A DNA stretch of 33,062 nucleotides from a virus (Duplodnaviria > Caudoviricetes), in IMG/VR virus record IMGVR_UViG_3300048856_000138, positions 1 to 33,062 of that record; one strand, written 5' to 3'. The notes under the pieces were generated by a model. It had not been told where the DNA came from. It was given only the letters and a program-made list of their open reading frames with translations, and did not search any database. Each line of letters opens with the position of its first letter. The first letter of the stretch is position 1. The translations under genes and the position numbers were made by a program. This document shows positions 1 through 33,062 of the stretch, piece by piece.

Positions 1-192
1 GGTGGAACGACCCCTTTCCCTTACATTGAATTCGATGTGGGTCCCAACCCGCTTCTCGATCTGGCGGGGCGACCGAAAGTCATGCCCGGAAGCACCTTAG
101 ACGTCCCTAATGAACCTGGCCTTGGCGTGGAGATCACGCGTGGGATGCTTGAACCTCACCTTGTGAAATTCACAACTCTTGAGGCCAATTAA
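1..192 (+). CDS. 3' end of a mandelate racemase/muconate lactonizing (enolase superfamily) enzyme, partial at window edge
   Basis: Frame +1 is open from base 1 to TAA at 190-192 and reads ...YIEFDVGPNPLLDLAGRPKVMPGSTLDVPNEPGLGVEITRGMLEPHLV...; the 'EFD..NPL' and 'VPxxPGLGVE' motifs are typical of the MR/MLE C-terminus. Confidence 0.75.
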   Translation, partial: GGTTPFPYIEFDVGPNPLLDLAGRPKVMPGSTLDVPNEPGLGVEITRGMLEPHLVKFTTLEAN

Positions 193-885
193 GTCATTCA
201 GATTATGTAAATGACGCGGCTTCGCATGTGTGCAGAACGACAACAAGTGGAACAACCCCGTCCATGATCCGTTAAGTCTACAGACAGGATCAGCGCGGCA
301 CGGCAATGCATTGACTTCCCCGGCGCAAGACCGGATAGCGACTGCGGAGCGTGCCGCGTATCCTACGGGCGGAACTTAAAAACCTGCCCGTGCATCACAT
401 CGGCCACCAGACCGCGTTACTGCGATGTCGGATCCGCCCGCTTCCGGCTCGCCCCTCGCCTAGCAGGCCGCAGTTCCCCTATCGTCGGTTGCCACCGTTC
501 AGCTCCATCGGCCACGGACGTCTTCGAGGGCCACAAATCTCTGGCCGTCGCGGAGCGGTTTTGGTCGGGCGCCCGATGTAACCGCGATGTCACAGCTGTT
601 CCTCGCAGCGGGCGGATAACTCCATCGCTCCCCGAGCGCCTGGGGATAATGAATATGCCATGTCAAAAGTAGAGTGCGGCAGGCTTGGACATCAGAGACG
701 GCCGTGGCCAATGCGACAGCCCTGTTCAGGGAAAACAAGCGGTTGCACGATAAATGCCTTGAGGAGGCAGAACGGTAGTGTTTCCGTGAAAGCCTCTAGC
801 GAGCTGCAGATGGCCTGCGAGAATCGCATGCGGCGCTCACCATGAAATCGTTGTGTCCGTTTCCGGCTGCCACGACCCATCAAAT

Positions 886-1449
886 CTACGAAGGCGGACT
901 TGATAAGAGCTTCGCTTCCCACCTGACGCCTACGCCGTAAAATAAGCCTGAGGTAACATCTCCCCATCCGAGAAACGTAATACCCTCGCGTTCGTAGAAC
1001 GACCTCAGGCGAAGTAGTGACGGCTGGTCGATCCATATACCTGATTCCAGAAACCCCAATTTTCGCTGAGTTAGGCCGGACAGGTCGGCGATCTCGGACT
1101 GTTTCTTGTTGAGAACAGCCCTTGCTGCACCGAAGGCGACGCCTGTGCGTTCTGGGTGGAAATCTGGTGCCGTCAGAGGCAGTAGCGGTAGCTGCGGTGG
1201 TGACCGCCACCGCGCACCGAGCCCCGTCGTACGTCCAGTGGCAAGATCGACGGTGCCCAGAAACTCAATACCCGCTTTCTCGTAGAACGTTTTGAGCTTG
1301 GTGTTGGCGGAAATGCCAAGTCTGGTATCGCTTTCGGCTATCCAGACAGCTTTTTGAGTCATCGATGCTTCGGCGGCCGCTTCCCGTTGGCTGAGTCCAA
1401 CAAGTGCGCGGGCTGCTCGAAGGGCCTCGGCGGAAAGGAGCGTCGTCAT
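886..1449 (-). CDS. Tandem double XRE-family helix-turn-helix regulator
   Basis: Two internal repeats: 'LRAARALVGLSQREAA...FYEKAGIEFLG...GLGARW' and 'FGAARAVLNKKQSEIA...FYEREGITFLG...GVGVRW'. Start placed at ATG 1449; the ORF track extends to 1509. Divergent from the 1674 operon. Confidence 0.85.
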   Translation of the reverse strand: MTTLLSAEALRAARALVGLSQREAAAEASMTQKAVWIAESDTRLGISANTKLKTFYEKAGIEFLGTVDLATGRTTGLGARWRSPPQLPLLPLTAPDFHPERTGVAFGAARAVLNKKQSEIADLSGLTQRKLGFLESGIWIDQPSLLRLRSFYEREGITFLGWGDVTSGLFYGVGVRWEAKLLSSPPS

Positions 1450-1493
1450 AAAAACCAAGGGCCGGCTTCTAAACCGAAAGTCAATTTTCTTCG

Positions 1494-1548
1494 CTATGAA
1501 GTCTTCCATTTCTTCATAGACTCACTATAGATGCATCTATGACGTCAT
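1494..1548. promoter_or_regulatory. Cluster of inverted repeats in the divergent promoter region (putative XRE operators)
   Basis: CTATGAAG-N10-CTTCATAG (1494-1519), perfect palindrome ATAGATGCATCTAT (1527-1540), and ATGACGTCAT (1539-1548). Confidence 0.5.
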
Positions 1549-1673
1549 TTGCGAGTTCAGAAGGCATCGAAGCGAACGACGGCTATCACTGATTCGTCTA
1601 AATGCGAGTTTTTGAAATCGCTTTCGGACTGAACGTCGCGCTCGGACCACAATCGAAATAAGGAGGGTTTGCC

Positions 1674-2012
1674 GTGAATGATGCATCGTCACTCGCGTGG
1701 TTTGGCATGACCAGATTTCAGCTGGTCCAACGACTAAGACAGCTTGCTGATGAACTGGAGGTTTTCTCCATCTCCGTTAGCGCGCCAATCACCCGAATTG
1801 ACCACTGGAGCGTGGCAAGGCGAGGCGTTCCCTGCCTCATTGGCTTACCCACTTCCCATCCGACGATTCCCGACGGAGAGCCCCTCTATTCCAGCGAGCT
1901 GTACTACCTTGATCCCAACGAGCGTATCGCGCGTTCGTTCTCCCGCTGGTACGAACTCGGCGAGCAAGTTGAGCCGGGTTACTGGGAGCAGCGCTATCAG
2001 GTGCAGCGATGA
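1674..2012 (+). CDS. Conserved hypothetical protein (DUF6634-like)
   Basis: GTG start after a TAAGGAGG RBS. Motif 'CLIG...HP..PDG....SS.L...D.....ARS.SRWY.LG' recalled as DUF6634-like. Stop overlaps the next start (ATGA). Confidence 0.7.
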   Translation: MNDASSLAWFGMTRFQLVQRLRQLADELEVFSISVSAPITRIDHWSVARRGVPCLIGLPTSHPTIPDGEPLYSSELYYLDPNERIARSFSRWYELGEQVEPGYWEQRYQVQR

Positions 2013-2797
2013 GAGCTTGGATTTTCTCGGACCTCCATCTTGAAGTGGATGCAGGTTTTCGATTGATGGAGGTTCCTGACGCCGACGTTTGCATATGTGC
2101 TGGCGACATTCTCGATGGCGGTGTCGTCGCCAGTATCACGTGGCTAGGCGAACATGTCGCTCGCCACATGCCGGTCGTCTTCGTACCCGGAAACCACGAA
2201 TACTATCGAGCCTCGATAAAGGAGGGCCTGGCGAACGGATATAAGCTGGCAGAGGGCTACAATGACCTGTTTCTGCTGGATGGCGACTCCGTCATCCTTA
2301 ATGGCTACCAGTTTATCGGAGCAACTCTCTGGACCGATTTCGGTCTGCACAACGAGCCACGGTTGGCGATGAATATAGCTCGGGAAGAGCTCAACGACTA
2401 CCAGCGAATAAAACTCTCCAAGACCCCGTTCAAAAAATTTACGCCACAGGAGAGCCTACGCCTCCACCACGTCGCCGCCGTCGACATAGCCAACGTTTAC
2501 ACGACCCGGTCGAAAATGCCGACCGTGATCGTCAGCCATCACGCGCCGAGCATGCTGTCGGTTCCTCGGCATTTTTTAAAAGACGCCCTGACGCCATCAT
2601 TCGCGTCTCGGTTCGAGTATCGCATCCTCTCATATGAGCCACTGCTCTGGGTACACGGACATATCCACTCTCCGAGCGACTACATGATCGGGCAGACAAG
2701 AGTGGTATGCAATCCGCTCGGCTATCCGAGCGAGGACTCGCGGAGAACCTTCATTCCAAATCTGGTGGTCGACCTTGCAGAACTCGTCAAAGCGTAG
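2009..2797 (+). CDS. Metallophosphoesterase (calcineurin-like)
   Basis: Complete motif set: SDLH, AGD, PGNHEYY, SHHAP, HGHIH, NPLGY. Confidence 0.92.
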   Translation: MRAWIFSDLHLEVDAGFRLMEVPDADVCICAGDILDGGVVASITWLGEHVARHMPVVFVPGNHEYYRASIKEGLANGYKLAEGYNDLFLLDGDSVILNGYQFIGATLWTDFGLHNEPRLAMNIAREELNDYQRIKLSKTPFKKFTPQESLRLHHVAAVDIANVYTTRSKMPTVIVSHHAPSMLSVPRHFLKDALTPSFASRFEYRILSYEPLLWVHGHIHSPSDYMIGQTRVVCNPLGYPSEDSRRTFIPNLVVDLAELVKA

Positions 2798-4793
2798 CGG
2801 GCCTAGAGCCCAAAGCCATTCTCTGTGGAGGCTGGGCGACACGACCGGCCAGTCCAACGCGACCGTTCCGATCCATTTAGCATATTGCGGTATCGTGGCG
2901 GCGCTTCGGCACCATGTGAAAGTGAAAGCGTCAAGTCTCGCAGTCCTCGTTGTTGAGACCCCGGATGCGATCGACACCTTCGCTCACGCCGGCCGCCTCT
3001 TCCTTCGGCAAGCGCTGGGATCGAAAGGATACCATGAGCCGTTCGTCCAGGCCATCAAGCATAAGAAAAATGACAGGCCGACCGACCTTCATGTGTTCCG
3101 GCGCGCGGCCGAGGACGGCAAAGGAATTCTCCTGTGTTCACAACTCGACGACATCGATGAGGAGGTCAGGTTATTCGCAGATGTCGTAACGGCGATTCCG
3201 AAGCCGACACCGAACCAGATTACAGCGGTTTTCCGCAGGTACGGTCACGTCGTGACCCGAGAAGACGAAAAGATGATTGCATCTGAATCTTGGACGCGGT
3301 TGGTATATGCCTTCCAGCCCGATCGCCCCGTAATGGTCGGCCTGCGCCGTCTGCGGGAAACGGCGGCTCAGACGCCAGCGCTGAAAGCGACAACGCCTAC
3401 CAGCGGACCCACGCTTGAGGACCTCAGCGGCTTGGGTTCGGCGAGAGACTGGGGTCTTGAGCTTGCGCGCGATCTAGCCGATTTCAGGGCGGGCCTTGTT
3501 TCGTGGGATGACGTCGATACCGGCGCGCTGATATCCGGTCCGCCGGGAACCGGCAAAACGCTTTTTGCCGAGGCGTTGGCTCGGACCTGCGGCCTCCCGA
3601 TCGTGGTGGCGTCGGCCGCCCAATGGCAAGCCTGCGGCTACTTGAACGACCTTCTCAAAGCCATGCGGGAAAGTTTCAGGGAGGCGCAATCCCGCGGCAC
3701 GGCATTGTTGTTCATCGATGAACTCGACGCAATCGGAAGCCGAGCGATTAACGATAGTCAACACTCTGACTACAAGCGCCAGGTTATCAACGCATTGCTG
3801 GAATTACTTGACGGCTTCGACCGTCGCAGCGGGGTAGTCGTTATCGGCGCTACTAATCATCCGGAGAACATCGATCCTGCACTCCTGCGCCCTGGAAGGC
3901 TTGACCGCCATTTCGCCATATCCCTCCCCGATGCGACCACCCGTCAGCGAATATTTCAGTTCCACGCCAGCTTTACCGTTCCGTCCGACCAAGAGGACCA
4001 GTTCCAGCGTTCGACTGCGGGAATGTCTGGTGCTGGGTTGAAGCAACTCGTCAGGGATGGCCGCCGCGCCGCCCGCCGACAGGGTGCGCCGTTTGGGTTC
4101 GACCATATCGTCAAGGTCGCCAAGCCGCTGATTGATCTTCCCATGGAACATATGCGGGTGGCTGCGTACCACGAAGCTGGACATGCCATCGTCGGCATTC
4201 AAGTTGGTATGGAGCTTCAAGAGATCAGTATCAATGATAAGGTGTTTTCCGAAGGTGTTGATACTCTCGGTGGGACACAGTTCGCGACGCTGAGCTTTCC
4301 TATGAAGACAAGGTCTTTCTTCTTGGGTCACATAGCGATGTTTCTTGCTGGTCTCGCAGCGGAAACAATGGTCTTTGGCGAGTTCACGGAAGCGGCGACG
4401 GGCGATCCAAGATCGGATTTGGGCATTGCGACCGCGCTGGCAACTAAGGTCGAGGCCTGTTTCGGAATGGGGAGCACACTCGCCATAAACACTGTCGAGG
4501 AACGAGACTTGGGTCGGTTGCTTGGCACCGACCCGGTGCTCCGCGTAGCGGTCAGCCAACTCCTCGACAGCGAATTGAAGAGGGCGAAGGCAATTCTGGA
4601 ACTCCGGCACCGAGCGCTACACGCGCTCGCCGAATTTTTGATGGAAGCACGCCTCATGAGCTCCGCAGAGGTCATGAACGTTCTCGACAGATATCCTGCG
4701 GAAACCGGCCCCTTGGTGGCGGACGCCGACAGCCCGGGTTTCTCATCCGTGGCGCTCGACGCGGGTAGCCCGCAGGACCATCAATCAGGTTGA
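2775..4793 (+). CDS. Soluble FtsH-like AAA+ ATPase / M41 zinc protease
   Basis: Walker A GPPGTGKT, Walker B LLFIDELD, SRH 'ATNHPENIDPALLRPGRLDR', zinc motif HEAGH, 'LAGLAAE' and 'SDL..AT'. No obvious transmembrane helices. Start codon uncertain. Confidence 0.9.
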   Translation: MQNSSKRSGPRAQSHSLWRLGDTTGQSNATVPIHLAYCGIVAALRHHVKVKASSLAVLVVETPDAIDTFAHAGRLFLRQALGSKGYHEPFVQAIKHKKNDRPTDLHVFRRAAEDGKGILLCSQLDDIDEEVRLFADVVTAIPKPTPNQITAVFRRYGHVVTREDEKMIASESWTRLVYAFQPDRPVMVGLRRLRETAAQTPALKATTPTSGPTLEDLSGLGSARDWGLELARDLADFRAGLVSWDDVDTGALISGPPGTGKTLFAEALARTCGLPIVVASAAQWQACGYLNDLLKAMRESFREAQSRGTALLFIDELDAIGSRAINDSQHSDYKRQVINALLELLDGFDRRSGVVVIGATNHPENIDPALLRPGRLDRHFAISLPDATTRQRIFQFHASFTVPSDQEDQFQRSTAGMSGAGLKQLVRDGRRAARRQGAPFGFDHIVKVAKPLIDLPMEHMRVAAYHEAGHAIVGIQVGMELQEISINDKVFSEGVDTLGGTQFATLSFPMKTRSFFLGHIAMFLAGLAAETMVFGEFTEAATGDPRSDLGIATALATKVEACFGMGSTLAINTVEERDLGRLLGTDPVLRVAVSQLLDSELKRAKAILELRHRALHALAEFLMEARLMSSAEVMNVLDRYPAETGPLVADADSPGFSSVALDAGSPQDHQSG

Positions 4794-4933
4794 TCGAAAT
4801 CCTCGGGGTCGAAGACATCTATGTCACCTAAGTCGACCTCGAAGTAGGTGCGGTCCAATTCGCATTCGAGTAATTCGAACAGCAAACCCTCATCACCTAG
4901 ACCTCGAAGGGCGATATTTATAACCGCTCGCAT
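4781..4933 (-). CDS. Possible small acidic protein or gene remnant (50 aa)
   Basis: ATG 4933 to TGA 4781 gives MRAVINIALRGLGDEGLLFELLECELDRTYFEVDLGDIDVFDPEDFDQPD; protein-like composition; not in the ORF track. Confidence 0.3.
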   Translation of the reverse strand: MRAVINIALRGLGDEGLLFELLECELDRTYFEVDLGDIDVFDPEDFDQPD

Positions 4934-5129
4934 GTCCAGTTCTTCATCGGAAGCACGCCCGAATGATGGCTACGGGCGAGTTTGTCGTATCGGAATGGCT
5001 TGACAGCGTCGATAGGTTTATCGCCGACCTATGGGACATGACGCCGTGTAACAGGTGCGGACGTTAAAGCGGCGTACGCCGATTTTAAGTAGGTATTTGA
5101 CAGCAGGAATGGCCTGTTGGTTAGGTCGC

Positions 5130-5405
5130 GATGGCGGCCCGGTCGGCGCAAAGCATTTGCGTCCACTGTTCAAGGGACCGATCATCGTGGCCGGCTTCGA
5201 GCTGGGTTCAGCCGAGGCCCATATCGAGAGCGGAGATAGCGACATGGTGGCGCTCGGGCGTCACTTCATAGCGAATTCAGACTTACCTGAGCGCTTTCGG
5301 CGGCAACTGCCGCTGTACGTCGCAGACAGGACAACGTTCTACGGGGGCTCAGAAGTCGGTTACACGGATTATCCGTTCTATAGCGAAGACGCTGACGCGG
5401 CCTAA
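5130..5405 (+). pseudogene. C-terminal fragment of old yellow enzyme / alkene reductase (NemA-like)
   Basis: 'LRPLFKGPIIVAG...DMVALGRHFIANSDLPER...TFYGGSEVGYTDYPF' matches the OYE C-terminus; the N-terminal three quarters are absent. Confidence 0.8.
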
Positions 5406-5620
5406 TCAGGAGGCCTGTTGGCGCGACGATCACGCCGCGTCAAAAGCCGCCCCCTCCACCTGTGACTTTTGCGAATCTGCACCGCCCTCGGGCATAAATC
5501 TGGTACTTTTGCACCGCCACCACGACTGGAACATTGCGTGTATAATGAGATAAACTTAGCGCAATGGTAGTTTTAAGTGACCCTGGGTTTCGTTAGGATG
5601 AGCCGAGGAGACCGTTCATC

Positions 5621-6010
5621 ATGGCGAAAACCAGGGTATTTATCAGCTTCGACTACGACCACGATTCTGACCTGAAGGTAATGCTTGCGGGTCAAGCGAA
5701 GCATTCCGATACACCGTTCGAATTTGCCGATTGGTCGATCAAGGAAGCAATCGATTCTAGATGGAAAGACAAGGCGCGGACACGTATCAGGTCTATCGAC
5801 GTGGTGGCAGTAATATGCGGGATGCACACGCATACGGCCACGGGAGTAAGCGCCGAGATTAACATTGCGCAGGAGGAATCCAAGCCGTATTTCTTGCTCA
5901 ACGGATATTCAGGAAAAACTTGCGTGAAGCCGTTACAGGCAAAAGTAACTGATAAGGTCTACGTCTGGACCTGGGACAACTTGAAGATTTTGATCAACGG
6001 TGGACGCTGA
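5621..6010 (+). CDS. thsB: Thoeris ThsB-like (MTH538-type) TIR domain protein
   Basis: 'RVFISFDYDHD', 'FADWSIKE', 'W....RTRIR', 'VICG.HT..A.GV..EI..A' with the catalytic Glu retained; GAGGAG RBS; TGATG coupling to the caspase gene. Confidence 0.9.
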   Translation: MAKTRVFISFDYDHDSDLKVMLAGQAKHSDTPFEFADWSIKEAIDSRWKDKARTRIRSIDVVAVICGMHTHTATGVSAEINIAQEESKPYFLLNGYSGKTCVKPLQAKVTDKVYVWTWDNLKILINGGR

Positions 6011-7002
6011 TGAAAAGGGCGCTGGTCGTTGGTATCGACGACTACCGGAAATATCCGCTCAGAGGCTGCGTCAACGATGCGATTGTCGTCGGCGGCCTCC
6101 TCGAGGCGAACGGCGACGGCTCGCCGAACTTCTCCGTCAGGATGCTGACCAGCAATGAGGAAGAAGTCACCACAGAACTCATACAGGACGCCCTGTCGGA
6201 GCTATTCGAAGGCGATGCCGAAACCGTTCTGTTCTATTTTGCGGGCCACGGGCTGATAAATGTCGAGTCTAATGCTGGTTACATCGTTTCTCAGGATGGA
6301 AAGAAGGGATCGTGGGGCGTTTCGCTCAGCGAGGTCCTTGCCATGGCCAACAAGGCTTACCCACTCATCAAATCAACGGTCATCATTTTGGACAGCTGTC
6401 ACTCCGGCTACGCGGGTGAGGTTGCAGGGCTTACTGCCGACGGGGCTTCGCTGATTGGGAACGGAGTCACGATCCTCACCGCCACCAATCGCTCTGGCAC
6501 GGCCGACGAAATCGGTGGCCATGGCGTCTTCTCGGAAATTCTTATAGACGCAATCCAGGGAGGCTCGGCCGACATATGCGGCCGGATAACTCCGGCATCC
6601 GTTTACGCGCATGTTGACCAAACCCTTGGCGCGTGGGGCCAGCGACCGGTCTACAAGGCTAACGTCCATACCTTCGTCGTCTTACGTTCCGTTGAGCCTA
6701 AGGTCCCGCTGCAGTCGCTGAGAAGGCTGCCTGAGTATTTTCCAGACCGTACGTCTACCTATCCGCTCGACCCGTCATGCGAGCCGAACAGAGGTCAAGA
6801 GACCGAGCGTCTCGCCGATGTGGCGGTCGATGTGTCCAAAGAACGCGTCTACCGCGAGCTGCAAACCTGCAACAGACACGGGCTGGTGAGCCCCGTCGGT
6901 TACGACCACATGTGGGAGGCCGCAATCAACTCGACGGGCTGTCGATTGACCGCTCTCGGAGCCCACTACAGACAGCTGGCGGAGAAAAAGCGTATCTTGT
7001 GA
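6010..7002 (+). CDS. Caspase-like protease (peptidase C14), type IV Thoeris-like effector
   Basis: 'KRALVVGIDDY...LRGCVNDA', catalytic His in 'FYFAGHG' and Cys in 'IILDSCHSG', 'G.F...L..AIQG..AD..G.IT', plus a C-terminal extension of about 100 aa. Confidence 0.93.
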   Translation: MKRALVVGIDDYRKYPLRGCVNDAIVVGGLLEANGDGSPNFSVRMLTSNEEEVTTELIQDALSELFEGDAETVLFYFAGHGLINVESNAGYIVSQDGKKGSWGVSLSEVLAMANKAYPLIKSTVIILDSCHSGYAGEVAGLTADGASLIGNGVTILTATNRSGTADEIGGHGVFSEILIDAIQGGSADICGRITPASVYAHVDQTLGAWGQRPVYKANVHTFVVLRSVEPKVPLQSLRRLPEYFPDRTSTYPLDPSCEPNRGQETERLADVAVDVSKERVYRELQTCNRHGLVSPVGYDHMWEAAINSTGCRLTALGAHYRQLAEKKRIL

Positions 7003-7100
7003 AGCTCTTCATTTCCCATCGGCGAGACAATCCCGCTGGTGGTCCCCAAGGTGGCTGCCCGTGTCAACGATATCAGACATAGAGAACATCAGCGATTTCC
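6999..7100 (+). pseudogene. Decayed second TIR gene (N-terminal remnant)
   Basis: GTG overlaps the caspase stop (GTGA) and reads MKLFISHRRDNP; a shifted frame continues LVVPKVAARVNDIRH. 'KxFISH' is the canonical TIR first strand. The frame closes early. Confidence 0.55.
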
Positions 7101-7257
7101 GTCGAATACGACCGGTTCGAGGTCTACCTCTCCACTCGCGTCCCGCAAGGTCGTCTAAACGAATAGCTGGATGCATCGTCAACACCGAACGGGTCAACGA
7201 CGACTGAGTATGTCAATCGATCAAACGTGACATCTTTGGGAAAGCGAGGTTGAACAG

Positions 7258-8673
7258 ATGATTGCGGAAACTTTGAATCGTGACTTCGTTTTGCGTCAGG
7301 CGGAGATCATACAGAAGCACATCCAATCGAGAAGTTCGCCGCTACGCCGCGGCCTTTCATCGCTGGGCACCGAGGTCGATGCCGCAGACCTTAAAGAAAC
7401 AGCGCAGCTGATCGAAGAAGCGATCAAAAACGAGAAATTCGCGGGACCGGCAGCCGTGATCGACAGCCAGCGCCGCGGCGACGGGATCGATGAGCGAAAC
7501 CAGGCCTTCATCAGCGGCGATCCGGTCATGAGCAATATCCAGAGCGCCTTGGAATTCTATTTCGACGACCCTGGTAGCATGGAAAATGCTTCGCCCCTGA
7601 GACCCTTCGTCGACAAACAACGCGGCGATCGACGCGGATACGTGGAGATGCCGATCGTCACAGATCGCAAACTTATTGGCATACCTACACCATCGCATGG
7701 GAAACGCCGGGTCTTTGATAAGTTTTCGGTATCCGACCCGGGCTGGGTCAGTTCTCTTGTCGCCATGGGTATCGCGCGCTTTAAAAAGCCTCATCCCTTC
7801 AACTCGGAGCCGGCCCCTACCGTAGTCGTCGGCGATATATGCAGGCTGATAGTGGTTGGCGACTGGGGAAGCGGGATTCCTCGCGCGCAGCGAAACGCAC
7901 TCGAGATGCGAAAGCATGTCGAGGCGTCGCTTGCGGAAGGTGCCGAATGCCACGTGGTCCACCTTGGCGACGTCTACTATTCGGGATGGGAATACGAGTA
8001 CCGGGACAGATTTCTTCCCTACTGGCCCGTAAAACCGGAGGAGCACGATAGGGTCGGCTCCTGGTGCCTTAATGGAAACCACGACATGTACTCGGGTGGC
8101 TTCGGGTATTTTGACTATCTGTTGGGCGACCCCCGGTTCGCCAGGCAAAGCAAGTCGAGCTTCTTCCGGCTCGCAAACAACCATTGGCAGCTCCTGGGTC
8201 TCGATACCGCGTGGGACGACAATGGCTTGAAGGACCCTCAATCGGACTGGGTTACGGCGATGACAATGGCGGACGGCCTCAAAACCGTGCTCCTCAGCCA
8301 TCATCAGCTTTTCAGCAGTCGGGAAAGCGGAGAGAACGTCGGCAAGGTTCTCAGGGCTAAGCTTGGCAGAGTCCTCGAAGCAGGGAAAATCGACGCCGCG
8401 CTTTGGGGGCATGAACACCGCTGCATGCTGTTCGAGCCTCACGAAAACGTCCGGTACGGTCGGCTGATCGGGCACGGAGGCGTGCCCGTTTATGCGGACA
8501 AAGGCGCTCTGCTAGCCCCGGCGTCATTTCAAGATATGGATTTCATCACGTCGAAGCTCGGCGAGCACTGGGCGTATATGGGCTTTGCAGTCTTGGACTT
8601 CGATGGCCCTTCCGTCGGCGTGCGATACTTCAACGAGAACGGGCGTCTTGATAAAAAGGAGGTTTTGATTTGA
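7258..8673 (+). CDS. Metallophosphoesterase (purple acid phosphatase/calcineurin-like) with long N-terminal extension
   Basis: GDWG, HLGDVYY, GNHD, LSHH and WGHEH motifs begin only after about 195 aa of N-terminal sequence. Confidence 0.9.
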   Translation: MIAETLNRDFVLRQAEIIQKHIQSRSSPLRRGLSSLGTEVDAADLKETAQLIEEAIKNEKFAGPAAVIDSQRRGDGIDERNQAFISGDPVMSNIQSALEFYFDDPGSMENASPLRPFVDKQRGDRRGYVEMPIVTDRKLIGIPTPSHGKRRVFDKFSVSDPGWVSSLVAMGIARFKKPHPFNSEPAPTVVVGDICRLIVVGDWGSGIPRAQRNALEMRKHVEASLAEGAECHVVHLGDVYYSGWEYEYRDRFLPYWPVKPEEHDRVGSWCLNGNHDMYSGGFGYFDYLLGDPRFARQSKSSFFRLANNHWQLLGLDTAWDDNGLKDPQSDWVTAMTMADGLKTVLLSHHQLFSSRESGENVGKVLRAKLGRVLEAGKIDAALWGHEHRCMLFEPHENVRYGRLIGHGGVPVYADKGALLAPASFQDMDFITSKLGEHWAYMGFAVLDFDGPSVGVRYFNENGRLDKKEVLI

Positions 8674-10589
8674 AAAAAACACGCCCCGAGATGACGCCGG
8701 AATTAGCTGAGGTCATCCGAAGATCAGAATTGCTGGCCAGGTCAGACAGACTTGACACGGCGCTGAGACTCCTAACCGAAGAGGCAAAGTCGGATACCGG
8801 CTTTGTCCTCGTCTACGCGACTCTCGTGGCTATCAGTGAGATGTTGCTTAAAAAGGGACAAACAGCGAAAGCAAAACAACTGGCTGCAGTGTCCCTCGCA
8901 GCATATATGAAACGGAAAGCCGATCTTGAAACCGTTTATGAGTTCCCCGAACTGCCAAAGTCCGGTTTTGGAACGCACAGCTATACCCCCGCCCCTAGCC
9001 GAAAGAGGTCAGTGCGAGCATCATCTAACAAGGGAATGCGGGTGGGGCGGGAAGACTACTTTGGTGGCTATCTGGCCGAACGCCTTTCCCCGGATATTGC
9101 TGGGTCCGACCCGACGGCGTACCTCACTCCGCATCTAGATATAACCCCCGCCGGTAGTCGTGACGACTTGATCGTCGTTGACGTCTATCTCGATAATCAT
9201 GATTTCGCAGCCGGTGAGTTCGGTGAGAAGGTCGGCGCCCCTCACGGAACCGAGGTGCTGGTCCAGCTTTTCACGACAAAACACTTTGAGATCGTGGGCT
9301 CGGGTGTCGCGACTTTCCTATTCGACAGCAAAGCCAAACGTATCGACATGGCAAGCTTTCACCTGAGAGTGGCAGCTGTTCCTGACGACGATATCACGTC
9401 GCCTGCAATAACGGCGCTTTTCTCAGTAAACGGGCGTCCGTGCGGGAAAATCGCTCGCTCGGTTAAATTCGATGGGACACCTGTAGAGATAGTCGCTTTG
9501 GCGGCGGTGGCTTTCAACGTGGAGCCCGCCGTCGTCGATCCTGCTAGTTTGACAGTGACCATAATCAGCAACCCCACAAACGATGGACGGCAATTCTTCT
9601 GCACGGTTTCATCCCCGCATCTGTCGGATATTGGGCCCTCCGACTGGAACCTCCCAAGCAGCGCCCAAAGCCTCGTCAGCGGATTCATGAACAAGTTCAC
9701 CGCGTCGACCAAAAGCTCCCAGATGATTGCCGAGCTTGTAGGAGCTGGAAAGCTCCTGTTCGAAGCTGCCCCGGAAAACTTCCGTCGCGCCTTTTGGGCA
9801 TTGATTGATGGAAACCGGCCCTTGACCAGCATCGCGATTGTCAGCGAGGAGGCCTATATTCCATGGGAGCTTATGGTCCCGACCCGACAAACAGCTGCGG
9901 GCTTGGAGGAAAGGGCGAATCCAATCGGGGTCGACTTTGCGATCGGTCGATGGATTCTCAAGGTGCAATCGCCGTCGCGGAAGATTTCGATCGATGAATC
10001 AATTGTGATCGCCCCCGAGTATGCCGGTGGCAACGTCTTGATAAACGCTCAGAAGGAAGCCGAACTTGTCTCGGGACAATTCCGAGGCCCGATAGTGCGT
10101 CCGGCGGACTTTGAGGCCGTCGCGCTTGCACTGGTGTCGAAATATTCGCTTCTTCATTTCGTGTGTCACGGCAAAGACAAAGCCTTGGACGGTCAGGCCA
10201 TCGACCTTGATGACAGCGACGAACTGACGACAGGGAACTTGAGAGGCATTGAAGGGATAGCGGCGGCTTTCCGGTCCAAGGCTCCAGTCGTTTTCCTCAA
10301 CGCCTGTGAAGTCGGCCGTGGCAGTCCAGCACTTGTAGGGCCGGGCGGCTTCGCTTCGCAATTCATTACGCTAGGCGCTAGAGCGGTCATAGCGCCGCTT
10401 TGGAGCGTGGAAGACTCAGTGGCCCACGACATAGCACTTGAGTTCTACGAGGCTTTAGAGCGTGATCCGACGACACCGCTTGCAAACATCTTTTCACGAG
10501 TGCGGGCCAAAGCGTACGTCCAAGGTTCAGGTAAGGACACTTATGCGGCTTACTGTTTCTTCGGCGATCCGTTGGCGGTGTTGAGCTGA
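8670..10589 (+). CDS. CHAT-domain (caspase/HetF clan) protease with N-terminal helical and beta-rich domains
   Basis: 'IPWEL', His in 'LLHFVCHG', Cys in 'VFLNACEVG', 'GARAVIAPLWSVEDSVA..IA..FY', 'AYCFFGDP'. TTG start overlaps the upstream stop, with an AGGAGG RBS. Confidence 0.92.
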   Translation: MKKTRPEMTPELAEVIRRSELLARSDRLDTALRLLTEEAKSDTGFVLVYATLVAISEMLLKKGQTAKAKQLAAVSLAAYMKRKADLETVYEFPELPKSGFGTHSYTPAPSRKRSVRASSNKGMRVGREDYFGGYLAERLSPDIAGSDPTAYLTPHLDITPAGSRDDLIVVDVYLDNHDFAAGEFGEKVGAPHGTEVLVQLFTTKHFEIVGSGVATFLFDSKAKRIDMASFHLRVAAVPDDDITSPAITALFSVNGRPCGKIARSVKFDGTPVEIVALAAVAFNVEPAVVDPASLTVTIISNPTNDGRQFFCTVSSPHLSDIGPSDWNLPSSAQSLVSGFMNKFTASTKSSQMIAELVGAGKLLFEAAPENFRRAFWALIDGNRPLTSIAIVSEEAYIPWELMVPTRQTAAGLEERANPIGVDFAIGRWILKVQSPSRKISIDESIVIAPEYAGGNVLINAQKEAELVSGQFRGPIVRPADFEAVALALVSKYSLLHFVCHGKDKALDGQAIDLDDSDELTTGNLRGIEGIAAAFRSKAPVVFLNACEVGRGSPALVGPGGFASQFITLGARAVIAPLWSVEDSVAHDIALEFYEALERDPTTPLANIFSRVRAKAYVQGSGKDTYAAYCFFGDPLAVLS

Positions 10590-10591
10590 TG

Positions 10592-11071
10592 TCAGTCGGT
10601 GTCGCGAACAGCGCGCGTGATCGGGTCAATGATGGTCACCGGAACCGAGCTATCACGGGCGTACTTCACGATATCGGCCGTCCCACCGAAGCCTCGGGAG
10701 CGTTCTCCGTCCCAGATGGCGATCAATCGGTCCACATTTTGCACAATGAAACACCCGGCGTCGAAAAACGCCTGTTCCGGTTTATTTCCGGAGGCCATCT
10801 CTATCGCCTGACATTTCGTAAGCATTTTTCGATAACGAAGAAGTGCGTTAGCCGCAAAAAATCGTTCGTAGTCGGAGATAGGTATTATGGCAACGACGGT
10901 CCCGCCACGATCCAGCATCGCCTCGGCAAACACCTGATCACTCCCTTCTGCAAGGGACGAGTAGCCTTCCAAAGGCGCAGACAGGCGATCAAGGTTCAGA
11001 TCGACCTGCTGACGAACCCAGTGCCAGTCGATGCCGACCCGCTTCTGATGGCCCGTTACTCCAACCTTCAT
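10592..11071 (-). CDS. Stand-alone SLOG superfamily (YspA/DUF1273-like) nucleotide-binding protein
   Basis: 'VGVTGH', 'SSLAEGSDQVFAE', 'D.LIAIWDG....GFGGTADIV.YA....VPV..I'. Start at ATG 11071 with a GGAGG RBS; the ORF track starts at 11092. Confidence 0.88.
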   Translation of the reverse strand: MKVGVTGHQKRVGIDWHWVRQQVDLNLDRLSAPLEGYSSLAEGSDQVFAEAMLDRGGTVVAIIPISDYERFFAANALLRYRKMLTKCQAIEMASGNKPEQAFFDAGCFIVQNVDRLIAIWDGERSRGFGGTADIVKYARDSSVPVTIIDPITRAVRDTD

Positions 11072-11297
11072 CGGTGCCTCCCCTCGTTCCATAAGCGTTC
11101 TCGCCGGCGACAGGGCGAAGTCGGCACGAGATACGCCTCAAAACGCACTCCAACATATCCACGAGATATCGCTTTCAGGCCATCTTACAAGTTTTTTGAA
11201 TTGGAGCAGGGCACTGCATAGTCTATCGTCACGCAATGGAAGTCCCACCGTCCTGGACCAGAAGATCAGAGGCGGGGCATATTTAGGCAGCCGCTCC

Positions 11298-12203
11298 GTG
11301 GAATCATATCTCGAAATTGCTAAGCGGATATTGCGCGAAGCCAGGCGACCATTGACGGCGAAGGCTATGCTGGACGCTGCCTATCGCGCTGACATCGTCC
11401 CACCACACCTTCACGGCAAGACGCAGCATAAGACGCTCCAGGCGAGGCTCAGCGAAGATATCCTCAAGAACAAGCGGAATTCTGTCTTCTATCGCACGGA
11501 ACCGGGGTATTTTTTCCTGACTGAATTTCAGAGCGATCCCTTAATACCCGAGAAGTTCAGGGTGCCGTTCCCCGCAAGGCGGCGTACTCGCGACCTCTCG
11601 CGCGGACCGATCCTAGCAATGCTGAATTCGCCCAATATCGACTGCGGCGAAGGAGATCGCTGGCTTGATGAGGCAATAGCGAAAGGCCTACTACTGTATG
11701 CGGACCCCAAGGACGCCTCCCCCGACATCGTCTTCCTCTGGACGTTTGCGATGGTCGTCCGCGGCGACCAAGTCCTCTCATATCGTGTCGGCCGTTACCG
11801 CGACGATCGTGACAGCTTCGCTAACAAGCGCACCGTTGGCTTCTCCAACGTCGTCCACGCTGACTACCGGACCTTTTTCAACCAGGATGATTACGGGATC
11901 ATGGAAAGTGCTACGACAGCAGTCCTAACTGATCTCGATATCTCCAATTCCTTCGAAATTTTCAACGGCGACGGCGTAAGGCCTACGATCCAGTCCGTAT
12001 GCGTCTCTCACCAGCACGGCAAGTCGCCGGCATATGTGGCCTTCATCCGCCTGACCTGTCCCGAATGGTTCGAGCCGACGAGCCGCAGGCTCTCACTCAA
12101 CGACCTTCGATGGCTCGACGTAACGACGACGCCCAATCACCTCGAGGACTTCGATCCATGGTCGCAGGTGGCCCTGGAGCGTCGATACGCCCAAGCGGTT
12201 TAA
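11298..12203 (+). CDS. HARE-HTH (winged helix) domain fused to a NUDIX-like fold domain
   Basis: N-terminal 'SYLEIAKRILREARRPLTAKAM....GKTQHKTLQARLSEDI....S.FYRT.PG.F.L' is HARE-HTH. C-terminal 'VVRGDQVLSYR...KRTVGF' resembles predicted NUDIX phosphoesterases with a degenerate Nudix box. GTG 11298 preferred over TTG 11196. Confidence 0.78.
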   Translation: MESYLEIAKRILREARRPLTAKAMLDAAYRADIVPPHLHGKTQHKTLQARLSEDILKNKRNSVFYRTEPGYFFLTEFQSDPLIPEKFRVPFPARRRTRDLSRGPILAMLNSPNIDCGEGDRWLDEAIAKGLLLYADPKDASPDIVFLWTFAMVVRGDQVLSYRVGRYRDDRDSFANKRTVGFSNVVHADYRTFFNQDDYGIMESATTAVLTDLDISNSFEIFNGDGVRPTIQSVCVSHQHGKSPAYVAFIRLTCPEWFEPTSRRLSLNDLRWLDVTTTPNHLEDFDPWSQVALERRYAQAV

Positions 12204-12218
12204 GCTGGGTTCGACACA

Positions 12219-13895
12219 TTGAAACCCCCGATCGATCCTATTTACGCTCAGTTTCTGAAGATGGAGCTGGAGTCCGGTGAACCCCGCCGGATAAAAGTCG
12301 CGTTGCAGGAAATCTGCCGTCAATACCGCCGCGGCTCAGGCCTCCGCGAACCCATCAAGACGAACATCGAGACCATAATATCTGGCCTGTTGATAAGGGT
12401 AAGCCAGGACATGAAAGTTGTTCGCTGGTGCCTGAATGCAATCGCGCAGTTCGGTCGCAAAGACTACAGCCTCAATGGCGTGCTGCAGTCGATCGAGACT
12501 CACCGAGACAATCCAGAAATTGCCGGGTCCGCAGTCGCAGCGCTCTTCAAAATCGATAGCAAGACCTTGAAGGACGCCAACAGGATCACCGTGTTGCCGC
12601 GCGAGATCATAGCGCTTGGCGCCCTCCAAAACACCCATCCAAGCCGGCTGGATTTAACGGGGGTCCGCATCAATATCGAACGAGCAGCGCCCGACGTCCT
12701 GAAACTGGCGTTGATCACGGTCGGAATCGACAAGGCTGTCGAAAACCTGTTCGATCCGAAATTCACGAACCAGCAAATCGTGCAGGCCCTTGGAAAGCAC
12801 GACGATGCGATCGTGAAGCAATACAGCGTGTGGGCTATTCTTGAGAACTCACTGCTGTCAGCCGCCGACCTCGGCGTCGACCTTACCAATCTTGATCGCG
12901 AGCCGGTCAACGTCCGCGCGAAGGTGTATAGCCTCCTGGCGGCGGAGAACGGAGATGTCAAGCGACGACACGAGTTCATCCTCCAGGGGTCGGACGATCT
13001 TGAGGCCGAGGCTAGGAGCGGCTTGGCCAGTACGTTGAAGGATGTCTGGTATGACAGCCTCGATACCGTGACCGTCCCTTGGTACGAAGACGAAACCGAT
13101 CCTATAGTGCGCGAGGGACTTCTGGATCACTTCGCGAAATTCGCTGGCGATTCTCCAAGCTATGAGGAAATCGCGGTCGAGGCTTTCAAGACAAATCCCG
13201 CTGTCCGCGATCGTCTATACGGCATGGCAGCTGGAAAACCCCTTTATGGACGGTTCAAAAGAATCGATCTCGCAGGAGAGACACCGAACCTCTTCAAAGA
13301 GGACGGCTTCCAACAGGAAGGCAGCCATAGAAAAACGCCTGCCATGAAGATTCTGATGCTCGGCGCGAGCCCTGCGGACGAAGAAGTCCTACGAGTCAAC
13401 GCCGAGAACAGGGAAATCAAGCGCCAGATCGAAAGCATCGGAGAACGCCCGTTGCAGATAGACACGGAATTTGCTGTCAGGGTTTCCGATCTGCAAAGGC
13501 ACATGCTGAAAGCAAAACCAACTATTCTTCACTTCAGTGGCCACGGCGACACTGGAAGCTGGCTCGTTTTTGAGGATGATGGAGGCAATGCCTACCCCGT
13601 TGAACCGGACGCGCTCGCCGATTTGATGAAAATATTCAAAAGCGAATTGCAGTGCGTGGTGCTGAATTGCTGTTACTCGAATGCGCTGGCCGAGGCGATT
13701 GCAAAGCATATCCCGATCGTCATAGGCTGCGACGGTTCCGTCGTCGACAGCGCGGCGACATCGTTTTCCGTCGGGTTCTATCGCGGCCTGGCTAGCGGTA
13801 AAGACTTCAGCCAGTCTTTCGAACTCGGCGTAAATGAGATCAACCTGACTTCAGACAGGTCGTTGTCTGAAATGTACAGAATTCACAAACGCTGA
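12219..13895 (+). CDS. HEAT/ARM-like helical repeat protein with C-terminal CHAT protease domain
   Basis: About 370 aa of helical repeats ('D.KVVRWCLNAIAQFG', 'DDAIVKQYSVWA'), then 'KILMLGASP....LRV..E.REI', 'ILHFSGHG' (His), 'VVLNCCYS' (Cys), 'FS.GFY.GLASG'. Confidence 0.9.
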   Translation: MKPPIDPIYAQFLKMELESGEPRRIKVALQEICRQYRRGSGLREPIKTNIETIISGLLIRVSQDMKVVRWCLNAIAQFGRKDYSLNGVLQSIETHRDNPEIAGSAVAALFKIDSKTLKDANRITVLPREIIALGALQNTHPSRLDLTGVRINIERAAPDVLKLALITVGIDKAVENLFDPKFTNQQIVQALGKHDDAIVKQYSVWAILENSLLSAADLGVDLTNLDREPVNVRAKVYSLLAAENGDVKRRHEFILQGSDDLEAEARSGLASTLKDVWYDSLDTVTVPWYEDETDPIVREGLLDHFAKFAGDSPSYEEIAVEAFKTNPAVRDRLYGMAAGKPLYGRFKRIDLAGETPNLFKEDGFQQEGSHRKTPAMKILMLGASPADEEVLRVNAENREIKRQIESIGERPLQIDTEFAVRVSDLQRHMLKAKPTILHFSGHGDTGSWLVFEDDGGNAYPVEPDALADLMKIFKSELQCVVLNCCYSNALAEAIAKHIPIVIGCDGSVVDSAATSFSVGFYRGLASGKDFSQSFELGVNEINLTSDRSLSEMYRIHKR

Positions 13896-14039
13896 TACCA
13901 GATATGCCGTCTGTCTATCCAGAAGCTGCGAGTGGACCGGTTCCCGTTCGATTCGAGTGACAGGCTGTGTTGAATCGCCGTCAAGTTGCCGCCTCTCCGG
14001 CGATCGCTGATAAATACCGGTAGTGGCTCATAATGACGC

Positions 14040-15185
14040 TCATCGCAATTCCGAGACGAGGATCAGCGTATCAACGTCGATCCCTTTCGCAGCCCTTATT
14101 TCGATGAGGTCCGGTTCGCCCGGCAAAGCTTGTTCGATCATTTCCCGAGCCTGCGCGACCGCATGACCGACGGACTGTGCGCCACCGATAGCGGAGTAGA
14201 AATGCCCGGCGAAAAGGCTGGCAGACAAGTCCGCGACCGAATCCGGCATCGCGATCAGAACCGGCACCGCTTCGAGCAACACCGCGGCCCCTTCGAGTGA
14301 CCGGCAAGCGTTGAGTACAAGCAGCGTAGGAGGGAAGTTCGTAGCTTCCAGAATACGGCGTAGCCGGGTGAAATCCATCATCTGCCCGATCGGCGTCTCG
14401 ATCAACGCGTCGTCGAAGAGCAGTCCGTCGCCGTTACCATGCCCTGAGAAATGGATGACGTGCGGTCTTAGGTCGTTCAACCCATTGAGGAGGTCTTCCG
14501 GCGTTGCCGCTGGCCTGTGGTGAAGCTCGATCAGGTCACGGTGCTTGACCGATCGCATTCGTTTGAGGACATTGTTCACCTCGGCATCCACTCTAAGTGG
14601 ATCATCAAGGTTAGGGCTCGAGGTGAGATAGAGGACTCTCAGCTTCTCCGGCTCCGGCTGGCGTTCGATTATATGCCGTACGGTAAACATGGAAAGGCGA
14701 CCTATTTCGCGGGCGTGGCTTTTCTCGGTCTGCCGCCGTCGAGCATCGTCTCGGCTGCGTGCGTCCGCCTCCGACTTCTCCTTGCGTTTTCTCGCGTCAT
14801 CACCCCGCGCAAGCTTGTCACGTTCGGCTTTTTCCTCTCGTTTGGCCTGCTTTTCCTTCCGTTCAGCCTCCCCGCGCTCGCTCTTTAGGGCGGATGTGAG
14901 CCTTGCCTCCGCTTTTTGCTGCTTGGAAACAACCGCCGCTACTTTGCCCTGAAGGTCAGCGATCTTTCTCTCGGCAACGGCGGCTTTGTTTCGCTCCCCC
15001 TCCGCCGCCTTCGTATATGAGCTGCGAGACGACGCAGAGGAGGACCTAGCTGCCAACGCAGCCTTCTTTGAAGACTCCGAACGCGCCTTAGATGAGATAG
15101 AGATTTGGGCAGCGATGTCCTTCTGGAGTTTCGCCAAATCTGTCTGAAGCCGAGCCAGCTCGCTCCTATAAGTGGTTGATCCCAT
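14040..15185 (-). CDS. Coiled-coil protein with C-terminal CHAT protease domain
   Basis: K/E/R/A/S-rich heptad N-terminus, then 'LRVLYLTSSP....LRVDAEV', 'VIHFSGHG' (His), 'LVLNACRS' (Cys). Likely start ATG 15185; the ORF track extends to 15272. Confidence 0.9.
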   Translation of the reverse strand: MGSTTYRSELARLQTDLAKLQKDIAAQISISSKARSESSKKAALAARSSSASSRSSYTKAAEGERNKAAVAERKIADLQGKVAAVVSKQQKAEARLTSALKSERGEAERKEKQAKREEKAERDKLARGDDARKRKEKSEADARSRDDARRRQTEKSHAREIGRLSMFTVRHIIERQPEPEKLRVLYLTSSPNLDDPLRVDAEVNNVLKRMRSVKHRDLIELHHRPAATPEDLLNGLNDLRPHVIHFSGHGNGDGLLFDDALIETPIGQMMDFTRLRRILEATNFPPTLLVLNACRSLEGAAVLLEAVPVLIAMPDSVADLSASLFAGHFYSAIGGAQSVGHAVAQAREMIEQALPGEPDLIEIRAAKGIDVDTLILVSELR

Positions 15186-15390
15186 CGAGTCTGCCGCCCG
15201 ATCTTCTTCCGATGCTTCGTCGGACTTAGGTGGGCTTTCTTCTGCGTTCGTCAACTGCGCAAACCTTGTCAAGGCGGCTCGATCCCACAGACGTACCCCG
15301 GATCAAGCGATATTTCGGCCCACCGAAATCAGCGGGGCGCCGTCGGGCTGCATTTCCTCAACGTGACTTTCCGCCAGCCAGCCCCTAGCG

Positions 15391-15770
15391 TTACGCCTCT
15401 CTCTCGGCATTGGACCGAAAGACCAGCTCCATTAGAATTCCTCCAGCCGTGTGCACGAATAGCCGCCGCTCGTACAAATCAGGTAGGTCCATTGTTTGAT
15501 AGCGGATGCCGAGGCGATCCAGCTTGCCTCGCGTGCCCGAGTAATCATCCATTCGGAAGCCCGCGTGGTCCAGCATTTCCGCGCCCCAGGGGGGCATTTC
15601 ACCATCGCCGGGAATGAGGTGGATTATCGGGTCCGACCCTTCATAGAGCCAGTACCCGGGAAACGAGAACGGCGGCTGATAGCCGACGGTTACCCCGAGG
15701 AGTGCCTCAAGAAAAAAGCGCGTGTCGCCTCGATATCGCTTGTACGGAACGTGACGTGGTCGATATTCGA
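15391..15770 (-). pseudogene. Frameshifted VOC/glyoxalase family gene
   Basis: 'NIDHVTFRTSDIEATRAF' then a frameshift at a T6 run (15712-15717), continuing 'LEALLGVTVGYQPPFSFPGYWLY...IIHLI...LDHAGF...GILMELVF'. Confidence 0.85.
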
Positions 15771-16114
15771 CGCTTGATCATCGTGTTTTCTGGCAAGGCT
15801 TCGTTCCAGGGCCTGGCACCGGTCTTTGCGCCCGAGGTAACTAAATGCGTATTGGCTTGGCGTGGTTGGCACGCTAACTAAAACGCTGGCGAGATCGTAC
15901 GTCGCCGTTAGCCTACGTTGAGCATATCCTCTGCAAAAAGCATCGGGTGAAGAACCAGTCGCTATCAAACAAGTATCCGGATACCGTTTTCGAAAAAGCC
16001 GTTGCATAATTTCTAGTAGTCTATACCCTAATATCACGGATGGCTGGAAGCCATGCGCGAGACGGGTTGGATACTCAAAGCTTACATTGCAGAGAACATC
16101 GGCCATGGTCGATG

Positions 16115-16165
16115 AAATCCGCCTTTGATCCCACAACAATTTGTTGTTGGATCAAAGGCGGATTT
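16115..16165. repeat. 51-bp near-perfect palindrome followed by T-tracts
   Basis: AAATCCGCCTTTGATCCCACAACAA-T-TTGTTGTTGGATCAAAGGCGGATTT: 25-bp arms, one mismatch, 1-nt centre. Confidence 0.9.
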
Positions 16166-16243
16166 TTTTTCGAATTTTTTTCAGGCTGGGGGCTGTCTGC
16201 CCTAAGACCCCCGAGGATAAGAAACAGGTTAGGACTAAGGGGG

Positions 16244-18427
16244 TCAAAATGACTCCTTCTGTTTTTGTGGAAAAGCTGCCAATACGTGAGAACAGTTCTC
16301 GCCGTCGCTCCAGATCGTCAGGTCGTCTGGAAAGGCAGGAGACGACCGCGCGTCCCAGGTCCAGACGAACACACGATCCGGATCGACCATGCCGGCGGGT
16401 GCCGCCTCGCCCTGCCACCAGCCATGATGCGCTTCGAGGAACCGTCGCTGCTGGCTGTCGGATCGTCCGCCGGACGAGAAATACGGCAGGCTGCTTTCCA
16501 CCGATTTCGGATCGACAAACACATTCGGCTGGTTGGCGCCCTTGTCGACAGCCGGGCAACCCAGTTCGGTAAACCAGATCGGCTTCATCCCGGGCAACCA
16601 GGCAGTCGCCGCCGCACTCTCCACGCCGCCCACCCGGTTATAGTGACGGTTGCCCCACCAGCCCTCGAGATCCTTGGCGCGATACACCCAGGGCTTGCCC
16701 GCCGACCCGTCCGTGATCGGCGAGCGCAACCGGTTCGCTCGGTCGGCGTCGCTTGCATAATACCAGTCGAAGCCCTCGCCCGCCGCAATCTGCGCCGCCA
16801 TCGCCGCCCGGTCGTCGCAGGACCGGAACCCATCCGGATTTGCCGCCGCCAGATCCCCGTCGCGCCAGTCGGCGAGCGGCATGTAATTGTCGATCCCGAC
16901 CGCATCGATATGAGGCGAGGTCCAGAGCGGATCGAGATGAAACAGCACATCGCCTGTGCCATCCTGCGGGTGGTAGCCGAAATACTCGCTCCAGTCGGCG
17001 CCATAGGTCAGCGCTGTCGCCGGTCCGACAAGCGCCCGCACATCCGATGCCAAAGTCACCAGCGCCTCGACAAACGGAAACGCACCGGTCTGATCGCGGA
17101 TCTGCGTCAGCCCCCGCAGTTCCGATCCGATCACCAGCCCGTCGACGCCCCCGGCCGTACTGGCGAGCCCCGCATAGTGCAGAACCATCCGCCGATAGCC
17201 GTCCGCCCCGTTGGCAAAAGCCTCGACCTGCGTCCTCGCAACCGCGGTCCTGTCGGCAGTCCCCGCCAGTGCCGCTGCCGGATGACAGGTGATCCGCCCG
17301 CGCCAGGGATAGCTCGCCTGCTCCGCCTCACCATAGGGATCGGCCAGACCATTGCCCGGCGCGATGTCCATCATCACGAACGGATAGAGAAAGACCTTCA
17401 GCCCACGCGCCTTGAGATCCGCGATCGCAGCCAGCACGCTCGCGTCCCCAGGCGTGCCGCCATAGGCCGGGCCGCCTCCCGACGAACTGACGCGATGCGC
17501 CGCGCTTCTGACCACCCCGGCAACCGACCATGCCGTACTCTCGTCACGCCGCGTCTCCACCTCGACACCCGGCAGAATGCGGCATTGCCCGGCACGCAGA
17601 TCCGTCCCGAACCAGGCGACGACCAGCGCCACGCTTTCAAGATTGGGGCAGAGCGCCTGCAGTTCGTCGAGCGACGCCTGCCAGTCGGTCTCAGCCACCA
17701 TCGTATTGCGGTTGAGAATGCGGGCGCTGCCCTCCGCCGTCTTCTCGGTCACCTGAACCGTGTGATAGCCATGCTCGGTCGCGCCGGGAATGATCGTCAC
17801 CGCCCGGATCTGTGTCTCTAGCGTCCCGACCGGCCGCACCACCTCGAACTGCAGCAGCGGAATGCGGTTGCCGAACGGCTCCAGCGGCAACCGGTCGAAC
17901 ACGACATAGGCGAGCCCGCGATAAGCCGGCGCATGACCTTCGCCCTGCTTGGCCTCGATCAGCGGATCCGGCAACTGCGTCTCGTCGCCGACATGAGCGC
18001 GCATCTCGATCGCCGTCAGGTCCAATTCCTGGCCATCGGCCCAGACGCGCCGCACGCAGGCGATCGGCCCCTCGCAGAGCCCGACCGCAAAGCTGGCGAA
18101 ATACTGAAACGTTTCCGTCTGAGACCCGCCCGTCGCCTTGCCACCGCTCCGCTCCCGCGTTGCCTCCTCCTCGAAACGCGTCGCCCAGATGAGCGTGCCC
18201 CCGATCCTTGAGGTGCCATAAACCCGGGTGACCGGCGCCCCTTCGTCCGCCCCCGGAATACGCGCCGTCGCGAGCCTCGCGCCCGAGACTGTCGAGGAAC
18301 CGCCGAGCAGTGCCCGATCGACGACGCTCCCCGCCAACGCCCCCGCCGCCCGCCCGAGGATCGCCCCGACAGGACCGAATACCCCGCCAAGTGCTGCGCC
18401 CGCCGCCTGAAACAGGATCGTCGCCAT
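16244..18427 (-). pseudogene. GTA baseplate multidomain protein 'megatron' (g15), 3'-truncated
   Basis: 'MATILFQAAGAALG', 'PAYRGLAYVVF', GTA TIM-barrel motifs 'YGADWSEY', 'IDNYMPLADWRDG', 'KPIWFTELGC', 'WTWDAR'. Sequence diverges after 'WSDGEN' and stops at 727 aa, whereas intact homologs are about 1300 aa. Confidence 0.9.
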
Positions 18428-18519
18428 AAAAACCCCTCACGCCGCCCCAGTCGTGAACCGGATGCGCGCTCATGTTGTGGATCTATCGGATTTTGGGTGG
18501 GAGGTGGCTGCCTCCTCGG

Positions 18520-18590
18520 TGGCGGCCCCTCACCCTAACCCGCTCGCGGGGAGAAGGGACCGCAGGACGCAGCCGGATGAGAGGCACGCA
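18520..18590. repeat. Degenerate rhizobial intergenic palindromic (RIME-like) repeat
   Basis: 'CCCCTCACCCTAACC...GCGGGGAGAAGGGAC...GCCGGATGAGAGGC' resembles common Rhizobiaceae repeat motifs; related sequence at about 25930-25992. Confidence 0.5.
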
Positions 18591-18749
18591 AGCCCACACA
18601 TCCGCCACCTAGATACCCGCTAAAATTGTGATACCGTATCGGCGTTTGGAAACAGAATGCAGCACGCGCCGAGCCAGCCGGCGCACTGGCGGAGATGGGC
18701 TCCGCCAGCTTAGGCAGGGAGCCTTGTTTCCAACCATGGAGGTGATGTC

Positions 18750-18839
18750 ATGAGGCTTTGGCCAATTGGCATGGCGCTTATCGTGAGGGTGACCCGGACG
18801 GGCTGGTCAGTGTCCGTCCGGATCTCATTCGCTAGATAA
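18750..18839 (+). CDS. Unannotated 29-aa hydrophobic/basic small peptide
   Basis: GGAGGTG RBS, then MRLWPIGMALIVRVTRTGWSVSVRISFAR; structured leader upstream and hairpin downstream. Confidence 0.6.
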   Translation: MRLWPIGMALIVRVTRTGWSVSVRISFAR

Positions 18840-18845
18840 GCAATC

Positions 18846-18875
18846 TGATGGGTGGGGTTCCAGCCCCATCCATCA
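18846..18875 (+). terminator. Stem-loop after the small ORF (possible bidirectional terminator)
   Basis: TGATGGGTGGGGT-TCCA-GCCCCATCCATCA, 13-bp stem including G-U pairs; no U-tail. Confidence 0.5.
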
Positions 18876-18907
18876 CTCCATGACTATACTCCGGTCATCG
18901 CCAAGTT

Positions 18908-19351
18908 TCAACCATCCCTTGCCGGCGGAAACCGGTGCACGGCAGCGATTTTGCGGCGCCAGGAGGGCACCAGAACCGAGCGTGTCACCGCCACCTGCTC
19001 GTAGGCATGAATGAAATACGACGGCCCAACGAATATACCCGCATGCTTCACCATCGTGTCCGACCGCCAGCGAAACAGCAGCAGATCGCCGGATTGCATC
19101 TGCCCGAGGCCAAGTGCCGGTCCGAACAACCGGATGCCAGCGTCCAGCAGCCTGTCCTCGCCGCCCCGTTCTGCCCAGTCGCGCGCATAGGGCGCCACCG
19201 GTTCCAGCTCCACGCCGTAAAGCTCCCGCCAGATGCCGCGGATCAAGCCTATGCAATCGCAGCCGATGCCGCGCGTTGCGCCCTGATGCCGATAGGGCGT
19301 GCCGATCCAGCTCTCTGCCACCGCGACGATCCGCTCTCCGGCGGCGCTCAT
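18908..19351 (-). CDS. GTA NlpC/P60 cell wall peptidase (g14)
   Basis: 'SWIGTPYRHQG....GCDCIGLIRGIWREL', 'KHAGI', 'FIHAY'; syntenic position. Confidence 0.95.
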   Translation of the reverse strand: MSAAGERIVAVAESWIGTPYRHQGATRGIGCDCIGLIRGIWRELYGVELEPVAPYARDWAERGGEDRLLDAGIRLFGPALGLGQMQSGDLLLFRWRSDTMVKHAGIFVGPSYFIHAYEQVAVTRSVLVPSWRRKIAAVHRFPPARDG

Positions 19352-20223
19352 TCGAACAGCGCCCCGCCATCATGCAGACGCTCGCCATCCACATAGGAAT
19401 AGGCGAAATCTGCGCCCGGCACATGCGGAAAACCGCGGAAATTGAGAAGGTTCGCAAACCGCCCCCGGCACGTCGAAACCGTCTTGTCGCAACCGGCCGT
19501 CAGCGTCACCGCCTGCCCGGGAACGACCGCCTGCTCCAGCGGCAACCAGAATGTCAGCACCGCCTTGCCGTCGTCGCGTCGCTCGTAAAGCTCGACATCG
19601 ACCTGCAGCCCGGCCGCAAATTCCGCAATGCCACGGCCGAAAAATCCATCGGCAAAACCGGACAGACTCGACACGACGATGCGGCTTTTATCGATCACTG
19701 CATCCACCATGCCATTCCCTCGCCAGGCCGAGAGGTCCACCCGGCAGCGCGCATCACCAAGGCTTGCGTCGCAACGCCTGCCATAGACACGGCCCTGCGG
19801 CTGCCCCAGCCGATGCGCAAGGCTGCGCAGCTCCGCCCTGAAGGCCCCGCCCGATCGCGAAACTTCGCCGATCTCGCGAACGTTCAAAAGCATATGCTGA
19901 GCGGGATCCGCCCAGTTGACCACGAACAGCTCGACCCGCGCGCCGTCATAGCGCCCGCTTGCGAGATCCGCCTCGTCGATCGCCGCGCTCGAGAGGCCAC
20001 CCTCCACCTCTTCCGCGCTGGCGGCCATGCCCAGCGCCTGTTCCGCCTCGCTCGCCGCAAAACCGCTCGCCGCCAGAAACGTCGTTCCGTCGAAGACCAG
20101 ATCGCGATCATGCTCGGTAAACCCCAGAACCGCCGCGTCACGTCGCGTCACCCGCCAGCCGTAGCAGATCGTGGTCGCCTCGCCCGCAAGATGGCCTGCC
20201 AGACCCGCCGGTATCGCCCTCAT
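19348..20223 (-). CDS. GTA baseplate hub protein (g13, DUF2163)
   Basis: 'LGFTEHDRDL', 'GRYDGA.V', 'CDA.LGDARC', 'AGCDK....C..RF.N..NFRGFPHVPG'. Confidence 0.95.
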   Translation of the reverse strand: MRAIPAGLAGHLAGEATTICYGWRVTRRDAAVLGFTEHDRDLVFDGTTFLAASGFAASEAEQALGMAASAEEVEGGLSSAAIDEADLASGRYDGARVELFVVNWADPAQHMLLNVREIGEVSRSGGAFRAELRSLAHRLGQPQGRVYGRRCDASLGDARCRVDLSAWRGNGMVDAVIDKSRIVVSSLSGFADGFFGRGIAEFAAGLQVDVELYERRDDGKAVLTFWLPLEQAVVPGQAVTLTAGCDKTVSTCRGRFANLLNFRGFPHVPGADFAYSYVDGERLHDGGALFE

Positions 20224-20858
20224 GCCAGCACCTCCGTCAATGGAATGGCCGGGATCCGCCCGGCATCGAAATGCGCCAGATTGATCTCGATCCGGTCGGT
20301 ATCGAAGCGCACGGCCACGTCGAATTCGAACCCGGCCCGCACGATCTGGCCGGCTGCCGGCACATGCCCGGCCGCAAACGTCACGGTGCCGGTCGTCGTA
20401 TCGACAGTGAAGGAGCTCGCCGCCTTCGCCACGCCGCCGACCGACACGACCACCGTTCCCGCCACCGGCTTGGTGATCCGTCGCTCCCAGCTGCCGGCCG
20501 CATCCGCATAGGTTTTTGTCAGCGAGAACGCCGAGGTCGCCCCGTCGCCGACCCCGATCCGCTGGTCGCTTGCAGAGATCACCTGCCCCGGGCCGCAGGA
20601 TTTCCAGTCGACCGGATCGCGAAACCGAAACCCGTAGAGCTGGCCGCCGCGTGCCTCGAAGAATTCCAGAACCGCATAGAGATCGGCAATCGATTTCACA
20701 CCGGATCCGGCCTCATAGCTTCGCCGTGAATCCCGCCAGCGCTGGTTGCGGGCCTCCCGTCCATTCGACAGGTTGACGATATCGGTCCGGCGCACAGGTC
20801 CTCCGGAGGCGCCAAGCGCCACCCGCAGGGGAAAGCGCACCTCATGAAATCCGCTCAT
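20220..20858 (-). CDS. GTA distal tail protein (g12, DUF2460)
   Basis: 'FHEVRFP....GASGGP.RRT', 'FFEARGGQLYGFRFRDP.D', 'AGFEFDV.VRFDTD'. Confidence 0.95.
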   Translation of the reverse strand: MSGFHEVRFPLRVALGASGGPVRRTDIVNLSNGREARNQRWRDSRRSYEAGSGVKSIADLYAVLEFFEARGGQLYGFRFRDPVDWKSCGPGQVISASDQRIGVGDGATSAFSLTKTYADAAGSWERRITKPVAGTVVVSVGGVAKAASSFTVDTTTGTVTFAAGHVPAAGQIVRAGFEFDVAVRFDTDRIEINLAHFDAGRIPAIPLTEVLA

Positions 20859-20867
20859 CGCTGCCCC

Positions 20868-21404
20868 TCACAATCCTCGGTTTCCGCGCGAAACGCTGCG
20901 TGCCAGCATCGCCGAAATCTGGCCTTCGCTTTTGCGGAAACTTGCCGCATCCGTCGCCGTCACGTTGAACACCACCTGCGCTCCCCCGCCGCCGCCAGCT
21001 GAGGCCACGCCGAGCGCGCCGTCCGGTCCGCGCCGAAGCGGCAGGATCGCCTCGGCCCCCGCCTCGCCCATCAGCCCGGTCCCGCCGCCCATCGAAAAGA
21101 AGGTCGGCGCCCGCACGACGCCGCCATCGGCAAACGGCGTCACCGAACCGATCAGCCCGCTCACCGCATTGCCCAGCAGACTTTCGAGCGGTTTCAGCCC
21201 CGCGGACAGCGAAATTTCCGCCAGCCGGTTGCCGAGCCCCTTCAGCACGTCGTCGAGCCCCTTGCCACGCGTCGTCGCCGAGCTCAGCGCACTGATCAAA
21301 GCCCGGCCGAACCGGTCCGAGCGCGCCTCGAGATCCGCCATCACACCAGACAAGGCCTCAGCCCCCGTCACGGCCGCACCGAACGTCTCATCATCTGGAT
21401 CCAT
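20868..21404 (-). CDS. GTA tail tape measure protein (g11)
   Basis: 'PFADGGVV..PT.F.M....GLMGEAGAEAILPL.RG.DG.LGV', 'DAASFRKSEGQI'; short length typical of GTAs. Confidence 0.93.
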   Translation of the reverse strand: MDPDDETFGAAVTGAEALSGVMADLEARSDRFGRALISALSSATTRGKGLDDVLKGLGNRLAEISLSAGLKPLESLLGNAVSGLIGSVTPFADGGVVRAPTFFSMGGGTGLMGEAGAEAILPLRRGPDGALGVASAGGGGGAQVVFNVTATDAASFRKSEGQISAMLARSVSRGNRGL

Positions 21405-21509
21405 GGCATCCGCTCCCGTTCAAATTTCGCCGATCCGCCGACTTGCGGCAGGCAAGAACAATGCTAGATTGCATTATTCATCGTCACTCCTTATGATGGA
21501 GGAAGCCAG

Positions 21510-22280
21510 GTGCCGATCGATCGAACATGGTTCCGCAACAATCTGGGATGGATCATTCTGTTTCTAGCTGTTTTACCGGCTGCAGCCTGGGTCACGGTTT
21601 ACGGCAGCGTCTACCTCCCGGTACTCACTTTCGCCCTGTGCGAGCCGACCAGATGCACCGCTCAGGACTGGGCCAGCGCGACCAGCGGTTGGGCAGCTCT
21701 GGTGGCTGCCATCATTGGAACGTTTCTGGCACATGGCCAGCTTTCCCAGCAGCGTCGGCAGCCTGCCTTCATGCTGGGCGATGCGCCGCCGACGATTGAG
21801 CGCGTCGTCATGCGCGAGGACAAACAGTATGATTGGATCCGGATCATTAACTGGAACAGACGAAACTTTAATATCGTCGAGGTGCAGGCCACTGTCGGGT
21901 TTCGCAAAATGCCGATGACCAGCGTGAAATTCGTTCGCAAGAATGTGGATGGCTCCGTCAGGGAGCTCACTCCCAGCGTCGAAGCGGGCAAGCTGCAGTA
22001 TTTCATCGCCATCCCAGGCTGGATAGATCGACAGACAACGCCCCGCGCGGTCGAGTTCCGGTGCGCCTTCGACCTCAAGTCGGCTCCGCGAACCCTGGCG
22101 AGAAAGCGCGGAAACTACATCACCTTCAAGGTCGCGATCTTCTCCGGCGAGGATCTGACCGAAAGAACCCTGACGATCAGACTACCTGCCGGGACAGTCG
22201 TGAACTACGTCGATCCAAGTATCGATCCAGTCAACGATGAAGGACCGCACTTAGTCGCCTCGGTTGGTCACATGTCATGA
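21510..22280 (+). CDS. Hypothetical membrane-anchored protein inserted antisense in the GTA tail region
   Basis: GTG start after GGAGGAAG; two N-terminal hydrophobic segments followed by a basic beta-rich soluble domain. Confidence 0.7.
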   Translation: MPIDRTWFRNNLGWIILFLAVLPAAAWVTVYGSVYLPVLTFALCEPTRCTAQDWASATSGWAALVAAIIGTFLAHGQLSQQRRQPAFMLGDAPPTIERVVMREDKQYDWIRIINWNRRNFNIVEVQATVGFRKMPMTSVKFVRKNVDGSVRELTPSVEAGKLQYFIAIPGWIDRQTTPRAVEFRCAFDLKSAPRTLARKRGNYITFKVAIFSGEDLTERTLTIRLPAGTVVNYVDPSIDPVNDEGPHLVASVGHMS

Positions 22281-22293
22281 AGCGCAAGGTGCA

Positions 22294-22509
22294 CTAGCCA
22301 TCCGGAAAAGCCCGCATCAGCGTCTCCAGCCCGGCACGCTCGATCGACGTCGGGCGTTTCACCAGACCGCCGGTTGCGGCAAACAGCTCTCTTGGCGTCA
22401 TCGCCCAGAATTGCGGTGCGGAAAGCCGCAGCAGGCAGAGACCGGCATGCATGGCCGCATCCCATGGAAAAGGCTCAAACACCTGCACCTTCCCGCCCGC
22501 TGCGGCCAT
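22294..22509 (-). CDS. GTA tail assembly chaperone, second ORF (g10.1, rcc01693 family)
   Basis: 'FPW.A.M..GL..LRL....FWAMTPREL', 'L..LM..FPD'. Confidence 0.92.
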   Translation of the reverse strand: MAAAGGKVQVFEPFPWDAAMHAGLCLLRLSAPQFWAMTPRELFAATGGLVKRPTSIERAGLETLMRAFPDG

Positions 22510-22859
22510 CAGGGGTTTGCCGGTGACGGTCCCTCATCCGTGCCGAAGGCCGCGCTCAGCAACTCGCCGACGATCCGCGCGCAGGAGAGGATGCCGCCAT
22601 CGACGCTCATCGCCGCCGCCTCGTCGTCGGTAATCAGGTTGCCGCCGCCGCGAAGGCCGGCCCCGATGATGCGGATCATGTCGGCTGCCTTCATCCGCCC
22701 GGAGGAGAACCGCCCCGCAAGCTCCGTCAGATCGCTCGCCGCAAAGGCCGTTTCCAGTTCCGCCAGCGCGCCCAGCGTCAGACACAGGATCCGCCGCTCG
22801 CCGTCCATTTCGGCCTCCACCTCGCCGCGGCGGCGGTTGGCCCGTCCATGCATGCCCAT
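22509..22859 (-). CDS. GTA tail assembly chaperone (g10)
   Basis: 'ANRRRGEV', 'LCLTLGALAELE.AF...DL..L..RF', 'GAGLRGGG'. Confidence 0.93.
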   Translation of the reverse strand: MGMHGRANRRRGEVEAEMDGERRILCLTLGALAELETAFAASDLTELAGRFSSGRMKAADMIRIIGAGLRGGGNLITDDEAAAMSVDGGILSCARIVGELLSAAFGTDEGPSPANP

Positions 22860-22879
22860 GAAATCCCCCTTTCATGCTC

Positions 22880-23287
22880 CTACAATGCTGTGAAACTCAC
22901 CACGCCAGCGGATTCGAGCGCAATCTCGAACCGGATTTCGCCATTGTGCTCGCCGGAATATTCGAGCGCCGTCACCTGGAACGCCCCCGCGAGCGTCGCG
23001 AAACTGGGGATGATGATCTGCCAGGACAGGATCGTGCCGGCAAAGAACGTGCTGCGCACCAGCGCGTCGCTCGTGCCGTCCTTGAAGATGCCCGAACCGC
23101 TCAGCGATGCCCGCTGCACCCCCGCCCCGCCCAGAAGTTCGCGCCAGCGCCCGCTGCTTTCGGCATCGGTAATGTCGACCGTTTCGGCGTTGAAGGCGAT
23201 CCGCCTGGAGCGCAGCCCCGCTACGGTCAGAAACGTCCCGCTATTGTCCACCTTCAGGAGAAGGTCCTTGCCCTTCTGTGCCACCAT
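22880..23287 (-). CDS. GTA major tail tube protein (g9, TP901-1 family)
   Basis: 'MVAQKGKDLLLK...TVAGLR..RIAFNAETVD.T..ES.GRWRELL.GAGV'; true start ATG 23287. Confidence 0.95.
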   Translation of the reverse strand: MVAQKGKDLLLKVDNSGTFLTVAGLRSRRIAFNAETVDITDAESSGRWRELLGGAGVQRASLSGSGIFKDGTSDALVRSTFFAGTILSWQIIIPSFATLAGAFQVTALEYSGEHNGEIRFEIALESAGVVSFTAL

Positions 23288-23371
23288 GTCCCGATCCTTT
23301 TTCCAACCGCTTTCAAGTATTGATGCTTTCGGGTTTCGTGCCGACCTGCTACAGCCGCGGGGCACTTCCCC

Positions 23372-24625
23372 TTGCCCGCTTCCCATCGCGATAACGCATT
23401 GACCAAGTCCCCCCTCCGGTCCGCCCGGACCATCGGCGTTCTCGCCATCACGCAACTCATCGGCTGGGGCACCACGTTCGAAAGCCTCGGCGTTCTCGGT
23501 CGCTCCATCGCGCCCGATCTCGGCCTTGCCAACGAAATGGTGTTTGCCGGACTGTCGGTGATGATGCTCGCCAGCGCCTTTTGCGGTCCGCTCGTCGGGC
23601 GGCTGCTCGGCCGCCATGGGGCAGCAAAGGTTCTGGCCGCCGGTTCCTTATTCTTCTGCGTCGGGTTGCTCGTGCTGTCGCTTGCGAACGGCCTGCCGCT
23701 CTATGCGGTCGCGTGGATCCTGCTCGGTGCCGGCGGCGCCTTCTGCCTGTCAGCGCCGGCCTATGCTGCCGTGGTCGAGCGTGAAGGCACGAAGGGTCGT
23801 CGCAGCATCACCATCCTGATGCTGTTTACAGGCCTCTCCGCCACCATCTTCTGGCCGCTGCTCAGTCTCGGCAACGATCTCATCGGCTGGCGCACCACGC
23901 TGATGGTCTGCGCTTTCCTGCATCTGTTCGTCTGCGTGCCGCTTTATCTGTTCGCCCTGCCGAAGCCGATCGCCTGGGACACCGCCGATGCCGGTGTCGA
24001 TGGGCCGCCGGTCGCCTTTACCGCCCGGCAAGGCAAGCTCGCCTTCCTTCTGGTCGCCACCGCCACCACGATTGCCTCCTTCGCATCCTACGGCGTGTCG
24101 CCGTCGCTTCTGGAACTGTTGCGGCAATCCGGTGCTGCGCCTGAATTTGCCCTGCAGCTTGCCGCAGCACGTGGCGTCATCGGCATATCGGCGCGTGCCT
24201 TCGATATGCTGCTCGGCAAGCGCGGCAATCCGTTCATTACGGCAGTGACCGGCAACAGCTTCATGATCCTCGGCTTTCTCAGCCTCATCGTCCTGCCGTC
24301 GTCGACCGCGACGCTGTGGATCTTCATCGGGCTTTACGGCATCGGCTCGGCGGTCCTGCAGGTTGCAAAGGCGCTGCTGCCGCTCGCCCTGTTTTCACCG
24401 CGCGACTACGGCCGCCAGGCCGCACGGCTGTCCATGCCGCAGAACCTTGCCAATGCGCTCGCCCCCGTCGTGTTCACAGCACTTCTCGATCGTTCGGGCG
24501 CACTCACGGTTCTCGTCGTCACCGTCCTTCTGGCCGGCTTGGCGCTTACCGGCATCATCTTCCTGATGCATCTCGTCCGGCAGAGTAACCGCATGGCGGC
24601 CTCTCACTCGGTCACCGCGCGATAG
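23372..24625 (+). CDS. MFS transporter, antisense within the GTA cluster
   Basis: About 12 hydrophobic segments; motif A-like 'GPLVGRLLGRHG'; 'LAITQLIGWGT' N-terminus. Start may be TTG near 23399. Confidence 0.9.
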   Translation: MPASHRDNALTKSPLRSARTIGVLAITQLIGWGTTFESLGVLGRSIAPDLGLANEMVFAGLSVMMLASAFCGPLVGRLLGRHGAAKVLAAGSLFFCVGLLVLSLANGLPLYAVAWILLGAGGAFCLSAPAYAAVVEREGTKGRRSITILMLFTGLSATIFWPLLSLGNDLIGWRTTLMVCAFLHLFVCVPLYLFALPKPIAWDTADAGVDGPPVAFTARQGKLAFLLVATATTIASFASYGVSPSLLELLRQSGAAPEFALQLAAARGVIGISARAFDMLLGKRGNPFITAVTGNSFMILGFLSLIVLPSSTATLWIFIGLYGIGSAVLQVAKALLPLALFSPRDYGRQAARLSMPQNLANALAPVVFTALLDRSGALTVLVVTVLLAGLALTGIIFLMHLVRQSNRMAASHSVTAR

Positions 24626-25005
24626 CGCAGCTCGACCTGAAGATACCGCGTGTTCGGCTCGCGCCTGGTGCGCGACCCCGTCCGCAACAGGCTCACCAGC
24701 ACAAACCCCTCCAGCGTCAGCGCCGTATCGTGCAGCAGCGTATCCACCCGGCTTGCGATCTCCTGCGCCTGCCGGCGCCCCTCGGCATGCGACCATACGG
24801 TGATCGTCAGCGTATGCGCCTCGCCCGGTTCCGTGCCGGTCGAATAGTCGCGCGTCTCCCACTCTCCGAAGGCGATCGCCGGCAGTTTCGGCTTCGGCAT
24901 CAGCCGATCGTGCACACCGCCTTGGCCGACCAGCGCCGTCAGTGCCGCATCGCCGGTCAGCCGCGCATGCACCGCCTTCATCAAGGCGTTGGAGGCTGAG
25001 GTCAT
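24604..25005 (-). CDS. GTA tail terminator (g8, DUF3168)
   Basis: 'AL..AV.ARL.GD.AL..LVG..GV.D', 'D.ST....G..H.L...VWS...GR'; 'YRAVTE' C-terminus. Confidence 0.92.
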   Translation of the reverse strand: MTSASNALMKAVHARLTGDAALTALVGQGGVHDRLMPKPKLPAIAFGEWETRDYSTGTEPGEAHTLTITVWSHAEGRRQAQEIASRVDTLLHDTALTLEGFVLVSLLRTGSRTRREPNTRYLQVELRYRAVTE

Positions 25006-25334
25006 GGTGCCTGCTCCTCGCATTGGCAGACCAGATAGCGGCCGGTCTCGTCAGGGTCGCGCACCAGTTTCAGCAGGAAAATTCGCGCGCCCTTGGTCAG
25101 CCTCTGCCCTGACGCGACATCGGCTCGAAACCTTATCCAGATCCGGTGACTGACCGTGCCCACCTCGGCACTTGCCGCCTCCGTCACCACAAAGGAAACC
25201 GGCTCGATCTTTGCCCAAACGGCCGCCACCGATTGCCAGGTCACGGTCGCGCCACCCTGACCGTCGGACACGGAAACCGCCTCTTCCAGCTCCAGCCGGG
25301 CGGTCATCTGGCCCGGATCGAGAAACACCACCAT
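25002..25334 (-). CDS. GTA head closure/stopper protein (g7)
   Basis: 'DPG....RL.LE.....DGQGG....W..VA.VWA.IEP', 'DPDETGRYL.C.C.E'; start ATG 25334. Confidence 0.92.
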   Translation of the reverse strand: MVVFLDPGQMTARLELEEAVSVSDGQGGATVTWQSVAAVWAKIEPVSFVVTEAASAEVGTVSHRIWIRFRADVASGQRLTKGARIFLLKLVRDPDETGRYLVCQCEEQAP

Positions 25335-25903
25335 CACAGCCTCCGCATGCGAAAGGGCGCGATCAGGCGCTCGTAGCCATCGGGAATTCCCGCCGGCTGC
25401 TGGTCCGGCGACAGCACGCCGCGGAAGGCGAACATGTGGCCGATATGGATCAGCATCGCCCGCTTCAGCGTATCCGGCACATCGGTCCCGGCCTCGCCAT
25501 AGCCGGCGGAAAAGTCGATCTCGATCCCGTTCAACGCCTGGCCGGGAGCGATCGTCTTGCGCAGCCAAAGCCGCGCCGGTCGTCCCCTGCCGTCGAGCAG
25601 ATGGTCTTCAAGCGACACATCAACCGCAGTGCCTGCAGAATCGTAAATCGTAACGCTCTGAATCGCTTGCACGGGAGACTTGAGGATGCGGATCACGCCA
25701 TCGACTGGCCAGAAGTCGAGATAGAGGCGCCAGGTCTGCGCCATCAGGCACAAGCCCGTCTCGCGCTCCACATGCTCGCGGGCAGTGGAAATCAGCGATC
25801 CGATCAGCGCATCCTCATCGGCACCGTCAAGGCGCAGATGCGCCTTGACCTCGGCAAGCGTCAGCGGTTCCGCCAGGGGCGGAGCGGTCTGGGCATAGGT
25901 CAT
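25334..25903 (-). CDS. GTA head-tail connector/adaptor (g6)
   Basis: 'EPLTLAEVKAHLRLD...ED.LI..LI..ARE.VE..TG', 'GIEIDF.AGYG....VP..L..A'; start ATG 25903. Confidence 0.93.
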   Translation of the reverse strand: MTYAQTAPPLAEPLTLAEVKAHLRLDGADEDALIGSLISTAREHVERETGLCLMAQTWRLYLDFWPVDGVIRILKSPVQAIQSVTIYDSAGTAVDVSLEDHLLDGRGRPARLWLRKTIAPGQALNGIEIDFSAGYGEAGTDVPDTLKRAMLIHIGHMFAFRGVLSPDQQPAGIPDGYERLIAPFRMRRL

Positions 25904-26022
25904 GGGGATCCTCGTCGAAGATGATATCCGGCCCTGCCCCACCCTCTCCCCGTTGATGCGGGAAGACGGTGGGGATGGCCGGATGACAGGCAGTTCCGGC
26001 AAGTGTCGGTGCGCCTGGCCGA

Positions 26023-27312
26023 TCAGCTCACGGCGAACCGCACCAGCTTGATCGCCTCGAAATTCTGCACCCCGCCGCCGACCCGCTTGGTGGTGTAGAA
26101 CAGCACATAGGGCTTGGCGGAATACGGATCGCGCAGGATGCGCACACCTGCCCGATCGACCACGAGATAGCCCGAGCGGAAGTCACCGAAGGCAAGCGAT
26201 GTCGAGCTTGCGGCGATGTCGGGCATCTCCTCGGCTTCTGCGATCGGAAAGCCCATCAGCGAGGCAGGCTGGCCCGCACTTGCCGGCGGCCGCCACAGGT
26301 AGTTGCCGTCGACATCCTTGAACTTGCGGATATCGGCCTGCACCTTGCGGTTCATCATGAACGTACCGTTCTGGCGGTGGCCGGCCTTGAGCGCGTAGAT
26401 CACCTCGACCAGCGTGTCGGAGGGATTGGTCGCCTTCCAGCCGCCGGCAACACCGGTTGCGATATAGCCGAGGCTGCCCCAGGCCCAGCTCGCATCGGCA
26501 ACAGCCGTATAGGCGAGAAAACCCTTCGGCTTGTTTACCCCGTCACCGCGCACGAAGGCATCGCCCTCCTGCTCGGCAAACACGATGTCCACCTCGCCGG
26601 CGATCCAGGCCTCCATGTCGACAGCCGCATCGTCGAGCAGCGCCTGGGTGGCGGCCGGCATGGCGTAGAGTTCCATGGTCGGGAAGGCGAGTTCGGCCAG
26701 AAGCGGCGTATTGGTCTGCGGCCGCGCTGCCGTTTCCGCCACCCAGCCGGTGGTCAGCCCCGTCGTCGAGAACGGTTTCTTCAGGACGGAGGTCGAGACG
26801 GTGCGCACGGTCGAAAGCGCCCGCATCGGCGACACGACGGACACGCGGCGGCCGATTTCCGTGTCGGTCTCCGGCGGCACCAGATAGCCGCCATCGGTTC
26901 CGACCCCGACCGAAAACGCCTTCGCCTCCAGCTCGCGCAGCCCACTGTCCTCGCCGCGACGGATATAGGCGTCGAACCCCGCCTTGTGCTCCAATGCCTC
27001 AGGCGACAGTTCGCCGCCCTGGCCGTAGCCACCGTGACCACCGAGCGGCGGTCGCGCCTTCTTCAGCGCCAGCTGGTCCAGCACCCGTTTCTGGTCGTCC
27101 ATGGCCCGGTTGATGCGGTCCACCTTGTCGCGGGTCACCACGTCCGCGGTCAGCTTTTGCTCGATCTCGCCAAGCCTTCGGTCGTTGACGTCCTTGAAGG
27201 CCTCGAACGCCTCCATGAATTCGTCGAGCGCTGCCGTCACCGTTTCCGGCACGGCTTTCACTTCCGGCGCCACGGCGGCATTTCCAGTTACATGTCCCTG
27301 TCCCGTCATCAT
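26023..27312 (-). CDS. GTA major capsid protein (g5, HK97 fold)
   Basis: 'DGGYLVP', 'ELYAMPAATQ.LLDD', 'G.NKPKGFL', 'RILRDPYSAKPYVLFYTTKRVGGGVQNFEAIK'. Confidence 0.97.
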   Translation of the reverse strand: MMTGQGHVTGNAAVAPEVKAVPETVTAALDEFMEAFEAFKDVNDRRLGEIEQKLTADVVTRDKVDRINRAMDDQKRVLDQLALKKARPPLGGHGGYGQGGELSPEALEHKAGFDAYIRRGEDSGLRELEAKAFSVGVGTDGGYLVPPETDTEIGRRVSVVSPMRALSTVRTVSTSVLKKPFSTTGLTTGWVAETAARPQTNTPLLAELAFPTMELYAMPAATQALLDDAAVDMEAWIAGEVDIVFAEQEGDAFVRGDGVNKPKGFLAYTAVADASWAWGSLGYIATGVAGGWKATNPSDTLVEVIYALKAGHRQNGTFMMNRKVQADIRKFKDVDGNYLWRPPASAGQPASLMGFPIAEAEEMPDIAASSTSLAFGDFRSGYLVVDRAGVRILRDPYSAKPYVLFYTTKRVGGGVQNFEAIKLVRFAVS

Positions 27313-27328
27313 GTCCTGTCCTTCTCTG

Positions 27329-27922
27329 TTAAGCCTTGTTTTGCCTGAACGACGATTTCCGCATCAGGTTTGCCGCCCGCCGCATCTGGCGAACGAGCTC
27401 CGTCTCGCGGTCGCGAAAGAACCGCTGATGCTTGACGTCGGACACCCTGGCCGATGGCAGCATCGGAAAGGTCACGACGGAGATTTCCCACAGATCCGCC
27501 TCGAGAATGCGCCGCACCCCCGTCTTGGCGTCGGTGCGCGCCCGCACGGTTCGAAACCCGATCGAAAGCCCGTCCAGCGCACCGGATTTCATCAGGGAAA
27601 GCACTTCCCGCGATCGGGCGACGCCCGGCGACAGCACGCCCTCGACAAACAGCCCGCGACCATCCTCGCGGATCGTCTTCCAGGCGCCGATCGGCTCGTT
27701 CGGGTCGTGCTGGTAAAGCATGCGCACACCGGTTGCGCCGCGTTCGACCAGCGAGGACAGAAAAGCCCCCCGTTCGATCCGGTCACGACCGAGATCGACC
27801 TCGCCGAACACGCTGGCATAACCGGAAAACGTGCCGTCGCCGGCAATGCCGGCCAGTTCCAGATTGGCGAATTTGCGCACATTCGGGCGCATGGGCGGGC
27901 ATTGCCCGCGGTCAGCGTGCAT
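27329..27922 (-). CDS. GTA HK97-family prohead protease (g4)
   Basis: 'FSGYASVFG..D...D....GAF', 'MLYQHDP.EPIG.W', 'DGLSIGF', 'LWEISVVTFPM'; AGGAG RBS before ATG 27922. Confidence 0.95.
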   Translation of the reverse strand: MHADRGQCPPMRPNVRKFANLELAGIAGDGTFSGYASVFGEVDLGRDRIERGAFLSSLVERGATGVRMLYQHDPNEPIGAWKTIREDGRGLFVEGVLSPGVARSREVLSLMKSGALDGLSIGFRTVRARTDAKTGVRRILEADLWEISVVTFPMLPSARVSDVKHQRFFRDRETELVRQMRRAANLMRKSSFRQNKA

Positions 27923-27998
27923 CGGGATCTCCTGCAATGTCATTGAACCTGTCGAACCCATCCGCGCGCGGCGGAAGGAGGTCGCCGTCGGGAGTGCC

Positions 27999-28325
27999 TT
28001 ACTCCCTGCGGCGCCCGTATCGCTCGGCTAGGCGCGACAGCGCGCCCAGCACCCACCAGGCCGAGAGACTGGCAGCAGCCGATCCGGCCAGCAAGATCTC
28101 CGGCTCGGGAAGCTCCCCGCTGATCCCAAGCCGTGCCATCAGCCAAAGCCCGGCCGGACCGCCGAAGATCAGACCGCAGGCCACCCCGGTCAGAAACCGG
28201 CTCGCCGCCTCGTGCCCGCTTTTCGGCAGGAGATAGACGAGCGAAACGCCCGCACCTGCCACCGCACCAGCGGTCCGCGCAGCCCACACGCCGAGCGTTC
28301 CCGGATCATGCCCAAGGTCAGCCAT
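27999..28325 (-). CDS. Small membrane protein (DUF6107-like) between portal and protease
   Basis: Three hydrophobic segments and a basic C-terminus (RYGRRRE); occupies the g3.5 position. Confidence 0.75.
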   Translation of the reverse strand: MADLGHDPGTLGVWAARTAGAVAGAGVSLVYLLPKSGHEAASRFLTGVACGLIFGGPAGLWLMARLGISGELPEPEILLAGSAAASLSAWWVLGALSRLAERYGRRRE

Positions 28326-28505
28326 CGTTAAACTTTCTGGGTTATGTTGAGAGTGTCAGCCGGAAAGCGGATCTCCATCCGCAACCGCCACGGCCTCGGC
28401 ACGTCTTCACGCGCCACATGAGGCCTTCCGGTTTTCGTCAATCCCCTGAATCGCTTGAGAGAAAGCGTTGACGAGTTGAGTCAGGGGTTTGAGAAGTTGA
28501 GTCTC

Positions 28506-28814
28506 TCAGTTTCCTTCGTCTGCCGGTGCGTCCGCTAATAGATCGGGCGGCAACTGTCGGCCGTGTCGGATGTGGGAAACGGAGACGATCCCCTTCTCCA
28601 TCCTATAGTCGATGACATATTCGCCGGACACGAAACGGCGCCGGCCTTCCAGCGCCTCAATCGGGCTCCCGGCTTGCGGATAGTCCAGCAACAGCCGCAT
28701 CGATCCCCGCAATTGCCGCAGCACCGCTTCGGCGGCGCGCGGATTGAAACGCTCCAGATAACGTTGCTCGCTTCTCAGAAAGAGCGCCGCATCCTTGGAG
28801 AGCCTGATCCGCAT
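28506..28814 (-). CDS. Type II toxin, RelE/ParE family
   Basis: 'IRLSKDA......YL...NP.AA......L......L..YP..G', 'YVIDYR.....V.V..IRHGRQ'; TGATG coupling to the antitoxin. Confidence 0.9.
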   Translation of the reverse strand: MRIRLSKDAALFLRSEQRYLERFNPRAAEAVLRQLRGSMRLLLDYPQAGSPIEALEGRRRFVSGEYVIDYRMEKGIVSVSHIRHGRQLPPDLLADAPADEGN

Positions 28815-29089
28815 CAGGCTGCGTCGCTCTTCTTCTCGTCGAGCACCTCCGCGAAGAACTCCTCCGCATCGACAAATTCGCCGCGCGCAATCTGTTCCTC
28901 GCCCTTGCGGATCTGCAGGATGTCATTCCCCTCCGCCATCAGATAATATTTCAGCGCCCGGACGATCACCCAGCTTCTGCTGCGATCGGATGTCTCGGCG
29001 ATCTTCTCGATGTCGTCGAGAATGTCCTGCGGCACGCGCAGCGTGATCGGGTCCGAGAGAGCGGGCTTTTCGGATTTGGCGTCTGCCAT
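28814..29089 (-). CDS. CopG/ribbon-helix-helix antitoxin
   Basis: 'ITLRVP..ILD.I..IA...DRSRSWVI.RAL..YL', acidic C-terminus 'IARGEFVDAEEF'; GGAG RBS before ATG 29089. Confidence 0.9.
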   Translation of the reverse strand: MADAKSEKPALSDPITLRVPQDILDDIEKIAETSDRSRSWVIVRALKYYLMAEGNDILQIRKGEEQIARGEFVDAEEFFAEVLDEKKSDAA

Positions 29090-29102
29090 GACGATCTCCA
29101 TC

Positions 29103-29121
29103 TGTAATACACCGTATTACA
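29103..29121. promoter_or_regulatory. Putative toxin-antitoxin autorepression operator
   Basis: Perfect inverted repeat TGTAATAC-ACC-GTATTACA just upstream of the antitoxin start. Confidence 0.7.
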
Positions 29122-29149
29122 AATTACACCTTGAGCCGCGATCGCGCAA

Positions 29150-30319
29150 TCACGCCGAATAGCCGACCGCCTCGCGCTTTTCGTCCTCCGTCAGGAAGCC
29201 TGCAGCCCCGATCCGCGCCCACAGCGCCTCGCGCTCGGCCGACAGCCCGGCCACCCGGTCGAGATCCGGCTCCAGCCGAAGTCCCTCCCCAAGCGTATCG
29301 GAAAGCCAGGTGGAAAAGCTTGCGGCCGTGCGGGCAATCAGCGGCAGCACCGTCAGGCGGTAGAAGGCGCGGTTGGCCTCCTGGTAGTTGGCATAGGTAT
29401 TGTCGCCGGGAATGCCGATCAGCATCGGCGGCACGCCGAGCGCCAGCGCGATATCGCGGGCGGCACCGTTCTTTGCCTCGATGAAATCCATGTCCTTTGG
29501 CGAAAGCCCCATCGCCTTCCAGTCCAGCCCGCCTTCCAGAAGCAGCGGCCGGCCGGCATTGACCGCGCCTGAATAGCCCGCCTCCAGTTCGTCCTTCAGC
29601 CGCTGATACTGATCCGCCGAAAGATTGCCGCCGTCTTTCGGCTGGTAGACCAGCGCGCCCGAAGGCCGGGCGGAATTGTCGAGCAGCGCCTTGTTCCAGC
29701 CCGCCGCCGCATTGGAAAGGTCGAGCGCTGCGCCAGCCGCCACCAGCGGCGACAGGCCGCTATGGTCGTCGAGCGGATGAAACAGCTTCAGATGCAGCAG
29801 CCCCGGACCGTCGCGATCCACGGCAAGCCGCCGGGTTACCTGCCCGGCGCGATAATCATAGGCGGCAATCCAGCCGTCGCGGCCCTCGACGACGCTCACC
29901 CGGTCCGGCCGCAGCAGATGCAGTTCGCGCAGGTCGCCGCCAAGCGCCAACGGCTCCACATAGGCATTGCCGGACAAAAGCAGATGCCCGTACAGCGTCT
30001 CGAAGAAATCAGGTCCGCTCTGGCGCCCGTTCGGTCGTGCCAGAAGCGACAGGGCCGGATGATCGGCTGCCTCGCTCGTTCCCCGGTAGGCCAGCCACGG
30101 CACGGCGGCGGCAGCCTCCGCCACCATCCGCATGGCCCGATAAGCGATCGGGTTCTTCATGAACCCGGTCTTTGAGAGCGCCGCATAGGACCGTCCGGAC
30201 CAGTGCGCTGTGCCATCGCCCGACACGATCGCAAAGCCCGACGACAGCCCGGACGCCGCCTTGGTTTCCTGGGGCGGCGCAGTGCGGGCAAGTCCGGGAC
30301 GCCGGAATGGAAATCTCAT
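29150..30319 (-). CDS. GTA portal protein (g3, HK97 family)
   Basis: 'LLLSGNAY', 'ELHLLRPDRV', 'WNKALLDNSARPSGAL', 'LLEGGLDWK.M.LSP.DMDF', 'GIPGDNTYANYQEANRAF'; start ATG 30319. Confidence 0.96.
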   Translation of the reverse strand: MRFPFRRPGLARTAPPQETKAASGLSSGFAIVSGDGTAHWSGRSYAALSKTGFMKNPIAYRAMRMVAEAAAAVPWLAYRGTSEAADHPALSLLARPNGRQSGPDFFETLYGHLLLSGNAYVEPLALGGDLRELHLLRPDRVSVVEGRDGWIAAYDYRAGQVTRRLAVDRDGPGLLHLKLFHPLDDHSGLSPLVAAGAALDLSNAAAGWNKALLDNSARPSGALVYQPKDGGNLSADQYQRLKDELEAGYSGAVNAGRPLLLEGGLDWKAMGLSPKDMDFIEAKNGAARDIALALGVPPMLIGIPGDNTYANYQEANRAFYRLTVLPLIARTAASFSTWLSDTLGEGLRLEPDLDRVAGLSAEREALWARIGAAGFLTEDEKREAVGYSA

Positions 30320-30365
30320 CGTTTCATCCTTCACTCGATCCGGGATCAATTCGCTCTGAAGACGT

Positions 30366-30995
30366 TCAGGCCGCCATCGCCGCATCGTCCCGCAACGCCG
30401 CCGCGAACGCCTTGGCATAGCCAGCCACCAGCGCCGCCCGGTCATTGCCATTAATGATTTTTCGCGCCCCGACCCAGTCCGATTTACCAGGGCCAAAATA
30501 ATCCCCCAGCTTGCGGCCGGTGAAACTGCCGGCCCGCATGCCCTCGATCAGGATTGTTACCGCCACATCCATCTCCATGGCGCGATGAGGTGCCGCGATG
30601 AGATCGATGCCGGTCAGCGCCGACATTTTCTGGTAGTTGCGCCTGTGGGTCAGCTGCACGAGCCCGCGTCCCAGCCAGGTCCGGCCATCGGCATCGTAAC
30701 GCCAGTACGGCGTCTTCACCGTGCGCAGCCGGCCGGCGCGATAAGCGCTTTCCAGCCGCGTCACCGCAAGCTGGTCGGTCTTGGCCAGCGTTTCGCGCAC
30801 CGGCTGCATCGTCGCAGCCGTCTCATGGAACGCGGTCGCCAGAACATAGGCGAGCGCCGCGGCGCCCTCCATAGGCTCACGCGCCTCCCAGGCGTCCAGA
30901 ACAGCAGCCAGCCCGGCCACCTGACCACTTAAGAGACGACCGCTGAAAGGGTTCTGACGCACGCGACCATAGAAAAATCCACGCTCGTATCCCAT
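30366..30995 (-). CDS. GH19/lysozyme-like glycoside hydrolase (endolysin-like)
   Basis: 'LAYVLATAFHET..TMQPVRE', 'GRGLVQLT.R.NY', 'ARKIING.DRA..VA.YA..F'. Confidence 0.88.
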   Translation of the reverse strand: MGYERGFFYGRVRQNPFSGRLLSGQVAGLAAVLDAWEAREPMEGAAALAYVLATAFHETAATMQPVRETLAKTDQLAVTRLESAYRAGRLRTVKTPYWRYDADGRTWLGRGLVQLTHRRNYQKMSALTGIDLIAAPHRAMEMDVAVTILIEGMRAGSFTGRKLGDYFGPGKSDWVGARKIINGNDRAALVAGYAKAFAAALRDDAAMAA

Positions 30996-31096
30996 GTTAA
31001 GCCTATCCCTTTACGGCGTTCGGAGGTTTCAATCGGTTTAGAAAAAACTAAATCGTTTTAGTCGCTTAGGGACGATTTACTTTACATAAAGGATAT

Positions 31097-31121
31097 GGAA
31101 CCAATCCAACCATGCGACGTT
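31097..31121 (+). promoter_or_regulatory. EcfG/RpoE2-type general stress response promoter
   Basis: GGAAC-N16-CGTT, an exact match to the alphaproteobacterial EcfG consensus, about 45 bp upstream of a small ORF. Confidence 0.7.
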
Positions 31122-31167
31122 CATAGGGGCGCACCACCATGATGGTGCAGCGCACAATCCGGAGACC

Positions 31168-31293
31168 ATGATGATGCAGCAGACCGCCCAGACAGCCGCC
31201 GCCAAGTCGGTACCGCAGCACGTCCTCGAGCGCATGGAATCCGAATGGAAGCAGATGCGCGACAGCGCTCCGGTCGTCCCAGCAAAAAGCTGA
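31168..31293 (+). CDS. Unannotated 41-aa small protein
   Basis: GGAGA RBS; MMMQQTAQTAAAKSVPQHVLERMESEWKQMRDSAPVVPAKS; GC3-rich host-like codon usage; ECF promoter upstream. Confidence 0.7.
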   Translation: MMMQQTAQTAAAKSVPQHVLERMESEWKQMRDSAPVVPAKS

Positions 31294-31415
31294 ATTGCAA
31301 CTGCTGGCAGCAGCCGGCATCTAATAAAATGACATCAGAGCGGCCTTCCTCGGGCCGCCTTTTCGTTGATTACAACACCCTAAGAAAAGCTTGTTGGCGA
31401 GAGGGATACCCCACT

Positions 31416-31537
31416 CTCCCTCATCCTCGCCCTTGTGGCGGGGATCCAGCGACCCGACGTCTTTCGGGTCAAGGGACTCTCTGGGCTCAAGGACTTTAGC
31501 TGACTGGATCCTCGCCACAAGGGCGAGGATGAGGGAG
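31416..31537. repeat. Rhizobial palindromic intergenic element (RIME/REP-like)
   Basis: 34-bp arms CTCCCTCATCCTCGCCCTTGTGGCGGGGATCCAG and CTGGATCCTCGCCACAAGGGCGAGGATGAGGGAG with one G-T mismatch; 54-bp spacer. Confidence 0.85.
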
Positions 31538-31670
31538 TTTGGAGCAACCGGCTCGCTCGATTTCAGTGACCTTGAGATTTTCTTGATAGTGCCTTTGCCA
31601 GCAGCCTGTCCGGCCCTCCCGGGGCCGCTTCTTTTTGCTCCGTTCACCAACAGCGCCGCACCGCAACCAA

Positions 31671-33062
31671 TCAGATCCCCCTCACCCGCGGTTCGCCCTG
31701 GCCGTCGAGGACCAGCGCCGTCAGCGCCCAGACCAGCGCGTCCAGCCGGTCCGGCGAGCGTCCCGATGACAGGCCGTTGGGTCCGAAATCGCACATCTGG
31801 TCTTCCAGCTCCGCAAACCGTCCCGCATGCACGACGCGTCCCTGCTCGTAGAGGGCGGCTACCGGTTCTGCGCGGGCAAACTTTCCGCGGGATGCGTGCA
31901 CCACCGTCACCGGCAGGTTGACGTCGATGCTTTTGAGCATCGCCGGCACCATGTCGCCGCCCTGGTTGCCTTCGGCCACGACCCGATCCGCCGAAAACCG
32001 CGCATAGGCCTTCACCACGGCCTTCGCCCAGCCGCCCGGCGTCTGGCCGGTCACAGAACAGTCGGCCAGCACCACCGCCCGGCCAGTCGAACCTTCGCTT
32101 GCCTCGACACCGGCCACGACGATGCCGCAGCAGGAGTTTTCGCCGGATCCCGAGGGCGGATCGACCGCCACCACGATGCGTCGCAAAACTCCGGTGAACC
32201 GCGTCACGCAGGCCTCGAGATCGCCACGCTTCCACAGCGCGTCGTCGCGGTCCTCGATCAGCTCGCCGCCGAGTTCCTGGCGCCCGAGCCGAGTACCCCC
32301 ATAGCGTCGCTCCAGCGCCGCGATAAAACCCGGCGCCAGATTGCCGGCGTTACCGGCGGTGGAAATCTTGACCAGCCGCGTGGCCGGGTCGGCAATCAGC
32401 TGCTTCAGCACCGGCACCGGTCGCGGCGTCGTCGTCACCAGCTGGCGCGGATCGCGTCCCAGCCGCAGACCGAACTGCAGCATGTCGAACGTCTCCTGCG
32501 CATGCTTCCATTTGCCGATCTCGTCGCACCAGGCATAGTGAAACTGCGGTCCGCGCAGGGCTTCAGGATCTTCGGAGGAAAAGATCTGCGCCACCGTGCC
32601 GTTCGGCCAGACCAGCCGTTTGCGTGAAATCTCGAATTCCGGCCAGTGCCGTGCCGCAATCCGGCAGATGCCGGACACACCGTCCACCATCACCTCGCGG
32701 GCATCGCCCAGCGTTTCAGCAACGAGAGCAATGCGAAGATCGGACCGCTCTCCGGCCGAACACGCCAGCGCATGCACCCATTCGGCGCCGGCCCGCGTCT
32801 TGCCGGATCCGCGCCCGCCCATGATCAGCCATGTGCGCCAGTCGCCCTCCGGCGGCCTCTGGCCGGGGAGTGCCGCAAAAGCCCAGTCCCGGTCGAGACC
32901 TGCGACGAATCCGTCGAAAGCGTTCGCTTCCGCGCCAAGCTCGTCACCGCTCTGCGCCTTCGTCGCGTCCGGAGCGCGAGGCACCTCGATCGCACTGGCC
33001 AAAACCCTGCCGGCCTCCAGATTCCGCCCAGTCTTCTCCCTGACATCACCGATATCAGTCAT
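31671..33062 (-). CDS. GTA large terminase subunit (g2); 5' end at the window edge
   Basis: Walker A 'MGGRGSGKTRAGAEWV', 'LRGPQFHYAWCDE', 'VTTTPRP', nuclease 'VVAVDPP' and 'SPDRLDALVWA'. Confidence 0.96.
   Translation of the reverse strand: MTDIGDVREKTGRNLEAGRVLASAIEVPRAPDATKAQSGDELGAEANAFDGFVAGLDRDWAFAALPGQRPPEGDWRTWLIMGGRGSGKTRAGAEWVHALACSAGERSDLRIALVAETLGDAREVMVDGVSGICRIAARHWPEFEISRKRLVWPNGTVAQIFSSEDPEALRGPQFHYAWCDEIGKWKHAQETFDMLQFGLRLGRDPRQLVTTTPRPVPVLKQLIADPATRLVKISTAGNAGNLAPGFIAALERRYGGTRLGRQELGGELIEDRDDALWKRGDLEACVTRFTGVLRRIVVAVDPPSGSGENSCCGIVVAGVEASEGSTGRAVVLADCSVTGQTPGGWAKAVVKAYARFSADRVVAEGNQGGDMVPAMLKSIDVNLPVTVVHASRGKFARAEPVAALYEQGRVVHAGRFAELEDQMCDFGPNGLSSGRSPDRLDALVWALTALVLDGQGEPRVRGI

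Follow-up and report, generated by a model that had tools for sequence, protein, structure and literature searches.

The window analyzed here, a single stretch of 33,062 nucleotides, holds two overlapping genes that encode a metallophosphoesterase (MPE) of the purple acid phosphatase (PAP) type, preceded by a long N-terminal arm, and a CHAT protease (Table 1). We consider it fairly probable that the protease cuts its partner after arginine doublets in the arm and thereby switches it on, with a likely role as an anti-phage effector. The initial annotation had already proposed a protease-activated pro-enzyme. That idea gains from a pair that is conserved and sometimes fused, from proteins that diverge together, and from RR motifs that track the protease, but it is weakened by the presence of the arm in relatives that lack a CHAT protease.

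Table 1. Features of the gene pair and its surroundings, in coordinates of the window
Feature	Position	Strand	Basis and remarks
MPE gene	7258..8673	+	471 aa; PAP-like; without visible hydrophobic N-terminal signal in sequence
N-terminal arm, residues 1-191	7258..7830	+	AlphaFold2 model; no known family
RRG 30-32, predicted cut site 1	7345..7353	+	RR at this place in 69/120 homologues
RRG 72-74, predicted cut site 2	7471..7479	+	best conserved RR(G/S); RR in 115/120 homologues
RRG 125-127, predicted cut site 3	7630..7638	+	RR in 107/120 homologues
RR 150-151, then V/I/L-F-D	7705..7710	+	possible fourth site or docking motif; RR in 119/120
PAP catalytic core, residues 192-471	7831..8670	+	ligands D202, D238, Y241, N274, H348, H385, H387
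Coupling element	8657..8673	+	AGGAGG ribosome-binding site and TTG/TGA overlap; sequence
CHAT protease gene	8670..10589	+	639 aa counted from TTG; Pfam PF12770; clan CD, separase/Csx29-like
ThsB-type TIR and caspase pair, type IV Thoeris-like	5621..7002	+	PF08937, PF00656; PADLOC ThsB and caspase matches
SLOG gene	10592-11092	minus	Pfam
HARE-HTH gene	11196-12203		Pfam
Helical-repeat CHAT gene	12219-13895		Pfam
Coiled-coil CHAT gene	14040-15272	minus	Pfam

Fold and active site of the two proteins

The two genes are coupled as first described. The TTG start codon of the CHAT gene (8670-8672) overlaps the TGA stop codon of the MPE gene (8671-8673) in a TTGA tetranucleotide, and the AGGAGG at 8657-8662 lies 7 nt 5' of the TTG; the protein database places the CHAT start at a later ATG, giving 632 aa. 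A promoter and terminator scan of the locus stayed at chance level, and clustering of the neighbors revealed no further gene shared by the majority of loci. Complex prediction for CHAT residues 146-639 with the full MPE returned a score of 0.02, to which we give no weight in either direction.

The MPE is of the purple acid phosphatase type by its fold and by all seven metal ligands, with human TRAP as the closest fold. It matches Pfam PF00149 (Metallophos); because this match starts at residue 196 and the structural match at 192, the roughly 190 extra N-terminal residues noted initially are correctly counted. The best Foldseek match is human PAP 2bq8 (E 1.8e-13), VIA against PAP gave Z 25.4 with an rmsd of 3.1 over 258 aligned residues, and the top 8 rows of both searches are mammalian PAPs; a profile search matched 1war at E 1.7e-12. 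PAPs are defined, in PMC2553084, by five motifs, DxG, GDxxY, GNH[DE], VxxH and GHxH, which hold seven ligands. Their counterparts in the MPE are D202xG, G237-D-V-Y-Y241, G273-N-H-D, L345xxH348 and G384-H-E-H387, the valine of motif 4 usually being leucine in the homologues. Six of the ligands are kept in 120/120 homologues and H348 in 119/120. The choice left open at the outset, between a phosphatase, a nuclease and a nucleotide-degrading enzyme, thus narrows to a phosphatase of the PAP/TRAP type, and the fold and ligands make a nuclease less likely; the nuclease Mre11 scored far below the PAPs (VIA Z about 15 versus 25). A single-sequence PDB search with the MPE found no match.

The partner is a CHAT/separase-like clan CD protease by domain, dyad and fold. 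In the structural model, a short helical N-terminus (10-86) is followed by a disordered linker (100-145), an Ig-like beta domain (149-265) and the protease region (about 290-639), which matches Pfam PF12770 (E 6e-16). The intact His/Cys pair reported earlier corresponds to His500 in HFVCHG and Cys546 in NACE, both invariant in 120/120 homologues. The best Foldseek match is Csx29 (E 2e-11), the fold also matches separase, and VIA gave Z 23.6 with an rmsd of 4.0 over 305 residues; a single-sequence PDB search brought up one weak match only. Two candidates for an acidic S1 residue that would accept a P1 arginine, D582 and E463, are likewise invariant (30/30). D582 follows the catalytic cysteine by 36 residues, and Asp2070 of human separase follows Cys2029 by 41, an equivalence that we infer rather than take from an alignment; the other two CHAT proteins of the window also carry an aspartate at a similar place. 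ESM Atlas look-alikes of the Ig-like domain fell under the naming bar, so that no family is named. Neither NCBIfam nor PADLOC had a match for the MPE or this CHAT protein.

Arginine doublets and their association with the protease

In the AlphaFold2 model the arm, for which the ESM Atlas gave no named match, consists of helices 8-25, 42-61, 89-103 and 161-176, parted by four segments of low confidence (pLDDT <50 at 30-36, 65-81, 123-128 and 145-158). All four RR sites fall within these segments. The residue after the doublet at site 2 is G in 76 homologues out of 120 and S in another 19, and at site 3 it is G in 70 homologues and S in 17; a single RG at 122-123 stands just before the latter site. 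Over the N-terminal 153 residues of the 120 homologues, RRG was counted 199 times, compared with 12.1 +/- 3.3 after shuffling; in 26 representatives below 62% identity the count was 46, compared with 2.8 expected. The enrichment is specific to arginine: loops 2 and 3 hold 271 RR, and 7 RK, 6 KR and 7 KK. The repeated basic motifs of the initial annotation are therefore present and above chance, but what is conserved is an RR doublet with G or S after it rather than RG. The catalytic core displays the opposite bias, Arg-Gly being the most depleted of 156 dipeptides (32 observed versus 252 expected; 7 versus 54 in the 26 diverse representatives). The basic RKRSVR of the CHAT linker lies at 111-116 but is not conserved as such; this linker varies, and 68/120 homologues have RR[GSA] there.

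The pair itself, whose co-occurrence had been singled out for checking, is conserved. Grouping of CHAT loci at 80% identity left 39 informative groups, 32 with an MPE and 7 without a detected one; starting from CHAT, an MPE is present in 50 of 80 metagenome loci, 23 are incomplete and 7 have none. The CHAT gene lies directly downstream of the MPE gene in 14/17 non-actinobacterial GTDB loci, and the order MPE then CHAT is found in 33/36 pairs. The identities of the two proteins correlate (Spearman 0.58; reached in 0/2000 permutations), a measure that cannot tell co-evolution and shared descent apart. Eight loci encode full-length MPE–CHAT fusions. Four of these retain the dyad and lack RR doublets, with single RG motifs at most, which counts against cleavage at RR.

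How closely do the doublets follow the protease? RR[GS] occurs in 35/36 CHAT-linked representatives and is absent from 30/31 CHAT-less actinobacterial ones, and RR 150-151 is missing from the CHAT-less actinobacterial clade; one KRRG persists in 10/59 CHAT-less actinobacterial loci. In a quick tree the relatives without CHAT fall into one clade of 30 rows and one long branch, so the contrast represents one or two events. These actinobacterial relatives sit among metabolic genes and keep the helical arm; the arm alone is therefore no evidence of a prodomain and need not inhibit. On plasmid NZ_MK318989.1, where the MPE follows a caspase and has no adjoining CHAT gene, the doublets are reduced to single RG motifs. 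Conversely, in two RR-bearing loci no CHAT gene was seen in the 1.1 and 1.5 kb that remain before the contig ends, and their incomplete genomes gave no full-length match. One of these two loci comes from an unpublished genome (G003).

The doublets are also found with another partner. A DUF7379 hydrolase unrelated to the MPE pairs with this CHAT as well, and 3/3 related sequences carry two RR motifs before the core. The viral collection contained six remote MPEs, and no CHAT match in those loci.

Model for activation and competing readings

We propose the following model. The CHAT protease would be arginine-specific and would cut after R31, R73, R126 and perhaps R151, yielding pieces of about 3.7, 4.4, 5.9 and 2.8 kDa and a core of 36-39 kDa. 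Removal or loosening of the arm may then open the active site. More speculatively, the freed enzyme could have an Fe(III)-tyrosinate site and act as a phosphomonoesterase or NTPase of broad range, which might drain nucleotide or phosphoprotein pools and so arrest the cell. The likely input is the variable CHAT N-terminus, which among relatives includes TIR, cold-shock and kinase-like parts. There is precedent: a preprint by Evans et al. describes a caspase that cleaves the hydrolase it is paired with at two R/G sites (PMC12642450), and proteolysis activates mammalian TRAP (PMC7081696). A broader reading is more tentative, and we would put it forward as conceivable rather than probable: a new class of immune zymogen, in which a cytoplasmic PAP is freed by a CHAT protease reading an arginine-doublet code, the code having been acquired independently by the DUF7379 hydrolase, with a TIR–caspase cascade in some islands. 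If true, this would mirror the activation of mammalian TRAP by cathepsins.

It is possible that the neighboring TIR–caspase pair, which ends 255 nt before the MPE gene, acts as an upstream activator. Taken further, another arginine protease such as this type IV Thoeris-like caspase would do the cutting or priming and the pair would serve as the downstream amplifier of a cascade, running from a TIR signal through the caspase to the CHAT linker and the MPE arm. We regard this as unlikely. The type IV Thoeris caspase does cut after arginine, slightly favoring small flanking residues (10.1101/2024.10.24.620036), and RRG is enriched in CHAT N-termini (48 versus 15 expected). A similar caspase lies near the pair in 4/59 CHAT groups and on two plasmids, among them NZ_CP039902.1, and the caspase that precedes the CHAT-less MPE of NZ_MK318989.1 is 62% identical. 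However, most groups have no such caspase within the 6-7 kb fetched, a protease recognizing single arginines leaves selection for doublets unexplained, and the caspase of type IV Thoeris is itself a sufficient effector (10.1101/2024.10.24.620036).

A protease-gated phosphatase serving stress or developmental signaling in soil bacteria, rather than defense, appears similarly improbable. Among 21 MPE-bearing loci picked by hand, about half are flanked by nothing but housekeeping or unknown genes and 9 have conflict-type neighbors (Pfam); both the lack of a PADLOC match and the metabolic surroundings of the CHAT-less relatives are in keeping with such a role. The distribution of the pair, on the other hand, is very patchy, since it was not found beyond the centre genomes in samples of 400 genomes of the order, 400 of the family and 300 of another phylum. 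Here its surroundings form a lower-GC island that also contains TIR, caspase and SLOG genes, and a similar island occurs on the conjugative plasmid NZ_CP039902.1, where counterparts of the SLOG, HARE-HTH and both further CHAT proteins, 42-49% identical, lie beside the same pair.

Cleavage at RR might instead inactivate the MPE or lift a brake, leaving the protease as the effector; the full-length phosphatase would then dampen a nucleotide or phosphorylation signal, or hold the CHAT protease inactive as a pseudosubstrate. Pseudosubstrates can restrain clan CD proteases, as in securin (PMC10317155) and the arginine loop of the gingipain prodomain (PMC4357240), and the 7 of 39 informative groups in which CHAT stands without a detected MPE are in keeping with this. 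We nevertheless judge it quite improbable, given that the catalytic core avoids RR and RG, which would be expected of a part that has to survive cutting, and that the unrelated DUF7379 hydrolase shares the layout.

Highly improbable is a reading of the motifs as twin-arginine export signals, nucleic-acid-binding patches or compositional noise in genes that are merely linked: the RRVFDKF at 150-156, which precedes a mildly hydrophobic helix and resembles a Tat consensus, lies 150 residues from the start with acidic residues after it, the median net charge of the arm is -6, and the enrichment is 16-fold over shuffles and strictly of arginine. Tat-signal and RNA-binding RGG readings were both rejected for the internal position and acidic context of the motifs.

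Relation to known protease modules

Modules of a protease and its zymogen are, as a kind, already known. To our knowledge, the protease-activated immune effectors described in bacteria comprise nucleases, pore formers and transcription regulators as well as a hydrolase. If the activation model is true, a phosphatase or NTPase of the PAP type would be a new kind of output.

The nearest parallel is the caspase and alpha/beta-hydrolase of Lysobacter capsici (Evans et al., PMC12642450). This module also comprises two linked genes, with a clan CD protease fused to varied domains and a partner enzyme bearing several conserved Arg-Gly sites in loops. The present pair differs in having a PAP-type phosphatase as its effector and, in place of a C14 caspase, a CHAT protein with an Ig-like domain; its motif is the RR doublet, and its sites are located in an N-terminal arm and not within the fold of the enzyme. 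The preprint also lists, citing Krishnan et al. 2020, an uncharacterized protease-associated 'MPE' module, likewise a metallophosphoesterase linked to a protease; it may be this family, a trypsin- or caspase-linked relative, or another family, and two supplements of the preprint contain no MPE term. The earlier statement that no named system has this pair accordingly holds in part: our literature search on CHAT with metallophosphoesterase or calcineurin-like pairing, caspase, phage and bacteria found no paper describing it, but a module of this general description has already been listed.

The nuclease–protease pairs and canu of Tuck et al. (PMC12799240) resemble the present pair in a pro-enzyme gated by disordered segments, in sister clades paired with different protease classes and in Ig-like domains, there in the caspase. 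Their effector is an MBL-fold DNase, unlike the calcineurin-fold PAP seen here, and the main text of that paper does not mention CHAT, phosphatase or phosphoesterase. Craspase Csx29/Csx30, SAVED-CHAT/PCaspase and separase share the CHAT protease fold with its His/Cys dyad; the present system differs in its substrate and in lacking a CRISPR effector, a SAVED domain and a long TPR array, and neither CRISPR effector genes nor a SAVED domain were found among 22 window proteins (Pfam) or 12 (PADLOC).

TRAP (ACP5) is an enzyme of mammalian macrophages and osteoclasts. It is the closest solved fold, has all five ligand motifs and is activated by proteolysis, but there cathepsins cut an internal loop of about 20 residues, whereas here a 190-residue N-terminal arm would be the target of a protease encoded next door. 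If correct, the activation model would supply a function for TRAP's relatives in bacteria. A direct two-gene test is made possible by the predicted sites (R31, R73, R126 and R151), the H500/C546 dyad and the metal ligands, with natural variants that lack RR or have another protease as controls. Among the remoter MPE relatives, 4/6 have a trypsin or papain gene next to them, and fusions to trypsin, caspase or S8 domains occur in others.

A purple-acid-phosphatase-like enzyme with an arginine-marked arm

The initial annotation described two coupled genes, an N-terminally extended metallophosphoesterase (MPE) and a CHAT protease, and its details held up: both ORFs, the TTGA overlap and the AGGAGG site were confirmed in the window sequence, and the four arginine motifs of the MPE arm and the His500/Cys546 dyad of CHAT are present. 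The MPE–CHAT feature is real and conserved. Sequence comparisons and structural models lead us to consider it rather probable that the pair works as a protease-activated phosphatase zymogen.

Our search for MPE relatives found 2419 among 8000 scored candidates, with 120 listed; the arm belongs to the family as a whole, since 118 of these 120 cover 98% or more of the query length. The AlphaFold2 model of MPE (40-sequence alignment, pTM 0.86) has a mammalian purple acid phosphatase (PAP) as its best match (Foldseek E 1.8e-13; VIA Z 25.4 over 258 residues), sequence profiles also link it to PAPs (E 1.7e-12), and all seven PAP ligands are conserved, including the tyrosine of GDxxY (motif definitions from excerpts of PMC2553084). 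Mre11 nucleases rank well under PAPs as structural matches. The fold match, the ligand set and this low Mre11 rank make a broad phosphomonoesterase or NTPase our best guess for the predicted activity. TRAP, a mammalian PAP, reportedly turns into an ATPase upon activation, per the title of one paper. Excerpts of PMC7081696 describe TRAP as latent until cleaved and rather unselective in its substrates.

The basic motifs are conserved among the 120 homologues, with RR in arm windows 1–4 of 69, 115, 107 and 119 sequences, respectively, and in three or four windows in 116. The following residue is mostly Gly/Ser in windows 1–3 and V/I/L-F-D in window 4. In the same set, the arms contain 199 RRG (12 in shuffles) and the cores one (18 in shuffles); Arg-Gly is depleted in the core more than any other of 156 dipeptides. 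In a diverse subset of 26 representatives (<62% identity), the arm enrichment persists (46 versus 2.8), as does the core RG depletion (7 versus 54, minimum 33 in 500 shuffles); core RRG depletion by itself is not significant there (1 versus 3.6). Arginines of the arm doublets are not replaced by lysine, and the four segments of the AlphaFold2 model with pLDDT <50 are those carrying the four RR motifs. The fourth arm motif resembles the Tat consensus, though its internal position and acidic context speak against an export signal.

Features of the window and of related loci (L-numbers, fetched loci; P-number, protein)
Feature	Location	Description
MPE	window 7258..8673 (+)	471 aa; arm 1–191, core (PAP catalytic part) 192–471
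Arm motifs	MPE 30–32, 72–74, 125–127, 150–151	RRG, RRG, RRG (predicted cut sites); RR (possible cut site or docking motif)
CHAT	window 8670..10589 (+)	639 aa from TTG
Another phosphoesterase–protease pair	window 2009-4793	second, short metallophosphoesterase (PADLOC PDC-S10, E 2e-10), no RR motif, overlaps FtsH-like AAA ATPase with M41 peptidase domain
HARE-HTH/CHAT trio	window 11196-15272	HARE-HTH gene coupled to helical-repeat CHAT, convergent with coiled-coil CHAT
Head–tail cluster	window 16244-33062	gene-transfer-agent (GTA) baseplate match
Eight common genes	window 5621-15272; L184 (NZ_CP039902.1) 10699-25350	TIR, caspase, MPE, CHAT, SLOG, HARE-HTH, helical-repeat CHAT, coiled-coil CHAT
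DUF7379 alpha/beta-hydrolase	L111:3610-4998; L113:4420-7551; P0222	takes MPE place as neighbour or fusion partner of CHAT subfamily
Remote MPE relative	L175:3970-5079	viral contig; adjoins Gp23 capsid and prohead protease genes
ORF starting with MPE N-terminal helices, then CHAT-like sequence	L149:4939-6696	MPE core not detected; deletion or assembly error

Linkage to CHAT and natural contrasts

From N- to C-terminus, the CHAT model runs from a short helical stretch through a disordered linker and an Ig-like beta domain to a protease region resembling Csx29 and separase. Across homologues the N-terminal part spans 0 to 570 residues; TIR, cold-shock, kinase-like and hydrolase parts occur there. 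Since its partner MPE carries arginine motifs, we infer that CHAT would be arginine-specific. The invariant D582, which is not specific to the CHAT subfamily, may correspond to the S1 aspartate of separase (excerpts of PMC10317155).

Co-occurrence of the two genes, which the initial annotation proposed as a check, is borne out: MPE is present in 32 of the 39 informative CHAT groups (80% identity), and there are 8 full-length fusions. Among the best 80 of 224 CHAT-side metagenome loci, MPE is present in 50 and undetected in 7; the other 23 are truncated upstream. Gene order is kept in 33 of 36 dereplicated pairs, and the pairwise identities of MPE track those of CHAT (correlation 0.58; 37 pairs including the window), a pattern that shared descent could also give. 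Of the GTDB loci with MPE (the best 80 of 130), 17 are non-actinobacterial; CHAT lies directly downstream in 14, one breaks off at MPE and has a different CHAT upstream, and in the other two the downstream DNA is short and gives no match. Among the actinobacterial loci, CHAT is upstream in one and the remaining 62 have none. True CHAT partners in the genome search scored E <1e-190, and none of the 38 incomplete genomes behind CHAT-less loci, including the unpublished genome G003, holds a full-length CHAT-subfamily member.

What becomes of the motifs where CHAT is absent? Partial and frameshifted ORFs were set aside, and the 117 full-length ones, dereplicated at 85%, gave 71 representatives for a quick tree. 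In this tree RR[GS], RR followed by G or S, occurs in 35 of 36 CHAT-labelled rows versus 5 of 35 unlabelled ones; these five comprise two with a CHAT missed by the domain profile, two close to a contig end and one from the actinobacteria. The arm helices persist in the actinobacterial rows (a clade of 30 and one long branch), and 30 of 31 have no RR[GS]; before dereplication, 10 of 59 loci carry one KRRG. A scan of 18 neighbouring ORFs gave metabolic genes or no match, and no endoprotease belonging to these classes. On plasmid NZ_MK318989.1, MPE is preceded by a caspase with 62% identity to that of the window and has no adjoining CHAT; its arm shows single RG in place of the doublets. Where a DUF7379 hydrolase is the CHAT partner instead, two RR motifs precede its core and no RR[GS] lies within it (three related sequences). 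Counting against the zymogen model are four MPE–CHAT fusions in which CHAT is divergent but intact and the RR doublets are absent.

The CHAT-less MPEs of the actinobacterial clade (L017-L080) have GMC oxidoreductase, acetoacetate decarboxylase-like and arginine deiminase genes in their vicinity, and a GMC oxidoreductase is fused to two remote MPE relatives (P0273 and P0274). Of six remoter relatives in genome samples, three adjoin a trypsin gene and one a papain gene; further relatives occur as fusions with trypsin, caspase, S8 or GMC oxidoreductase domains. The PAP-like MPEs at L182, L183, L186 and L188, with a helical N-terminal part, adjoin trypsin/papain genes, two also flanking a class 3 lipase, and may be sister modules. 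In Ralstonia, 126 records hold a remote relative (~30% identity, residues 129-462), with no annotation among the matches listed.

Novelty, probable defence role and the surrounding island

The logic of a protease and its effector is already known; new here would be the effector type, a PAP-type phosphatase, and a readable cleavage code. In excerpts of PMC12642450, a caspase cuts a hydrolase twice at R/G sites, whereas here CHAT is paired with a PAP-type MPE and cleavage is predicted. The same excerpts name an MPE, uncharacterised there, among protease-associated modules; Krishnan et al. 2020, the source of that listing, or two related papers may already have named the family. No description of a CHAT–PAP pair was found in the accessible parts of PMC12799240, PMC7159879, PMC8195603, PMC12419801, PMC4357240, 10.1101/2023.06.23.546230 and PMC12287305.

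The module is uncommon. Apart from the centre genomes, full-length MPE did not turn up in samples of 400 genomes from the order, 400 from the family and 300 from a second phylum, nor did CHAT in the 400 from the family. Among 26 loci picked by hand, in which 133 of 148 selected ORFs were scanned, 14 have conflict-type neighbours, as do 9 of the 21 with MPE; a defence role appears likely from sequence. The window TIR-caspase is similar to type IV Thoeris, a system in which the caspase cleaves after arginine (excerpts of 10.1101/2024.10.24.620036). Because 4 of 59 groups have a related caspase close to the pair, we keep as a rival to the two-gene zymogen that TIR-caspase and pair are joined in a protease cascade.

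The window record is an IMG/VR provirus. Its right half (from ~16.2 kb; 60-67% GC) carries head, portal, tail and baseplate genes, with a gene match to the gene-transfer-agent model GTA_megatron; the baseplate ORF (727 aa) matches only 745/1299 model positions and is apparently truncated at the island boundary. Besides the MPE–CHAT pair, Pfam annotation of the left half (53-59% GC) gives a ThsB-type TIR and its caspase, an FtsH-like ATPase together with a second metallophosphoesterase unrelated to the first, and SLOG, HARE-HTH and two further CHAT genes. Named homologues closest to the pair are from Rhizobium, Agrobacterium and Bradyrhizobium. We interpret the left half as an accessory island next to a GTA-like cluster and not as phage cargo.

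Ti plasmid NZ_CP039902.1 carries the pair and counterparts of the window TIR, caspase, SLOG, HARE-HTH and both extra CHATs in a different gene order, with additional TIR, S8 and CHAT genes in its island copy. This shared eight-gene island may be a larger multi-protease system. The HARE-HTH/CHAT trio is 42-49% identical between window and plasmid, and Pfam leaves a long C-terminal part of the HARE-HTH protein unmatched.

Follow-up and report, generated by a model that had tools for sequence, protein, structure and literature searches.

A conserved two-gene module joining a HARE-HTH protein with a degenerate NUDIX domain to a solenoid-CHAT protease, a candidate anti-phage system

The window analyzed here is a 33,062-nt stretch of DNA (IMG/VR record IMGVR_UViG_3300048856_000138). 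Two adjacent genes on its plus strand were studied, and their features are as follows.

11298..12203, plus strand: gene 1, 301 aa, HARE-HTH and degenerate NUDIX domain, GTG start; the frame is open from 11196
11307..11525, plus strand: HARE-HTH winged helix, aa 4-76, with the conserved GKTQHKTLQARLSEDI segment (PF05066 and conservation)
11577..11591, plus strand: basic linker R94-R98 (RRRTR), at least 90% conserved in the 91 scaffold-linked rows
11604..12197, plus strand: NUDIX-fold domain of the TM1382 type, aa 103-300 (Foldseek, profile search, structure alignment and conservation)
11916..11933, plus strand: degenerate NUDIX box, TAVLTD, replacing RExxEE; 0 of 91 scaffold-linked rows keep the glutamates
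12204..12218, plus strand: intergenic gap, 15 bp
12219..13895, plus strand: gene 2, 558 aa, ARM/HEAT solenoid, linker and CHAT protease, TTG start
12237..13277, plus strand: ARM/HEAT solenoid scaffold, aa 7-353 (model and fold matches)
13278..13343, plus strand: disordered linker, aa 354-375, with NLF at 357-359 (model pLDDT and motif comparison)
13344..13892, plus strand: CHAT domain, aa 376-557, from an in-frame ATG (M376) (Pfam and homologue alignment)
13542..13544 and 13671..13673, plus strand: catalytic H442 and C485, invariant in 101 of 101 homologue rows

This layout agrees with an earlier, sequence-only reading of the window, which described a two-gene operon with a 15-bp gap. An upstream TTG at 11196 was ruled out as the start of gene 1 because relatives begin at the position of MDSYL (11298).

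The N-terminal part of gene 1 matched the HARE-HTH family PF05066 above the Pfam gathering cutoff (E 2.9e-6; 28.0 bits vs. 25.9). The RRRTR linker that follows probably contacts nucleic acid, and about half of the conserved positions in the scaffold-linked alignment of gene 1 fall in the HTH or this linker. A PDB sequence search with gene 1 alone gave no match. With an AlphaFold2 model of gene 1 (81-row alignment, pLDDT 87), the top Foldseek match was TM1382 (3E57, E 2.7e-6), and all matches listed were NUDIX proteins. Alignment of the model to TM1382 (VIA) covered 172 residues with a Z of 15.9 and an rmsd of 2.8, and 3E57 was also recovered independently by a 22-row gene-1 profile (E 0.022). 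By its predicted fold, gene 1 is a member of the NUDIX superfamily. The canonical NUDIX box, GX5EX7REUXEE, contains metal-binding glutamates. Gene 1 has TAVLTD where box-retaining relatives have RE(L/I)xEE, so the glutamates of an active NUDIX hydrolase are missing; a YRxGRYR loop is conserved in the same domain. Judged on its sequence, gene 1 is a pseudo-enzyme whose catalytic residues are gone. The sequence-only reading had described a HARE-HTH fused to a NUDIX-like domain without the canonical box and had left the fold to a Foldseek check; both the fusion and the fold were confirmed.

Gene 2 was modeled from a 101-row alignment (pLDDT 92). The model is all-helical over residues 7-353, falls below a pLDDT of 50 at 355-357 and 360-370, and continues as a CHAT domain from 376 to 557. 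The protein matched CHAT PF12770 in Pfam (E 2.9e-7) and the SAVED-CHAT structure 8TL0 (E 1.4e-9, Z 23.8, 27% identity), and it has both the fold and the His-Cys dyad of clan CD CHAT proteases. The proposed order of helical scaffold, flexible linker and intact CHAT protease is therefore upheld by the model and the invariant dyad. The best fold matches of the helical part include armadillo/importin-alpha solenoids. Its earlier name, a HEAT-repeat scaffold, fits the solenoid fold, but Pfam HEAT models did not match the window gene 2 itself, and only weak HEAT_2 matches were found in its homologues. Since ARM proteins match the fold no less than HEAT proteins do, we use the more cautious term “ARM/HEAT solenoid.” Directly after the scaffold, a [DSG][LM]F motif occurs in 72 of 89 relatives compared to 10 of 1334 control windows; the NLF of the window falls outside this strict pattern.

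Linkage of the two genes was measured in 160 gene-1 loci, the best 80 of 83 from genomes and the best 80 of 90 from metagenomes. The scaffold gene was directly downstream of gene 1 in 129 of them. The remaining loci had a second partner (12), a contig end within 300 nt (16) or no partner (3), and two of the three partnerless loci had a shortened gene 1. In 125 of 128 relatives, the scaffold model began between -90 and +60 nt from the stop codon of gene 1. Searches that started from the scaffold added 10 loci, at least 2 of them duplicates of earlier ones; gene 1 lay upstream of the scaffold in 9, and the tenth locus starts inside the scaffold. Gene 1 was also upstream in all 8 plasmid records with the scaffold. 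FastTree trees of 91 dereplicated pairs were congruent (Spearman 0.87, Mantel p 0.001, 37 of 38 strong splits shared). These comparisons indicate that gene 1 and the scaffold are inherited as a unit, and the co-conservation on which the earlier reading depended was borne out. Congruent trees do not demonstrate contact between the proteins. Inter-protein covariation, calculated from 95 pairs (Neff ~80), placed its top scores on a few columns recurring across many pairs. Because the same columns also top the list within gene 1, the covariation was read as clade signal and not as contacts.

The pair is rare, taxonomically concentrated and patchy. Among the best 80 of 83 genome loci, 74 were labelled Alphaproteobacteria, and besides the centre the scaffold was present in 0 of 400 class genomes and 4 of 400 order genomes. 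Gene 2 was broken beside an intact gene 1 in 10 loci from 7 independent lineages; two of 12 initial calls (L075 and L152) were rejected, as gene 2 was intact on inspection. The reverse, with only gene 1 broken, was not seen in the same locus set, in which both genes were broken in 4 loci and 22 fell at contig edges. The asymmetry of 7 to 0 lineages gives p ~0.04 (calculated by hand) and is biased because the loci were fetched with gene 1. This pattern weakly suggests a guard role for gene 1. In Zymomonas, the scaffold gene is intact, and the partner beside it keeps the HTH but shows no alignment to the NUDIX profile over its C-terminal half.

The effector end of the scaffold protein differs among relatives. 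In 146 loci with a full-length gene 1, the scaffold C-terminus was CHAT in 44, a helical domain in 47 and a PNP/MTA nucleosidase in 4; the rest had the scaffold only (4), the second partner (11) or an unassigned C-terminus (36). The helical domain is about 125 aa long and is led by an Asn/Gly-rich stretch. It had no credible Pfam family, and the Atlas gave only leads scoring below 0.9 (DUF4404, in 21% of one cluster, and TCAD2). The effector label changes twice on the 91-row scaffold tree, and on the gene-1 tree the CHAT carriers fall into a single clade. As reconstructed from these trees, each of the three effectors arose about once, and the swaps are old and few. The survey of C-termini thus found the alternative effectors that had been predicted, but exchange between them is rare. 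CHAT, PNP and helical effectors are typical of conflict systems, and the available text of PMC7159879 describes PNPase and caspase effectors in other such systems.

Distant relatives of gene 1 give clues to what its NUDIX domain may bind. Gene 1 has 780 homologues among 1581 candidates, and the distant relatives were collected by a profile search (259 clusters at E 1e-30 or better). Some of these keep the KQ, GFGGHV and RExxEE motifs of TM1382-type NUDIX hydrolases, whose fold gene 1 shares; in contrast to those hydrolases, gene 1 has an N-terminal HARE-HTH, and the window clade has lost all three motifs. The box glutamates are kept in all 3 HARE-HTH-NUDIX-kinase fusions (L164, P0376 and P0387), in L072, in P0383 and in 12 of 123 other representatives. 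None of the 91 scaffold-linked rows and none of the 9 convergent rows of gene 1 keep them. Retention of the box is thus a feature of HARE-HTH-NUDIX(-kinase) forms; the scaffold-linked proteins lack the glutamates, while other residues in them stay conserved.

In one distant clade, gene 1 lies tail-to-tail with an operon encoding an HD nucleotidase-like protein, an NMP-kinase-like protein and a PNP protein of about 625 aa. This last protein has an uncharacterized N-terminal domain unrelated to the ARM/HEAT scaffold. It is the second partner (Nx), found in 12 loci and convergent with gene 1 in 11 of them, and the Atlas had no usable match for it. In L072, a similar PNP partner is encoded on the strand of gene 1, and a methyltransferase gene is divergent. 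The box-intact kinase fusion L164 faces a methyltransferase-SIR2-HAM1 operon, a setting that matches the KomBC-plus-methyltransferase layout named in the available part of 10.1101/2024.12.20.629578; a search for more context around the kinase fusion gave nothing. Within the scaffold clade, kinase or methyltransferase neighbors occur only in L151 and L152, and in L152 they face the pair. One further candidate, G236, was dropped since it looks like an unrelated HARE-HTH restriction protein. The distribution of the box and the nucleotide-enzyme neighbors show that the family from which gene 1 derives is linked to nucleotide handling and that gene 1 has turned into a pseudo-enzyme. Modified DNA fits the context of the distant relatives (kinase, HD, HAM1, PNP and methyltransferase) less well than nucleotides do.

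Around the pair, the GC content is 53-59% as far as about 17 kb, and beyond that point it is 60-68%. The same island has a TIR gene and a caspase gene 5 kb upstream of the pair, a metallophosphoesterase with a 639-aa CHAT protein, a SLOG-like gene and a coiled-coil CHAT gene. GTA-like genes come after the island. From the GTA genes and the names of nearest homologues, we infer that the window is chromosome-like DNA of a Rhizobiaceae-type host. A search of 50,697 phage records gave no match to gene 1. An uncontrolled scan of 85 flanking ORFs, chosen by hand and mostly the longer of about 200 candidates, found about 12 of restriction or defence type, 13 mobile-element ORFs and 29 without a family, the rest being mostly housekeeping. 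Promoter and terminator scans gave chance-level results.

Searches of PADLOC-DB 2.0.0, NCBIfam 20 and Pfam found no model for the pair. Gene 1 had no PADLOC or NCBIfam match, and gene 2 had only a generic CHAT match (PADLOC, aa 416-548; NCBIfam, E 0.073). In the main texts of the open literature searched, we found no published description of the two genes and no HARE-HTH together with NUDIX, though the 2012 HARE-HTH paper may list such fusions; the available part of 10.64898/2025.12.03.692087 mentions neither NUDIX nor CHAT. The two-gene module therefore appears to be undescribed. Neither gene has the STAND or NACHT NTPase domain of NLR-type systems (Avs, bNACHT) in Pfam searches or in the models. 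Like SAVED-CHAT (8TL0) and TPR-CHAT proteins, gene 2 joins a CHAT His/Cys dyad to a regulatory domain, but it has no SAVED domain, no CRISPR or cyclase context was seen in the window, and regulation would involve an ARM/HEAT solenoid and a separate HTH-NUDIX partner. Type IV Thoeris, a TIR plus a caspase, also uses a protease effector, and TIR and caspase genes lie in the same island; however, these are separate from the pair and found with it in one other locus only, and the pair itself has no TIR.

The closest parallel is Kongming. In the available text of 10.1101/2024.12.20.629578, KomB is a dead HAM1, a house-cleaning pyrophosphatase fold, that co-evolves with and binds its SIR2 effector; gene 1 is likewise a dead enzyme of this kind co-evolving with an effector partner, and relatives in both families associate with kinases, nucleotidases and SAM methyltransferases. 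The pair is not a Kongming system, since neither gene has the HAM1-like KomB or SIR2-like KomC domain (KomA is usually present as well). It instead combines a NUDIX with HARE-HTH and an ARM/HEAT scaffold with CHAT, PNP or helical effectors, and has no deaminase. By analogy, the best reading is that the pair would work like KomBC as a nucleotide-gated module.

The pair is a real, conserved two-gene module and most likely an anti-phage system. We tentatively propose, with a probability of roughly 0.4, that it acts by abortive infection, with gene 1 binding the scaffold and gating the effector in response to an abnormal-nucleotide cue. The dead NUDIX domain would bind a (d)NTP that is non-canonical or altered by the phage, or else a related nucleotide, just as the dead HAM1 KomB does, while the HARE-HTH and basic linker would hold gene 1 on DNA. 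Gene 1 would keep the scaffold-effector off until the ligand arrives. The released protease, whose His/Cys chemistry is established, would then arrest the infected cell, a role that a nucleosidase or helical domain might play in relatives, and an internal start may add free effector. The sporadic distribution, the low-GC island with TIR-caspase and CHAT genes, and the plasmid copies all speak for this proposal. On the other side, the scaffold clade itself encodes no enzyme that makes a signal nucleotide, the Zymomonas partner has no recognizable NUDIX half, and many flanking genes are housekeeping. One-to-one docking poorly explains why gene 1 has two unrelated scaffolds, the second of them usually convergent. 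If the proposal is true, NUDIX joins the house-cleaning enzymes turned immune sensors, beside HAM1 in Kongming. Because the family grades from kinase fusions with an intact box to dead forms, its ligand is open to direct test, and the pair would be a small two-gene caspase-like system for the alphaproteobacteria, where few defence systems have been tested.

An alternative explanation is that gene 1 is a ligand-responsive transcription factor of its own operon, with its domains reversed relative to NrtR, while the solenoid senses a phage protein and triggers the effector. NrtR is a ligand-responsive regulator with the domain order opposite to that of gene 1. An HTH with a non-catalytic NUDIX in one chain is the recipe of NrtR and AraR, and both appeared in the fold search (3GZ5 and 5BS6, Z 10.9 and 10.6). 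A regulator could also serve unrelated partners on either strand. Solenoids often bind proteins, as is established for importin-alpha, the fold that gene 2 matched. We consider this unlikely because the HTH family and NUDIX subfamily differ from those of NrtR and AraR, with TM1382 the nearer fold, and because the co-divergence of the two genes is nearly perfect, which exceeds what a regulator usually needs. No operator was found either: over 200 nt of upstream sequence from each of 89 diverse copies of gene 1, the top dyad occurred 5 times vs. a shuffle maximum of 5 and the top 7-mer 11 times vs. 12, a comparison that diverged operators would escape. HARE-HTH has moreover been asserted to be a reader of modified bases in fusions to restriction nucleases (PMC10853773, available text). 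In a different and rather improbable alternative, gene 1 is an activator and not a guard, reading modified or foreign DNA through its HARE-HTH, then docking on and oligomerizing the scaffold to turn CHAT on. The weight of conserved positions in the HTH and linker, the persistence of the HTH in Zymomonas, the restriction genes flanking several loci and the precedent of CHAT activation by assembly in the SAVED-CHAT filament are all in its favor. If gene 1 were an activator, losing it should do no harm, yet our biased sample had no locus in which only gene 1 was broken, and the distant contexts are nucleotide enzymes and not DNA modification. Modified-DNA sensing and inflammasome assembly, as the sequence-only reading proposed for the pair, are guesses.

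It is more doubtful that the genes form a toxin-antitoxin addiction module of plasmids and islands, with gene 1 as antitoxin and repressor, gene 2 as toxin and no phage-specific trigger. The antitoxin-first order, the tight coupling, the HTH in gene 1, the loss asymmetry and the location on conjugative plasmids would all be expected of such a module. However, a constant antitoxin facing three unrelated effectors and two scaffolds must act on the scaffold and not on the toxin, and a conserved solenoid of 350 aa is excessive for simple addiction. Least probable by far is a larger protease cascade in which the pair is a single step and its neighbors (TIR-caspase, SLOG, metallophosphoesterase-CHAT and coiled-coil CHAT) supply the others. 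The same six neighbors do surround the pair on pTi_AR125, in another order and at 34-54% identity, but among 178 loci compared the full set occurs only there, the metallophosphoesterase alone is found in one more, and most copies of the pair stand alone.

A variant of nucleotide surveillance, which we consider improbable, would make the pair a new immune family and concerns the junction between scaffold and effector. Here the DNA-tethered dead NUDIX would read a phage-altered nucleotide and switch the scaffold, and the activated full-length protein would nucleate free copies of the effector made from an internal start in its own gene, in the helical type via the Asn/Gly-rich motif, so that one gene would supply both receptor and amplifier. 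The CHAT genes showed a weaker, scattered internal-start signal (30 of 44), and the four scaffold-PNP genes showed none. In the window, Shine-Dalgarno (SD) pairing in the linker is weak and at the null level (best site -1.0 vs. null -1.7), though an ATG lies at the CHAT boundary. The signal was strong in genes with the helical effector, where the column at the domain start is ATG or GTG in 38 of 43. Valines in this column are encoded by GTG in 30 of 32 cases vs. 24% elsewhere in the same genes. SD pairing at this start averaged -7.6 kcal/mol compared to -2.5 kcal/mol for synonymous shuffles and was stronger in 41 of 43 genes; the p-values for the internal start are overstated because the rows are related. 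Given this conserved start with its SD, a free effector isoform is likely in the helical-effector relatives. The start could possibly be a relic of fusion, but its retention across divergent genes favors its being used. A conserved internal start at a scaffold-effector junction would be a little-studied route to a free effector isoform from a defence gene. Of four helical-effector loci found later, three have GTG with an SD and one has ATG with a weak SD.

The pair (the HARE-HTH/dead-NUDIX gene and the scaffold-CHAT gene) is accompanied by other genes in the island, the 53-59% GC stretch around it. The window features discussed here are as follows.

886-4793: double-HTH regulator, metallophosphoesterase and FtsH-like AAA/M41 protein, on the island's left side
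5621-7002: TIR (ThsB-like) and caspase pair
7258-10589: operon of metallophosphoesterase and 639-aa CHAT protein
10592-11092: SLOG-like gene
13287-13295: linker motif site, [DSG][LM]F in relatives
14040-15272: coiled-coil CHAT gene
16244-33062: GTA-like gene cluster, high GC

The metallophosphoesterase/CHAT operon and the coiled-coil CHAT gene form a protease-rich island. Both adjoin the pair again on pTi_AR125 (L178), with 47-54% identity. The TIR and caspase pair resembles type IV Thoeris. In the window, the SLOG-like gene is 3.6 kb from the TIR and caspase genes; on pTi_AR125, the caspase is directly followed by the SLOG homologue. The GTA-like cluster is probably the reason for the record's viral classification. 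Its large TIM-barrel gene (727 aa) terminates at the island edge and, therefore, may have been cut by the island insertion.

Related genes were also found in the following settings at other fetched loci.

L042, 5814-7265: scaffold gene ending in the helical domain, with an internal start signal
L076, L078-L080, L153-L156, L158 and L160: HD nucleotidase, NMP kinase and unknown-domain-PNP genes in a conserved operon, convergent with a dead HARE-HTH-NUDIX gene
L164, 6357-10273 (G328:C1): methyltransferase, SIR2 and HAM1 genes opposite a HARE-HTH-NUDIX-kinase fusion
L177, 3627-4448 (Zymomonas plasmid pZZ6.01): gene-1 equivalent adjoining an intact scaffold-helical gene

The HD nucleotidase operon and its convergent gene probably constitute a separate, undescribed system. 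All seven unknown-domain-PNP genes examined have a start codon just ahead of the PNP domain, at a distance of 1-5 residues. At L164, the methyltransferase, SIR2 and HAM1 genes are KomBC-like, as in Kongming, and the NUDIX box of the opposing kinase fusion is intact; this gene set is a candidate Kongming subtype working with a methylated nucleotide. The Zymomonas gene retains the HTH, and its C-terminal half gave no alignment to the NUDIX profile.

The linker motif resembles a sliding-clamp-binding motif. Contrary to this likeness, Gln precedes it in just 9 of the 72 motif-bearing genes, and it may dock back on the solenoid instead of binding the clamp. In the helical-effector scaffold genes, an internal Shine-Dalgarno sequence and GTG/ATG are conserved where the Asn/Gly-rich motif and helical domain begin. 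Look-alikes of this domain occur in the Atlas as stand-alone proteins of 124-138 aa (scores <0.9).
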